From Chitinophaga sp. (GTDB taxonomy: Bacteria; Bacteroidota; Bacteroidia; Chitinophagales; Chitinophagaceae), in NCBI RefSeq assembly GCF_039596455.1, contig NZ_JBCNJR010000008.1:25508-89507 (forward strand): a stretch of DNA of 64,000 nucleotides. Direction: 5' to 3'. Under the pieces are notes generated by a model. The model was not told the DNA's origin, searched no databases, and saw only the letters and a program-made list of their open reading frames with translations. Below are positions 1 to 64,000 of the stretch, piece by piece. Position 1 is the stretch's first letter, and the number at the start of each line of letters is the position of its first letter. Both the position numbers and the translations under genes were made by a program.

Positions 1-1
1 T

Positions 2-2236
2 CCCATCTTCCACCCCAGCAAGAACTGGATAGACGAGATGATCAAACCGTTCTCCTTCCAGCAGAACTATAATGCAAACGTTTCCGGCGGTACGGAAAAG
101 CTGCGGTACTTCACCTCCCTGGGCTATTTCAGCCAGAGCGGCGGTTACCACCAGCCGGAGCAGAGCTTCGGCTTTCCGTACAAACATAAATATGACAAGT
201 ACAACATCCGGATGAACTTTGATTTCAACCCGGTAAAAGACCTCACCATTTCCGTGCGGCTGGGCAACCAGATCACGGATAACTACATTCCCAACGGCGG
301 CGCCTGGGGCGCGTTTGACAAGGCGGCCAACCTGCCGCCCATGACCAGCCCCGGTTTTGTGGAAGGGAAATACATAGAAAGAATTATGGGCCTGCCCTCC
401 GGCGTGCCCAACTTCAACCCCTGGGGACAGGCCGGCCCCACCAGCACCGGCGGCGCCTTTGTAACGGAAGATTATTCCAGCACGCTCAATACCAACCTGG
501 TGATCAACTATGACCTGGGCCGCTTTGTAAAAGGCCTGTCTGTACGGGCCACCGGCGCGTATGACAGCTACTATATGAAAAGCGCGCGGCGCACCAAGCT
601 CTTCCCGGCGTACACCATCATGAAAGATCCGAATGATCCTTCCAAATACATCATGTACCAAAGCTCGGACACCGGGCCGTTCCAGGGCCTGAGCGAAGGC
701 GTTTCTGACAACAATAAATGGCGCAAGATGTACACGGAAGCGGCTATTGACTATAAACGCACTTTCGGCAAACATACCGTAACAGGCCTTGCACTGGGCA
801 ACTTTGAGTACGGCTATTACCCCAACATGGCGTTCAAGCTGCCCACCGGTTACCTGGGGGTGGTAGGGCGTGTTACTTATGACTATGCCAACCGTTACAT
901 GGCGGAGATCAATGCAGGTTACAATGGTTCGGAAAACTTCATGGAAGGCAAACGTTTCGGTTTCTTCCCGGCGTTCTCCCTGGGCTGGACGGTAACGGAA
1001 GAGCCCTGGATGCCTAAAAACAAAGTGCTCACTTTCCTGAAGTTCAGGGGCTCTTACGGCGAAGTGGGGAATGACAAGATAGGCTTTGACCGGTACCTCT
1101 ACCTGGACGGCCCGTACACACTTACCAACGGAGATTTTCAGGCCGTGGTATTTGGAGAGGCCGGCTCTAACATGGCCCGCTACAACATGTACCGGGAGGG
1201 TAAGCTGGGTAATCCTGACGTGACCTGGGAACGTGCCCGTAAAATGGACCTCGGCGCTGAAATGCGTTTCTTCTCAGACCGCCTTTCTTTCACCGGCGAC
1301 TACTTCACTGAAAAAAGGAATAACATCTTATGGCGGCTCAACACTGTTCCGGAACTGGTATCTGCAGATCTGCCCGCCGCCAACATCGGCAAGGTGGAGA
1401 ACAAAGGTTACGAGCTGGAGCTGGGCTGGAAAGATCATGTGGGCAAACTGGACTACTGGGTGAAAGGCGCTTACTCCGTTGCCAAAAACAAGATCATTTA
1501 CCAGGATGAGGCTACCAACCTGCCGCATGAGTACCTGCGGCGCACCGGCCGCCCCCTGAGCCAGTACTTCGGCCTGGTCTTCGAAGGGTTTTACAATACA
1601 CAGGAAGAGATAGATGACCCCAAGCGCCCCAAATCAGATTGGGAAGGCGCGGGCCTGAAGCCGGGAGACATGAAATATAAAGACCTGAACGGCGATGGCC
1701 GCATCACCGTGAACGATATGGGCCCGGTGGGCTATTCCAACTGGCCGGAAGTGACCTACAGCGTATCTGCAGGCGCCGCCTGGAAAGGGTTTGACATGTC
1801 CGTACTGTTCCAGGGAACAGACAGGGTATCTGTGAGCTTTGCTTCCGCCGCCGCCTATCCCTTCACGGCTGAATGGGGCTCTGCGCAAAAGTGGCACCTG
1901 GAGCGGTGGACGCCGGAGCGCTATGCCGCAGGGGAGAAGATCAGCTTCCCCCGCGTGGAGCTGTCTCCAGACAAACAGCACAACTACCAGGCCTCCAGCT
2001 TCTGGATACAGGACGCTTCTTATGTACGCCTCAAAAACCTGGAGCTGGGCTACCGCTTCAGCTCCAGGGCGCTGCAACGCATCGGCTTAAAATCCATGCG
2101 CGTGTACATGAGCGGCAACAACCTGATTACCTGGACGAACATGAAATACGCCAAAGACCCCGATGCGCGGGAACTGTGGGGGAGGGTATACCCTTCCATG
2201 CGGGTGTATAACGGCGGCGTAAACTTTCAATTTTAA
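2..2236 (+). CDS. susC: SusC/RagA TonB-dependent transporter (5'-truncated by window edge)
   Basis: Frame is open from base 2 (PIFHPSKNWIDEMIKP...). SusC motifs GYNGSENF, FGFFPAFSLGW, LKFRGSYGEVGND, KYKDLNGDG; C-terminal barrel strand ends NFQF; followed by SusD. Confidence 0.95.
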   Translation, partial: PIFHPSKNWIDEMIKPFSFQQNYNANVSGGTEKLRYFTSLGYFSQSGGYHQPEQSFGFPYKHKYDKYNIRMNFDFNPVKDLTISVRLGNQITDNYIPNGGAWGAFDKAANLPPMTSPGFVEGKYIERIMGLPSGVPNFNPWGQAGPTSTGGAFVTEDYSSTLNTNLVINYDLGRFVKGLSVRATGAYDSYYMKSARRTKLFPAYTIMKDPNDPSKYIMYQSSDTGPFQGLSEGVSDNNKWRKMYTEAAIDYKRTFGKHTVTGLALGNFEYGYYPNMAFKLPTGYLGVVGRVTYDYANRYMAEINAGYNGSENFMEGKRFGFFPAFSLGWTVTEEPWMPKNKVLTFLKFRGSYGEVGNDKIGFDRYLYLDGPYTLTNGDFQAVVFGEAGSNMARYNMYREGKLGNPDVTWERARKMDLGAEMRFFSDRLSFTGDYFTEKRNNILWRLNTVPELVSADLPAANIGKVENKGYELELGWKDHVGKLDYWVKGAYSVAKNKIIYQDEATNLPHEYLRRTGRPLSQYFGLVFEGFYNTQEEIDDPKRPKSDWEGAGLKPGDMKYKDLNGDGRITVNDMGPVGYSNWPEVTYSVSAGAAWKGFDMSVLFQGTDRVSVSFASAAAYPFTAEWGSAQKWHLERWTPERYAAGEKISFPRVELSPDKQHNYQASSFWIQDASYVRLKNLELGYRFSSRALQRIGLKSMRVYMSGNNLITWTNMKYAKDPDARELWGRVYPSMRVYNGGVNFQF

Positions 2237-2256
2237 AGAACCTGAACTTACCTGAT

Positions 2257-4029
2257 ATGCGAAGGAATGTATTTTTAAAAGGCAGCCTGGTAGTGGTACT
2301 CACCCTGTTGTTCACAGCCTGCAAAAAACTGGAGAAGCCGGTGAGCAGCGAGGTAACGCTCAAAGAGGTGTTCGGCTCCAAAGACAAGGCGGAGCAGTTT
2401 CTCTGGAACGTGTACAGCACCTGTTCCATATTCGAATTTCCGTATTACTGGAACTCTACCAGCAGCGGCTATTACCACTACGGCGCTACATACACCATAC
2501 TGGCAGCAGCGTGTGACGAGGCAGACGCTTACGCCAACTACACCGGCGCCGAAGCCTTCAACAAAGGAAACTGGGGGCCCTCTGATATTTACTGGTACGA
2601 GTTCCGTAGCGAGTTTTGCTATAAAGGCATCCGCAACGCCAACATCTTTATAGAGAACATAGACCAGTCTCCTTTCTCAGACCAGGAAAAGGCCGCCATG
2701 AAAGCGGAGGCCATTTTCCTGCGTGCGCTGATGCACTTTGACCTGATGCAGCGCCTCGGCGGTGTGGCCATTGTAGACAAAGTGCTGAAAGTAAGCTCTG
2801 CGGAAGATATTCCTGAAGTGACCATTCCCCGCAGCACCTTTGCGGAAACAGTAGACTTCATTGTAAAAAGCTGTGACGATGCGGCTAAAGACCTGCCTAA
2901 CGTGTATGAGAGCCGCTTCCGCGGCCGCATCGTGAAAGGCGCCGCCCTGGCGCTGAAGGCCAGAACGCTGCTGTACGCCGCCAGCCCGCTGTATAATTCC
3001 GGCGAGCCGTACGTGCCGGTATCAGACCCCGCCCTGCGCGCCATGGTAGGGTATACAGACGGGTATAAAGAAGACCGCTGGCGCCTGGCCGCAGAGGCCA
3101 GCAAGGCGGTGCTGGACTGGGCTAAAACGGAAAGCGGCTGGTGTGGCCTGTACATGGGCAAAAACAATCCGGTAGACCGTTATGAAGAGATCTTCATCAA
3201 TCCCAATAATAACGAGATCATACTCGATGCGGGCCTGATGGGCACCAATACCAACAACTACTTTGTACGTTTCCTGACACCCGGCATGGTGGTGTACGGC
3301 GGTACAGACCCCGTGAACGTAGGCATCACCTTCAACTTCACCAGGTTCTACCAGAAAGCGGACGGTACGGACCAGGTGTGGAATGAAACACCGGGCACGG
3401 CCTATCCCTACTCGGAGTACCAGCGGAAGCTGGGCGAGCTGGAGCCGCGCTTCCAGGCGTCGGTGTTCCAGTCCGGCACCGAATGGTCTCGCGGTACCAA
3501 CGTTCGTTATCATTTCTACGAGCATGCCGCCCGCCAGCTGGACCGCTACAACGGCGTAGGTTTCCTGCGCAAGTTCGTAAAGGGCGTATCCAACAACTCC
3601 AGCCCGGCGCCGCGCTGGATCACTTTCCGCCTGGCGGAGTTTTACCTCAACTATGCGGAAGCGCTGAACGAGATCAACGGCTCCTCTTCTGAAATCACCT
3701 GGGCGCTGAACGAAGTGCGCAGCAGGGTGAACATGCCTGGCATTGCCTACACCGGCCAGGCAGAGATGCGGGAGAAGATACGCCGGGAAAGGGCGGTAGA
3801 GCTGGCCTTTGAGCAGCACCGTTACTTTGACGTACGCCGCTGGAAAATTGCAGGGCAGGAGGGCGTGATGAAAGGCGGCATGTGGGGCCTCAAGCTGGCC
3901 GGTGGCGCCAACCCCACCTACACGCTGCAGAAGTTTGAAGACCGGGCCTGGGAAGATAAAATGTACCTGTACCCCTTCCGCGTGAGCGAGACCAACCTGG
4001 GATACATTGTACAAAACCCCGGATGGTAA
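2257..4029 (+). CDS. susD: SusD/RagB glycan-binding lipoprotein
   Basis: Lipobox LFTAC; ALALKARTLLYAASP, FRLAEFYLNYAEA, RERAVELAFEQHRYFDVRRW; ends QNPGW. Confidence 0.95.
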   Translation: MRRNVFLKGSLVVVLTLLFTACKKLEKPVSSEVTLKEVFGSKDKAEQFLWNVYSTCSIFEFPYYWNSTSSGYYHYGATYTILAAACDEADAYANYTGAEAFNKGNWGPSDIYWYEFRSEFCYKGIRNANIFIENIDQSPFSDQEKAAMKAEAIFLRALMHFDLMQRLGGVAIVDKVLKVSSAEDIPEVTIPRSTFAETVDFIVKSCDDAAKDLPNVYESRFRGRIVKGAALALKARTLLYAASPLYNSGEPYVPVSDPALRAMVGYTDGYKEDRWRLAAEASKAVLDWAKTESGWCGLYMGKNNPVDRYEEIFINPNNNEIILDAGLMGTNTNNYFVRFLTPGMVVYGGTDPVNVGITFNFTRFYQKADGTDQVWNETPGTAYPYSEYQRKLGELEPRFQASVFQSGTEWSRGTNVRYHFYEHAARQLDRYNGVGFLRKFVKGVSNNSSPAPRWITFRLAEFYLNYAEALNEINGSSSEITWALNEVRSRVNMPGIAYTGQAEMREKIRRERAVELAFEQHRYFDVRRWKIAGQEGVMKGGMWGLKLAGGANPTYTLQKFEDRAWEDKMYLYPFRVSETNLGYIVQNPGW

Positions 4030-4074
4030 GGCCATGCAAAAACAGCTATTTGTTTTTATTCAACAACCACAGTC

Positions 4075-6879
4075 ATGAAAGTTCAACCGCATAAACATAT
4101 ACTTCCCGCCGCCGCGCTGCTGCTCTCCCTGGCCGCATGGCCGGGCACGGCAGCCGCACAGTCTGCCCCCGCGCAAGACTCGCTGCAACGGCTGGCTTAC
4201 GGCTCCCAGCCCAAAGACCAGGTAACCGTTTCCGCTGCCTCTGTGAGCGGCGCGGAGCTGCGCAAAACGCATACCACCAGCCTCTCCAATACCCTCATAG
4301 GCCGCCTGCCAGGCCTCGCCATCATGAACAACGGCGGGGAGCCGGGCTTTGACGACCCGGACGTTTTCATCCGCGGCCGCCATACTACCGGCAACAACGG
4401 CCAGCTGGTGCTGGTAGACGGCATCCAGATCAACAGCCTCAGCTATCTTTCCGTAGATGAAATTGAAAGCGTAACGGTGTTGAAAGATGCCGCCGCGCTG
4501 GCCCTCTTCGGCGCCAAAGCGGCCAACGGCGCCCTGCTGGTTACCACCCGCAGGGGCAGCAAAAGCAAAAAGGTCAACATCGGCTTCAACGCCCGCTACG
4601 GCTTCCAGGCGCCTACCGTTATGCCCAAGCTGGCAGGCTCTTACGATTATGCCAGGCTGCATAACGAAGCCCGGCAGAATGACGGGCTGGCGCCGCTCTA
4701 TACCCAGCAAGACCTTGACGGTTACAGGGCCGGCACAGACCCTTACCTGTACCCCAATGTGAACTGGTATGATGAGGTGCTGCGCAAAAGCTCGCCCCTG
4801 CATGATTACAGCCTCACCTTTGACGGCGGCGGCGAAACGGCCCGGTACTTTGTGATGCTGGGGTATATGAACAACCAGGGCCTCTACGCCGGTACAGACG
4901 GGAAGAACAACGCCAACATCCAGTTTCAGCGCATCAACTTCAGGGCCAACGTAGACCTGAACATCACCAAAAGCCTTACCGTACAGGCAGGCCTGGGCGG
5001 CAATATGCAAGACAGGAAGTTTCCGCCCATCAGCACGGCAGACATGTGGCGCAACATGGTGACCTACGCGCCCAACCTCTACCCGGTGAGAACGCCTGAG
5101 GGCAAGATCACCGGCAGCGCCAACTACCCCAACAACCCGGTGGGTTATTTGCTGGAGAAAGGCTACCAGAGCCGGCATGACAGGAACATCCAATCTACCG
5201 TGCGCGTTACCCAAAAGCTGGACGTGATCACGCCCGGCCTGGAAATATTCGGCGCCATGATGTTTGACAACGAGTTCAACGGCCGGTATGACAAGCTGCG
5301 CAATTACGCCTACTATGAACCCATCCGCACCACCGGCCCTGACGGGCTGCCGCAGGTGAGCTTCCTGGAACGCGGGCTGAATACAGACCTCACCGTTACC
5401 ACGGGCAACGACTACGAGAACAACCGCATCATCTTCAACGGCGGCCTCAACTATAACCGCCGCTTCAACCAGCACGGGCTGGCCGCCATGGTGATGTTCC
5501 AGCGGGATAAATATACCGTGCTCAACAACCAGAGCGCTTTTGCCATGGAGAACCTGGCCGGCAGAATTTCTTATGACTACCAGCAGAAATACCTGGCGGA
5601 ATTTTCATTCTCCTACAGCGGCCTGGAAAACTATCCTCCCGGCCGCCGCTTCGGGTTTTTCCCCGCGCTGTCTGCCGGATGGCTGCTGCACAAGGAAGAT
5701 TTCCTGCAAAACAGCCGCACCATCAGCTACCTCAAGCTGCGCGCCTCCGCCGGGCTGGTGGGGAATGACAGGGGAGCGTCCCGCTTTGCTTACAACCAGT
5801 ATTGGGGAGAGCAGTCCAGCCAGGGTTATTACTTCGGCACGGGTACTTCCTTTTCCCCGGCCTTTGTGCAGCTGGGCATGGCCAACCCCAACATTACCTG
5901 GGAGAAAGGCCTGATCTACAACTTCGGCGCAGATGCGGCTTTCCTGCAAAACAAACTCAGCCTTACGCTGGACGTGTTCCGCGAAAACCGGTATGATATA
6001 CTCGTGAACATGGGCAACGTGATACCCGGCCTGGCGGGCATTCCCACCGCGGCCATGGAGAACAGGGGCAAGGTGCTCAACTACGGTACGGAAGTATCTG
6101 CCACCTGGAAAGACAAGGCCGGCAGCGTGAACTACTTTGCGGGCGGCCAGTTTTCCTTTGCCCGCAACAAAGTGACCGAAGCGTACGATGTACCGCGCAA
6201 GGAAGCCTACGCTTCCCGGCAAAACCAGCCGGTGGCGCAATACTTCGGCCTGGAGGCGCTGGGCTTTTTCAAGAACGAGAGCGACATTGCTTCCAGTCCC
6301 ACGCAAACTTTCTCCAACGTACGCCCCGGAGACATCAAGTATAAAGACCAGAATAACGACGGCATTATAGACATCAATGACGAAGTGCCCCTGGGCCGCC
6401 ACAGCTACCCGGAGATCAACTTCTCCTTCAACGCCGGCGTGGAATACAAAGGCTTCAACCTGGAACTGTTCTTCCAGGGTATGGCCAACAGAACTATTTA
6501 CATGGAAGGTTACCTGTTCCAGCCCTTTGCCAACGGCGCCAACATTACCGACTGGTACATGGAAAACCGCTGGACGCCGGAACGCCACGCCGTGGCCACT
6601 GCGCCGCGCCTGACCACGGAGCCTAACCCGAACAACTACCGCGCGTCAGACTTCTGGTTCCGCTCCGGTTCTTTCCTGCGGCTGAGAAACGTGGAGCTGG
6701 GCTATACGTTCCCCAAACACATGCTCCGCAAGCTGCACATGCAAAACCTGCGCATATTCGTGAGCGGGCTGAACCTGCTGAGCTGGGATAACCTGGATGC
6801 GAACATAGACCCGGAAACGCTCAGCATAGGCTACCCGGTGCTCAAAACATATACAACAGGCCTAAGCGTCAATTTCTAG
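4075..6879 (+). CDS. susC: second SusC/RagA TonB-dependent transporter (short N-terminus)
   Basis: Signal peptide; plug motifs LIGRLPGL and LKDAAALALFGAKAANGALLVTTRRG; FGFFPALSAGW, KYKDQNNDG; ends SVNF. Confidence 0.95.
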   Translation: MKVQPHKHILPAAALLLSLAAWPGTAAAQSAPAQDSLQRLAYGSQPKDQVTVSAASVSGAELRKTHTTSLSNTLIGRLPGLAIMNNGGEPGFDDPDVFIRGRHTTGNNGQLVLVDGIQINSLSYLSVDEIESVTVLKDAAALALFGAKAANGALLVTTRRGSKSKKVNIGFNARYGFQAPTVMPKLAGSYDYARLHNEARQNDGLAPLYTQQDLDGYRAGTDPYLYPNVNWYDEVLRKSSPLHDYSLTFDGGGETARYFVMLGYMNNQGLYAGTDGKNNANIQFQRINFRANVDLNITKSLTVQAGLGGNMQDRKFPPISTADMWRNMVTYAPNLYPVRTPEGKITGSANYPNNPVGYLLEKGYQSRHDRNIQSTVRVTQKLDVITPGLEIFGAMMFDNEFNGRYDKLRNYAYYEPIRTTGPDGLPQVSFLERGLNTDLTVTTGNDYENNRIIFNGGLNYNRRFNQHGLAAMVMFQRDKYTVLNNQSAFAMENLAGRISYDYQQKYLAEFSFSYSGLENYPPGRRFGFFPALSAGWLLHKEDFLQNSRTISYLKLRASAGLVGNDRGASRFAYNQYWGEQSSQGYYFGTGTSFSPAFVQLGMANPNITWEKGLIYNFGADAAFLQNKLSLTLDVFRENRYDILVNMGNVIPGLAGIPTAAMENRGKVLNYGTEVSATWKDKAGSVNYFAGGQFSFARNKVTEAYDVPRKEAYASRQNQPVAQYFGLEALGFFKNESDIASSPTQTFSNVRPGDIKYKDQNNDGIIDINDEVPLGRHSYPEINFSFNAGVEYKGFNLELFFQGMANRTIYMEGYLFQPFANGANITDWYMENRWTPERHAVATAPRLTTEPNPNNYRASDFWFRSGSFLRLRNVELGYTFPKHMLRKLHMQNLRIFVSGLNLLSWDNLDANIDPETLSIGYPVLKTYTTGLSVNF

Positions 6880-6904
6880 AACCGTGGACTTTAAAAGATA
6901 TATC

Positions 6905-8614
6905 ATGAAACTTTCACAACTTATATCAGGGCTCATCTTGCTGCTGGCCATGCTCACGGGGTGCAGCAAAAACTTCCTGGAAAGGGAAATACCCGTCAAC
7001 TACAGCGAAGACGAGATATTTGTGAGTTACGAACGCATGAGCAAGGTAGGCTACGGTGTGTATACCTTCCTGTTCAACCGCTTCGGCTTTCACCGTATAG
7101 ACAATGCCATGCTGGCCTCCGCCAGTGATGAGGCAGACCATGCGGACGTGAACTCTTCCATTCAGCGGTTCAACATGGGCACCTGGAATGCCGCTTCCAA
7201 CCCGGAAGACTGCTGGGCGTATTTCTACCAGGGCATCCGCCGCGCCAACCTCTTCCTCCAGAACTCTGAAGATTACAAGAACATCATTTTCCGGGATACT
7301 ATAGACGTGGCCAACAAAGCCAAATACGAGTACAACGTGCGTGACATAGAATGGCTGCGTGCGGAAGTGCGCTTCCTCCGCGCGTTCTATCACTTTGAGC
7401 TGGTGAAGCGCTACGGCGGCGTGCCCATTATGGAGAAGGCCACTACCGATGTAGCCGAGCTGCAGGCCATGACGCGCAAGAGCTTTGATGAATGTGTGGA
7501 ATATATTGTGAGCGAGTGTGACGCCGTGCTGCCCCTGCTGAAAGAGACCTGGGTAGGCTTTGACTCCGAGAAGTGGCGCGGCCGCGTTACCCGCGGCGCG
7601 GCGCTGGCCCTGAAGGCCCGCCTGCTGCTGTATGCCGCCAGCCCGCTCCACAACCCGTCTAACGACGTGGCTAAATGGAGAAAGGCCGCACAAGCCGCTC
7701 ATGATGTGATTGCCCTCAACCGCTACTCCCTGCACAGCAATTACAAAGACCTGTTCAGGCTGGGCAACGGCGCAGACGGCAACGCCGAAGTGATCTTTGC
7801 GCAGCATGGCTGGTCAAGGAACGACTTCGAGATGTACAACTATCCCATCGGGTACGACCAGGGCGGCCGTGGCAGCACATCGCCCAGCCAGAACCTGGTA
7901 GACGCCTACGAGATGAAAGCCACCGGCCAGCCTATTGGCGAGCCCGGCTCAGGCTATGACCCTGCCAATCCCTATACCGGCCGGGACCCGCGCCTGGCCC
8001 TGTCTATCCTGACCAACAACACCACCTTTAAAAACAGGCCGGTGGAGAGCTGGGTAGGCGGGCTGGACGGTCTCGGCAAGCCCCGCGCCACTACCACCGG
8101 CTACTACCTCCGCAAGTTTGTGGACGAAGGCCTGAACCTGGCGCAGAACCAGTCCAGCATGCACACCTGGATACTGTTCCGCTACGCGGAAGTGCTGCTG
8201 AACTACGCAGAGGCCATGAACGAAGCTTACGGCCCTGAAACCACCGGCGGCATGACGCTCACCGCCAAAAAAGCGGTAGACATGGTGCGCGCCCGCGCCG
8301 GCATACAGATGCCGCCGCTGCCGCCCGGCCTTTCACAAGCTGAAATGCGCGAGCGCATCCGCAACGAGCGCCGGGTAGAGCTGGCCTTTGAAGAGCACCG
8401 TTTCTTTGACGTGCGCCGCTGGAAAATAGCCATGCAAACGGAAAACAAACCCGTAATGGCCATGAGCATTACCCGCAACGCCAATAATACGTTCAGCTAC
8501 CAGGTCATAAAAGCAGAAGACAGGCAATTTACCGAACGCATGTACCTGTATCCCATCCCGGAAGTGGAGGTGTTGAAAAGCAATGGCAACATCACACAGA
8601 ACCCGGGCTGGTAA
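6905..8614 (+). CDS. susD: second SusD/RagB lipoprotein
   Basis: ATG at 6905 gives signal peptide with lipobox LTGC; ALALKARLLLYAASP, RYAEVLLNYAEA, ERRVELAFEEHRFFDVRRW; ends QNPGW. Confidence 0.95.
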   Translation: MKLSQLISGLILLLAMLTGCSKNFLEREIPVNYSEDEIFVSYERMSKVGYGVYTFLFNRFGFHRIDNAMLASASDEADHADVNSSIQRFNMGTWNAASNPEDCWAYFYQGIRRANLFLQNSEDYKNIIFRDTIDVANKAKYEYNVRDIEWLRAEVRFLRAFYHFELVKRYGGVPIMEKATTDVAELQAMTRKSFDECVEYIVSECDAVLPLLKETWVGFDSEKWRGRVTRGAALALKARLLLYAASPLHNPSNDVAKWRKAAQAAHDVIALNRYSLHSNYKDLFRLGNGADGNAEVIFAQHGWSRNDFEMYNYPIGYDQGGRGSTSPSQNLVDAYEMKATGQPIGEPGSGYDPANPYTGRDPRLALSILTNNTTFKNRPVESWVGGLDGLGKPRATTTGYYLRKFVDEGLNLAQNQSSMHTWILFRYAEVLLNYAEAMNEAYGPETTGGMTLTAKKAVDMVRARAGIQMPPLPPGLSQAEMRERIRNERRVELAFEEHRFFDVRRWKIAMQTENKPVMAMSITRNANNTFSYQVIKAEDRQFTERMYLYPIPEVEVLKSNGNITQNPGW

Positions 8615-8650
8615 CAATATTTCAGTATTGATGCTTTCAAATTAGTACGA

Positions 8651-10240
8651 ATGAAAAACACAATTCTAAAATTTTCGGCAGCAGCGGCAGTGGTATTACT
8701 GGCCGCTTGCGCCAAGGTACGCCTGTTCCCCGATACTGTTTCAGACAAAGTGCCCCAGCTGAAAGAGGCCGCCGCGCAGTTCCTGTGGATAGGCCCTGAA
8801 TACAAGCTGGCGCTGCAGGCCAAACTGGAAGACGGTGAAGGTATCAGCAAGGTGAGGATCAAGAACGGCGAGTGGGAAATTGATTCCGTGCTCACCGTGA
8901 ACAACCAGCAGTCTTTCACCATCAACGATACCTTCCTGGTAGTGAAAGACGTGAACGCCACCAAACACATTGTGGAGCTGACCATTACCAACAGCAAAGG
9001 CGGCGTGGTAAAAACGAACATAAACGTGGAAGACCTTTCCGCGGAAAACCAGATACCCGGCTACAGTCCTGACCTGGTGCCGCCCGCCATCACCGTTACC
9101 AAGCCCACCGTTACCAAATACCTGGGCTTCAGCAACGATGCCATCAACCTGGACGTGGAGGCGGATATCAAAGACTCGAAGATCGCTTCTGTGGAAGTAA
9201 GGGTATGGGGCGAAACGGCCGCCGGCGAGCCGCTGCTGGTGGAAGACGTGAAAAAGCCCGCTAATGCAGATGAGGAAAAGAATTTCAAATATGCCAGAAC
9301 GTTCTCCCTGCCCGCCGGTAAAGTAGGCGAGTACCAGTACGTGGTAAGATCTACCGATGCCGCCGGCAACAAATCAGTGAAAGGCGGTACCATTACCGTG
9401 GGGTACATAGACAGGCTGTACCTTTCGGACGCCGAAACTGAGGCCGAGGTGTTGAACCAGGGCTTTGACCACTATGGCAACGCCCGCGGCATCGGTACCC
9501 TTCTTTCCATGAAAAAGCAGGGCGCCAATACTTTTGAAGCGGATTTCTACTACCGCAATGAAGCCACGGACAATATCCGCTTTGTGGCCTTCCTGGGTAC
9601 AGACATGCCCTTCATCACCAACCAGAGCAAGGTGAACTACACCCTCACAGGCCCCAACGTGGTGGCCATGAGCGCCACGGAGTCAGGCAAGATCACCACC
9701 AGCCTGGCCGCGGCCGGCTTCAAGCTGCCCGTTAGCCAGAAAGGGTATTATAAAGTGACGGTAGACATGACGGCCCGCACCGTGAAGGTCACTTCTTTCA
9801 CGCCGCCCGCGCCCGCAGACGCTACCAAATACCCCGGCTGGACGGCCGCCAACCCCTGGGCTTACCTGGCCGTAACCGGCGCTTCCGTGGTAGGTACGGC
9901 CGGATGGACGGAGGTAGCCACTTCACCCAAGCTCAACAAGGAGGCCAACCATGCGTACCTCTACACCGGTACGTTCAAAACACAGGGCAACTCGGAGAAT
10001 ATCAGCTTTAACGCGCCCCTGGCCGCCAACACTGATGTGTGGGGCAAAGGCTGGTTCAGGATGGTTGCCGCCCGCGCCAATATGAAAGACGATTACGGCA
10101 GCCTGATCACCAAAGTGGGGCCGGTAGGCGCCAGCGGCGGCGGGGCCAACTGGGGCTTCTCCCTGGCACAGGCAGGCACCTTCAAAGTGACGTACGATAT
10201 TGTTTTGCAGAGAATGAGAGCAGTCAGAACCGGCAACTAG
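8651..10240 (+). CDS. SusE/SusF-like surface glycan-binding lipoprotein
   Basis: Lipobox LAAC; Ig-like beta-rich N-half; two GxY/FKVTxD motifs (KGYYKVTVD, AGTFKVTYD) typical of SusE/F carbohydrate-binding modules; directly after susD. Confidence 0.7.
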   Translation: MKNTILKFSAAAAVVLLAACAKVRLFPDTVSDKVPQLKEAAAQFLWIGPEYKLALQAKLEDGEGISKVRIKNGEWEIDSVLTVNNQQSFTINDTFLVVKDVNATKHIVELTITNSKGGVVKTNINVEDLSAENQIPGYSPDLVPPAITVTKPTVTKYLGFSNDAINLDVEADIKDSKIASVEVRVWGETAAGEPLLVEDVKKPANADEEKNFKYARTFSLPAGKVGEYQYVVRSTDAAGNKSVKGGTITVGYIDRLYLSDAETEAEVLNQGFDHYGNARGIGTLLSMKKQGANTFEADFYYRNEATDNIRFVAFLGTDMPFITNQSKVNYTLTGPNVVAMSATESGKITTSLAAAGFKLPVSQKGYYKVTVDMTARTVKVTSFTPPAPADATKYPGWTAANPWAYLAVTGASVVGTAGWTEVATSPKLNKEANHAYLYTGTFKTQGNSENISFNAPLAANTDVWGKGWFRMVAARANMKDDYGSLITKVGPVGASGGGANWGFSLAQAGTFKVTYDIVLQRMRAVRTGN

Positions 10241-10264
10241 CGCCAATAACTTTCTAAAAATATC

Positions 10265-13033
10265 ATGTTAAAATCCTTTTTTTTCTTTTTATCGGGAATC
10301 ATCTGTTTTAATATTCAGCTTTTTGCACAGGGCCGGCCGGGGCAGCACCAATACGAGGTGCTACCCATGGCCGGCATCTGGGCTTTTAAACCCGATCCTT
10401 TCGAGACAGGAGTGAATGCCAACGGCGTGCAGCTGCAACCCCAACTGGCAGAGACCATTACGCTGCCCGGCTCTACAGACGTGGGCGGCAAAGGCATCAA
10501 AACGCAGGGCATGACATCCCTGCGCCTTACGCGCGCTTTTGAGTACAAAGGCATTGCCTGGTACGAAAAAGAAATATTTGTGCCTGCGCAGTGGAAGGGC
10601 AAGGAAATAGACCTCTTCCTGGAGCGCGCCCACTGGGAAACCACCGTGTGGGTGAACGGCAAACCCGCCGGGCGCCGGGAAAGCCTTTCCGTACCGCATG
10701 TATACAGCATCTCTTCCCTCATTGAGCCGGGTAAACGGAACAAGGTGCGGATCAGGGTGAACAATGACAAGATCTATGATATAGAATACGCCCATGCCAT
10801 CAGTGCGGAAACACAAACCAACTGGAACGGCATCATCGGCAAAATAGAGCTGCGCGCATTTGACAAGGTGCATGTGGCTGACGTGCAGGTATACCCGGAT
10901 GCGGCCGCTAAAACCGCCCGGGTGAAGGTAACGCTGCGCAACCCCGGCAAGCTGGCCGTGAACGGGCAGCTGCAGTTTGCCGTAGTGCCGCCGCAAAGCG
11001 GGGGAGACGCCGCCTCCCACAGCATGGCCGTAACGGGTAAAGATTCCGTAATGGTGCTCACGGCCAACGTGCCGCTGGGCAATAACATACAGTGGTGGGA
11101 CGAGTTTACGCCCAACCTATACCGCATGCAGGTACAGCTCACCGCTACCGGCGCTGGTACAGAATACCAGAGTGCCGCCACCGTGCCCTTTGGCGTGAGA
11201 ACGCTGGCCACAAAAGGCACGCAGTTCGTTTTCAACGGCCGCCCTGCTTTCATACGCGGTACGGTAAACTCTTCAGAGTTTCCGCTCACCGGTTACCCGC
11301 CGGCAGACGTGGAAGAATGGATGCGCATCTTTAAAGTATGTAAAGACTATGGCCTCAACGCCATGCGCTTCCATAGCTGGTGCCCGCCGGAAGCCGCTTT
11401 CATTGCGGCAGACAGCCTGGGCTTTTACCTGCAGGCAGAAAATCCTGACTGGCGTTTCACTGTGGGTAAAGACTCCGCCACCAACCGTTTCCTGAAAGAG
11501 GAAGGGGAGCGCATACTGGATGCTTACGGCAATCACCCTTCTTTCATCATGTTCTGCGAAGGCAACGAAATGGTAGGCCCGAAAGTAAAAGAGTTCCTGA
11601 GCGAACAGGTGAAACACTGGAAGGAGTACGATCCCCGCCACCTGTACACCGGCAGCGCCGCTTACCCCATAGTGCCGGAAAGCCAGTACAACGTGTTGTA
11701 CGGCGCCCGCCCGCACCGCTGGAAGGAAGGGCTGAAAAGCCGCTTCAACGTGCGCCCGCTGGATACGCGGTATGACTATGCAGACTACGTGTCCAAACAC
11801 CCCGTGCCCATGATCACGCATGAAATAGGGCAGTGGTGCGTGTATCCCGACTTTGACGAAATACCCGCCTACACCGGCGTGCTGAAACCATACAACTACG
11901 AGCTGTTCCGTGAAATGCTGCGGGAAAGCGGCATGCTGGCGCAGGCCAGGGATTTCACCATGGCTTCCGGCAAGTTTCATGTGATCATGAAAAAGGAAGA
12001 AGTGGAATCTTACCTGCGCACGCCCGGCTTTGGCGGCTACCACATGCTGCAGCTGAATGACTTCCCCGGCCAGGGCACGGCGCCCGTGGGCGTGGTAGAC
12101 ATTTTCTGGCGTCCCAAGCCCTACACCAACGGCGCAGAGTTCAGCAAGTTCCAGGCGGCCAGAACGCCGTTGCTCAGAACCAATACCTTCACGTATACCA
12201 ATAACCAGTTGTTTGCAGCTACCGCCCAGTTCGCTAACTTCGGGGCCGCACCCATGGAGAACGCGGTAGTACACTGGGCGCTTCAGTACCCTGACGGGAA
12301 AGTGTATGCCGAAGGAGACCTGCCCGCAGCCAACATACCGGTAGGTTCTCCGTTTACACTGGGTGAGCTGTCTGTACCCCTGAACAAAGTGGAGGAAGCT
12401 GTACAGCTTCGTTTAACCATGAGCGTGAAAGGCACGGAGTACAGCAACCAGTGGAGCATCTGGGTGTACCCGCAGCAACTGCCCGCATTGCCCGGTAAAG
12501 ATGTAATGATCGCCTACAACTGGGACAATAAAGTAAAAAACTATTTGGAGAAAGGAGGGAAGGTGCTGCTGCTGGCAGATACGGCCAAAGTGCGATCAGA
12601 CGCAGACCCGGTATTCTCCGGCATATCCTGGAACACCGTATGGTCTGGCATGCCGCCCAACCTGCTGGGCATTCTCTGCGATCCCTCACACCCGGCGCTG
12701 AAACACTTCCCTACAGAGTTTCACTCCAACTGGCAGTGGTGGGATGTGGTGCGCAATTCCAAACCAATGGTGCTGGACAGCCTGCCGTATGGCTTTACGC
12801 CGCTGGTGCAGATGGTGCCAGACTGGAACCGCCCGCGTAAAATAGGCCTGGTGTTTGAGGCCCGTGTAGGCAAAGGCAGCCTGCTGGTGACTGCTTCAGA
12901 CCTGCGGAACGATATGGAGAAACGCCCGGTAGCCCGGCAAATGCTGTACAGCCTGAAGGCGTACGCCAATAGCAAAGATTTTGCACCGGTGCAGCAGGTA
13001 GATGCGGCACTGATAGATAAACTTTTTAAATGA
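10265..13033 (+). CDS. glycoside hydrolase family 2-like enzyme (paralogue 1)
   Basis: Signal peptide; GH2 sugar-binding N-domain (GIAWYEKEI, LFLERAHW), QTNWNGIIG, FGVR, RFHSWCPP, NHPSFIMFCEGNE, HEIGQW. Confidence 0.85.
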   Translation: MLKSFFFFLSGIICFNIQLFAQGRPGQHQYEVLPMAGIWAFKPDPFETGVNANGVQLQPQLAETITLPGSTDVGGKGIKTQGMTSLRLTRAFEYKGIAWYEKEIFVPAQWKGKEIDLFLERAHWETTVWVNGKPAGRRESLSVPHVYSISSLIEPGKRNKVRIRVNNDKIYDIEYAHAISAETQTNWNGIIGKIELRAFDKVHVADVQVYPDAAAKTARVKVTLRNPGKLAVNGQLQFAVVPPQSGGDAASHSMAVTGKDSVMVLTANVPLGNNIQWWDEFTPNLYRMQVQLTATGAGTEYQSAATVPFGVRTLATKGTQFVFNGRPAFIRGTVNSSEFPLTGYPPADVEEWMRIFKVCKDYGLNAMRFHSWCPPEAAFIAADSLGFYLQAENPDWRFTVGKDSATNRFLKEEGERILDAYGNHPSFIMFCEGNEMVGPKVKEFLSEQVKHWKEYDPRHLYTGSAAYPIVPESQYNVLYGARPHRWKEGLKSRFNVRPLDTRYDYADYVSKHPVPMITHEIGQWCVYPDFDEIPAYTGVLKPYNYELFREMLRESGMLAQARDFTMASGKFHVIMKKEEVESYLRTPGFGGYHMLQLNDFPGQGTAPVGVVDIFWRPKPYTNGAEFSKFQAARTPLLRTNTFTYTNNQLFAATAQFANFGAAPMENAVVHWALQYPDGKVYAEGDLPAANIPVGSPFTLGELSVPLNKVEEAVQLRLTMSVKGTEYSNQWSIWVYPQQLPALPGKDVMIAYNWDNKVKNYLEKGGKVLLLADTAKVRSDADPVFSGISWNTVWSGMPPNLLGILCDPSHPALKHFPTEFHSNWQWWDVVRNSKPMVLDSLPYGFTPLVQMVPDWNRPRKIGLVFEARVGKGSLLVTASDLRNDMEKRPVARQMLYSLKAYANSKDFAPVQQVDAALIDKLFK

Positions 13034-13752
13034 TGAGGATGAACAGATTTATGCTGACGGCGCTGTTGTGCACAGGCACCCTGTTTAGCGCCAGCGCACA
13101 GGTGGCGGATACGGCTACGTACCTGGCCGGCGTAAAGGCCGAGCTGGTGAAGAAATGGCCGAAGAACCGCACCATCAACCTGGTATTTCACGGCCACTCC
13201 GTGCCCAGCGGCTATTTCAGAACGCCAGATGTGAGAACGATGGACGCGTACCCTATGCAGGTACTGACCGCGGTGAAGGAGCGCTTCCCCTATGCGGTAG
13301 TGAACGCCATCACCACCTCCATTGGCGGTGAAAACTCCGAACAGGGCGAAAAACGTTTCAAAAAAGACGTGCTGGTGCATCAACCGGATGTGCTGTTCAT
13401 AGACTATGCGCTGAACGACAGGGCTATTGGCCTGGAAAGGTCACGCAAGGCCATGGAGAAGATGATCAAAATGGCGTTGAAGAAACACATCCCTGTAATA
13501 CTGCTCACCCCTTCGCCAGACCTGCAGGTAGACCTCCTGGAAGACGGCAACGTACTGGAGCAGCATACCAATCAGCTGAAAGCCCTGGCCGCGCAGTACA
13601 AGATAGGGCTGGCAGACAGCTACGCCGCCTTCAGGGCCGTAGCCGCGCAAGGGCAGGCATTAAAAGAGCTGATGGCGCAAAGCAACCATCCTGACAGGAA
13701 GGGGCACACGCTGATCGCTCAACAGGTTTTAACTTACTTCGGACAGTTATGA
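13030..13752 (+). CDS. SGNH/GDSL hydrolase (probable carbohydrate acetylesterase)
   Basis: Blocks FHGHS, GGENS, DYALND, NHPDRKGH; signal peptide; inside the PUL. Confidence 0.85.
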   Translation: MMRMNRFMLTALLCTGTLFSASAQVADTATYLAGVKAELVKKWPKNRTINLVFHGHSVPSGYFRTPDVRTMDAYPMQVLTAVKERFPYAVVNAITTSIGGENSEQGEKRFKKDVLVHQPDVLFIDYALNDRAIGLERSRKAMEKMIKMALKKHIPVILLTPSPDLQVDLLEDGNVLEQHTNQLKALAAQYKIGLADSYAAFRAVAAQGQALKELMAQSNHPDRKGHTLIAQQVLTYFGQL

Positions 13753-15014
13753 TAAGCAGATTGAAAATGATGGCGGTGCTGTTTTGTATGGCAGTTACCG
13801 CGCAGAACGGAATCGCACAGAAAAAAGTAAGTCGCCGGGCAGATGCGGCCGTGTTGCAAATGGCAGACCAGGCGCTGCGCGAATCAGTGCAGCAGTATAA
13901 ATTGCTGATGAAACAGCTGCCGCCGAAAAAATTGCCGCGTACGTACGAGAAAGGGCAATTGCTCACCGTAACGCCATATGCCTGGATCAGCGGGTTCTAC
14001 CCCGGTTCCGTGCTCTATCTCTATGAGTACTCGAAAGATACCGCGCTGCTGCGGGAAGGTGTAGAAAGACTGCGGCAGCAGGAAAAGCTGCAGACCGTCA
14101 CCGCCAACCATGACCTCGGCTTTATGATGTACTGCAGCGTGGGCAACGGCTACCGCCTGTTCAATAAACCGCATGATAAAGACGTGCTGGTACAATCCGC
14201 CAAATCACTGGCCAGCCGCTTCTACCCGAAAGTGGGCTGCATCAAGAGCTGGGACGGCGTTAAATCTCTTGACGGGAAAAGGATGCTGGACTTCCCGGTG
14301 ATCATAGACAATATGATGAACCTGGAGCTGCTGTTCTTTGCCTCCCGCGTAACGGGAGACCCCAGCTACCGGAACATTGCCGTAACGCATACGGAAACCA
14401 CTCTAAAGAACCATTTCAGGCCTGATTACAGCAGCTACCACGTAGTGAACTACGATGGGGAAACCGGCGCCGTAAAAAGCCAGGAAACCCACCAGGGTTT
14501 TTCTGATAACTCCACCTGGTCACGCGGGCAGGCATGGGCCATTTACGGTTTCACCATGGTATACCGCGAAACGGGTAACAAAAAATACCTGAAGGCCGCG
14601 TGCAAGATGGCGGATTTTTTCCTGCACCATCCCAACCTGCCGGCAGACAAGGTGCCTTACTGGGATTTTAACGTGGGTCAGCCGGGTTACAACCCCGTAT
14701 GGAACTTTGACCCGAAGCGCTACCCTGAAGTGCCGAGAGATGCTTCCGCGGCCGCGGTGGTATCTTCCGCGCTCATAGAACTGTCTGGCTACGTAAAAGG
14801 CAAGGCAGGCAAAGAATACCTGGCCGCGGCAGAAGCCATGCTGCGCTCCTTAAGCTCCCCGCAATACCGCGCGGCGGCAGGGGAGAACGGCGGGTTCATC
14901 CTGAAACATGCTTCCGGCGGCGTGCCGGGCAATATTGAAGTAGACGTGCCGCTTTCTTACGCGGACTATTATTACCTGGAAGCGCTGATGCGGTACCGGG
15001 CTTTGGGGGAATAA
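13749..15014 (+). CDS. GH88 unsaturated glucuronyl hydrolase (paralogue 1)
   Basis: HDLGFMMYCS, VIIDNMMNLELLF, STWSRGQAW, RDASAAA, DVPLSYADYYYLEAL. Confidence 0.92.
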   Translation: MISRLKMMAVLFCMAVTAQNGIAQKKVSRRADAAVLQMADQALRESVQQYKLLMKQLPPKKLPRTYEKGQLLTVTPYAWISGFYPGSVLYLYEYSKDTALLREGVERLRQQEKLQTVTANHDLGFMMYCSVGNGYRLFNKPHDKDVLVQSAKSLASRFYPKVGCIKSWDGVKSLDGKRMLDFPVIIDNMMNLELLFFASRVTGDPSYRNIAVTHTETTLKNHFRPDYSSYHVVNYDGETGAVKSQETHQGFSDNSTWSRGQAWAIYGFTMVYRETGNKKYLKAACKMADFFLHHPNLPADKVPYWDFNVGQPGYNPVWNFDPKRYPEVPRDASAAAVVSSALIELSGYVKGKAGKEYLAAAEAMLRSLSSPQYRAAAGENGGFILKHASGGVPGNIEVDVPLSYADYYYLEALMRYRALGE

Positions 15015-15024
15015 CGAAGTGATC

Positions 15025-17025
15025 ATGAAGATGAATAAAAGACTTTTAGCAGCCATCATTTTTCAATGCATATTTTTCAGCACAGCCCATGCGCAGCTGG
15101 ACACTATTGTGAACCGCTATGAGGCCTACCTGCTGCGCACTAATGTACCGCAGCCCGCCGTTGCGCAAGACTGGGCCGCCACGCTGAACGCTAAAGGGCA
15201 ATGGGCAGACATACCGTATGACGACAAGCAGCTTTCCGGCTGGAAAGTAACCCTCCACCTGGCGCGCGTGCGGGATATGGCGCTGGCATGGGCGCACCCT
15301 GCTTCGTCCGTGCGCAACAACCCGCAGCTGCTGGAAAAGGCCGGTCAGGCCTTAGACCACTGGCTGGCCTGCCGCTACCAGAGCGCCAACTGGTGGCATA
15401 ACGAAATTGGCGTGCCACGGTACATGCGGGATATTATTGTTTTGCTCCGCCGCCAGCTGGACACGGCGCGGCTCCGGCAGTGCCTCGAAGTGATGGCGCA
15501 GCTGCGCGTGCGTGAGAACTATGTGGGCAGCAACCTCATCTGGTGCGCAGACCTTGGGTTGAATTACGGCGCCCTTACCGGCAATGAAAAAATGGTGGAG
15601 CGCTGCATCCGCCTCATCCTGAAAGAGATCCAGATCAGCGACGGGGAAGGCGTGAAGCCAGATTACAGTTTTCACCAGCACGGCGCACGGCTGCAGATGT
15701 ACCAGTACGGTGAAGCTTTTCTGACGGAGAGCGTGCGCATAGCCTGGCAGCTGCGCGGCACGCCGCAGGCCTTCCCGCAGGAGAAAATAGACATCCTCAG
15801 CAATTTTGCGCTCAAAGGCTGGCAGTGGATGGGCCGCGGCATTCATACCGTACCCGGCACCATGGACCGTTCTTCTTCCCGCGTAGGGGAAATGCACGGC
15901 GCGGAGCTTCGCCCTACCATTCCCTTCCTGGCGGAGCTGCAACCGCGTGAAGCTGCTGCGCTGGCCCGCATGGAAGAGATGCAGAACGGCAGGGGCGCGC
16001 TGAATGGCCATCGTCATTATCCTTATTCAGACTTTACCGTTTACCACCGCCCCGGCTTCAGCGTGTTCCTGAAAACCATTTCCACACGCACGCTGGCTAC
16101 AGAATCTATCAACAACGAAAACCTGAAAGGCCGCCTGCTCAACAGCGGGGATGCGTACCTGGTACGCAACGGCCAGGAATATTATAACATGATGCCCGTG
16201 TGGGACTATACCGCCCTGCCCGGCATCACCACCTTTAAAGGCGCAGACCACATCAAACGCCTGCCGTTCACCGGCGGCGTGAGTGACAGCACCAGCGGCC
16301 TTACCGCCATGGACTATAACATGCAGGACGAAACGGGCAGGCAGGCGCTCAGGGCCCGCAAGTACTGGGCCTTTCATGGTAACGTGGTGGTTTGCCTCAT
16401 AGCCGGTTTGCAGGCGCAGCAGGTAACCGGCGATGTTTACACCGCCCTTGACCAATGCCGCGTACAGGGCCCGGTTACCGTCAATAAACCGGGGCAGCAG
16501 CTGCAGCCCGGCGTGCACCCGGTGGAGCAGGTGAAATGGGTGCATCATGCCGGGTTTGCTTACATTCCGCTAGAGCCTGCGCCCTTCAATGTAAAGCTCG
16601 AAGAAGTGACCGGCGCCTGGTCTGCCGTAAACGCCTCCGAATCTGGTGCGCCGGTTACTGAAAAAGTGTTCAGCCCGGTGATGCTGCACCGCGGGCAATC
16701 TGCCGCCGGCTATGCGCTGGCCTTCTGCGAAACGCCCGCGCAGGCCGCAAAGCTAGCCAAACGTCCGCAGTGGAAAGTGTTAAGGAACGATACTACCTGC
16801 CAGGCCGTACAGTTCAAAGATGGTACGCTGATGGCCGTATTCTATGCAGCCGGGGAAGCGGGTGGCATTGCTGTAGACCAGCCCTGCCTGCTGATGCGGA
16901 AAAAGAACTGCATTCACCTCAGTGACCCTGCGCACCAGGGAATTACGGTGAACGTTACCATGCGTCATACCACCCAGGCAGTGACCCTTCCCAAAGACGG
17001 GTCTGCCGTAAAACTGGCTGAATGA
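15025..17025 (+). CDS. polysaccharide lyase family 8 (chondroitin AC/hyaluronate lyase-like)
   Basis: NWWHNEIGVP, GSNLIW, DYSFHQHG...QYG (catalytic Asn/His/Tyr context), PVWDYTALPGIT; signal peptide. Confidence 0.9.
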   Translation: MKMNKRLLAAIIFQCIFFSTAHAQLDTIVNRYEAYLLRTNVPQPAVAQDWAATLNAKGQWADIPYDDKQLSGWKVTLHLARVRDMALAWAHPASSVRNNPQLLEKAGQALDHWLACRYQSANWWHNEIGVPRYMRDIIVLLRRQLDTARLRQCLEVMAQLRVRENYVGSNLIWCADLGLNYGALTGNEKMVERCIRLILKEIQISDGEGVKPDYSFHQHGARLQMYQYGEAFLTESVRIAWQLRGTPQAFPQEKIDILSNFALKGWQWMGRGIHTVPGTMDRSSSRVGEMHGAELRPTIPFLAELQPREAAALARMEEMQNGRGALNGHRHYPYSDFTVYHRPGFSVFLKTISTRTLATESINNENLKGRLLNSGDAYLVRNGQEYYNMMPVWDYTALPGITTFKGADHIKRLPFTGGVSDSTSGLTAMDYNMQDETGRQALRARKYWAFHGNVVVCLIAGLQAQQVTGDVYTALDQCRVQGPVTVNKPGQQLQPGVHPVEQVKWVHHAGFAYIPLEPAPFNVKLEEVTGAWSAVNASESGAPVTEKVFSPVMLHRGQSAAGYALAFCETPAQAAKLAKRPQWKVLRNDTTCQAVQFKDGTLMAVFYAAGEAGGIAVDQPCLLMRKKNCIHLSDPAHQGITVNVTMRHTTQAVTLPKDGSAVKLAE

Positions 17026-19889
17026 TGAGGAACAGGATATGGATATGGACGATGCTCTGCTGCCTGCCCGCTTTGCAAACGCAGGCGCAGGAGCGGGAGC
17101 AGATCGTTTTGAAAGGAACGTGGCAGTTCAGGATAGATAGTACCGGCAAAGGCCTGCAGGAAAACTGGCAGCGCGCCGCGTTTGCCGAAACCGTGCAACT
17201 GCCCGGCACCATGGAGGAGAACAGGAAGGGGAGGCCGGTGCAGAAAGCATCACCCCAATACCTGAACCAGACCTGGCAATACGCCGGCGCGGCATGGTAC
17301 CGGAAAGAAATTGAAGTGCCCGCATCATGGAGCGGCCGGCAGGCGCAGCTGTTCCTGGAGCGCACCAAAGCCACCCGCGTGTGGGTAGACGGGCGCCCGG
17401 CAGGGGAGAGCACGCTGCTGTCCGCCCCGCAGGTATACCGCCTGGGCCACCTGCTCACGCCTGGTAAACATACCCTCACCATTATGGTGAACAATGACCC
17501 GAAGCTGTTGCCCGTAGGCGGCTCCCACATTCTCAGCGAGCATACGCAAACCAACTGGAACGGCATCATCGGCAACATGTACCTGGAGGCGTTACCCCCG
17601 CTGGAGATAACGCAGGTGCGCATTACACCGGATGTGAAGAACCGCCGGGCGCTGGTGAAGCTGCGTGTGCTCAACCACCTTCCGGCTCTGCAGACCGCTA
17701 CGCTCGAGTTGCAGGCCGCTCTGTGGAACAGCCCGCGCAAACACAACGCCCCGCCGTTGCAGCGGGCCCTGCAAGTGAAAGGCAGGGATACGGTGATAAC
17801 ACTTTCATATCCCCTGGGCCCGCAGGCCGCCCTGTGGAGCGAATATAACCCCGCGCTGTACCGGCTGAACATTGCCTTGCGGAACGGGAAAAAGATATTG
17901 GACCGGTCTGTTACAGACTTTGGCCTGCGCGAGTTCAGAACCGCCGGTACGCACTTTGCCGTGAACGGCGTTGTTACCTTTCTGCGGGGCAAGAACGATG
18001 GCTGCATCTTTCCGCTCACCGGTTACCCCCCAACAGATACTGCCGCCTGGCGCCGGTTGTACCGTATAGCCAAAAGCTACGGCATCAACCATTACCGTTT
18101 TCATTCCTACACCCCGCCGCAGGCCGCATTTGCGGCGGCCGATGCGGAAGGTATCTACATTCAGGCGGAGCTGCCCAACTGGTCTGATCTCAAGATAGCA
18201 GATACCTTCCGCGCCGGTTTTCAGCTGCGGGAAGGCCTGGCCATACTGGATGCTTACGGCAACCACGCCTCTTTTGTGATGTGCAGCCTGGGCAACGAGC
18301 TGAGCGGGGACGATGAGGTGCATAACAAGCTGGTGCGCGCCCTCAAAGCGCATGACCCGCGGCGCCTTTACGCGCACGGCACCAACGCTTTCTACGCAGA
18401 CCCCCGGCCGGGCCCGGCAGATGATTTCTGGGTAACCATGCGCACCGGCAAAGAATCTCCGCAGCGGGAAACGGACGTGCGCGGCTCTTTTGCTACTACA
18501 GAAGATGTGGAGAACGGCCTGCTCAATGCCTGCCCGCCAAATACCCGCCGCAACTTTTCCGCCGCGCTGAAAGGCTTTGGCCTGCCCGTGGTGGGCCATG
18601 AAACCGGGCAATACCAGGTATACCCCAACTACCAGGAAATACCGCAATACACCGGCGTGCTGAAAGCCGCCAACCTGGGCATTTTCAGGGACAGGCTGCA
18701 AAAAGCGGGCATGGGCGGCCAGGCGGAAGACTTTTTCAAAGCCTCCGGTAAACTGACCGCGCTGCTGTACCGCGAAGAAATTGAAATGGTGTTCAGAACA
18801 CCGGGCATGGCAGGCTTCCAGCTGCTGGACCTGCAGGATTTTCCCGGCCAGGGCACGGCGCTGGTAGGTTTGCTGAACGCATTTATGGAAAGCAAGGGGC
18901 TGATAGATACGGCCACGTTCCGCAGCTTCAACAGTGATGTAGTGCTGCAGCTGCTCATGGACAAGTACACCTGGGCCAGCAATGAAACCTATGCCGCGGA
19001 CGTGCAGTTAGTGAATTATAGTCCGGCCGCTTTGCGCAATAAAACCATCCGCTGGACGGCCACCGATGGCAGCAGGGTAGTAGCGCAGGGCAGTCTGCCC
19101 GTACCGCTGGCACGCAATGGCGGCATTCAGCCCGCAGGCCGCATCCGCATTCCGCTGCAGCAGGTCAGGGCGGCAGCTAAACTGACCATCAGGCTGGAGG
19201 CTGCCGGTGTGCGTGCGGTGGAATACCCGGTGTGGGTGTACCCGCAGCAGGCAGCCGTGTATCCGGGCAAAGGTGTAGCGCTTGCCGCCCGCCCCGGTGC
19301 CGCGCAAAGCAACGTGCCGCAGCCAAACGCAGACATCACCATAGCCACCGCCCTCACGCCGGAGGTTACAGAGGTATTGAACGCCGGCGGCAAGGTGCTG
19401 CTTTTCCCTGACCATCAGGCAGTAAAAAACAAAACCGTAGGCCCGCAGTTCATTGCCGAGTTCTGGAACTGGCTGGTGTTCAAAGGCGGGGCGGAGCGCA
19501 TGAAAAGACCCGTATCTGCCGGTACGCTGGGCATTCTTACAGACCCGGAGCATCCGCTGTTCCGGCATTTCCCTACGGAGTTCCATACCAACTGGCAGTG
19601 GTGGCATATTCTCAAAAATGCCCGCCCGCTGGTGCTTGATAAAACAGATACCGCTTACCGGCCTATTGTGCAGGTGATAGACAATATTGACCGCAACCAC
19701 AAGCTGGGGCTGATCTTCGAATGCCGCGCGGGCAAAGGCAGCCTGCTGGTATGCATGGCCAACCTGCCCGCCATACAGCAGCAGCCGGAAGCCCGGCAGC
19801 TTTATTACAGCATGCTGGAGTACATGCGCAGCAACCGCTTTCAGCCGCAAACCAGCCTCAGCATGGCGCAACTGCAGGAAATCTTATAA
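17022..19889 (+). CDS. glycoside hydrolase family 2-like enzyme (paralogue 2)
   Basis: Shares QTNWNGIIG, FPLTGYPP, RFHSYTPP, LGNEL, DFPGQGTA, HFPTEFHTNWQWW with paralogue 1. Confidence 0.85.
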   Translation: MMRNRIWIWTMLCCLPALQTQAQEREQIVLKGTWQFRIDSTGKGLQENWQRAAFAETVQLPGTMEENRKGRPVQKASPQYLNQTWQYAGAAWYRKEIEVPASWSGRQAQLFLERTKATRVWVDGRPAGESTLLSAPQVYRLGHLLTPGKHTLTIMVNNDPKLLPVGGSHILSEHTQTNWNGIIGNMYLEALPPLEITQVRITPDVKNRRALVKLRVLNHLPALQTATLELQAALWNSPRKHNAPPLQRALQVKGRDTVITLSYPLGPQAALWSEYNPALYRLNIALRNGKKILDRSVTDFGLREFRTAGTHFAVNGVVTFLRGKNDGCIFPLTGYPPTDTAAWRRLYRIAKSYGINHYRFHSYTPPQAAFAAADAEGIYIQAELPNWSDLKIADTFRAGFQLREGLAILDAYGNHASFVMCSLGNELSGDDEVHNKLVRALKAHDPRRLYAHGTNAFYADPRPGPADDFWVTMRTGKESPQRETDVRGSFATTEDVENGLLNACPPNTRRNFSAALKGFGLPVVGHETGQYQVYPNYQEIPQYTGVLKAANLGIFRDRLQKAGMGGQAEDFFKASGKLTALLYREEIEMVFRTPGMAGFQLLDLQDFPGQGTALVGLLNAFMESKGLIDTATFRSFNSDVVLQLLMDKYTWASNETYAADVQLVNYSPAALRNKTIRWTATDGSRVVAQGSLPVPLARNGGIQPAGRIRIPLQQVRAAAKLTIRLEAAGVRAVEYPVWVYPQQAAVYPGKGVALAARPGAAQSNVPQPNADITIATALTPEVTEVLNAGGKVLLFPDHQAVKNKTVGPQFIAEFWNWLVFKGGAERMKRPVSAGTLGILTDPEHPLFRHFPTEFHTNWQWWHILKNARPLVLDKTDTAYRPIVQVIDNIDRNHKLGLIFECRAGKGSLLVCMANLPAIQQQPEARQLYYSMLEYMRSNRFQPQTSLSMAQLQEIL

Positions 19890-19900
19890 AACAGACACAG

Positions 19901-21094
19901 ATGTTACACATTCGCCACATACTCTTTTTGTTATTGATCTGCCTGGCCGCCATGCCTTCAACGGCGCAGCGGCTGAAAACGAATAAAAAGCTGCTGAGAA
20001 CGGTAGCGCAAAGCCAGCAGGCATCCGCGGCGCAGTACAAGCTGCTCATGCAGCAATTGCCGTTAGACCGCTTTCCCGTAACCTATTATGAAAAGACGCG
20101 CAAGCTGGTGACCAGCGGCTCAGAACCCTGGGTGGGCGGCTTTTACCCCGGCGCGCTGCTGTACCTGTACGAAGGCACCAAAGACACGGCGCTCTTCAAC
20201 GAAGCCATGCGCAAACTGGGCCCCATGGAAAAAGAACAGTTCAACAAAACCACGCACGATCTGGGTTTTATGATGTACTGCTCCTTCGGCAACGCCAAAC
20301 GCATTGCGCCCCGCCCGGAATATGACCAGGTACTGATCAACAGCGCCAGATCACTCTGCACCCGTTTCTCCGAAAAGGTAGGCTGCATCCGCTCCTGGGA
20401 TTCAGATGCCGCGCGCTTTATGGTGATCATAGACAACATGGTGAACCTGGAGCTGCTGTTTGCCGCCACCCGCCTCACCGGTGACTCAACGTATTACAAG
20501 GTGGCCGTTACCCACGCCAACACCACCATGCAGCATCACTTCCGGCCGGATTACAGCTCTCACCACCTGGTGATCTACAACCCCGCCACCGGCGCGGTGT
20601 CTAAAAAACAGACCGTGCAGGGCGCGTCTGACAGCTCCGCCTGGGCGCGGGGGCAAGCCTGGGGCCTGTATGGTTATACCGTGATGTACCGGGAAACAAA
20701 AGACAAAAAGTATCTCGATCAGGCCAATCATATTGCGCAGTTCATACTCCGGCATCCCAACCTGCCGGCAGACAAAATACCTTACTGGGACTTCAACGCA
20801 CCCGGCATTCCCAACGCGCCAAGAGACGTTTCAGCCGGCGCGGTGATCTGCTCCGCGCTTTTCGAACTCGCGAAATATGTAGATGGCCGCACCGCCCGCA
20901 CGTATTTCAAGGCAGCGGAGAGCATGCTGCAAGCCATGTGCTCACCTGCTTACCTGGCGGCTGCCGGTACCAATGGCGGTTTTCTGCTGATGCACGGGGT
21001 AGGCAACTACCCCCGTAATGCGGATATTGACGTGCCGTTGATCTATGCGGATTATTATTTTACAGAAGCTATGCGGCGGTACCAGCAGTGGTAA
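19901..21094 (+). CDS. GH88 unsaturated glucuronyl hydrolase (paralogue 2)
   Basis: ATG at 19901 after the GH2 stop gives a signal peptide; HDLGFMMYCS, VIIDNMVNLELLF, SAWARGQAW, DVPLIYADYYF. Confidence 0.92.
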   Translation: MLHIRHILFLLLICLAAMPSTAQRLKTNKKLLRTVAQSQQASAAQYKLLMQQLPLDRFPVTYYEKTRKLVTSGSEPWVGGFYPGALLYLYEGTKDTALFNEAMRKLGPMEKEQFNKTTHDLGFMMYCSFGNAKRIAPRPEYDQVLINSARSLCTRFSEKVGCIRSWDSDAARFMVIIDNMVNLELLFAATRLTGDSTYYKVAVTHANTTMQHHFRPDYSSHHLVIYNPATGAVSKKQTVQGASDSSAWARGQAWGLYGYTVMYRETKDKKYLDQANHIAQFILRHPNLPADKIPYWDFNAPGIPNAPRDVSAGAVICSALFELAKYVDGRTARTYFKAAESMLQAMCSPAYLAAAGTNGGFLLMHGVGNYPRNADIDVPLIYADYYFTEAMRRYQQW

Positions 21095-21112
21095 AATTGG
21101 GTTTACGTGGCT

Positions 21113-21144
21113 GGCTTGCGCCTGGCGGCACAGCGAGCCTTTTT
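21113..21144 (+). terminator. intrinsic terminator ending the PUL (possibly bidirectional)
   Basis: GGCTTGC...GCGAGCC stem followed by TTTTT, between convergent genes. Confidence 0.65.
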
Positions 21145-21554
21145 CACTGCCGGCTCATAACAGGCCTTAGCTCCCTGCCCATCTGGCTAAAGCGTTCATA
21201 AGTGGCCTGGCTGTTTTCTTTTTTATTAAGCTTGATGCGCAGCCTCCCCGGCTTCAGCAGGATGTAAAAAATAGCGCCGTTTTTCAGGGTGGTGGTGGCA
21301 TCCAGCTCAACATCCCGGAAGGAGAGGTTGGTGTATGGGCCCAGTTGCTCCTGCAGGTAGGCGCGCACCTTGTCAGTTTGCGCCCTGTTGTACTGTGCTT
21401 TTATTTCATACGTATTGTCCGAGTCCATTACGTGGTAGGAGAAATTACCGTCGTTAAAAAGATGGCCGCCCCAGCCGGTTTGCCTGCCGTAGATGTAAAG
21501 GGCGCCAAGAATGCAGAGCGCACCGAAAATGAATAATAGAAGATTTCTGTTCAT
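21144..21554 (-). CDS. hypothetical membrane-anchored protein
   Basis: 136 aa; N-terminal hydrophobic helix; last gene of the ECF operon. Confidence 0.7.
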   Translation of the reverse strand: MNRNLLLFIFGALCILGALYIYGRQTGWGGHLFNDGNFSYHVMDSDNTYEIKAQYNRAQTDKVRAYLQEQLGPYTNLSFRDVELDATTTLKNGAIFYILLKPGRLRIKLNKKENSQATYERFSQMGRELRPVMSRQ

Positions 21555-21558
21555 ACCG

Positions 21559-22704
21559 TTATAAATTTAGCCGTGCGCGGGTGGAGTCTGCCAGCCCGTC
21601 CTTATGCAGCATTACAGAAATGGATTTCAGCCTAATGTAAGGGATGCTCATGTAATAGTACCCGTCTTTCCCGCTGCGTACGCCCCATGAGTTTTTGACC
21701 TTGTAGTATATTTTCCCTGTCTGGTCTTGCACCTTTCCGGTGATGTGCATGTTGTGATCATCTGTGGTGTTGAAGTTCTCGAACTCCTGCTGCCGGTATG
21801 CCTGGGTCACATTTTTTTCCGGGGCCGGCTCCGTGAGTATCATTTCTTCATCTTCCTGCCGGTTTGCTACCACTGCCAGGCCGTCCGCAAAGCCATTTTC
21901 GGTGCCGTCCGTATCAAGCGCCAGGCTGTAGCCATTGGCCAGGGCATGGTCTATATTGGCCATATATTCATCCAGCGGGAGGTTATAAAAACTTTCGTTG
22001 AGGTGGTTGGCGGGGATGTTCAATATAAAGCGTTTATAAAAAGGCTCATGGGTAAAGGAGGTGATGGTCACATAATCTGATAACCGGAGGCCTGTGGCCG
22101 CCATAAAACTTTGCGGGGTATAGGTTTTGCCTTTCCAGGTGAACGTTTTTACGCCGGGCCCCAGGTATTTGTCAAGAATGGCGGGTACTTCCTCTTTCCA
22201 GGCGGTGGCGGGGCGCAGTTTTTTCTGCGCGTAGCCGTCTACCCGTTCTTTTAGTTCCTCAAAGAGGCGGTAGTGGTTGTGCACGGAATCTTTGCCCACC
22301 AGCCCGGTATATACGCTTTGCGGCACCATGCCAAATTCTGCGGCGCTGATCACGGGGTCATGGTTGAGGCCGCCTTCCGAAAACCGGGCCGCGCCCTGGC
22401 GCATGATGTAGTTGCGGGCTTTGTAAATGTATGCGCAGCGTACAAAGTACATTTCGGAGAGGTCTGTTTCCTGGCCGGTGATGCGGAGTATCTCTGTTTC
22501 GAGAAACGAGGTGGTGGAAAAGCACCAGCAGGTGCCGGAGCTTTGCTGATCTGCCACAGGGGTGGTAGGGATGTCTGACACCGGCCTGAACCGGTATTGG
22601 CTGGGCTTGCGCTCCTTTGCTTTTACGGGCTGGTGATGGCAGCCGGTAAAGGCATGCAGGCATAGCAGGGCGGCAGCCAGGAAAGGGAGAGAAGCCGTAT
22701 TCAT
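21559..22704 (-). CDS. C1 family cysteine aminopeptidase (PepC/bleomycin hydrolase-like), probable lipoprotein
   Basis: QQSSGTCWCFS nucleophile motif, DDHNMHITG, KVKNSWG; lipobox-like FTGC. Confidence 0.92.
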   Translation of the reverse strand: MNTASLPFLAAALLCLHAFTGCHHQPVKAKERKPSQYRFRPVSDIPTTPVADQQSSGTCWCFSTTSFLETEILRITGQETDLSEMYFVRCAYIYKARNYIMRQGAARFSEGGLNHDPVISAAEFGMVPQSVYTGLVGKDSVHNHYRLFEELKERVDGYAQKKLRPATAWKEEVPAILDKYLGPGVKTFTWKGKTYTPQSFMAATGLRLSDYVTITSFTHEPFYKRFILNIPANHLNESFYNLPLDEYMANIDHALANGYSLALDTDGTENGFADGLAVVANRQEDEEMILTEPAPEKNVTQAYRQQEFENFNTTDDHNMHITGKVQDQTGKIYYKVKNSWGVRSGKDGYYYMSIPYIRLKSISVMLHKDGLADSTRARLNL

Positions 22705-22708
22705 AGCG

Positions 22709-23143
22709 TTAAGTATCTGACCGTTTAATGAATTGAGCGTACAGCAGAAAGGCGGCCGCCACGCTGAAGGTCATGATCACCAGCGAGTGCATGCCCAGGG
22801 GCTGGAAGAACGTAATGAGCATCAGCCCGAACCCCACTCCTGACAGCACGGCAAACCACTTCAGCGCGGTATTGCGGGCGGCGGTATTGCCGGCGCGGAA
22901 GAAGCTGGACATCTCGCTGCCGGAAAACCCCCTGTCTACCATCCTGCTTTTTAACTGATGGTCCAGTACCAGTTTTACGATGGTGATAATGAATGTGCCC
23001 ACCAGGTACATGCACAGCACGATGGCGAAGATGCGGAAGGAAAGCTCCAGCACGCTGCCCATGGGGATGGGCCGGGTGAGGTCTTGCGCCTGCACTGCTG
23101 TGGCAGTTGTGAGGATGGCCGTTGTAATGGTTATCTTTTTCAT
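22709..23143 (-). CDS. hypothetical membrane protein (DUF6249-like)
   Basis: Signal peptide plus about 3 TM helices; LKW...GxG motif; in ECF operon. Confidence 0.6.
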   Translation of the reverse strand: MKKITITTAILTTATAVQAQDLTRPIPMGSVLELSFRIFAIVLCMYLVGTFIITIVKLVLDHQLKSRMVDRGFSGSEMSSFFRAGNTAARNTALKWFAVLSGVGFGLMLITFFQPLGMHSLVIMTFSVAAAFLLYAQFIKRSDT

Positions 23144-23173
23144 GATGTTATGGATTAGACAATGGCAGGTCAG

Positions 23174-23626
23174 TTAATGTTGCAGGATCTTGTGTATTTT
23201 TTTCCGATAGGATTGCAGCATGTCCAGCCCCTGCATGACCAGTATGGTCAGTATGGTAGTGGCGGCCAGCCCTGTCAGCATGGAAACGGCGCCGCTAAAG
23301 AGCTGTGCCACATCATGCCGGAAGAGGTAAAAAGCGGCCGCTGCGGGGAGCAGCAATGCCGCCAGCGCCACATACAGCACCAGGCCGGCTATGCGCCGCG
23401 CCGGGCGCAGGGCAGCAGGCTGGAGGCGCGCCATTACCAGCGCGTGGGCGTCGAAACTGAAGGAGGGGGCAGGCAGTTCCCGGAAGGCAGCCGCCATGTT
23501 GCGGTACATCTCCATTTTGGCGCGGCAGGCGGGGCACTGTTGCAGGTGCTCCTGTGCTCCCGGCTCAGTGCCGGCTTCCAGCGCGTATTGCTGGATAACA
23601 TCGTCAGAAAGGTGTTTCAATGTCAT
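23174..23626 (-). CDS. zinc-finger anti-sigma factor
   Basis: HLQQCPAC (HxxxCxxC) followed by two TM helices; overlaps the sigma stop. Confidence 0.85.
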   Translation of the reverse strand: MTLKHLSDDVIQQYALEAGTEPGAQEHLQQCPACRAKMEMYRNMAAAFRELPAPSFSFDAHALVMARLQPAALRPARRIAGLVLYVALAALLLPAAAAFYLFRHDVAQLFSGAVSMLTGLAATTILTILVMQGLDMLQSYRKKIHKILQH

Positions 23627-24192
23627 AGCTCTTCCTTTTTATACTGAAGCAATAAATGGTCACGCAGGGCCCTTCTGGCCCTGAATAAATAACTTTTTAC
23701 CGTACCGGCGGGGAGACCGGTGATCTGGGTAATTTCATCGTAGCTGCATTCCTGTTGATGGTAGAGGGAAATAATGGTTTGCTGAACAGGCGGAAGCCTT
23801 TCTATGGCGGCCTGCAGTATACCCGCCAGCTCCTTGCGTGACAGGAAAGCGGCAGGGGGCTCGGTGTCAGGCAATGCCGTTTCTCCCGAATCTCCCGGCA
23901 GCAGCAGCTTCTTTTTTTCCAAATAATTGATGCAGGTATGATACGCGATCTGTCCTACCCAGGTAGATAACTTTGACCGGAACCGGAAGCCGGGCAGGTG
24001 CTGGTAGGCCTTCAGGTAAATTTCCTGTACCAGGTCTTTCCGGTCTTCCACATGCTTCACCATTCTGCAGACGATCTGCGCCACCAGGGCCTCGGTGTTC
24101 CTGACAATGGCGCTAAAAGCCTGCGCATCACCACGCAGCACCTGGTTTACGAGGTGGTGGTCTGTTGGAGTATTTCCTGTTAAAGCATGCAC
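23623..24192 (-). CDS. ECF RNA polymerase sigma factor
   Basis: DLVQEIYLKAY, FRFRSKLSTWV, region-4 GTVKSYLFRAR. GTG at 24192 preferred over TTG 24219 because an ECF promoter overlaps the longer start. Confidence 0.92.
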   Translation of the reverse strand: MHALTGNTPTDHHLVNQVLRGDAQAFSAIVRNTEALVAQIVCRMVKHVEDRKDLVQEIYLKAYQHLPGFRFRSKLSTWVGQIAYHTCINYLEKKKLLLPGDSGETALPDTEPPAAFLSRKELAGILQAAIERLPPVQQTIISLYHQQECSYDEITQITGLPAGTVKSYLFRARRALRDHLLLQYKKEEL

Positions 24193-24200
24193 TGGGTGGA

Positions 24201-24229
24201 TTAGACAGGTGAGGGGCAAAAATGTTGCA
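24201..24229 (-). promoter_or_regulatory. putative autoregulatory ECF promoter TGCAAC-N17-GTCTAA
   Basis: Minus strand reads TGCAAC atttttgcccctcacct GTCTAA, 8 nt before the GTG start; same architecture recurs at 44751-44779. Confidence 0.65.
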
Positions 24230-24362
24230 CTAAATCTAAGGGATTTTCGGGAATAGGCGGGTTGTTATAAATTGGGTTTGGGCACCGGCAAGCCGGCGCC
24301 CTGAAACCCGTGTTCATGCTTACACTATATATAGTATTCTGGAAATTGCGGCTTTTGCAAGG

Positions 24363-26126
24363 TCAAAGCCTTGACTTGAACACCTCATTGTAGTAGGGCG
24401 CGGTGTAAAGGTCTACCTGAAAGTAGTGTTTACCATAGTTTATGGCATTGTGTTCCAGCCTGCTTTCATGGAACAGCACAAAATCAGCAGGGCGGTACTT
24501 GTTTAGCGCTTCGTTAGAAGCACGTTTTCCATCTATCCAAACCCCGTATTTGGAGGCATTTTTCCAGGCCGTTAGCTGACTGGCGGTGGGAGATATCTTA
24601 ACAGGCGGCGGGGGCGGGTTGCCCGTCATGTCTACATTTATTTTGAGTGCCGGCGCATTGAGACGCTGAGGGCCGTCCATCTTCCTATATATCTCGATCA
24701 TGCGGGCATGTGTTTTTCCGTCCAATTGGTACATATCACGACCGCTTTCCGTACGGATTTTTGTATTGACTTTTTTTGCCAGGGCTGCGTACTCATCCAG
24801 TTCTTCCTGAGACGCGCCTTTGCCGGGGGCAAGGGTGCGGCGGGTGATGACCGGCGGCGGGAAGGTGTCTCTGGCAGCGGTTTTTGCTTTGGGAGATGGA
24901 GTGAGGTTGACACGCTCGATCCTGGGAGGAGGGAAAGTATCTCTGGCAGCGGTTTTTGCTTTCGGAGACGGTGTGAAATTGATACGCTCGATCTTCGGGG
25001 GCGGTACTGCTTTTCTTTTTTGCTGCGCTTTAACAGGTAGCGTGTCTTGTGGGGCGACCGCAGTTTGTGCATTTACCGGCGGCTTTCCCGGGGCTGCCGC
25101 GGCAGCCAGCAGCAGCGCTGTGCCGGCCAGCGGAATAATGGCCAGTTGCCGGAGCAGGGCTGATGTACGGGTGGTGTGGGTAGTCATCATAAGAAACCTT
25201 TTTTTGATGGCGGCAAAATGAAGGCCGCTGGTGATGGGTATATATTGCGGGTTGGCCAGGGCATTGAACACCAGTTGCTGATAGTCTTGCAGCGAACAGT
25301 GACCCAGCGCCGCGCCATCTGCCAGAAACTCATGGTTGAGGCGGATGGCCTTTTTGTATAACCAAAGCACGGGGTTCCACCAGCAGCATACCAGCAACAG
25401 TTCTGCCAGCAGAATATCTATGCTGTGCAGCTCCCTGGCATGTGCATACTCATGTTGCAGCATGGGAGTGGGGATGGTAGTTGCATTGCCAACAAAAACG
25501 TACCGGAGGAAAGCGTAGGGCGCCACAGCTTCTCCTGTCTCTATTACCCAGGCTCTGTGGTAAGGTGTTTTTTTGCAGCCGCGTGTTTTTGCATATATGC
25601 GGTAGAGGTTGCGGATGAGGCGCAGCAGCAGCAAGGTGGTGAGGGCTATGTAGATGGCCGGCAACCAGCGGGCAGGTGTGCCGGTACTATAATAGGCTGC
25701 GTCTGCAGACATGCTTCCGGTATTTATGGTAGTATGGTTTCCGGCATTGGAATTCGGGAAATTTCCGGGACCTGTTTCAGCAGCTTTTGTATTTGTTCCC
25801 GTAGCGTTTGCCGTATTCGCTTTTGAAGAATTTTCTGCATTTGTTTCTGTCAGGCTTGCAGGATTTGCTTTTGCGAGGCTCCCGGTATTCGTTTCAGCAT
25901 CCGCCTTCATAAACCATCCCGCTACGCCGCTATATTCCGCCATTCTCTCCACCACGCCGCCCGCAGGCCCCTGCACCGTTACCAGCGGCGCCAGCAGCGG
26001 CAGCATCAGCGCAGCCAGCAGGTACGCCCTGGAAAACCGGTGCAGCCTGGCCCGCTCCAGCAGCAGCCGGTATACGAGCAGCAACAGGCCGGAGCAAATG
26101 ATCACTTTAAGAGCGTAGAGTATCAT
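24363..26126 (-). CDS. M56 family metallopeptidase (BlaR1/MecR1-like antirepressor) without a penicillin-binding domain
   Basis: N-terminal TM helices, HEYAH (HExxH), WWNP, NHEFLAD, IKKRF motifs; downstream of blaI. Confidence 0.92.
   Translation of the reverse strand: MILYALKVIICSGLLLLVYRLLLERARLHRFSRAYLLAALMLPLLAPLVTVQGPAGGVVERMAEYSGVAGWFMKADAETNTGSLAKANPASLTETNAENSSKANTANATGTNTKAAETGPGNFPNSNAGNHTTINTGSMSADAAYYSTGTPARWLPAIYIALTTLLLLRLIRNLYRIYAKTRGCKKTPYHRAWVIETGEAVAPYAFLRYVFVGNATTIPTPMLQHEYAHARELHSIDILLAELLLVCCWWNPVLWLYKKAIRLNHEFLADGAALGHCSLQDYQQLVFNALANPQYIPITSGLHFAAIKKRFLMMTTHTTRTSALLRQLAIIPLAGTALLLAAAAAPGKPPVNAQTAVAPQDTLPVKAQQKRKAVPPPKIERINFTPSPKAKTAARDTFPPPRIERVNLTPSPKAKTAARDTFPPPVITRRTLAPGKGASQEELDEYAALAKKVNTKIRTESGRDMYQLDGKTHARMIEIYRKMDGPQRLNAPALKINVDMTGNPPPPPVKISPTASQLTAWKNASKYGVWIDGKRASNEALNKYRPADFVLFHESRLEHNAINYGKHYFQVDLYTAPYYNEVFKSRL
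24846..25004 (-). repeat. in-frame 72-bp tandem repeat (24 aa; two copies plus a partial third)
   Basis: PPPKIERINFTPSPKAKTAARDTF / PPPRIERVNLTPSPKAKTAARDTF / PPPVI; DNA ctctggcagcggtttttgcttt recurs at 72-bp spacing. Confidence 0.9.
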
Positions 26127-26497
26127 TTCTTTTTCTTTTTAATTTCAGCGTCAATGATCTTCTTCAGCTCTTCCAGCTCACTTTTGGAAAGGTTGGCGGA
26201 CTGTGTGAAGAAAGAAGCGAACTGTGCCGCTGAATCGTTAAAAAAATCCCTGATAATACCGTTCACGTGGTTCGAAAAATAAACCTGCTTGTCTACCAGC
26301 GGATAGTATTGCCTTGAATTGCCATGCTGCGTATATGCCACAAAACCCTTTTCCTGCATGCGCTTCAGCAGGGTGGCCACCGTGGTGGAGGCGGGGCGCG
26401 GCTCCGGCAGGGCTTCTATCAGGTCTTTCATATACACCTTTCCCCGCTGCCAGATGTGCTCCATCAACTGTTCTTCCGCCTTTGACAATTGTACCAT
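26123..26497 (-). CDS. blaI: BlaI/MecI/CopY family repressor
   Basis: LSKAEEQLMEHIW, TTVATLLKRM, KGFV, YYPLV, ELEELKKII; overlaps the M56 start. Confidence 0.93.
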   Translation of the reverse strand: MVQLSKAEEQLMEHIWQRGKVYMKDLIEALPEPRPASTTVATLLKRMQEKGFVAYTQHGNSRQYYPLVDKQVYFSNHVNGIIRDFFNDSAAQFASFFTQSANLSKSELEELKKIIDAEIKKKKK

Positions 26498-26499
26498 GT

Positions 26500-26533
26500 T
26501 CTACGTGTTTAGAGTATGCTCTACAAATGTAGA
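26500..26533. promoter_or_regulatory. BlaI/CopY-type operator (TACA-N2-TGTA) plus degenerate second site
   Basis: TCTACAAATGTAGA at 26520-26533; TCTACGTGTTTAGA at 26500-26513, immediately upstream of blaI. Confidence 0.8.
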
Positions 26534-26657
26534 ATAAGTACTGGTACAGCCAAATTAATTTTCCGGCATATTTTCAGGAAAGGCATTAATCCCTGCAGCC
26601 CATTCGTCATTTATCATTATTTTGATCCGTGGAATAAAAACATCAAAGCAACAGCTT

Positions 26658-44182: not shown

Positions 44183-44749
44183 TTGACGGACATCATAGCA
44201 CAATTAAAGCAGGGGAACGAGGCCGCCTTTAAAGATCTGGTGGCCCGTTGGCAGGGCATGGTTTACAACACTGCCCTTGGCATCCTGCAAAATGCCGCCG
44301 ATGCCGAAGATGTAGCCCAGGAAGTGTTTATGCAGGTGTTTGAGTCTGTTGGCAGCTTCAAGGGGGAATCACAGATATCTACCTGGCTGTACCGCATTAC
44401 GGTTACCAAGTGCCTGGACCATTTGCGGAAAAAAACACGCAAAAAGCGCTGGGGCAAGGTGTACAGTCTCTTCGGCCAGCAGAACGAGCTGCTGATAGAC
44501 CCGCCGGACTTTCATCACCCGGGCGTGCAGCTGGCAGACAAGGAAAGGGCCGCCCTGCTCTTCAGGGCCATTGCCAGCCTGCCGGAAAGCCAGAAAGTGG
44601 CCTTTGTGCTGCAAAAGCTGGAAGGCCTCAGCAGCCGGCAGATAGGGGAGGCCATGGATGCCAGCGTGTCTGCGGTAGAGGGTTTGCTGCACCGCGCCAA
44701 GCAGAACCTGCGGGAGCAACTGGAAGATTATTACAGAAATGAAGATTAA
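44183..44749 (+). CDS. ECF RNA polymerase sigma factor
   Basis: DAEDVAQEVF, ISTWLYRITV, SAVEGLLHRAKQNL; TTG start. Confidence 0.92.
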   Translation: MTDIIAQLKQGNEAAFKDLVARWQGMVYNTALGILQNAADAEDVAQEVFMQVFESVGSFKGESQISTWLYRITVTKCLDHLRKKTRKKRWGKVYSLFGQQNELLIDPPDFHHPGVQLADKERAALLFRAIASLPESQKVAFVLQKLEGLSSRQIGEAMDASVSAVEGLLHRAKQNLREQLEDYYRNED

Positions 44750-44750
44750 G

Positions 44751-44779
44751 TGCAAGTTTTCAGCATAATTATCGTCTAA
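44751..44779 (+). promoter_or_regulatory. putative ECF promoter TGCAAG-N17-GTCTAA between sigma and anti-sigma genes
   Basis: Seen directly; same spacing as 24201-24229. Confidence 0.65.
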
Positions 44780-44795
44780 TTTAAATACAGCGAAT

Positions 44796-45140
44796 ATGAA
44801 GCAGAGACGAGACATACAACAGGAAACAGAACAGACCATGCGCAGCCTTGACGGGGTGCAGCGTGCAGAACCGGCGCCTTATTTCTATACCCGGCTCATG
44901 GCACGTATGCAGCAGGCCAGGCCCGCAGATGCCTGGGACCGTCTTATTGCGCTGATCACCAGGCCTTCAGTGGCTATTACCGCGGTGGTGCTGATACTGG
45001 CAGCCAACGGGTTCATGTTTGTATCTAAACTCAAAACCACTGCGGAGCTGGTAGAAACCACCGCCCTGCAGCAGGCCTTTGCCGATGAGTACCAGTTGGG
45101 CATCACCACTTTTTACGAATATGATAAAACAGAGCCATAA
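44796..45140 (+). CDS. small single-TM protein, probable anti-sigma factor
   Basis: AEPAPYFYTRLMARM motif then one TM helix; follows the ECF sigma. Confidence 0.7.
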   Translation: MKQRRDIQQETEQTMRSLDGVQRAEPAPYFYTRLMARMQQARPADAWDRLIALITRPSVAITAVVLILAANGFMFVSKLKTTAELVETTALQQAFADEYQLGITTFYEYDKTEP

Positions 45141-45664
45141 TGAAGGAAACATTTGCGAGGAATAAGGTACTGAGTTTACTGGTACTGGTACTGTTACTCA
45201 CCAATATTCTGCTGCTGGTGTTCTTTGTTTGGGCAAAGCCGGAACCGCCCCACCCCGGTGGCAATGGCGCCAAGAGTGACAGGGGAGGAGTAACCCAGAT
45301 ACTGGAAAAGGAAGTAGGCTTTAACGCAGAGCAGATGGAACAGTACAAAAAGCTGAAAGACCAGCATTGGGATAAAATGAAGCCTTATTTCGGGGAGCTG
45401 CGCAACGCCCGGAATAATTTTTACAAACTGCTGAACCAGGCCAGCGTGCCGGATTCAGTGATCAACAGCGCCGCAGACTCCATTGCCGCCAAACAGAAGC
45501 AGATGGACCTGCAAACATTCCGTCACTTTCAACAGGTGAAAGCCATCTGCACCCCTGAACAGCAGGCCCGGTTTGACACACTGGTGCAGCAGGTTATCAA
45601 ACGCATGGGCGGCGGCCCGCGCAGAAGCCAGCCGAAAGAAGACAGTACCCGTCACGGATCATGA
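45140..45664 (+). CDS. Spy/CpxP/ZraP-like periplasmic helical protein
   Basis: N-terminal TM; helical repeats GFNAEQ and ICTPEQ (LTxxQ-like). Confidence 0.75.
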   Translation: MKETFARNKVLSLLVLVLLLTNILLLVFFVWAKPEPPHPGGNGAKSDRGGVTQILEKEVGFNAEQMEQYKKLKDQHWDKMKPYFGELRNARNNFYKLLNQASVPDSVINSAADSIAAKQKQMDLQTFRHFQQVKAICTPEQQARFDTLVQQVIKRMGGGPRRSQPKEDSTRHGS

Positions 45665-45710
45665 GCATTAATATAAATTTCCTTAACAGCACCCACTAAC
45701 AACGAAAAAC

Positions 45711-46094
45711 ATGAAAAAGCTCCTATTATTGCTGGCTTTCGGGCTGGCCGTAAACTTCAGTGCCCAGGCCCAGCAGGGTGGCCAGCGCCGCAGTGTGGAA
45801 GAACGCGTGAAAATGACGCTGGACCGTATGAAGGAAACCCTCCAGATAACGCCGGAACAAACGGTGAAGCTGGACTCTGTGTTCACCAAATCATTCAAAG
45901 ACATGGAGAAAGCGCGTGAAGGCGCCAGAAGCTCCGGCAACCGCATGGACCGTGATGCGTTCATGAAATTTGCCAATGAAAGGGACGAAAAGATCAAATC
46001 CATTCTCACGGAAGAGCAGTACAAGAAGTACAAAGCCGCCGAAGAAGAAAGGCGCCAGCGCATGGGCAACCGTGGCGGCGGCGGGAATAACTAG
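45711..46094 (+). CDS. exported LTxxQ-like helical protein (DUF4890-like)
   Basis: Signal peptide; LQITPEQ, ILTEEQYKKY. Confidence 0.7.
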   Translation: MKKLLLLLAFGLAVNFSAQAQQGGQRRSVEERVKMTLDRMKETLQITPEQTVKLDSVFTKSFKDMEKAREGARSSGNRMDRDAFMKFANERDEKIKSILTEEQYKKYKAAEEERRQRMGNRGGGGNN

Positions 46095-46116
46095 GCAACC
46101 CGCAAGGAAAGTAATG

Positions 46117-46174
46117 GCCGTATCATACCGCAAAATAACCCGGAAGAATGCACGCGGTATGGTACGGCTTTTTT
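46117..46174 (+). terminator. long-stem terminator of the ECF/Spy operon
   Basis: 15-bp stem GCCGTATCATACCGC / GCGGTATGGTACGGC, 22-nt loop, TTTTTT. Confidence 0.75.
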
Positions 46175-46210
46175 ATGCCGTGTAAAGAAATCCGTATTAT
46201 TGTACACGGT

Positions 46211-47683
46211 ATGCTGCAATTCCTCAAAGACCACTGGCAATCCATCGGCATTATTATTCTCTACGGCCTTACGGCGCTGGTAGCCGTTAAAGCCCTTATG
46301 GAAACCCGTACCACGGGTAAAACCCTGGCTTACCTGCTGCTGCTTTTTTTTATTCCCGGCCTGGGCGTGGTGATCTACCTGCTCATTGGCGTAAACCGCC
46401 GTGTAAACCGTATCTACAGCCGCAAATGGATGAGCAACGTGCGCCTCAGCGAGCGGCTTAAAGACTATCTGCGCAAGGAGAACAGGGATACACTGCTGGA
46501 ACACTCCGCCCTGGTAGACAACAAGGGCGGCATTGCCCGTCTGCTTTTCCGGGATACGCTGTCTCCCATCACGGCAGACAATGAAACGGAAGTGCTCATT
46601 AACGGAGAAGAGAAGTTTCCCGCCCTGCTCAGCGCCCTGCGCAGCGCCCAGCATCACATCCACCTGGAGTACTACATTTTTGAGGAAGATATCATTGGCC
46701 GCGAGGTAATGGACATCCTGACGCAGAAGGCCAGGGAAGGCGTGGAGGTACGGTTCATTTATGACGATTTTGGCAGCAGTGATATTAACCGCCGCTTCCT
46801 CCGGGAAATGAGGGCCGCCGGCATCGAAGTGTACCCTTTCTACAAGATCAGGCTGCTGGCCAACCGCCTCAACTATCGCAATCACCGTAAAATAGTGGTG
46901 ATAGACGGGCATACCGGCTTCATAGGCGGTATCAATATTGCAGACCGCTATATCAATGACCCCCGGTACCGCCAGGCTCACCAGCACTGGCCCTTCTGGA
47001 GAGATACACACCTCCGTATCAAAGGCCAGGGCGTGCATACGCTGCAGTTCCTGTTTATGGGAGACTGGAACTTTTGTGCGGAAACAGACCTGCCCATTAC
47101 GCAGGAGTTTTTCCCGGACATTGAGACCAAGGGAGATGACCTGGTGCAGATTGCCGCCAGCGGCCCCGATTCAGAGCGCTCTTCCATTATGCTCTCCTTT
47201 CTGGCCGCCATTAATCAGGCGGAGCGTTCCGTCTACATTACCACCCCGTATTTCATTCCCAACGAAGCCATTTACAATGCCCTGCAGCAGGCCGCCCTCT
47301 CTGGTGTAGACGTGCGCCTGCTGGTGCCCGGTGAAAGTGACAGCCGCCTGGTGAACAAGGCCGCGGAGTCTTTTTATGAAGACCTGCTGGCCTGCGGTGT
47401 GCGCATTTTCCGGTACAACAAGGGTTTTGTACATGCCAAAACCATGGTGGTAGATGATAACCTGTCTGTAGTAGGCACGGCAAATATGGATATCCGCAGT
47501 TTTGACTTTAACTTTGAGGTAAATGCTTTTGTGTACAGCCGGGAGATCAACTGGAAGCTCACGGAAGTATTTTTGCAGGATGCTCTTTACAGCAATGAGC
47601 TGATGCTGGACGGCTGGCGTGACCGCGGCCGCTGGGCGAGGCTGGGGGAGGCGGTGGTGCGGCTGATTTCCCCCCTGCTGTGA
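46211..47683 (+). CDS. cls: cardiolipin synthase
   Basis: Two HKD motifs (NHRKIVVID, VHAKTMVVD); N-terminal TM helices; ATG 46211 chosen because 46148 lies in the upstream terminator. Confidence 0.95.
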   Translation: MLQFLKDHWQSIGIIILYGLTALVAVKALMETRTTGKTLAYLLLLFFIPGLGVVIYLLIGVNRRVNRIYSRKWMSNVRLSERLKDYLRKENRDTLLEHSALVDNKGGIARLLFRDTLSPITADNETEVLINGEEKFPALLSALRSAQHHIHLEYYIFEEDIIGREVMDILTQKAREGVEVRFIYDDFGSSDINRRFLREMRAAGIEVYPFYKIRLLANRLNYRNHRKIVVIDGHTGFIGGINIADRYINDPRYRQAHQHWPFWRDTHLRIKGQGVHTLQFLFMGDWNFCAETDLPITQEFFPDIETKGDDLVQIAASGPDSERSSIMLSFLAAINQAERSVYITTPYFIPNEAIYNALQQAALSGVDVRLLVPGESDSRLVNKAAESFYEDLLACGVRIFRYNKGFVHAKTMVVDDNLSVVGTANMDIRSFDFNFEVNAFVYSREINWKLTEVFLQDALYSNELMLDGWRDRGRWARLGEAVVRLISPLL

Positions 47684-47710
47684 CAGTGCCCAGGTTGGCG
47701 GAGAAAAAAA

Positions 47711-47754
47711 ATAAATCGATAGATTTCGATATTTCAAAAAACTACCTATATTTG
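47711..47754 (+). promoter_or_regulatory. ArsR operator (ATCG...CGAT) and TATATTTG -7 element
   Basis: ATAAATCGATAGATTTCGAT at 47711; TATATTTG 47747-47754; ATAAATCGATA recurs at 48061-48071. Confidence 0.6.
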
Positions 47755-47758
47755 CATC

Positions 47759-48028
47759 ATGGACGCAGCGATGATTGAGAAAGCAGCGAACGCTCTGGCA
47801 GACAAGAACCGGATGGCTATACTCATGAAGATAGCACGGCAGGAGTGTCTTTGCTGCGGTGAGATTAAGGATTTTACCTGTCTTTCGCAACCTACCGTAT
47901 CCCATCACATCAAGATACTGGTAGATAGCGGGGTGCTCATCAGCACCAAGGAGGGCCGGAATGTGACGTTGACCATCAACAGGGAAATGATGAAACACCT
48001 TTCCATGTTCTTTTTACAGCTCAGCTGA
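47759..48028 (+). CDS. ArsR/SmtB family transcriptional regulator
   Basis: ALADKNRMAIL, LSQPTVSHHIKILVDSG. Confidence 0.92.
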   Translation: MDAAMIEKAANALADKNRMAILMKIARQECLCCGEIKDFTCLSQPTVSHHIKILVDSGVLISTKEGRNVTLTINREMMKHLSMFFLQLS

Positions 48029-48090
48029 TTTTTTTTGGCCAAATACATCGAAGTTTTTAAATAAATCGATATAAATTAACACACACTTTT

Positions 48091-48852
48091 ATGAGCACCT
48101 TACAGAATAAAGTGGCCGTTATCACAGGCGGCAACAGTGGAATAGGGTACGCTACGGCAGAAGAGTTCATAGCCAGGGGGGCAAAGGTGGTGATTACGGG
48201 GCGCAACCGCACTGCTGTTGAAGCGGCTGCAGCCACGCTGGGCAACGGTACTTTGGGTATTACCGCTAACCAGGCCAGTCTCACCGATGCCGCACAGCTC
48301 ACAGAACAGGTAAAAACCACCTATGGCAAGGTTGACGTGCTGTTCGTCAACGCCGGTATAGGAGCGTTTGTACCCGTAGATCAGGTTACGGAAGCGCAAT
48401 TTGACGAAACGATGAACATAAATTTCAAGGGCGCCTTTTTCACTGTACAGAAATTTCTGCCCTTGCTGAACGATGGCGCTTCCATCGTACTGTTATCTTC
48501 CGTGAATGCCTTTACGGGCATGCCGGGGTCTTCAGTATACTCTGCCAGTAAAGCCGCGCTGAATTCCCTTGGCCGAACGTTAAGTCGCGAACTGGCCTCC
48601 CGTAACATCCGCGTAAACGTGGTGAACCCGGGACCCATCGTAACACCCATACTGGCCAAAGCCGGTATGGACGACGACAGCATAGCAGCGTTCCACAAAA
48701 AATTTGCAGAAAGGATACCGCTTAACCGCCCCGGGCAATCGGCAGAAGTGGCCAAACTGGTGGCCTTCCTGGCCTCCTCGGACGCTTCTTTCATTACCGG
48801 CGCAGAATACAATATTGATGGTGGGCTCACCATCCATGAACTGGTAGGATAA
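48091..48852 (+). CDS. short-chain dehydrogenase/reductase
   Basis: TGGNSGIG, VNAG, YSASK, NVVNPGP, DGG. Confidence 0.95.
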   Translation: MSTLQNKVAVITGGNSGIGYATAEEFIARGAKVVITGRNRTAVEAAAATLGNGTLGITANQASLTDAAQLTEQVKTTYGKVDVLFVNAGIGAFVPVDQVTEAQFDETMNINFKGAFFTVQKFLPLLNDGASIVLLSSVNAFTGMPGSSVYSASKAALNSLGRTLSRELASRNIRVNVVNPGPIVTPILAKAGMDDDSIAAFHKKFAERIPLNRPGQSAEVAKLVAFLASSDASFITGAEYNIDGGLTIHELVG

Positions 48853-48927
48853 AAATCGGAAGACTGCATACTTTCATAGTCCGTTGATTGACCCTGATGC
48901 GTTTAAAAACAAATTGACACTAGCAAG

Positions 48928-48959
48928 GCCGGGCAGTTTCGCACTGGTCCCGGCTTTTT
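48928..48959 (+). terminator. intrinsic terminator after SDR
   Basis: GCCGGG...CCCGGC stem plus TTTTT. Confidence 0.7.
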
Positions 48960-48990
48960 CTTTACATTCGAAGCATTAAAACCATGCGAT

Positions 48991-49464
48991 ATGATCAAAG
49001 AACCGGAAAGCCTTTACATTATCCGTTTTAATGACTGCGATCCGTTCAGCCATCTGAACAATGCTGCCTACATCAACTATTTTATGAATGCCCGTGAAGA
49101 CCACCTGGCAGACGCTTACGGCATTCAGCTGAAGAGCTACGCGGCCAAAGGGTTTGGCTGGGTAGTGACCCAGCACCAGATAGCCTATCTTAAACCGGCG
49201 CTGGTAGCGGAGCGGGTGTGTATCTTTTCCCGCGTGCTGGATTTTACGGACAGCCAGATAAGGGTGGAAATGTGGATGACGGACGAAGAAAAGAAAAAAG
49301 TGAAATCCGTGCTCTGGTCTACTTTCACCCATATAGACCTGAAAACCGGCCGCCGCGCGGTACATGATGCGGGCATGATGGAGCTGCTGGGCCAGATTGC
49401 GGCAGACCAGCTGCCGGCAGATACCTTTGAGCAGCGGGTAACCGCCATGCGGCAACCGGCCTGA
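48991..49464 (+). CDS. acyl-CoA thioesterase (4HBT/YbgC hot-dog fold)
   Basis: RFNDCDPFSHLNNAAY motif. Confidence 0.9.
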   Translation: MIKEPESLYIIRFNDCDPFSHLNNAAYINYFMNAREDHLADAYGIQLKSYAAKGFGWVVTQHQIAYLKPALVAERVCIFSRVLDFTDSQIRVEMWMTDEEKKKVKSVLWSTFTHIDLKTGRRAVHDAGMMELLGQIAADQLPADTFEQRVTAMRQPA

Positions 49465-49508
49465 AGCATCCTTTGTTAAACACCTCATAAAGAATATTGA
49501 ACCGAATA

Positions 49509-49529
49509 AGTAAACAGTTGTAGGAAAAC
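49509..49529 (+). repeat. left copy of exact 21-bp direct repeat AGTAAACAGTTGTAGGAAAAC
   Basis: Identical to 56368-56388; followed by a GCCGGGG-stem terminator. Confidence 0.95.
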
Positions 49530-49533
49530 AGCC

Positions 49534-49568
49534 GCCGGGGTAATCGTACCCCGGCTTTTTTATTTTTT
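49534..49568 (+). terminator. intrinsic terminator after thioesterase
   Basis: GCCGGGGT/ACCCCGGC stem and T-tract. Confidence 0.8.
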
Positions 49569-49569
49569 A

Positions 49570-49637
49570 TTTGGCCCGTTCAATTATTTTAATATCTTTG
49601 TCAGGAGTTTAACCAAATGGTTAAATAAGAGAGTTAA
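49570..49637 (+). promoter_or_regulatory. Bacteroidota sigma70 promoter plus TetR operator
   Basis: TTTG (49570-49573)-N19-TATCTTTG (49593-49600); palindrome TTAACCAAATGGTTAA at 49609-49624. Confidence 0.8.
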
Positions 49638-49639
49638 CG

Positions 49640-50248
49640 ATGCAGACATTAAATACCACGGAGCAACAGATCATAGAAGCAGCCAGGAAAATATTCATGC
49701 ACAGGGGCCTGGCCGGCGCCAGGATGCAGGATATTGCGGACGAAGCGGGTATCAACAAGGCCATGCTGCATTATTACTACCGCAGCAAGGAAAAGCTGTT
49801 TGAAATAGTGTTCTGGGAGGCTATAGATCAGCTGCTGGTGAGGGTGAACGCCGTATTGGCGGAAAAAATGCCGGTGCAGGACAAAATAGGTGCGGCCGTG
49901 AGCCATTACATCACCACACTGAGTGACAATCCGTACCTGCCGTTGTTTGTGCTGAATGAAATTCAGCAAAACCCGGAGCGTATTGTACAACGGTTTTTGC
50001 ATGCGCCCCTTTTTCCCAACGTACAGGTATTTATCAAGGAAATAGCGGCGGCCATGGAGCAGGGCGTTTTCAGAAAGGTGAATCCCGGCCAGCTGATGAT
50101 CAGCATTATTTCCATGTGTATATTCCCGTTTGTGGCCAAACCTTTGCTGCAGGCGGCTTTTACAGTAAATGATGTACAGTTCGGCATGATGATGGAAGAG
50201 CGGAAGAAGTTTGTGACGGATTTTGTGATGCACGCATTACGGCCCTGA
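49640..50248 (+). CDS. TetR/AcrR family regulator
   Basis: IIEAARKIF...IADEAGINKAMLHYYYRSKEKLF. Confidence 0.95.
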   Translation: MQTLNTTEQQIIEAARKIFMHRGLAGARMQDIADEAGINKAMLHYYYRSKEKLFEIVFWEAIDQLLVRVNAVLAEKMPVQDKIGAAVSHYITTLSDNPYLPLFVLNEIQQNPERIVQRFLHAPLFPNVQVFIKEIAAAMEQGVFRKVNPGQLMISIISMCIFPFVAKPLLQAAFTVNDVQFGMMMEERKKFVTDFVMHALRP

Positions 50249-50265
50249 TTTTTTTTGTGATGGAA

Positions 50266-50294
50266 TTAACCAAATAGTTAAATAAAAGAGTTAA
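50266..50294 (+). promoter_or_regulatory. second copy of TetR operator/leader upstream of tolC
   Basis: TTAACCAAATAGTTAAATAAAAGAGTTAA matches 49609-49637 at 27 of 29 positions. Confidence 0.8.
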
Positions 50295-50296
50295 TT

Positions 50297-51559
50297 ATGA
50301 AATTCTTTCCCCTGCTGCTTTTGGGGCTGCTGGCCACAGGCCGGTTACACGCCCAGGAGCAGCGCCTCACACTGGATTCCGCCTGGCATTACGCGCGGGA
50401 GTATTACCCCATGCTCAAACAGAAACAGGTGGTAGACGAGGTAACAGCCCTGCAGCTACGTAACATCAAAACCGGTTACCTGCCGCAGGTAGAGCTGGGC
50501 GGCAAGGCCACTTACCAGTCAGACGTAGTGAGCATCCCCATTAAACTACCCAATGTGAACATCCCCACTATTCCCAGAGACCAGTACAATGTTGAGCTGA
50601 TGGTGAAACAAACCATCTGGGACGGCGGCGTCACCGCAGGGCAGCGGGAGCTGCAGCTGGCACAACAGAAAACCGAGCAGCAAAGGGTGGAGGTGGAAAT
50701 GCACAAGCTGCGCCAGCAGGTAATGCAGGTCTATTTTAACGCACTGCTGTGGGAAGAGAACCTGGCCGCCAGGCAGCAGATGCAGGCCGAGGTAAAGCAG
50801 CGGATGGAACGGCTGCAGGCCGGGGTAGACAACGGCACGGTGCTGGCCAGCCAGGTAGACATACTGAAGGCGGAGCTGCTGAAAACGGAGCAGCAGGTAT
50901 ATGAGGCCCAAACAGGCAAACGCGCCGCCATTCAGGTACTGGCCTTGCTCACGGGGAAAGATATAGGGGAAGATGTGCAGCTGCAATTACCCGCCGCTCA
51001 ACCTGAGCAAAGCGGAGAGCTGCAACGCCCTGAGCTGCAGCTGTACCGCTACCAGGCAGACGTACTGCAGCAGCAGGGCCGCCTCACCGGCACGCGCAGC
51101 ATGCCCAGGCTGAGCGCCTTTGCCACCGGCGGTTATGGCCGGCCGGGTCTTAATATGCTTGACAACAAGTTCGACTTCTACTACATAGGCGGCCTGCGCC
51201 TCAACTGGACGCTCTGGAACTGGCGCTACAACCGCACGGAGAAAGCCATTCTCCAGCAGCAGGAGCGTACCGTGGCCGCGCAGTCTGAAACCTTTTCCCT
51301 GCAAACGCGTTCGCAATTGCTGCAGCAGTCTGCCGAGATCAGCAACCTGTCCGCCGCGCTGGAAAAAGACAAGGAAATTGTTTCCCTGCGCAAAAGCGTG
51401 CGCACGGTATCTGCCGCGCAGCTGGACAACGGGGTGATGACGGTACATGACTATCTTACCGACCTGCACGCAGAAACGCAGGCGGTGATAGCGGAGAAAA
51501 CGCACCACATACAATGGGTCTACGCCACATTGAATTACCAGGTTATTAAAGGCAATTAA
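50297..51559 (+). CDS. TolC family outer-membrane efflux protein
   Basis: Signal peptide, YLPQVEL, QTIWDGG, coiled-coil helices; heads the efflux operon. Confidence 0.9.
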   Translation: MKFFPLLLLGLLATGRLHAQEQRLTLDSAWHYAREYYPMLKQKQVVDEVTALQLRNIKTGYLPQVELGGKATYQSDVVSIPIKLPNVNIPTIPRDQYNVELMVKQTIWDGGVTAGQRELQLAQQKTEQQRVEVEMHKLRQQVMQVYFNALLWEENLAARQQMQAEVKQRMERLQAGVDNGTVLASQVDILKAELLKTEQQVYEAQTGKRAAIQVLALLTGKDIGEDVQLQLPAAQPEQSGELQRPELQLYRYQADVLQQQGRLTGTRSMPRLSAFATGGYGRPGLNMLDNKFDFYYIGGLRLNWTLWNWRYNRTEKAILQQQERTVAAQSETFSLQTRSQLLQQSAEISNLSAALEKDKEIVSLRKSVRTVSAAQLDNGVMTVHDYLTDLHAETQAVIAEKTHHIQWVYATLNYQVIKGN

Positions 51560-51570
51560 AACATACACTG

Positions 51571-52467
51571 ATGAAAACAACGGTAACGGCCATATCAATA
51601 CTAACGCTCTTAACCGCCTGCGGCAACAGGGAAAACGCGGCGGACGCCTACGGGAACTTTGAGTCCACAGAAGTGATCGTGTCTGCGGAGGCCACCGGCC
51701 GCCTGCTCACTTTCAGCGTGGAGGAAGGCATGCAGCTGGCCGCCAATGCCCTGGTGGGCGGTATAGACTCCGTGCAGCTCAACCTGCGCAAAGCGCAATT
51801 GGGCGCCAATATCAAGGCGGTGCTGAGCAAAAAGCCGGAGGTAAACCCTCAACTGGAAGTGATCCGCCAGCAGATAGCCACCCAGCAGAAAGAAAGGCAG
51901 CGCATCCAGAACCTGCTGAAGGCCAACGCCGCCACACCCAAACAACTGGACGATATCAACGCGGCCATTGCCGTGTTGGAAAAACAATATGCCTCCACCG
52001 CCTCCACTCTCCATACACAGGTAAGCGGCATCAGCAGTGAAACGCAGCCCCTGCAGCTACAGGTAGAGCAGGTGAAGGAGCAACTGGCCCAAAGCCGCGT
52101 TATCAACCCCGTGGCCGGTACCGTGCTCACCAAGTACGTGGAAAAAGGAGAGGTGGTGAACTACGGCAAACCGCTATACAAGATAGCAGACCTCAATACC
52201 ATGTACCTCCGCGCCTACGTGAGCGGCAGCCAGCTGCCGCGCCTGAAAACCGGCCAGCAGGTAACGGTGCAGACAGACATGCCTGACGGCAGCCTCAAAA
52301 ACTGGCCGGGTACGGTAAGCTGGATAGCGTCTGAAGCGGAGTTTACGCCCAAAACCATCCAGACAAGGGAGGAAAGGGTACAGCTGGTATACGCCGTAAA
52401 AGTGCGCGTACAAAATGACGGCAGCCTCAAAATAGGCATGCCGGGAGAATTAAGGATCACTCAATAA
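51571..52467 (+). CDS. HlyD/YbhG-like membrane fusion protein (lipoprotein)
   Basis: LTAC lipobox; GNFESTEVIVSAEATG, AEFTPKTIQT, VYAVKV, LKIGMP. Confidence 0.92.
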   Translation: MKTTVTAISILTLLTACGNRENAADAYGNFESTEVIVSAEATGRLLTFSVEEGMQLAANALVGGIDSVQLNLRKAQLGANIKAVLSKKPEVNPQLEVIRQQIATQQKERQRIQNLLKANAATPKQLDDINAAIAVLEKQYASTASTLHTQVSGISSETQPLQLQVEQVKEQLAQSRVINPVAGTVLTKYVEKGEVVNYGKPLYKIADLNTMYLRAYVSGSQLPRLKTGQQVTVQTDMPDGSLKNWPGTVSWIASEAEFTPKTIQTREERVQLVYAVKVRVQNDGSLKIGMPGELRITQ

Positions 52468-52474
52468 TTGCGTT

Positions 52475-53389
52475 ATGCAACCCATTGTGATAGAAAACGT
52501 ACACAAGAGTTTTGGTGATGTAAAGGCCCTCCACAACATTTCTTTTGCGGTGGAAGAAGGGGAGCTGTTTGGCCTCATCGGGCCGGACGGCGCGGGAAAG
52601 TCTACCCTGTTCCGCATACTGGCCACACTGCTGCTGGCAGACAAGGGGAACGCCTTTGTGAACGGCCTGCATGTGGTGAAAGATTACAAGGCCATCCGCC
52701 GGCAGGTGGGTTATATGCCGGGGCGCTTCTCCCTCTACCAGGACCTCACCATTGAAGAGAACCTGAATTTCTTCGCCACTATTTTTAAAACCAGTGTGGA
52801 AGAGAATTATGATCTCATCAAAGACATCTACGATCAGATAGCGCCCTTCAAAAACCGTCCGGCAGGCAAACTTTCCGGCGGTATGAAACAGAAGCTCGCA
52901 CTGTGTTGCGCGCTGGTGCACAAACCAGCCGTGCTGTTCCTGGATGAGCCCACCACGGGCGTAGACCCCGTTTCCCGCAAAGAGTTCTGGGAAATGCTGC
53001 AGCGCCTGCGGCAGAAAGGCATCCCCATCCTCGTATCCACTCCTTACATGGATGAAGCTATGCTCTGCGACCGGGTTGCGCTGATCCAGAAAGGGGAGAT
53101 CATGCAGATCAACACGCCCGGCAACATCGTAAAAAGCTACGGCAAAAAGATATGGGCTATGCGGGCAGACAATATGTTCCGTCTCATACAAGACCTGCGG
53201 GCCTTTGAAGGAACAGACAGCTGTTTTGCCTTTGGGGAATACCTGCATGTAACGCTGCATGTACCCGTAGCAGCAGCGGAAGCCTACCTGGCCCCGTTGC
53301 AGCACGGCAACCTGGTGATCAAACCCGCGCAGCCCGGCATTGAAGATGCTTTCATGCAGCTGATGCAGGAACAAAATGAAACGGTATGA
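52475..53389 (+). CDS. ABC transporter ATP-binding protein (YbhF N-half-like)
   Basis: GPDGAGKS, LSGGMKQK, LDEPTTGVDP. Confidence 0.95.
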   Translation: MQPIVIENVHKSFGDVKALHNISFAVEEGELFGLIGPDGAGKSTLFRILATLLLADKGNAFVNGLHVVKDYKAIRRQVGYMPGRFSLYQDLTIEENLNFFATIFKTSVEENYDLIKDIYDQIAPFKNRPAGKLSGGMKQKLALCCALVHKPAVLFLDEPTTGVDPVSRKEFWEMLQRLRQKGIPILVSTPYMDEAMLCDRVALIQKGEIMQINTPGNIVKSYGKKIWAMRADNMFRLIQDLRAFEGTDSCFAFGEYLHVTLHVPVAAAEAYLAPLQHGNLVIKPAQPGIEDAFMQLMQEQNETV

Positions 53390-54135
53390 GCAAAGCTATC
53401 GTTACCCGCAACCTCACCAAACGTTTTGGCGATTTTATTGCCACCAACGCCATCACTTTTGAAGTGGAGCAGGGGGAAATATTCGGCTTCCTGGGGGCCA
53501 ACGGCGCCGGGAAAACCACCGCCATGCGCATGCTGTGCGGCTTGTTGAAACCTTCTTCCGGTGAAGCTACAGTAGCCGGCTTCAATATTTTCACACAGGC
53601 TGAGCAGGTAAAGCGGCGCATCGGCTATATGAGCCAGAAGTTCTCGCTTTACGAAGATCTGACGGTGAAAGAGAACATCCGCTTCTACGGCGGTATTTAT
53701 GGCCTGAGCCACCAGCAGATCAAAAGCAAAACGGAAGAGCTGCTGGGAAAGCTGCAGCTGCAAAAGGAGGCGGATCACCTGGTCAGCTCCCTGCCGCTGG
53801 GCTGGAAACAAAAATTGTCTTTTTCCATTGCCGTGCTGCACAACCCGTCTATTGTGTTCCTGGATGAGCCTACGGGCGGGGTAGACCCCATTACCCGGCG
53901 CCAGTTCTGGGACCTGATCTACGAAGCGGCAGACGGCGGCGTCACCATTTTCGTGACCACGCACTATATGGACGAAGCGGAGTATTGCAACCGCATTTCC
54001 ATTATGGTAGACGGCAGAATAAAAGCGCTGGACACGCCGGCCCGCCTGAAGGAACAATACCGGGCAGATTCCATGAACGAGGTGTTCCTTCAGCTGGCGC
54101 GCGCCAAACCGGCGGAAAACAATTCATCATCTTAA
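53386..54135 (+). CDS. ABC transporter ATP-binding protein (YbhF C-half-like)
   Basis: GANGAGKT, LPLGWKQK, LDEPTGGVDP. Confidence 0.95.
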   Translation: MSKAIVTRNLTKRFGDFIATNAITFEVEQGEIFGFLGANGAGKTTAMRMLCGLLKPSSGEATVAGFNIFTQAEQVKRRIGYMSQKFSLYEDLTVKENIRFYGGIYGLSHQQIKSKTEELLGKLQLQKEADHLVSSLPLGWKQKLSFSIAVLHNPSIVFLDEPTGGVDPITRRQFWDLIYEAADGGVTIFVTTHYMDEAEYCNRISIMVDGRIKALDTPARLKEQYRADSMNEVFLQLARAKPAENNSSS

Positions 54136-54144
54136 CTGACCATC

Positions 54145-55251
54145 ATGCGGGAGTTCTTCGTTTTTGTCCGAAAGGAATGTTATCATATTTTCCGTGACAG
54201 GCGCACCCTGCTCATCCTCTTCGGCATGCCCGTAGTGCTGATTGTGCTGTTCGGCTTTGCCATCACGAATGAGGTGCGCAATGTGAAAATAGCGGTGCTT
54301 GACCAGGCGCAGGATGCCTATAGCCGGCAGCTCACAGACCGCATCACCGCATCTGGGTATTTCACGGTAGACCGGTACCTGCATGCGGAGCAAGATATTG
54401 AGCCCGTTTTCAGGAAAGGGGAGGTGAAAATGGTGATGGTAGTACCGCCCAATTTCGGCCATAAATTTTACCACGGCCGCAAAGCGCCGCTGCAGCTGCT
54501 TACAGACGCATCAGATCCCAACACCGGCACCACGCTGGTGAATTACGCCAACGCCATCATTCTCCGGTACCAGCAGGAAATGACGGGGAAGATCACTTTG
54601 CCGCTCACCATTCAGCCGGAGGCCCGCATGATCTACAACCCCTCGCTGAAAAGCGTGTTCCTGTTCGTTCCCGGAGTAATGACGCTGATACTCATGCTGG
54701 TCTGCGCCATGATGACCTCTATCACCATCACCCGGGAAAAAGAGCTGGGCACCATGGAAATACTGCTGGTTTCTCCGCTGAAACCCGTTACCATCATAGC
54801 GGGCAAGGTGATACCCTACATCGCCCTTTCTTTCATTATTGCTCTTACCATATTGGCTATGGGTTTCTGGATATTCGGCATGCCCATCAGGGGCAGCCTG
54901 CTATTGTTGCTGCTGGAGTGTTTGCTGTTTTGCCTGGCCGCGCTTTCACTGGGCATCCTCATATCCAGCCTGACCAATTCCCAGCAAACGGCCATGATGA
55001 TCTCCATGATGGGCCTGCTGCTGCCTACCATACTGCTTTCCGGCTTTGTGTTCCCGCTGGAGAGTATGCCGAAGCCGCTGCAGATATTCGCCAATATTGT
55101 TCCGGCCAAGTGGTTCATCATTATTTTGAAAGATGTGATGCTCAAAGGCGCCGGCCTGCGCCAGGTATGGCAGCCCACGCTCATCCTGGGCGGCATGACG
55201 CTGTTCTTCCTGCTGGTGAGCGTTCGCAAATTTAAAACCCGCTTAAGCTGA
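54145..55251 (+). CDS. ABC-2 permease (YbhS-like)
   Basis: KECYHIFRD, REKELGTMEILLVSP, LLSGFVFP. Confidence 0.93.
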   Translation: MREFFVFVRKECYHIFRDRRTLLILFGMPVVLIVLFGFAITNEVRNVKIAVLDQAQDAYSRQLTDRITASGYFTVDRYLHAEQDIEPVFRKGEVKMVMVVPPNFGHKFYHGRKAPLQLLTDASDPNTGTTLVNYANAIILRYQQEMTGKITLPLTIQPEARMIYNPSLKSVFLFVPGVMTLILMLVCAMMTSITITREKELGTMEILLVSPLKPVTIIAGKVIPYIALSFIIALTILAMGFWIFGMPIRGSLLLLLLECLLFCLAALSLGILISSLTNSQQTAMMISMMGLLLPTILLSGFVFPLESMPKPLQIFANIVPAKWFIIILKDVMLKGAGLRQVWQPTLILGGMTLFFLLVSVRKFKTRLS

Positions 55252-56369
55252 TGCGTACCATCTTCTTCATATTGCAAAAAGAGTTCCTGCAGGTGTTCCG
55301 CAACCGCTCCATGCTGCCCATCATTTTTGTGGTGCCCGTGGTGCAGCTGCTGGTGCTGGCCTTTGCCGCCAATTACGAGATCAGGAACCTCTCTGTAGAC
55401 GTGGTGGATTACGACGGTTCCACCTGGAGCCGCCAGCTGCGTGACAAGCTGCTTTCTTCCGGTTATTTCACCCTGCACCGCCAGTCTTACAGCCACAAGG
55501 AAGCGTTTGAAGACCTGGAGGCCAACCGGGCAGACCTTGTGCTCACTATTCCCGCACATTTTGAGCGGGACCTGGTGCGGGAAAATGAGGCTAAAGTGCA
55601 GCTGCTCGTAAACGCCATCAACGGCAGCAAGGCCGGCCTGGCCTATGGCTACGCCGCCAGCATTATTGGCCAGTTCAACCGGCAGGTGCGCATGGACTGG
55701 CTGGCGCTGGATGAAGACGATGGTCCGGAGCATATAGACGTTACCTACCGCTACTGGTACAACCCCACGCTTAACTACAAGTTTTTTATGGTGCCTGGTA
55801 TACTGGTGGTGCTGGTTACCCTTATAGGCGCATTTTTATCCGGGATGAACATTGTGAAGGAAAAGGAAATTGGTACCATTGAGCAGCTGAACGTAACCCC
55901 CATCCGCAAGCATCATTTTATAATCGGCAAGCTATTGCCCTTCTGGATCATAGCCTTGTTTGAACTGGCCTTTGGCCTGACGGTGGGCAAGCTGGTGTTC
56001 AGCCTGCCCTTTGAAGGCAATATTGCCTGGGTGTTCCTTTTTGCGGCCGTGTACCTGCTGGTGATGCTGGGGCTGGGCCTGCTGATTTCCACCTTTACGG
56101 AAACGCAGCAGCAGAGCATGTTCATCACCTGGTTTTTCCTGATCATTTTTATCCTGATGAGCGGGCTGTTCACGCCCATAGAAAGCATGCCCGCATGGGC
56201 GCAAAAGCTTACGCTCATTAACCCCGTAGCTTATTTTGTAAAGGTGATCCGCATGGTGATGCAGAAGGGGAGCGGCTGGGCGGACATACAACATTATTTC
56301 GGCATCATGCTGCTGATGGCCGCCGTGGTCAATGGTGTGGCCGTATGGAACTACCGTAAAACGGTTTAG
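55251..56369 (+). CDS. ABC-2 permease (YbhR-like)
   Basis: KEFLQVFRN, KEKEIGTIEQLNVTP, LMSGLFTP. Confidence 0.93.
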   Translation: MRTIFFILQKEFLQVFRNRSMLPIIFVVPVVQLLVLAFAANYEIRNLSVDVVDYDGSTWSRQLRDKLLSSGYFTLHRQSYSHKEAFEDLEANRADLVLTIPAHFERDLVRENEAKVQLLVNAINGSKAGLAYGYAASIIGQFNRQVRMDWLALDEDDGPEHIDVTYRYWYNPTLNYKFFMVPGILVVLVTLIGAFLSGMNIVKEKEIGTIEQLNVTPIRKHHFIIGKLLPFWIIALFELAFGLTVGKLVFSLPFEGNIAWVFLFAAVYLLVMLGLGLLISTFTETQQQSMFITWFFLIIFILMSGLFTPIESMPAWAQKLTLINPVAYFVKVIRMVMQKGSGWADIQHYFGIMLLMAAVVNGVAVWNYRKTV

Positions 56370-56388
56370 TAAACAGTTGTAGGAAAAC
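56368..56388 (+). repeat. right copy of exact 21-bp direct repeat AGTAAACAGTTGTAGGAAAAC
   Basis: Identical to 49509-49529; begins within the permease stop codon. Confidence 0.95.
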
Positions 56389-56392
56389 GGAC

Positions 56393-56424
56393 GGCCGGGG
56401 CATTTTTGCCCTGGCCTTCTTTTT
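56393..56424. terminator. terminator between convergent permease and MocR genes
   Basis: GGCCGGGGC/GCCCTGGCC stem plus TTCTTTTT. Confidence 0.7.
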
Positions 56425-56425
56425 C

Positions 56426-57844
56426 TCACCGCAGCGCCTGGTGTACCAGCTTCCCGATGGTTTTTAACCCGTCATCCACCTGTTTGCTCCAGGGGTTGGC
56501 AAAGCTGATGCGAAGGCAGTTATTATACCTGTCCTGCAGGGAGAAGATGCGCCCGGGCGCAAAGCTGATCTTGCGTTTCATGGCCTGCTCGTACAGCTCA
56601 ATGGTGTTCACCTGCTGGTTCAGCTCCAGCCACAGCACATAGCCGCCCTGCGGGCGGGTTACACAGGTGTCTTCCGGAAAGTAGTCTGCTATGGCCTGCT
56701 GGTAGCGGAGGCATTGGGTGTGCAGCAGCGTGCGGATGTTGCGCAGGTGGTGCTCATAACGGCCGTTTTCTAAAAAGTGGCCAATGGCCGCCTGCGGCAG
56801 CGTAGCGCTGGAAACGGAGTGGTTCAGCTTGAGGCGGAGCACCTTGTCTTTGTACTTGCCCGGCATGATCCAGCCTACGCGGTAGCCCGGCGCCAGGGAT
56901 TTGGAGAAGGAGTTGCAGTAAAGCACGTTGCCGGTGCGGTCATACTGTTTGCAGCTGCTGGGGCGGGTTTTGCCGAAATAGGTATCCCCGTAAATATCGT
57001 CCTCTATCAGCGGAATGTCGTATTTGTTCATGAGGCGCACCAGCTCCCGTTTGTTTTTGTCTGGCATGCAGGAGCCGATGGGGTTGTTGAAGTTGGTAAC
57101 AAATACGCAAGCCTTTATTTTGAACTTGGGAATAGCTTTGTCAAGGTACTCCAGGTCTACGCCGCATACCGGGTTGGTAGGCACTTCCAGCACCTTCAGG
57201 CCCAGGCTTTCCGCCAGCTGGAAGGTGCCGCAATAGGCCGGGCTTTCCAGCGCAATGACGTCTCCCGGCTGCGTGGTGGCCGAGAGGCAGAGCGTTAAAG
57301 CGTCCATACAGCCTGTTGTGGTCACGATATCATCCTCTGTAATAGTACCGCCCCATTGCAGGCTGAGGCGGGCAATTTGCCGCCTTAAATTCACGTTGCC
57401 CTGCAGGTTCTCGTAACTGGTGCCGTTGGCGGGCAGGCTGCGCATGGCCTGTATAAGCGATTTGCTCAGTTTGGCGGCGGGCAGCTGGCTCTCATGCGGC
57501 GCGGCTACGGAAAAACGCAGCACGTCGTCAGGCGAAAGGTGGTAGAACACTTCGGTGATCATGTCACTCACGTTCACTTCCGTGGCCTTTTTTACCGGCC
57601 GGCTGATCTTGGGCATTTCCGGCAGGCGGCGCGGGGAAAAACGCACGTAATAGCCCGATTTGGGCCGCGGTTCAATGTAGCCCTTGCTTTCCAGGTGATA
57701 ATACGCCTGGAAAACAGTGCTCATGCTGATGCCCTGCTCCTTGCTGAGGGAGCGTACAGAAGGCAGTTTGTCGCCAATACGGATGACCTCTTTTTCGATC
57801 ATCGTTTGTATACGTTCCGCCACCTGCAGGTATAAATGGTCCAT
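56426..57844 (-). CDS. MocR/GabR family regulator (GntR HTH plus PLP aminotransferase domain)
   Basis: KLPSVRSLS...STVFQAY...KSGYYV HTH; IEDDIY, SFSKSLAPGYRVGW PLP-lysine motif. Confidence 0.95.
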   Translation of the reverse strand: MDHLYLQVAERIQTMIEKEVIRIGDKLPSVRSLSKEQGISMSTVFQAYYHLESKGYIEPRPKSGYYVRFSPRRLPEMPKISRPVKKATEVNVSDMITEVFYHLSPDDVLRFSVAAPHESQLPAAKLSKSLIQAMRSLPANGTSYENLQGNVNLRRQIARLSLQWGGTITEDDIVTTTGCMDALTLCLSATTQPGDVIALESPAYCGTFQLAESLGLKVLEVPTNPVCGVDLEYLDKAIPKFKIKACVFVTNFNNPIGSCMPDKNKRELVRLMNKYDIPLIEDDIYGDTYFGKTRPSSCKQYDRTGNVLYCNSFSKSLAPGYRVGWIMPGKYKDKVLRLKLNHSVSSATLPQAAIGHFLENGRYEHHLRNIRTLLHTQCLRYQQAIADYFPEDTCVTRPQGGYVLWLELNQQVNTIELYEQAMKRKISFAPGRIFSLQDRYNNCLRISFANPWSKQVDDGLKTIGKLVHQALR

Positions 57845-57859
57845 AACGCCAATTTTGTA

Positions 57860-57895
57860 CTGATATGGTCAAAATTACGGAAATGATATCTGTTT
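57860..57895. promoter_or_regulatory. putative MocR box 1 (CTGATATGGTCAAAATT-N11-ATCTGTTT)
   Basis: In the divergent mocR/dinB spacer; matching copy at 59815-59850. Confidence 0.75.
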
Positions 57896-57941
57896 GGCTG
57901 GAATTTCCTAATTTCATTTTTCATTTAACCTGATTGCCGCC

Positions 57942-58415
57942 ATGCCAAGATTACCATTTTCCGTAGACACCCGTTTCCGCACCCAGCACCTTTCCCTGGC
58001 TGAAATGACCGCCGATCTGCCGCAGGAGCACCTGCAGCGGGAAGTGCGCCCCGGCAAATGGACGGCGCTGGAGAACGCGGCGCACCTGGCGGTGTTCCAC
58101 CCCGTGTATATGCAGCGTTTTAAACGGATACTGGAGGAAGACGAGCCCGTGTTTGAACGCTATGTGTGGGAAAACGATCCCCTCTTCGCCCAATATAAAA
58201 ACGTACGCAATGCCGCACTGCTGGATGTTTACCGGAAAGACCGGGAGAGCATGATAGCGTTCATAGACGGGCTGGATGAAAAAGCGCTCCGCCGCCACGG
58301 TACACACCCTGCTTACGGGCGGTTTGACATCACACAGTGGGTGGAATTGTTCATCCTGCATGAAGCCCATCACCTGTTCACCATTTTCCAGCTGGTGCAT
58401 ACCAAATCATCATGA
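57942..58415 (+). CDS. DinB/YfiT family protein
   Basis: GKWTALENAAHL and HEAHHL metal-binding His motifs. Confidence 0.88.
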   Translation: MPRLPFSVDTRFRTQHLSLAEMTADLPQEHLQREVRPGKWTALENAAHLAVFHPVYMQRFKRILEEDEPVFERYVWENDPLFAQYKNVRNAALLDVYRKDRESMIAFIDGLDEKALRRHGTHPAYGRFDITQWVELFILHEAHHLFTIFQLVHTKSS

Positions 58416-59308
58416 TCACGCTACCCGTCACCGACTATAAACATTTCAACTTTGCCGAAAGCCTGCAGTTCCTCAACCGTTCCCCGCGGGAATGCCTGCA
58501 TTATGTACGGAACGGCGCCGTGTACAAGCTGCTGGCCCCCCGCGGCAATCCTGTGCTGCTGCGGATAACGGAAGCCGCCGGCCAGGAAGCACTGACCGCC
58601 GAAGTGCTGCAGGGAGCAATAGATGCTAACGGCGAAGCATATATCGAAAGCTACATTAACCGTTGGCTGCACCTGGATGGCAGCATGCGGCCCTTCTACC
58701 GTTTTGCCGCCACGGATGCCCTGTTGGGCCCGCTGGTAGAGGAGTTCAGCGGGCTGCGGCTGGTGGGCATACCAGATCTTTTTGAGGCCATCACCTGGAC
58801 CATCACCGGCCAGCAGATCAACCTGGCTTTTGCCTATACCATGAAGCAGCGGCTGGTGCAGGCCTTCGGGCATGCGGTAGAATGGGAGGGAGGCACGTAT
58901 TACCTCTATCCGCACCCTGCCGTTATAGCCGTGCTGCGCCCTGAACACCTGATGCCCATGCAGTTTTCCCGCACCAAGGCAGAAGGCATCATCCGTATTG
59001 CACAGCTGATGGCCGGCGGGCATTTGAGTGAAGACATGCTGATGCAACTGCCGTATGAGCAGGCCCGTGATACCCTGTTGGCCATTAAAGGCATTGGCCC
59101 CTGGAGCGCCAATTATGTGCTCATGAAATTTGCGCAGCACCCGCAGGCATTGCCGCTGGAAGACGCCGGCCTGCACAATGCCCTGCGCCGCCGCCTGGGT
59201 CTGCCCGCCAAACCCGGCATACAGGAAGTAAAAAACATTACCCAACACTGGCAAAACCATGCAGCATATGCCACCTTCTACTGCTGGCGTTCCCTCTACG
59301 CCAAATGA
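58412..59308 (+). CDS. alkA: DNA-3-methyladenine glycosylase II (AlkA-like, no Ada domain)
   Basis: FEAITWTITGQQI, HhH motif LLAIKGIGPWSANY, D in PLED. Confidence 0.9.
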   Translation: MITLPVTDYKHFNFAESLQFLNRSPRECLHYVRNGAVYKLLAPRGNPVLLRITEAAGQEALTAEVLQGAIDANGEAYIESYINRWLHLDGSMRPFYRFAATDALLGPLVEEFSGLRLVGIPDLFEAITWTITGQQINLAFAYTMKQRLVQAFGHAVEWEGGTYYLYPHPAVIAVLRPEHLMPMQFSRTKAEGIIRIAQLMAGGHLSEDMLMQLPYEQARDTLLAIKGIGPWSANYVLMKFAQHPQALPLEDAGLHNALRRRLGLPAKPGIQEVKNITQHWQNHAAYATFYCWRSLYAK

Positions 59309-59321
59309 GTACGCGCTCAGC

Positions 59322-59768
59322 ATGCGTTCTCCCGTAGGCCGCCTGCTTGTCAGGGGTACAGCGGAATATATCAGCGCCGTATTGTTCACGGATGACGGGG
59401 AGGAGAGTGCGGATGCCCCGCCTTTGCTGCATGAATGCATCCGCCAGCTGCAGGAATATTTCGGGAAACAACGCCGCGTTTTTGAACTGCCCCTGCAACA
59501 ACCCGGCACGCCTTTCCAGCAAACGGTATGGCATCAGCTCACCACCATTCCTTTTGGTGAAACTATCACCTACCTGGCCCTCGCAAAAAGGGTAGGCAAT
59601 GTTAAAAGCATCCGCGCCGTAGGTACTACCAATGGCAAGAACAACCTGGCCATCATAGTGCCCTGCCACCGCGTGATTGGCAGTGGTGGCGAACTTACCG
59701 GTTATGCCGGTGGCTTATGGCGTAAACAGTGGCTGCTGGACCATGAGCGCGGCGGCCTGCTCTTCTGA
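59322..59768 (+). CDS. ogt: methylated-DNA--protein-cysteine methyltransferase
   Basis: GTPFQQTVW, IPFGETITY, RAVGTTNGKN, PCHRV active site, GYAGG; start uncertain. Confidence 0.93.
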   Translation: MRSPVGRLLVRGTAEYISAVLFTDDGEESADAPPLLHECIRQLQEYFGKQRRVFELPLQQPGTPFQQTVWHQLTTIPFGETITYLALAKRVGNVKSIRAVGTTNGKNNLAIIVPCHRVIGSGGELTGYAGGLWRKQWLLDHERGGLLF

Positions 59769-59814
59769 ATGACGAACCGCATTCGTCACGGATCACGGTT
59801 GCTTGTCAACCCAT

Positions 59815-59850
59815 CTGATATGGTCAAAATTTACAAAACTGAATCTGTTT
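59815..59850. promoter_or_regulatory. putative MocR box 2
   Basis: CTGATATGGTCAAAATT-N11-ATCTGTTT, same spacing as box 1; upstream of the decarboxylase. Confidence 0.75.
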
Positions 59851-59909
59851 TTTTATACAGAAAAGCTTGAATTTTGTGTTGTCAAATTGAGACCTAACAA
59901 CCGCGAACC

Positions 59910-61337
59910 ATGAACGCAACATTCCGCCACGACCTCTTACAGTTGAATGAACTGCTTTCCCAAACAGCCGCTTATGCGGGCGGTTTCCTCTCCCGGATCA
60001 ACGAGCTGAAAGTGAGTTTGCCGGTACCGGCCTTCCCGGCTACGGTACTGCCGGAAAAAGGCATGGGCGCCGCTGCTGCGCTGGAGCATTTTGACAACCG
60101 TTTTGGTGATTACCTCACCGGCAACGCCGGCCCCCGCTACTTCGGTTTTGTGACCGGCGGCGTTACGCCTGCGGCCCTGGCCGGGGATTGGCTTGCCAGT
60201 ACTATTGATATGAACCCGGCAGACAAGTCCGCCGTGTCTTTCCATATAGAAACCGAAACACTTGACCTGCTGAAACAATTGTTCGGCCTGCCGGAAGAGT
60301 TCCTGGGCTGTTTTGTGAGCGGGGCCACCATGTCCAATTTTACAGGACTGGCCGCCGCGCGGCAGTGGCTGGGCAGGCAGCAGGGAGTGGATGTAGATAC
60401 TGCCGGCGCAGGTGCACTGAAAGACGTAAAGGTATTGGCCGCCACGCCTCATTCCAGCATTGCCAAAGCATTATCCATGCTGGGCCTGGGCCGCAACGCC
60501 CTGGTGAAGCTGCCCACGTTGCCGGAGCGGGAAGCGGTAGATATCAACGCATTGAAAGCCTGGATAGCCGCGCACCCCGGCGAGCCCTTCATTTACGTGG
60601 CCAGTGCAGGCACGGTGAACACGGTAGACTTTGACGATATAGCCGCCATTGCGGAACTGAAAAAAGAACATGCTTTCTGGTTGCATGTAGACGCCGCTTT
60701 CGGCGGGTTTGCGGCCGCCAGTCCGAGATATAAACACCTGCTGCGCGGGTGGGAAGCGGCAGACAGCGTTACCATAGACGCCCATAAGTGGCTCAACGTG
60801 CCGTACGATGCGGCCATGATATTCACCCGTCATCCCTTGCTGCAGCTGGCCGTGTTCCAGAACGCGGGCGCAGCTTATCTGGGAGACCCCTCACAGCATT
60901 TCAATTACATCAACTACGCACCGGAAAACTCACGCCGCCTGCGCTCACTGCCCGCCTGGTTTTCACTGAAGGCTTACGGGGCCGAAGGTTACAGGGATAT
61001 GGTGGAAGAGAACATACGGCTGGCCCAGCAACTGGGCGAACGCATCCGCAAAAGCGAACGTTTCCGCCTGCTGGCGCCCGTGCGCCTCTGCGTGGTATGT
61101 TTTACGCTGAGCCATGAAAAACGAATGCTGGCGGAGCATGTACAACTGTTCCTGCAAAAACTCAATATGCGGGGCGTGGTATATGTAACGCCTACCCAAT
61201 ACCAGGGGCTGCCGGCTTTAAGGGCGGCGCTGGTCAACTGGCGGACTACAGACCAGGACATTGACAAGGTGATGGACGAACTGGAAACCGTTGCTGCTGA
61301 AATAGCCCATCTTTCCGCCATCCTGGAGAATAATTGA
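59910..61337 (+). CDS. group II PLP-dependent amino-acid decarboxylase (DDC/GAD family)
   Basis: PRYFGFVTGG, SGATMSN, AGTVNT, WLHVDAAFGG, DAHKWLNVPY. Confidence 0.92.
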   Translation: MNATFRHDLLQLNELLSQTAAYAGGFLSRINELKVSLPVPAFPATVLPEKGMGAAAALEHFDNRFGDYLTGNAGPRYFGFVTGGVTPAALAGDWLASTIDMNPADKSAVSFHIETETLDLLKQLFGLPEEFLGCFVSGATMSNFTGLAAARQWLGRQQGVDVDTAGAGALKDVKVLAATPHSSIAKALSMLGLGRNALVKLPTLPEREAVDINALKAWIAAHPGEPFIYVASAGTVNTVDFDDIAAIAELKKEHAFWLHVDAAFGGFAAASPRYKHLLRGWEAADSVTIDAHKWLNVPYDAAMIFTRHPLLQLAVFQNAGAAYLGDPSQHFNYINYAPENSRRLRSLPAWFSLKAYGAEGYRDMVEENIRLAQQLGERIRKSERFRLLAPVRLCVVCFTLSHEKRMLAEHVQLFLQKLNMRGVVYVTPTQYQGLPALRAALVNWRTTDQDIDKVMDELETVAAEIAHLSAILENN

Positions 61338-61431
61338 TTTAGAGGTTGATATTAGTAAAGGCGGCGGGTATCCACCCGTTGCTCGTTTTAACCTTGCCTT
61401 CTGTGAAGGAGCACCATATCAAAAACAAGTC

Positions 61432-62343
61432 ATGAAAAAGAACAACATAAACGCTTATGTGGCATTGGTAATAGTGAGCATCTTCTGGGGTACCACCTAC
61501 CTGGCCGCCAGAATAGGCGTACAACATATGCACGGCATGTTGCTGGCCGCCCTGCGGCAAACGGCCGCCGGCGTATTGCTCACAGGCTTCTTCCTGATAC
61601 GGGGGTACAAGCTGCCGGAGCTGCCTGTGCTTTCCCGGCTTTTTGTAATAGGCGTGCTCATGCTCTGCGGCAGCAACGGGCTCATGACCTGGGCCATGGC
61701 CTACATCCCCAGCGGCATGGGGGCCATTATAGCCGCTACTGTGCCTATCTGGATCACCATTTTCAGCTACTTCCTGGTACAGCGCACCAAAATAACGGTG
61801 CAGCTGGTGCTGGGCATGGTCATCGGTCTGCTGGGCATCGGCGGTATCTTTTGCGATCACATCAGGGAACTGATGGACCCGCAGTACCGCTTCGGCATTA
61901 TGCTCATCACCGCCGCCTGTGTGTTCTGGGCATTGGGCTCCGTGCTCACGGCCAAGTGGGCGCTGGGCGTCAACTACCTGTACGGCGCCGGTTTCCAGAT
62001 GTTGTTCAGCGGCATCGTGATGCTGGTCATTTCCCTGTTCATGGGCCAGGCGCTGCATATCAGCAGTTTTACCGGGGAACTGTGGGGCAGCCTGCTGTAC
62101 CTTATCTTCATCGGTTCCCTGCTGAGTTATTCCGCTTATGTATTCGCCCTGAACAATTTACCGCCTTCGCTCGTTTCCATTTATGCGTACATTAACCCTG
62201 TGGTGGCGGTAATTTTAGGCTGGCTCATACTCAGCGAAAAACTGAACTGGACAATTGGCGTTTCCTGCCTGGTAACCTTGCTGGGCGTATACCTCGTCAA
62301 CAACGCATTTAACAAGAATAAAAGTTATGAACGCAGCAAATGA
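61432..62343 (+). CDS. EamA/DMT family exporter
   Basis: About 10 TM helices; IFWGTTY, SIYAYINPVVAVILGW. Confidence 0.92.
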   Translation: MKKNNINAYVALVIVSIFWGTTYLAARIGVQHMHGMLLAALRQTAAGVLLTGFFLIRGYKLPELPVLSRLFVIGVLMLCGSNGLMTWAMAYIPSGMGAIIAATVPIWITIFSYFLVQRTKITVQLVLGMVIGLLGIGGIFCDHIRELMDPQYRFGIMLITAACVFWALGSVLTAKWALGVNYLYGAGFQMLFSGIVMLVISLFMGQALHISSFTGELWGSLLYLIFIGSLLSYSAYVFALNNLPPSLVSIYAYINPVVAVILGWLILSEKLNWTIGVSCLVTLLGVYLVNNAFNKNKSYERSK

Positions 62344-63262
62344 TGCAAGGGTGCTGGCCTGGCACCCTGACTATCAGCCTTACTTCGAGCAGTTCAACAA
62401 GGCGTGGATCACCCGCAACTATACGCTGGAGCCAATTGACCGCGCCGTGCTGGAACACCCGCAGGAGCACATCCTGGCGCATGGGGGAGACATTATTTTT
62501 GTGGCCCTGGGTAACGACATGGCCGGTACCGTGGCCTACAAGCAGGTAGACGAGAACACCGTGGAAATGACGAAGATGGCGGTAGACGATGCTTTCCAGG
62601 GCCGCAAGCTAGGCTGGCTGCTGGCAAAGACCATTATGGAACGCGCGGCGCTGGCTGGTTATACCCGCATGATACTGTACTCCAACACCAAACAGGCGGC
62701 CGCCGTGGCCATGTACCGCAAGCTGGGTTTTGAAGAAATGGAGCTGGAAAGCGGCGGCTATGAACGGTGCAATATCAAAATGGGCATTGACCTGCCAGCA
62801 CCGCCGTTAGCGGGGCTGGCCCGCGAGCTGCGCCATACAATTGCGCAGATGACGGAAAAGCTGCTGCGTTTTTCAGAAGAAGAGGCCGGCGCCCGGCCCT
62901 CCCCGGCCAAATGGAGCCGCAAGGAAATACTGGGCCACCTCATAGATTCCGCCGCCAACAATTACCCGCGCTTCATCCGCGCGCAGCATTCAGAATATTC
63001 CGAACTGCCCGGTTATAACCAGGACTTTTGGGTGGATGCCCGCCAATACCAGCACGAGCCCTGGCAGCAGCTGGTACTGCTCTGGAAAACGCTGAACCTG
63101 CACATTGCCGGGCTGCTGCCCCTCATACCTGCTGAAGCGCTGGGCCACATCTGCGTAATAGGCCCCGGCGCGCCGGTTACGCTGCAATACGTAGCGGAAG
63201 ATTACCTGCGGCACATACATCATCATCTCAACCAAATATTTCCTGTTCATGCAAATTATTAA
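62327..63262 (+). CDS. GNAT acetyltransferase-DinB fusion protein
   Basis: N-half: EMTKMAV, FQGRKLG, AMYRKLGF (GNAT). C-half: KWSRKEILGHLIDSA, RHIHHHL (DinB/YfiT). Confidence 0.85.
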   Translation: MNAANDARVLAWHPDYQPYFEQFNKAWITRNYTLEPIDRAVLEHPQEHILAHGGDIIFVALGNDMAGTVAYKQVDENTVEMTKMAVDDAFQGRKLGWLLAKTIMERAALAGYTRMILYSNTKQAAAVAMYRKLGFEEMELESGGYERCNIKMGIDLPAPPLAGLARELRHTIAQMTEKLLRFSEEEAGARPSPAKWSRKEILGHLIDSAANNYPRFIRAQHSEYSELPGYNQDFWVDARQYQHEPWQQLVLLWKTLNLHIAGLLPLIPAEALGHICVIGPGAPVTLQYVAEDYLRHIHHHLNQIFPVHANY

Positions 63263-63689
63263 AGCAAGCGCCAGCCACCTGGCTCCTTTGGCCGCTCTCT
63301 TCGACGCCTACCGGCAGCATTATGAGCAGGCGCCAGACCTGGAAGGCGCCAAAGCCTACCTGGCAGCGCGTTTCGAGAACAATGACAGTGTGATCTACGT
63401 AGCGGAAGCAGAAGGCCAGCTGCTGGGTTTCACGCAGCTCTACCCGGTGTTTTCTTCCATTGGTATGAAAAAGGCGTGGATATTGAACGACCTGTTCGTA
63501 GACCCGCAACACCGCCGCAAAGGCGCGGCCCGCAAGCTGATAGGGGCATCCAGGGAACTGGGGCAGGGAACGGACGCGCGGTACATTATGCTGCAAACGC
63601 ACATCACCAACACGCCGGCGCAGGCGCTATATGAAGATGAAGGGTTTAAGCGGGATGAGGAGTTTTACTATTATTATCTTTCCATTTAA
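63249..63689 (+). CDS. GNAT family N-acetyltransferase
   Basis: ILNDLFV, RRKGAA, AQALYEDEGF. Confidence 0.92.
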   Translation: MQIIKASASHLAPLAALFDAYRQHYEQAPDLEGAKAYLAARFENNDSVIYVAEAEGQLLGFTQLYPVFSSIGMKKAWILNDLFVDPQHRRKGAARKLIGASRELGQGTDARYIMLQTHITNTPAQALYEDEGFKRDEEFYYYYLSI

Positions 63690-63701
63690 CCACCAATAGG
63701 G

Positions 63702-63730
63702 CGGGAGCGGAAACGCTCCCGTTGCTGTTT
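63702..63730. terminator. terminator hairpin with GAAA tetraloop
   Basis: CGGGAGCG-GAAA-CGCTCCCG after the GNAT stop, between convergent genes. Confidence 0.75.
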
Positions 63731-63808
63731 ACAGCGGAAGCTCCTGCAGGTCTTGTGCCGCTTGAGGCCGCATTTTTGCGTGCAGCCCTCTCTGCCAACC
63801 TGGTTCCT

Positions 63809-64000
63809 TCAAAAAGTAAACCCTACCATAAATACGTTGGCAGCCGCCGGAAACTCTGTGTCAAAGGAGTGGGGCAGGGCCCGCTTGCCCTCATACCGCA
63901 TATGGTACTCCCGGCGGATGTAGGAGGCAAACAGCCACACCTTGTCTGCCCGGTACTGGAACCCCAGCCCTGTACCAAAAAAGTGGCGGCCGTTTAGTTT
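63809..64000 (-). CDS. 3' end of a probable outer-membrane beta-barrel protein (starts outside the window; absent from the ORF track)
   Basis: Manual translation KLNGRHFFGTGLGFQYRADKVWLFASYIRRE...ANVFMVGFTF-stop: amphipathic strands ending in Phe. Confidence 0.7.
   Translation of the reverse strand, partial: KLNGRHFFGTGLGFQYRADKVWLFASYIRREYHMRYEGKRALPHSFDTEFPAAANVFMVGFTF

What the first reader, a model, noticed from the sequence alone, without database searches (positions are those of the whole stretch)
49509..56424. Efflux operon bracketed by an exact 21-bp direct repeat and look-alike terminators: a captured islet?
Seen: AGTAAACAGTTGTAGGAAAAC at 49509-49529 and 56368-56388, each followed 4-5 nt later by a GCCGGGG-armed hairpin; between them lie exactly tetR-tolC-hlyD-ABC-ABC-permease-permease with its own promoter. 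Under uniform composition about 2x10^9 position pairs against 4^21 (about 4x10^12) makes chance unlikely. Recombining the repeats would leave thioesterase and mocR convergent on one terminator, a sensible empty site. No integrase or transposase is visible. Inference: insertion with site duplication, or an excisable/amplifiable resistance cassette.
Basis: partly seen in the sequence, partly recalled or inferred. Interest (0 to 1): 0.65.

Follow-up and report, generated by a model that had tools for sequence, protein, structure and literature searches.

The report
Twin conserved terminator modules flank efflux operon
The identical 21-base repeat on either side of this Chitinophaga efflux-pump operon is not an insertion scar or a scattered repeat: it is part of a strongly conserved, two-copies-per-genome transcription-terminator module whose extra sequence probably has an RNA-level role that is still unknown.

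Summary
AGTAAACAGTTGTAGGAAAAC occurs exactly twice in the window (49509, 56368). Each copy lies 4-5 nt before a GCCGGGG-stem hairpin and a T run, and together they bracket a TetR/OMP/MFP/2xABC/2xABC-2 efflux operon.

The repeat is not dispersed. Pattern scans of about 185,000 species genomes and of metagenomes find the motif-plus-hairpin only in Chitinophaga, never more than twice per genome. One copy always follows the thioesterase gene (site A) and the other follows the last permease gene (site B).

The operon is not a recent islet.
- It sits beside mocR in both deep clades of the genus.
- Its tree agrees with the mocR tree.
- Its GC content matches the flanks.
- It carries no recombinase.
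- The source metagenome shows even depth and no listed joint between the repeats.

Species that lack the operon are best read as two or three losses. Two of them keep one diverged module next to the mocR stop.

The hairpin behaves as an RNA terminator on the + strand: 98% of cells are paired, four pairs show compensatory change, and there are 23 G·U against 0 A·C. The 17-nt core is invariant at both sites, although the two copies keep distinct spacers, so each copy appears to be under selection.

My best reading is a lineage-specific 3'-UTR/terminator RNA module, with site A copied from site B. Its function is inferred, not shown.

The parts
49509..49529 (+). Module A, conserved single-stranded tract (the 21-mer), 45 nt after the thioesterase stop codon
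   Evidence: exact match. AGTAAACAGTTGTAGG is invariant in the site-A copies of 14 Chitinophaga species.
49534..49561 (+). Module A terminator: 9-bp GC stem, 4-nt loop (49534-49555) and a T6 run (49556-49561)
56368..56388 (+). Module B, conserved tract (the 21-mer). Its first 2 nt overlap the permease stop codon TAG
   Evidence: conserved after the Perm2 gene in 18 species.
56393..56425 (+). Module B terminator: 10-bp stem with one G·U pair (56393-56416) and a T-rich tail that ends 1 nt before the mocR stop codon
48991..49464 (+). 4HBT-type thioesterase, last gene of the ArsR-SDR-thioesterase unit. Module A lies in its 3' UTR
49570..49625 (+). Operon promoter-like TTTG-N19-TATCTTTG and the TetR operator-like palindrome TTTAACCAAATGGTTAAA
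   Evidence: Sequence reading. The palindrome is conserved in L001-L003, L013 and L074. A metatranscriptome contig begins at 49639.
49640..56369 (+). Efflux operon: TetR (49640-50248), OEP (50297-51559), HlyD-type adaptor (51571-52467), ABC ATPases (52475-53389, 53386-54135), ABC-2 permeases (54145-55251, 55251-56369)
56426..57844 (-). MocR (GntR + aminotransferase fold) regulator, convergent on module B. Its stop codon lies 9 nt from the hairpin

Best explanation
The 21-mer is the conserved 5' tract of a roughly 55-nt module with this layout: (T)AGTAAACAGTTGTAGG(T/A)AAC(A)G, a short spacer, a GCCGGGG...CCCCGGC hairpin, then a U run.

Shown:
- The module exists in exactly two paralogous copies per genome in one Chitinophaga clade.
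- Both copies have the same orientation. Copy A ends the thioesterase unit and copy B ends the efflux operon.
- The hairpin is selected as RNA on the + strand, so it acts as an intrinsic terminator for those two transcripts.

Inferred history:
- The B position, 9 nt from the mocR stop codon, is ancestral to the genus. It persists, in diverged form, in species that have lost the operon.
- Copy A is a later copy of B. It keeps the TAG that serves as the permease stop codon at B. It may be a remnant of a tandem duplication of the operon that later collapsed.

The 21/21 identity in this genome is mainly the result of purifying selection on each copy, not a fresh insertion scar.

Inferred function, not shown: the invariant tract is an RNA-level element in both 3' UTRs. 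It could be the seed of a 3'-UTR-derived small RNA or a binding site for a protein or RNA. It sits single-stranded just before the terminator, and it could couple the two operons. It could also pair with any mocR transcript that reads through module B.
For: Copy number and position:
- The genome scan gave 27 Chitinophaga hits in about 17 species, at most 2 per genome. Pairs lie 6.85-7.9 kb apart (23 kb in C. barathri). There were 6 chance hits elsewhere.
- A is always after the thioesterase gene and B always after Perm2.
- A hairpin-free motif scan of metagenomes found only 5 A/B sites plus unrelated matches, about as many as I estimated chance would give.
- Covariance model R1 finds full-length matches only at A/B sites in 326 kb, including the whole window.

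RNA hairpin:
- 97.9% of cells are paired, against 35-57% when the partners are slid.
- 4 of 9 pairs show compensatory change.
- There are 23 G·U pairs and 0 A·C in 21 distinct hairpins.

Selection at each site:
- The A spacer is AGCC in 11 of 14 species and never in B.
- The flanks cannot be aligned between subclades, yet the 17-nt core is invariant at both sites.

History:
- A module sits by the mocR stop codon in C. pendula, L072 and L073.
- The rooted mocR tree and the congruent operon tree agree.

Small-RNA-like architecture: in operon-less species the motif lies between a long, covarying stem-loop and the terminator.
Against: - No transcript data resolve a discrete small RNA or 3' ends. 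The metatranscriptome contigs are thin and some run through the terminators.
- No target or binding partner was found. A duplex scan of the window returned, among its top hits, only the motif's own antisense.
- The two scan patterns forced part of the motif to be exact, so divergent copies were missed and the invariance is partly due to ascertainment. Independently sampled genomes show turnover: C. niabensis lacks A, and C. skermanii and MM2321 lack both.
- In the window lineage both copies changed from GGTAAC to GGAAAAC. This hints at short-tract gene conversion, which would weaken the argument for independent selection.
Confidence: 0.6

Rival explanations
1. First reader's idea. The efflux operon is a captured islet that inserted between the thioesterase gene and mocR and duplicated its target. 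Or it is a cassette that still excises or amplifies by recombination between the 21-bp repeats.
For: - The repeats are direct, specific to this locus and not dispersed.
- Five Chitinophaga species lack the operon at this locus.
- Two of them (L072, L073) carry one module between the ArsR-SDR unit and mocR. The sequence to its left matches what lies upstream of tetR in the operon-bearing MM2321.
Against: - The operon tree is congruent with the mocR tree (100/100 split). The operon is present in all sampled clade I species and at the base of clade II, so the absences are losses.
- GC content is flat.
- There is no recombinase gene.
- Eight conspecific contigs all keep the operon.
- Depth in the source sample is equal inside and outside the operon, and no listed joint links the repeats.
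- Copy A is known only in clade I, while the losses are in clade II.
- The repeated unit is a roughly 55-nt functional terminator, not a short target duplication.
Confidence: 0.1
2. The conserved tract is a double-stranded DNA site for a regulator, and the two copies flank the operon. Some copies read as a tandem half-site, GTAAACAG-N6-GTAAACAG. The sites could act as roadblocks or insulators, or as anchors for a DNA loop.
For: - The tract is invariant, unlike ordinary sequence upstream of terminators.
- Several B copies contain a perfect 8-bp direct repeat with a 14-bp period (L017, L021, L022, L032, L045).
- There are exactly two sites per genome, bracketing one operon.
Against: - It matches none of the local operators. 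The TetR palindrome, the ArsR ATCGAT boxes and the 36-bp MocR motif are all different.
- The position of A is fixed relative to the thioesterase stop codon and its hairpin. Its distance to the tetR promoter ranges from about 85 nt to about 16 kb.
- Both copies have the same orientation relative to the upstream gene and always abut a hairpin selected at the RNA level.
Confidence: 0.15
3. The tract has no function of its own. Copy A is a neutral relic of a collapsed tandem duplication (amplification) of the operon, and the two copies stay alike through occasional gene conversion and slow decay.
For: - A retains the TAG that is the permease stop codon at B.
- Both copies in the window and in C. 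alhagiae share the derived GGAAAAC, whereas the nearest outgroup has GGAAAC at A and GGTAAC at B.
- A has been lost in the C. niabensis lineage without obvious consequence.
Against: - The core is invariant across species whose neighbouring intergenic DNA cannot be aligned and whose proteins are only 65-85% identical.
- Site-specific spacers (AGCC at A only) show that conversion is not sweeping across the modules.
- The B-position motif survives, in diverged form, even across the deep clade I / clade II split.
Confidence: 0.1
4. The repeat is a dispersed terminator-associated family (REP/MITE-like) that happens to have two copies in this window.
For: GC-rich GCCGGG...CCCGGC-TTTTT hairpins without the motif do recur nearby. 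Examples are the SDR-thioesterase gap at 48927-48958 and a hairpin-only copy next to mocR in strain E66.
Against: - There are at most 2 motif-plus-hairpin copies per genome across about 17 species.
- A hairpin-free motif scan of metagenomes found no third Chitinophaga context.
- There are no further hits in the 64-kb window or in 326 kb of loci.
Confidence: 0.03

Closest known systems
Intrinsic (Rho-independent) terminators, including lineage-specific families with conserved sequence such as the TRIT motif of Mycobacterium tuberculosis (recalled from memory, not checked here)
   Same: A GC-rich hairpin and U run directly after the last gene of an operon. Stem pairing is kept through G·U pairs and compensatory changes. 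An A-rich tract before the stem gives partial two-way symmetry at the convergent mocR junction.
   Different: A 17-21-nt invariant tract precedes the hairpin, which ordinary terminators in this window lack. The module occurs only twice per genome, whereas TRIT-type motifs occur many times.
3'-UTR-derived small RNAs of enterobacteria, such as CpxQ, SroC and DapZ (seed directly upstream of the parental mRNA's terminator; recalled from memory), and sibling small RNAs that share a seed
   Same: The conservation pattern is alike: a variable coding end, then a sharply conserved single-stranded tract followed by a terminator hairpin. Two loci share the same tract. In operon-less species the tract lies between a structured stem-loop and the terminator.
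   Different: No small transcript, processing site, chaperone or target has been shown. Bacteroidota lack Hfq and ProQ (from memory). No Rfam family matches.
Genomic islets and cassettes bounded by direct repeats (att sites of integrative elements, integron attC, target-site duplications)
   Same: Direct repeats bracket a self-contained, self-regulated resistance-type operon. The operon is present in some species of the genus and absent in others.
   Different: There is no recombinase and no GTTRRRY/RYYYAAC cores. The operon is ancestral and vertically inherited. The repeat is a functional terminator module conserved across species. No excision signal was found.
CecR (YbiH)-YbhGFSR ABC-2 efflux system of Escherichia coli (PMC12998191) and the related RbbA/YhhJ family
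   Same: A TetR-family regulator gene lies upstream of a membrane-fusion protein, two ATPase domains and two ABC-2 permeases.
   Different: Here the two ATPase domains are separate proteins, and a TolC-like outer-membrane gene is part of the operon. All NCBIfam scores are below the curated cut-offs, so this is a relative, not an equivalog. The substrate is unknown.

Membership tests
Intrinsic terminator | GC-rich stem-loop followed by a U run, just downstream of a stop codon on the transcribed strand | tested here: met
   Both sites have 9-10-bp stems with 7-8 GC pairs and T-rich tails. They lie 69 nt (A) and 23 nt (B) after the stop codons.
Intrinsic terminator | Pairing maintained at the RNA level on the sense strand | tested here: met
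   97.9% paired, 4 pairs with changes on both sides, and slid controls at 35-57%; 23 G·U and 0 A·C.
Intrinsic terminator | Transcripts end at the U run | tested here: inconclusive
   Only thin metatranscriptome contigs were available. Some span the hairpins, and DNA carry-over cannot be excluded.
3'-UTR-derived small RNA | Conserved unpaired tract immediately 5' of the terminator of a protein-coding operon | tested here: met
3'-UTR-derived small RNA | A discrete small transcript and a base-pairing target | not testable with these tools
   No isolate RNA-seq was found. The whole genome was unavailable for target prediction. The window-only duplex scan was uninformative.
Mobile islet / insertion with target duplication | Recombinase or transposase gene, or its remnant, inside or beside the element | tested here: not met
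   Seven efflux genes fill the interval, and the flanks are a thioesterase gene and mocR.
Mobile islet / insertion with target duplication | Empty site in close relatives, and a patchy distribution that disagrees with the host phylogeny | tested here: not met
   present in all clade I species; operon tree congruent with the mocR tree. Operon-less sites occur only in distant clade II species, where they read as losses.
Mobile islet / insertion with target duplication | Compositional anomaly | tested here: not met
   GC is 0.53-0.57 inside the operon and 0.49-0.58 outside.
Mobile islet / insertion with target duplication | Excised circle, deletion junction or altered depth in reads | tested here: not met
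   depth 22.3 against 22.9, and none of the listed joints links 49.5 kb to 56.4 kb. These are contigs only, and 6 joints were not listed.
Dispersed repeat (REP/MITE-like) | Many copies per genome in unrelated contexts | tested here: not met
   at most 2 per genome, always in the same two contexts. The window's own genome could not be scanned.
Integron attC site | R''/R' core sites (RYYYAAC ... GTTRRRY) and an integron integrase nearby | tested here: not met
   Sequence reading: GTTGTAG does not fit GTTRRRY. No integrase is present.
CecR-YbhGFSR-type ABC-2 efflux system | TetR regulator + membrane-fusion protein + two nucleotide-binding domains + two ABC-2 permeases | tested here: met
   (Pfam domains); best NCBIfam hits are RbbA, DrrA/DrrB and PRK03598 HlyD, all below cut-off, so this is family-level similarity only.

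The most novel reading that the evidence does not exclude
The module is an undescribed regulatory RNA element of the genus Chitinophaga. Its invariant tract ACAGUUGUAGG(U)AAC would be released with its terminator from two differently regulated operons: the ArsR-controlled thioesterase unit and the TetR-controlled efflux pump. The two RNAs would act as sibling small RNAs, or as a shared recognition site. In trans they would also be a 21-nt perfect antisense to any mocR transcript that reads through module B. This would link envelope or drug efflux to the MocR regulon. In operon-less species the same tract would be the seed of a stand-alone three-stem-loop RNA of about 160 nt.
Probability: 0.2. 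Interest if true: 0.55.

Novelty: new variant of a known kind. Interest (0 to 1): 0.35.

Why it matters
The case shows that an exact direct repeat bracketing a resistance-type operon need not mark mobility. Here the repeat is a conserved terminator-linked module kept in two copies for a long evolutionary time.

If the invariant tract proves to be an RNA seed or a binding site, it would be one of few post-transcriptional control elements known in soil Bacteroidota. These bacteria lack the classical small-RNA chaperones. The element would tie an ABC-2 efflux pump to neighbouring metabolic and regulatory genes.

The locus is also a clear example of a recombination-prone junction. The 3' end of mocR has seen genes gained and lost repeatedly next to look-alike terminators.

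Tried and rejected
I replaced them with one pattern scan of species genomes and one of metagenomes.
- Counting copies by laying source-run contigs on a 58-nt module stretch. Only the site-A contig was laid. The site-B contig, the intended positive control, was not, so the method was too insensitive and I dropped it.
- RNA evidence (after one busy failure). Only low-depth soil metatranscriptome contigs from strain variants were found. They do not resolve 3' ends.
- Rfam. The only result was a sub-threshold chance hit (ar35, 26 bits against a cut-off of 45).
- MocR operator, TetR palindrome and ArsR ATCGAT boxes. None resembles the motif, so I rejected all three as its binding partners.
- Integron attC and CTnDOT-type core sites: no match on reading the sequence.
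- A metagenome hit with the motif followed by a different hairpin (L048/L054) turned out to be an AT-rich phage-like contig, so a chance match.
- RNA duplex scan of the window for targets. The 12 best hits printed were all the motif's own antisense. Shuffled motifs reached -16 to -23 kcal/mol.
- A small stem-loop within the motif (GUUGU/ACAGC). It is not maintained in several B copies, so I rejected it.
- Earlier scan notes searched by sequence and by words: nothing on this element.


Full report
**Observation**

The 21-mer AGTAAACAGTTGTAGGAAAAC occurs exactly twice in the window, at 49509-49529 and 56368-56388 on the + strand. There is no third match even with three mismatches, and none in shuffled controls.

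Each copy is followed after 4 nt by a strong hairpin with a GCCGGGG arm and a T run. The hairpins lie at 49534-49555 and 56393-56416.

Pfam confirms the gene content. In order:
- a 4HBT thioesterase (48991-49464)
- TetR
- a TolC-like OEP
- a HlyD-type adaptor
- two ABC ATPases
- two ABC-2 permeases (through 56369)
- a convergent MocR regulator (56426-57844, - strand)

NCBIfam places the transporter near the RbbA / DrrAB / YbhG families but below the curated cut-offs. This makes it a relative of the E. coli CecR-YbhGFSR system (PMC12998191, found).

At site B the repeat overlaps the permease stop codon. At site A it begins 45 nt after the thioesterase stop codon.

MocR homologues identify the genome as Chitinophaga: 98% to C. 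alhagiae T22, 95% to C. lutea and 90% to a C. niabensis record. Genome-wide statements therefore rest on collection scans, not on the window's own assembly.

**Not a dispersed repeat**

I scanned one genome per species (about 185,000) with ACAGTTGTAGGWAAN{4,10}CCGGGG. It returned 33 stretches. Twenty-seven are from about 17 Chitinophaga species and six are isolated hits in unrelated phyla, roughly as many as I estimated chance would give.

No Chitinophaga genome has more than two hits. Where two lie on one contig they are 6.85-7.9 kb apart, except in C. barathri where they are 23 kb apart.

A tblastn mapping of the window's proteins shows that one copy always follows the thioesterase gene (site A) and the other always follows the second permease gene (site B).

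A second scan, of metagenome contigs, used the hairpin-free motif GTAAACAGTTGTAGGWAA. It found five further A or B sites and 18 unrelated matches. One of those, a phage-like contig, was inspected. No third Chitinophaga context appeared.

A covariance model of the module finds full-length matches only at A/B sites in 326 kb of sequence, including the whole 64-kb window. Elsewhere it finds only weak, hairpin-only resemblances.

**Not a recent islet**

The operon lies between the same neighbours in these relatives:
- C. niabensis, and a record filed as C. pinensis isolate 3
- eight metagenome contigs that encode an identical MocR
- every clade I genome retrieved by the scan, wherever the fetched stretches reach that far

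It is also adjacent to mocR in the more distant C. skermanii, C. pendula and sp. MM2321.

A mocR tree rooted on non-Chitinophaga outgroups has two clades. Clade I is entirely operon-positive. In clade II, C. pendula and MM2321 are positive, while C. solisilvae, C. nivalis, C. dinghuensis, C. silvatica and sp. 212800010-3 lack the operon.

A concatenated tree of the seven operon proteins separates pendula + MM2321 from the clade I taxa at 100/100, so it agrees with the mocR tree. The operon is therefore ancestral and vertically inherited. The absences are two or three losses, or one loss and one re-acquisition from within the clade.

Further evidence against a recent event:
- GC content is flat across the region.
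- No recombinase is present.
- In the run that holds the window at full identity, contig depth is 22.3 outside and 22.9 inside the operon, and no listed joint connects the repeats.

**What the repeat is**

Aligned across species, the repeat unit is about 55 nt:

(T)AGTAAACAGTTGTAGG(T/A)AAC(A)G - spacer - GCCGGGG(Y)A - 4-5-nt loop - complementary 3' arm ending CC(C/T)GGC - T run

The hairpin is maintained as RNA on the + strand:
- 97.9% of cells pair, against 35-57% when the partners are slid.
- Four of nine pairs show changes on both sides, for example C-G, U·G and U-A at the ninth... at the eighth pair.
- All 23 non-Watson-Crick pairs in 21 distinct hairpins are G·U. None is A·C, which is what G·U on the opposite strand would look like.

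The modules are therefore terminators for the thioesterase and efflux transcripts.

The tract in front of the hairpin is what is unusual. AGTAAACAGTTGTAGG is invariant in all 14 site-A copies, and ACAGTTGTAGG(W)AA in all 18 site-B copies. The sequence on either side cannot be aligned between subclades.

Part of that invariance was imposed by the search patterns. However, the AGTAA prefix, the CAG suffix and the 3' arm were not constrained.

The copies also keep site-specific signatures. The spacer is AGCC in 11 of 14 A copies and in no B copy. The two copies are thus not being homogenised wholesale, and the shared core is best explained by selection at each site.

**History**

The B position is old. 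C. pendula has the module after the permease gene. The operon-less C. silvatica and sp. 212800010-3 carry one diverged module 9 nt from the mocR stop codon (55 and 54 bits):

TAGTTGTAGGTTAAGC...CCGGGATATTCTTATCCCGG-TTAATTTTTT

Copy A is known only in clade I, always behind the thioesterase gene, which is itself specific to clade I. Most A copies begin TTAGTAA. They thereby retain the TAG that is the permease stop codon at B, even though the thioesterase stops upstream. I read this as A having been copied from B.

A tandem duplication of the operon followed by collapse would leave exactly such a relic. That is inference.

In the window and in C. alhagiae both copies read GGAAAAC. The nearest outgroup MAG has GGAAAC at A and GGTAAC at B. 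This may reflect parallel A-run slippage or a short gene-conversion tract, and I cannot tell which.

Turnover is real. C. niabensis-type genomes lack A. In C. skermanii and MM2321 the permease and mocR stop codons overlap, with no module at all.

**The junction is plastic**

- In strain E66 a MacB/FtsX-type permease gene sits between module B and mocR, and a hairpin-only copy lies next to mocR.
- In C. barathri an ECF sigma / FecR / TonB-receptor block follows module A.
- Close strains of the window's species differ by an 88-nt indel directly after the T run of A.
- In clade II, the sequence left of the single module is a conserved TTGATTTACAGT box followed by a long stem-loop. In the operon-bearing MM2321 the same sequence lies upstream of tetR.

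The endpoints of the operon's loss therefore coincide with the two terminator positions. Because no A-type module is documented in clade II, recombination between the repeats is not shown to be the cause.

**Function**

The tract matches none of the local operators: the TetR palindrome, the ArsR ATCGAT boxes, or the MocR motif seen at 57860-57895 and 59815-59850.

Its position is fixed relative to the upstream stop codon and the hairpin, and it is always on the sense strand. Its distance to the tetR promoter varies from about 85 nt to about 16 kb. That favours an RNA-level role in the 3' UTRs.

In the operon-less species the tract lies unpaired between a long stem-loop and the terminator. That stem-loop has seven pairs with compensatory change, though only three sequences were available. 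This is the usual layout of a bacterial small RNA.

No Rfam family matches.

RNA from site A would also be perfectly complementary over 21 nt to any mocR transcript that runs through module B.

None of this is demonstrated. The available metatranscriptome contigs are too thin to map ends. I rate the structural and evolutionary reading as well supported and the regulatory-RNA role as a minority-probability inference.

**Verdict**

The islet interpretation is only partly supported, because the repeats are locus-specific and operon-less junctions exist, but the operon is ancestral and stable here.

The feature is a lineage-specific, two-copy terminator module with an invariant leader tract. It is a modestly interesting new variant of a known kind.

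Noticed in passing
L072:11430-11600 (-), L073:11430-11600 (-), L074:18175-18305 (-); also L071:14799-14810 and L075:11660-11671: Clade II Chitinophaga share a conserved intergenic element downstream of the SDR gene(s). It has a TTGATTTACAGT box that can pair with GAATC, and a long stem-loop with 7 compensatory pairs. In L072 and L073 these are followed by the motif and the terminator. It has no Rfam match and is a candidate stand-alone non-coding RNA of about 160 nt.
   Followed up: partly
L025:800-3460 (Chitinophaga sp. E66): A MacB/FtsX-type permease gene is inserted between module B and mocR. It appears frameshifted in this assembly. A hairpin-only copy of the terminator lies next to the mocR stop codon (L025:807-839, 34.5 bits).
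   Followed up: partly
L037:1700-8000 (C. barathri): An ECF sigma factor, a FecR anti-sigma and a TonB-dependent receptor follow module A directly. Modules A and B are 23 kb apart in this species, compared with about 7 kb elsewhere.
   Followed up: partly
window 49561/49562, compared with L005:18203-18466 and L006: Strains with an identical MocR carry an extra 88 nt immediately after the T run of module A. The point just behind this terminator is an indel hot spot.
   Followed up: partly
window 49636-49640: A soil metatranscriptome contig from a relative about 95% identical begins at 49639, with adapter sequence before it. This is 1 nt before the tetR ATG, which suggests a leaderless or nearly leaderless tetR mRNA downstream of TATCTTTG (49593-49600).
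   Followed up: no
L013:11416-11419 and L074:11425-11428: In C. skermanii and sp. MM2321 the last permease gene and mocR converge so tightly that their stop codons overlap by 4 nt (TTAA and CTAG). No terminator lies between them.
   Followed up: no
window 48927-48958: The SDR-thioesterase gap holds a third GGCCGGG...CCCGGC-TTTTT hairpin without the motif. Relatives have weak hairpin-only model hits at the same place. Just before it, 48877-48900 resembles the C-terminal coding end of SDR genes in other species, so the SDR gene may be shortened here.
   Followed up: no
L003:18290-18480 (-) and L076:11430-12260 (-): Long tandem-repeat arrays fill the variable spacers. In the record filed as C. 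pinensis isolate 3 the units resemble GCGTACAATTACAGCGCAATTA and lie between module A and tetR. In C. dinghuensis the repeats lie between the SDR genes and mocR, and that assembly has a run of N there.
   Followed up: no
L008 (Logan contig, 8946 nt): One metagenome contig of the window's species ends exactly at the ACAG of module A. This may be low coverage or a graph branch at the repeat.
   Followed up: no

Follow-up and report, generated by a model that had tools for sequence, protein, structure and literature searches.

A repeated, probable MocR-type operator in Chitinophaga and its predicted targets beside alkylation-repair genes

Judged from sequence, a 36-bp motif that occurs twice in the 64-kb stretch of Chitinophaga DNA analysed here (the window) is the operator of the adjacent PLP-dependent MocR/GabR-type regulator, and is of the typical MocR kind. 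Two predicted targets are supported: the regulator's own gene, mocR, and an operon encoding a decarboxylase, an exporter and acetyltransferases. We regard the whole explanation, which combines a MocR operator, a split divergon and a lineage-specific modulation of repair genes, as likely.

The repeated motif and the genes around it

The gene calls of the first-pass annotation were checked with Pfam and NCBIfam and were borne out. The features of the locus are as follows.

56426 to 57844, minus strand: mocR, MocR/GabR-type regulator (GntR winged helix-turn-helix and fold-type-I aminotransferase-like domain; Pfam)
57860 to 57895, plus strand: operator copy 1, box A CTGATATGG, box B ATCTGTTT
57942 to 58415, plus strand: dinB, DinB_2/YfiT-like superfamily (Pfam DinB_2, E = 5e-17), first gene of dinB-alkA-ogt
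58412 to 59308, plus strand: alkA, AlkA-type 3-methyladenine DNA glycosylase (Pfam HhH-GPD)
59325 to 59768, plus strand: ogt, O6-alkylguanine-DNA alkyltransferase (Pfam DNA_binding_1 and Methyltransf_1N)
59770 to 59788, no strand: conserved palindrome TGACGAA-N5-TTCGTCA, exactly 24 nt upstream of copy 2
59813 to 59850, plus strand: operator copy 2, ATCTGATATGGTCAAAATT-N11-ATCTGTTT
59869 to 59876, plus strand: predicted Bacteroidetes-type -7 box of the dec-eamA-GNAT-GNAT operon, GAATTTTG
59910 to 61337, plus strand: decarboxylase, group II PLP-dependent, aromatic-L-amino-acid-decarboxylase-like (Pfam Pyridoxal_deC, E = 2e-51)
61338 to 61383, plus strand: 19-mer TTTAGAGGTTGATATTAGT followed by a hairpin, directly 3' of the decarboxylase stop codon
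61413 to 61421, plus strand: ACCATATCA, judged a chance match
61432 to 62343, plus strand: eamA, EamA/DMT-family exporter, YedA-like (two Pfam EamA domains; NCBIfam YedA, E = 5e-52)
62327 to 63262, plus strand: GNAT acetyltransferase-DinB_2 fusion (Pfam Acetyltransf_1 residues 45-135, DinB_2 residues 170-304)
63249 to 63689, plus strand: second GNAT acetyltransferase, last gene of the operon (Pfam Acetyltransf_1, E = 7e-17)

The MocR protein has its GntR domain at residues 4-67 and Aminotran_1_2 at residues 128-462, and its best NCBIfam models are MocR-like, all under their equivalog cut-offs. Its SFSK lysine, DD..Y and NP motifs and C-terminal arginine align with the Pyrococcus aminotransferase 1x0m, and the PLP lysine and the substrate-carboxylate arginine are retained. 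The dinB product matches the YfiT bacillithiol-transferase model of NCBIfam weakly; despite its name, this member of the DinB_2/YfiT-like superfamily is not DNA polymerase IV. AlkA matches the A. fulgidus (2jhj, 1.5e-15) and E. coli (1diz, 1.9e-13) AlkA structures in the PDB and keeps the GIGPW and LPLED motifs, the latter with the catalytic Asp, and Ogt scores above the TIGR00589 cut-off, with a PCHRV active-site motif in its translation. The best PDB matches of the decarboxylase are DOPA decarboxylase (7xin, 3e-45) and the pyridoxal-dependent decarboxylases 4rit (2e-44) and 4obu (5e-42), and every NCBIfam equivalog model lies far under its cut-off. In C. rupis the DinB_2 half of the GNAT fusion is a free-standing gene (55% identical), and the second GNAT is kept at the cluster end in clades I and II.

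A search of the window allowing up to three mismatches found CTGATATGGTCAAAATT, exact, at 57860-57876 and 59815-59831 only (0.07 expected), and in both copies ATCTGTTT follows after an 11-nt gap (57860-57895 and 59815-59850), so that the identically spaced repeat reported in the first-pass annotation was recovered as described. A loose pattern that joins box A to CTGT across 18-24 nt likewise matched only at these two places in the 64 kb. The motif is built from a pair of ATCTG(A/T)T boxes in direct orientation, 30-31 bp apart, and these would therefore lie on the same face of the DNA. The annotation had proposed that conservation in relatives be examined, and both copies were found at equivalent places in about 30 Chitinophaga loci, with position, orientation and internal spacing kept and flanks diverged. 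An alignment of 54 sites from these loci has boxes A and B, both of which lie outside the -7 boxes, as its most conserved columns, and a mocR orthologue always accompanies the motif, including in L027, L028 and L035. MocR operators are typically direct repeats two to three helical turns apart, located in divergons and associated with autorepression (PMC5320631). The direct-repeat form and the divergon setting match these, which argues for the MocR-operator reading, as do the conserved position, orientation and promoter geometry in about 30 loci.

A third site had been proposed before eamA, where ACCATATCA carries the core in reverse complement. It is present only in L001, a 98% identical relative, and is absent from L002, L003 and all others compared; its reverse complement, TTGATATGGT, has a T where a C is invariant in 54 of 54 aligned sites, and the loose composite pattern revealed no box B beside it. 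This site was therefore rejected.

Promoter geometry and the proposed mechanism

Every Chitinophaga locus with the decarboxylase gene has copy 2 conserved upstream of it, and L034 and L035 have a single operator upstream of the target operon at the equivalent position. In 28 of 28 loci with copy 2, an nA(A/G)(T/A)TTTG box starts exactly 19 nt past the CTGTT of box B; no -33 element is evident in this promoter. With the -7 box taken as spanning -12 to -5 (PMC9723704), the transcription start of dec-eamA-GNAT-GNAT is predicted near 59881 and copy 2 at about -68 to -31. The earlier placement of the decarboxylase operon under MocR is thus supported, as a prediction, by the conserved position, orientation and geometry of copy 2.

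Copy 1 is arranged differently. The minus strand at 57877-57870 reads TAATTTTG, a predicted -7 box of mocR embedded in the operator, with a predicted start near 57865; copy 1 would therefore cover about -30 to +6 of the mocR promoter, and the TAnnTTTG box inside it points to autoregulation. The reverse-strand TAnnTTTG stands at a fixed offset of 17 in all 27 mocR-proximal copies matched by a pattern scan, which missed L002, L012, L013, L019 and L028; C. pinensis, C. filiformis and C. skermanii have variant mocR-proximal sites.

Two further elements flank the decarboxylase. The palindrome is found once in the window and in 12 of 12 group-1 loci, where its stem is invariant and its loop varies; it keeps its distance of 24 nt from box A even in loci whose ogt stop codon sits about 60 nt further off. 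It may serve as a binding site for a second regulator or form a hairpin, and its conservation at this place suggests an additional regulator. The 19-mer TTTAGAGGTTGATATTAGT is 100% identical in 12 group-1 loci, and the arms of the hairpin behind it vary between loci yet stay complementary; an Rfam search of the element gave no match.

Following the GabR paradigm, MocR bound at copy 1 would repress its own gene, and MocR at copy 2 would activate the decarboxylase promoter once its PLP forms an external aldimine with an amino acid or amine; activation and repression are assigned by analogy. The operon products would then decarboxylate an amino acid, probably of aromatic type, N-acetylate the amine and export it.

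L035, a locus outside Chitinophaga whose MocR is 57% identical, has a single operator between mocR and a divergent target operon, eamA-GNAT-DinB-like-decarboxylase. This operator carries both signatures, the embedded reverse TAnnTTTG for mocR and a -7 box 19 nt past box B for the target operon. In Chitinophaga alkA-ogt splits the divergon, and each half holds one operator copy with its own promoter signature only.

The repair genes in the split divergon

In the window lineage dinB-alkA-ogt is a single translationally coupled operon: the dinB stop codon overlaps the alkA start (ATGA, 58412-58415), and the alkA-ogt gap is 16 nt, or an overlap if Ogt starts at the alternative upstream position 59259. 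The sole upstream space of dinB is a 97-bp intergenic region that holds copy 1, the operator ending 46 bp before the ATG, so MocR occupancy there should affect dinB-alkA-ogt. The -33 region of any dinB promoter in this space would overlap box B, so that MocR probably modulates the repair genes as a by-product of operon fusion and not because an ancestral regulon was built for them. The fused dinB-(alkA)-ogt beside the MocR operator is found in 13 clade-I loci, the window and C. skermanii, and a simple neighbour-joining tree of two proteins groups clade I with C. skermanii. The divergent pairing of mocR and dinB is kept in these and in C. rupis. Of the earlier claim that MocR controls dinB-alkA-ogt, the coupled operon with copy 1 in its upstream space stands for the window lineage, but copy 1 lacks the +19 -7 box seen on every decarboxylase-side copy. 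We consider this control plausible in clade I and C. skermanii, to which it would be confined, with the chances about evenly balanced.

The missing box is one argument that copy 1 serves mocR autoregulation only, dinB-alkA-ogt being constitutive or under another regulator and the repair genes neutral passengers in the split divergon. Only the mocR-facing -7 box is retained in copy 1; in clade II there is no divergent target gene beyond the copy 1 that precedes mocR1, and alkA-ogt is served by a conserved promoter of its own, located behind a long hairpin and without a MocR box. An ArsR-HTH/Ada_Zn_binding regulator gene leads alkA-ogt in C. pinensis, C. filiformis and C. rupis, so that independent control exists in the sister group. 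The dinB-side -7-like box of clade I, TAATTTCA (57909-57916), is a poorer match, lies 5 nt nearer box B than in every decarboxylase promoter and is not kept in L008-L013. However, with 97 bp upstream of dinB and 46 bp from operator to ATG, RNA polymerase and MocR must share DNA; most clade-I members keep a TA(A/T)TTTCA box 13-16 nt past box B; and in the mocR1-dinB site of C. rupis a forward -7-like box has its TTTG where every decarboxylase-side copy has it. We hold a purely autoregulatory copy 1 to be possible but rather unlikely.

Still less probable, in our view, is the purpose-built regulon of the first-pass annotation, in which MocR would sense an amino-acid-like genotoxin or precursor (diazo/nitroso amino acids, or nitrosated amines from the decarboxylase product) and co-induce detoxification by thiol-transferase and acetyltransferase, export and alkylation repair, replacing Ada control in this lineage. 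Its genotoxin ligand is speculation. The retention of the fused operon across a deep group favours it, and so does the fact that nearly all Chitinophaga loci with sufficient flank have alkA/ogt between mocR and the decarboxylase, although the upstream arrangement takes three different forms. The locus also encodes two proteins of the DinB superfamily, among whose members are thiol S-transferases that act on electrophiles, and the MocR-family regulator PdxR3 of Nocardia and Rhodococcus offers a precedent. The statement that the window has no ada gene holds for the window: its six-frame translation has no Ada zinc motif, a tblastn with a Chitinophaga Ada-like protein gave no match, and no Ada-box-like sequence was read in it. 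No named group-1 species appears among the homologues of the Chitinophaga Ada-like regulator. Against such a regulon, neither alkA nor ogt was found in orthologous MocR regulons outside Chitinophaga, and in the sister group the pair has an Ada_Zn_binding regulator gene or a promoter of its own, with no MocR box. Within the genus alkA is dispensable, missing from four clade-I genomes (L008, L009, L012 and L013) and C. skermanii. Linkage alone is weak evidence, since functionally unrelated neighbouring ABC-transporter genes are just as syntenic. Homologues of the window DinB elsewhere stand in an unrelated radical-SAM/MarR context, and our literature search found no paper tying MocR regulators to alkylation repair. 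A general, designed alkylation-repair regulon is thus not supported.

Another reading takes the two copies for promoter elements and nothing more, or for neutral leftovers of a recent duplication or gene conversion at the locus. It is suggested by the 17-mer identical in both copies of the window genome and by CAAAATT being the reverse complement of a -7 box, but it is very improbable: both copies persist in about 30 species amid unalignable flanks, within-genome copies elsewhere differ by 2-3 bases (e.g. L002, L004) and so give no sign of ongoing gene conversion, and the conserved columns and constant mocR partner described above speak for an operator.

Comparison with known systems

PdxR3 of Nocardiaceae resembles the window system in being a regulator of the MocR family for which comparative genomics predicted control of an alkyltransferase-family gene (COG350 'Ada'). 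It belongs to another orthologous group and phylum, has neither AlkA nor the decarboxylase operon, and its link is likewise a prediction. The Ada adaptive response (E. coli Ada; B. subtilis AdaA/AdaB-AlkA) also unites an AlkA-type glycosylase with an O6-alkylguanine alkyltransferase in a single operon, but the window has no Ada, Ada zinc domain or Ada-box-like sequence, nor the ArsR-HTH/Ada_Zn_binding fusion carried upstream of alkA-ogt by C. pinensis, C. filiformis and C. rupis.

A close known system is the 'Cpin_4810' regulog of Bacteroidetes MocR regulators (RegPrecise-type; Suvorova & Rodionov 2016, PMC5320631), with the members Cpin_2921 (C. pinensis), Dfer_1184 (Dyadobacter) and M23134_05128 (Microscilla). 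The window MocR belongs to the same orthologous group and is 69% identical to the C. pinensis protein beside the same genes. A prediction from 2016 already put decarboxylase and EamA genes under MocR control: the targets of Cpin_2921 and Dfer_1184 are a COG76 GadB-type decarboxylase, COG697 RhaT/EamA and PF07609 of the DinB clan (PMC5320631), which match the window's decarboxylase, EamA and DinB-clan genes. The 2016 tables, searched for 'AlkA' and 'glycosylase', have no AlkA entry, and no COG350 (Ada/Ogt) for that regulog; in C. pinensis an Ada-like regulator gene stands at the head of alkA-ogt. That prediction (PMC5320631) does not describe the splitting of the divergon, the fixed geometry of the promoters or the fusion of dinB to alkA-ogt in the window lineage.

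GabR of Bacillus subtilis, the archetypal MocR regulator, shares the domain architecture and a direct-repeat operator about three helical turns long. It differs in its boxes (ATACCA versus ATCTGWT) and its target (GABA aminotransferase versus a decarboxylase/exporter/acetyltransferase set), whereas the window has Bacteroidetes -7 promoters (TAnnTTTG) and two separated operator copies; the NCBIfam GabR model gives the window MocR 130 bits against a cut-off of 600. Belitsky is said to have placed the GabR operator in 2004 at about -63 to -27 of gabT, similar to the -68 to -31 predicted for copy 2. In GabR a divergon layout goes together with autorepression and with activation that depends on both effector and PLP (PMC5320631), the same scheme that we predict here.

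The probable MocR operator and its regulator

Gene calls in the region were confirmed by Pfam and NCBIfam and include the following genes:

56426-57844, minus strand: MocR (GntR and aminotransferase-like domains)
57942-58415: DinB_2/YfiT-like protein, not Pol IV (here dinB)
58412-59308: AlkA-type HhH-GPD glycosylase
59325-59768: Ogt
59910-61337: group II PLP decarboxylase
61432-62343: EamA
62327-63262: GNAT-DinB_2 fusion
63249-63689: GNAT

The 17-mer CTGATATGGTCAAAATT has exact matches at 57860 and 59815 of the window and nowhere else with up to three mismatches allowed (0.07 expected), and in both copies ATCTGTTT follows 11 nt after it. A loose composite pattern returned two matches in 64 kb, which are the same two copies. 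The first-pass annotation had reported this pair at identical spacing, and the exact-match search agrees. It had also placed a third site before eamA, ACCATATCA at 61413. We rejected this site because it is not conserved (restricted to the relative with 98% identity), its reverse complement has T where 54 of 54 aligned sites have C, and it lacks the second half of the operator (box B).

In order to follow the motif in relatives, one genome per species was scanned for relatives of the window MocR, the window proteins were mapped onto the resulting 33 loci and the motif was searched there. Such conservation had been proposed as a check, and both copies are kept across Chitinophaga: one lies directly upstream of mocR in all loci with sufficient flank, the other upstream of the decarboxylase in all loci containing that gene. 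The mocR-proximal copy is also present in Puia and Flavitalea. The consensus, (A)TCTGAT-N-TGGTCAAAA-N14-ATCTGTTT(T), consists of two direct ATCTG(A/T)T boxes spaced 30–31 bp apart, while the flanks differ wholly from clade to clade. Recent duplication or gene conversion was ruled out as the origin of the two copies by their conservation in about 30 species and by within-genome differences elsewhere.

MocR operators are made up of two to four recurring boxes, with direct repeats two to three helical turns apart, that adjoin the regulator gene and are kept among orthologues; Suvorova and Rodionov also described divergons and autorepression (PMC5320631). The Chitinophaga boxes are likewise repeated, adjoin the regulator gene, are conserved in orthologues and lie upstream of both mocR and the target operon. 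The case that the motif is a MocR-type operator controlling the decarboxylase operon, as already predicted, is strong at the level of sequence.

The window MocR carries a GntR domain (residues 4–67) and an Aminotran_1_2 domain (residues 128–462), the MocR/GabR architecture, and is 98% identical to the MocR of C. alhagiae T22. Its SFSK, IEDDIY, NNP and LRISF motifs align with the matching motifs of the Pyrococcus aminotransferase 1x0m, which indicates that the lysine of the Schiff base (in SFSK), the Asp and Asn that contact the cofactor and the Arg that binds the carboxylate are retained. Its top NCBIfam matches are MocR-like models throughout, and it scores under every named equivalog cut-off (PdxR, 255 vs 320; YczR, 202 vs 487; EhuR, 184 vs 480; GabR, 130 vs 600). 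By these scores it is a MocR-family member, yet none of the named regulators GabR, PdxR, EhuR or MocR.

Convergent with mocR, an ABC-2-type exporter operon (an ATPase and two ABC-2 permeases) occupies 53386–56369, and a bidirectional terminator-like hairpin lies at 56393–56416.

Promoter geometry and the decarboxylase operon

The Bacteroidetes sigma-A -7 consensus is TAnnTTTG, spanning -12 to -5 (PMC9723704). We scanned every operator copy with it, a sigma-70 promoter and terminator scan being uninformative for a Bacteroidetes genome. A box of the form nA(A/G)(T/A)TTTG starts exactly 19 nt past the CTGTT of box B in 28/28 decarboxylase-side copies, among them those of C. pinensis and of two loci outside Chitinophaga (L034 and L035). 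A perfect TAnnTTTG lies within the operator, on the opposite strand and at a fixed offset, in all 27 mocR-side copies matched by the scan; a few loci fell outside this pattern, and the mocR-side sites of C. pinensis, C. filiformis and C. skermanii are variants. In the window the boxes are placed as follows:

59869-59876: -7 box of the predicted decarboxylase promoter, start near 59881, operator at about -68 to -31
57877-57870, minus strand: -7 box of the predicted mocR promoter, start near 57865, operator over about -30 to +6
57909-57916: candidate dinB -7-like box, TAATTTCA, predicted start near 57921

The decarboxylase is of the aromatic-L-amino-acid-decarboxylase-like type; it matches PF00282 at 2e-51 and contains DAHKW, an instance of the (D/N)xHKW PLP-lysine motif of group II enzymes. 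Its closest PDB structures are a DOPA decarboxylase (7xin, 3e-45) and 4rit/4obu (about 1e-42 to 1e-44), and it falls below all NCBIfam equivalog cut-offs. Our literature search found no characterised Chitinophaga decarboxylase of this type.

Two further conserved elements border this gene. The palindrome TGACGAA-N5-TTCGTCA (59770–59788) is single-copy in the window and present in 12/12 group-1 loci (a Chitinophaga subset); its 7-bp stem is invariant and its loop variable. The distance from it to box A of the decarboxylase-side operator, which lies downstream, is exactly 24 nt in every case, including loci whose ogt stop is some 60 nt more distant, and no T-run follows the palindrome. Such positioning is more like that of a site for a second, dimeric regulator, ahead of the decarboxylase promoter, than that of a terminator. 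Directly 3′ of the decarboxylase stop lies the 19-mer TTTAGAGGTTGATATTAGT (element 61338–61383), with a tandem TTGAT(A)TTAG repeat inside it. Its sequence is 100% identical across 12 group-1 loci, and after it comes a 10-bp hairpin whose arms vary compensatorily between species. The element is absent in group-2 Chitinophaga, and four loci (L004–L007) have an additional GNAT gene inserted just past it. An Rfam scan of 57700–61600, which includes it, gave no match at E ≤ 1. Among sequencing runs, the region was present in DNA or metagenome runs only.

The repair genes and their arrangement in relatives

The dinB stop codon and the alkA start overlap (ATGA) and the Ogt start lies 17 nt past the alkA stop, so dinB, alkA and ogt are taken to form one operon. 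The AlkA-type glycosylase keeps the catalytic aspartate and the AlkA-type tryptophan and has no Ogg-type lysine, as expected of an AlkA-type HhH-GPD glycosylase. Its GIGPWSANY...LPLEDAG aligns with A. fulgidus AlkA, and E. coli AlkA, with which the motif was also compared, is a further match (1.9e-13). The window protein scores 67 against the NCBIfam AlkA equivalog cut-off of 229, so that an AlkA substrate range is putative. Ogt contains IVPCHRVIG, with the PCHRV active site of the Ogt/MGMT family, and matches PF01035 (5.8e-33) and TIGR00589 (score 112, cut-off 46).

The contexts of more distant decarboxylase orthologues were compared in the two loci outside the genus and in C. pinensis, C. 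filiformis, C. rupis and C. skermanii. In L035 (Bacteroidota; MocR 57% identical), mocR is divergent from eamA-GNAT-DUF1572 (DinB clan)-decarboxylase-aminotransferase-ADH, and the single operator between them bears both promoter signatures. In L034 (Cytophagaceae), mocR is divergent from DJ-1-decarboxylase, with one related site. Both loci lack alkA and ogt. In Chitinophaga these two genes stand between mocR and the decarboxylase, and each half of the former divergon retains an operator copy bearing its own promoter signature alone, which accounts for the duplication of the motif. MocR relatives in Flavitalea, Puia and Cyclobacterium (46–60% identity) are paired with IlvE-like aminotransferases.

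Three arrangements were found within Chitinophaga. In arrangement A (clade I, comprising 13 loci and the window, and C. skermanii), mocR is divergent from dinB-alkA-ogt, followed by the second operator copy and the decarboxylase; alkA is missing from four clade-I loci and C. skermanii. In arrangement B (C. pinensis, C. filiformis and C. rupis), alkA-ogt follows a gene encoding an ArsR-HTH/Ada_Zn_binding protein. In arrangement C (clade II, loci L014–L026), a SnoaL-like/CMD gene pair is opposite a second MocR paralogue (44% identical), which has a related operator. Beyond the pair come a long hairpin and then alkA-ogt, which has a separate conserved promoter and lacks a MocR box. C. rupis has every part: mocR1, the orthologue of the window gene, divergent from dinB; mocR2, the paralogue, divergent from CMD; the ada-like gene with alkA and ogt; and the second operator copy with the decarboxylase. 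Between its mocR1 and dinB, the TTTG of a forward -7-like box is positioned as in decarboxylase-side copies. An NJ tree of MocR and the decarboxylase places arrangement A on one side and B and C on the other.

The paralogue mocR2 adjoins mocR1 in clade II (e.g. L020 6487–7920), in tandem, and in C. rupis (L042 2387–3814), with dinB intervening. It is 43–46% identical to MocR1; between its C. rupis and clade-II copies, identity is 57%. Opposite it in clade II are the paired SnoaL-like and carboxymuconolactone-decarboxylase (AhpD-like) genes, and in C. rupis only the CMD gene takes this place. Cross-talk is possible, since the mocR2 operator, CTGTTATGG-N-CTGTATCTGTTTTGG, is very similar to the MocR1 operator. 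C. polysaccharea CSUR P9684 (L022) has mocR2 and mocR1 with intact operators and, unlike another strain of the species (L026), no alkA, ogt or decarboxylase within 6.5 kb upstream; from this context the target operon has apparently been moved or lost.

The absence of an ada gene from the window, stated in the first-pass annotation, was corroborated: tblastn with a Chitinophaga Ada-like protein and a six-frame search for the CxPSC...CxxC motif of the Ada_Zn_binding sensor were both empty. The 97-bp mocR-dinB intergenic region contains no A-rich plus GCAA or TTGCGCAA element, and its sole operator is that of MocR. Clade II, C. pinensis, C. filiformis and C. rupis do have such elements, placed upstream of alkA or of the ada-like gene. 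In the three named species, alkA-ogt is headed by a 176-aa protein gene, preceded by repeated TTGCGCAA/TTGCATAA palindromes:

C. pinensis (L036) 6836-7366: ArsR-HTH/Ada_Zn_binding protein, N-terminal HTH_5/HTH_20, C-terminal Ada_Zn_binding
C. filiformis (L041) 3562-4092: same domains
C. rupis (L042) 4657-5187: same domains

Only some 38 full-length relatives of this protein turned up, all generically named and from Chitinophaga or one Saprospiraceae MAG. Its domains seem to make it an Ada-type sensor-regulator, non-AraC and so far uncharacterised. In a search for an Ada-like regulator in group-1 species, few matches carried an organism name.

In clade II, the conserved alkA-ogt promoter is found some 50 nt upstream of alkA (for instance L020 5370–5420, reverse strand). 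Its TAnnTTTG box stops about 5 nt short of the ATG, suggesting a transcript that is leaderless or nearly so, and an A-rich tract with GCAAGAA(T/A)C precedes this box by about 30 nt. The A-rich/GCAAGAA(T/A)C element bears a faint, tentative resemblance to an Ada box.

Control of the repair genes and relation to known systems

In the lineage of the window, alkA-ogt is joined to dinB, which is mocR's conserved divergent partner, and this fusion is real and old. Box B and the dinB ATG are only 46 bp apart, which forces any dinB promoter to overlap the operator and makes an influence of MocR on dinB-alkA-ogt plausible. We consider lineage-specific control of the three genes by MocR to be about evenly balanced, and operon fusion to be its best explanation.

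The first-pass annotation had proposed more, namely an undescribed MocR regulon of three sites that senses an amino-acid-like genotoxin or a precursor and induces modification, export and repair. We regard this as speculative and unlikely. Against a designed repair regulon, the dinB-side box TAATTTCA lies 5 nt nearer to box B than in any decarboxylase promoter and is not kept in six relatives' loci (L008–L013), the sister group controls alkA-ogt otherwise, and outside the genus the MocR regulon has no repair genes. Synteny gives it little help, as the flanking ABC-transporter genes are equally syntenic: the ABC-2 exporter operon accompanies mocR over most of the genus, so linkage in this region alone is no evidence of shared function. 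The dinB homologues of other Chitinophagaceae lie in an unrelated context, between a radical-SAM/SPASM gene and a MarR gene, without mocR, alkA or ogt, and BLAST shows no similarity of the dinB product with either the DinB_2 domain fused to GNAT or the DUF1572 protein of L035. On these two grounds dinB was ruled out both as a repair-module gene and as an ancestral regulon gene from outside the genus.

A further reading, which we consider improbable, goes beyond this: in clade I and C. skermanii the alkylation-repair genes may have lost an Ada-type methyl-damage sensor and then been captured by the MocR promoter/operator, so that Ogt and AlkA would be induced by an amino acid or amine, not by DNA methylation. 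Such capture could provide pre-emptive protection against alkylating species derived from the decarboxylase substrate or product (nitrosated amines, diazo/nitroso amino acids). If true, MocR-gated alkA-ogt would be a non-Ada, metabolite-gated adaptive response, and it would offer a natural example of a DNA-repair operon switched from the sensing of damage (Ada) to that of a metabolite (by a PLP-dependent regulator) through no more than a deletion and the fusion of operons, with intermediate states preserved in sister species and all parts in C. rupis.

The core regulon is not new, because its targets were already predicted in 2016, in a study that includes the orthologous group: Cpin_2921 was linked to COG697 (RhaT/EamA) and COG76 (GadB), Dfer_1184 to COG697, COG76 and PF07609, and the Microscilla member to COG76 (PMC5320631). 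That study gives no alkA or ogt for this group and assigns COG350 (Ada/Ogt) to an unrelated MocR group, PdxR3 of Nocardia and Rhodococcus (PMC5320631). Our literature search found no paper joining MocR with alkylation repair. With most of the regulon predicted, the increment is modest. Whatever holds for alkA-ogt, the locus provides an operator/promoter geometry for a Bacteroidetes MocR regulator that is clean and open to testing, a well-delimited decarboxylase-acetyltransferase-exporter module that has yet to be characterised, and a lead, in relatives, to an ArsR-HTH/Ada-zinc-domain regulator that is unstudied.

In the simplest scheme for the core operon, given its two GNATs and YedA-like exporter, an amino acid would be decarboxylated to an amine, the amine N-acetylated and the product exported. 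The model for regulation is GabR, from which both the mode of sensing and the sign of regulation are transferred by analogy only: MocR, like GabR, would detect the amino compound in the form of an external aldimine, activate the decarboxylase promoter, which has no -33 element, and repress its own gene.
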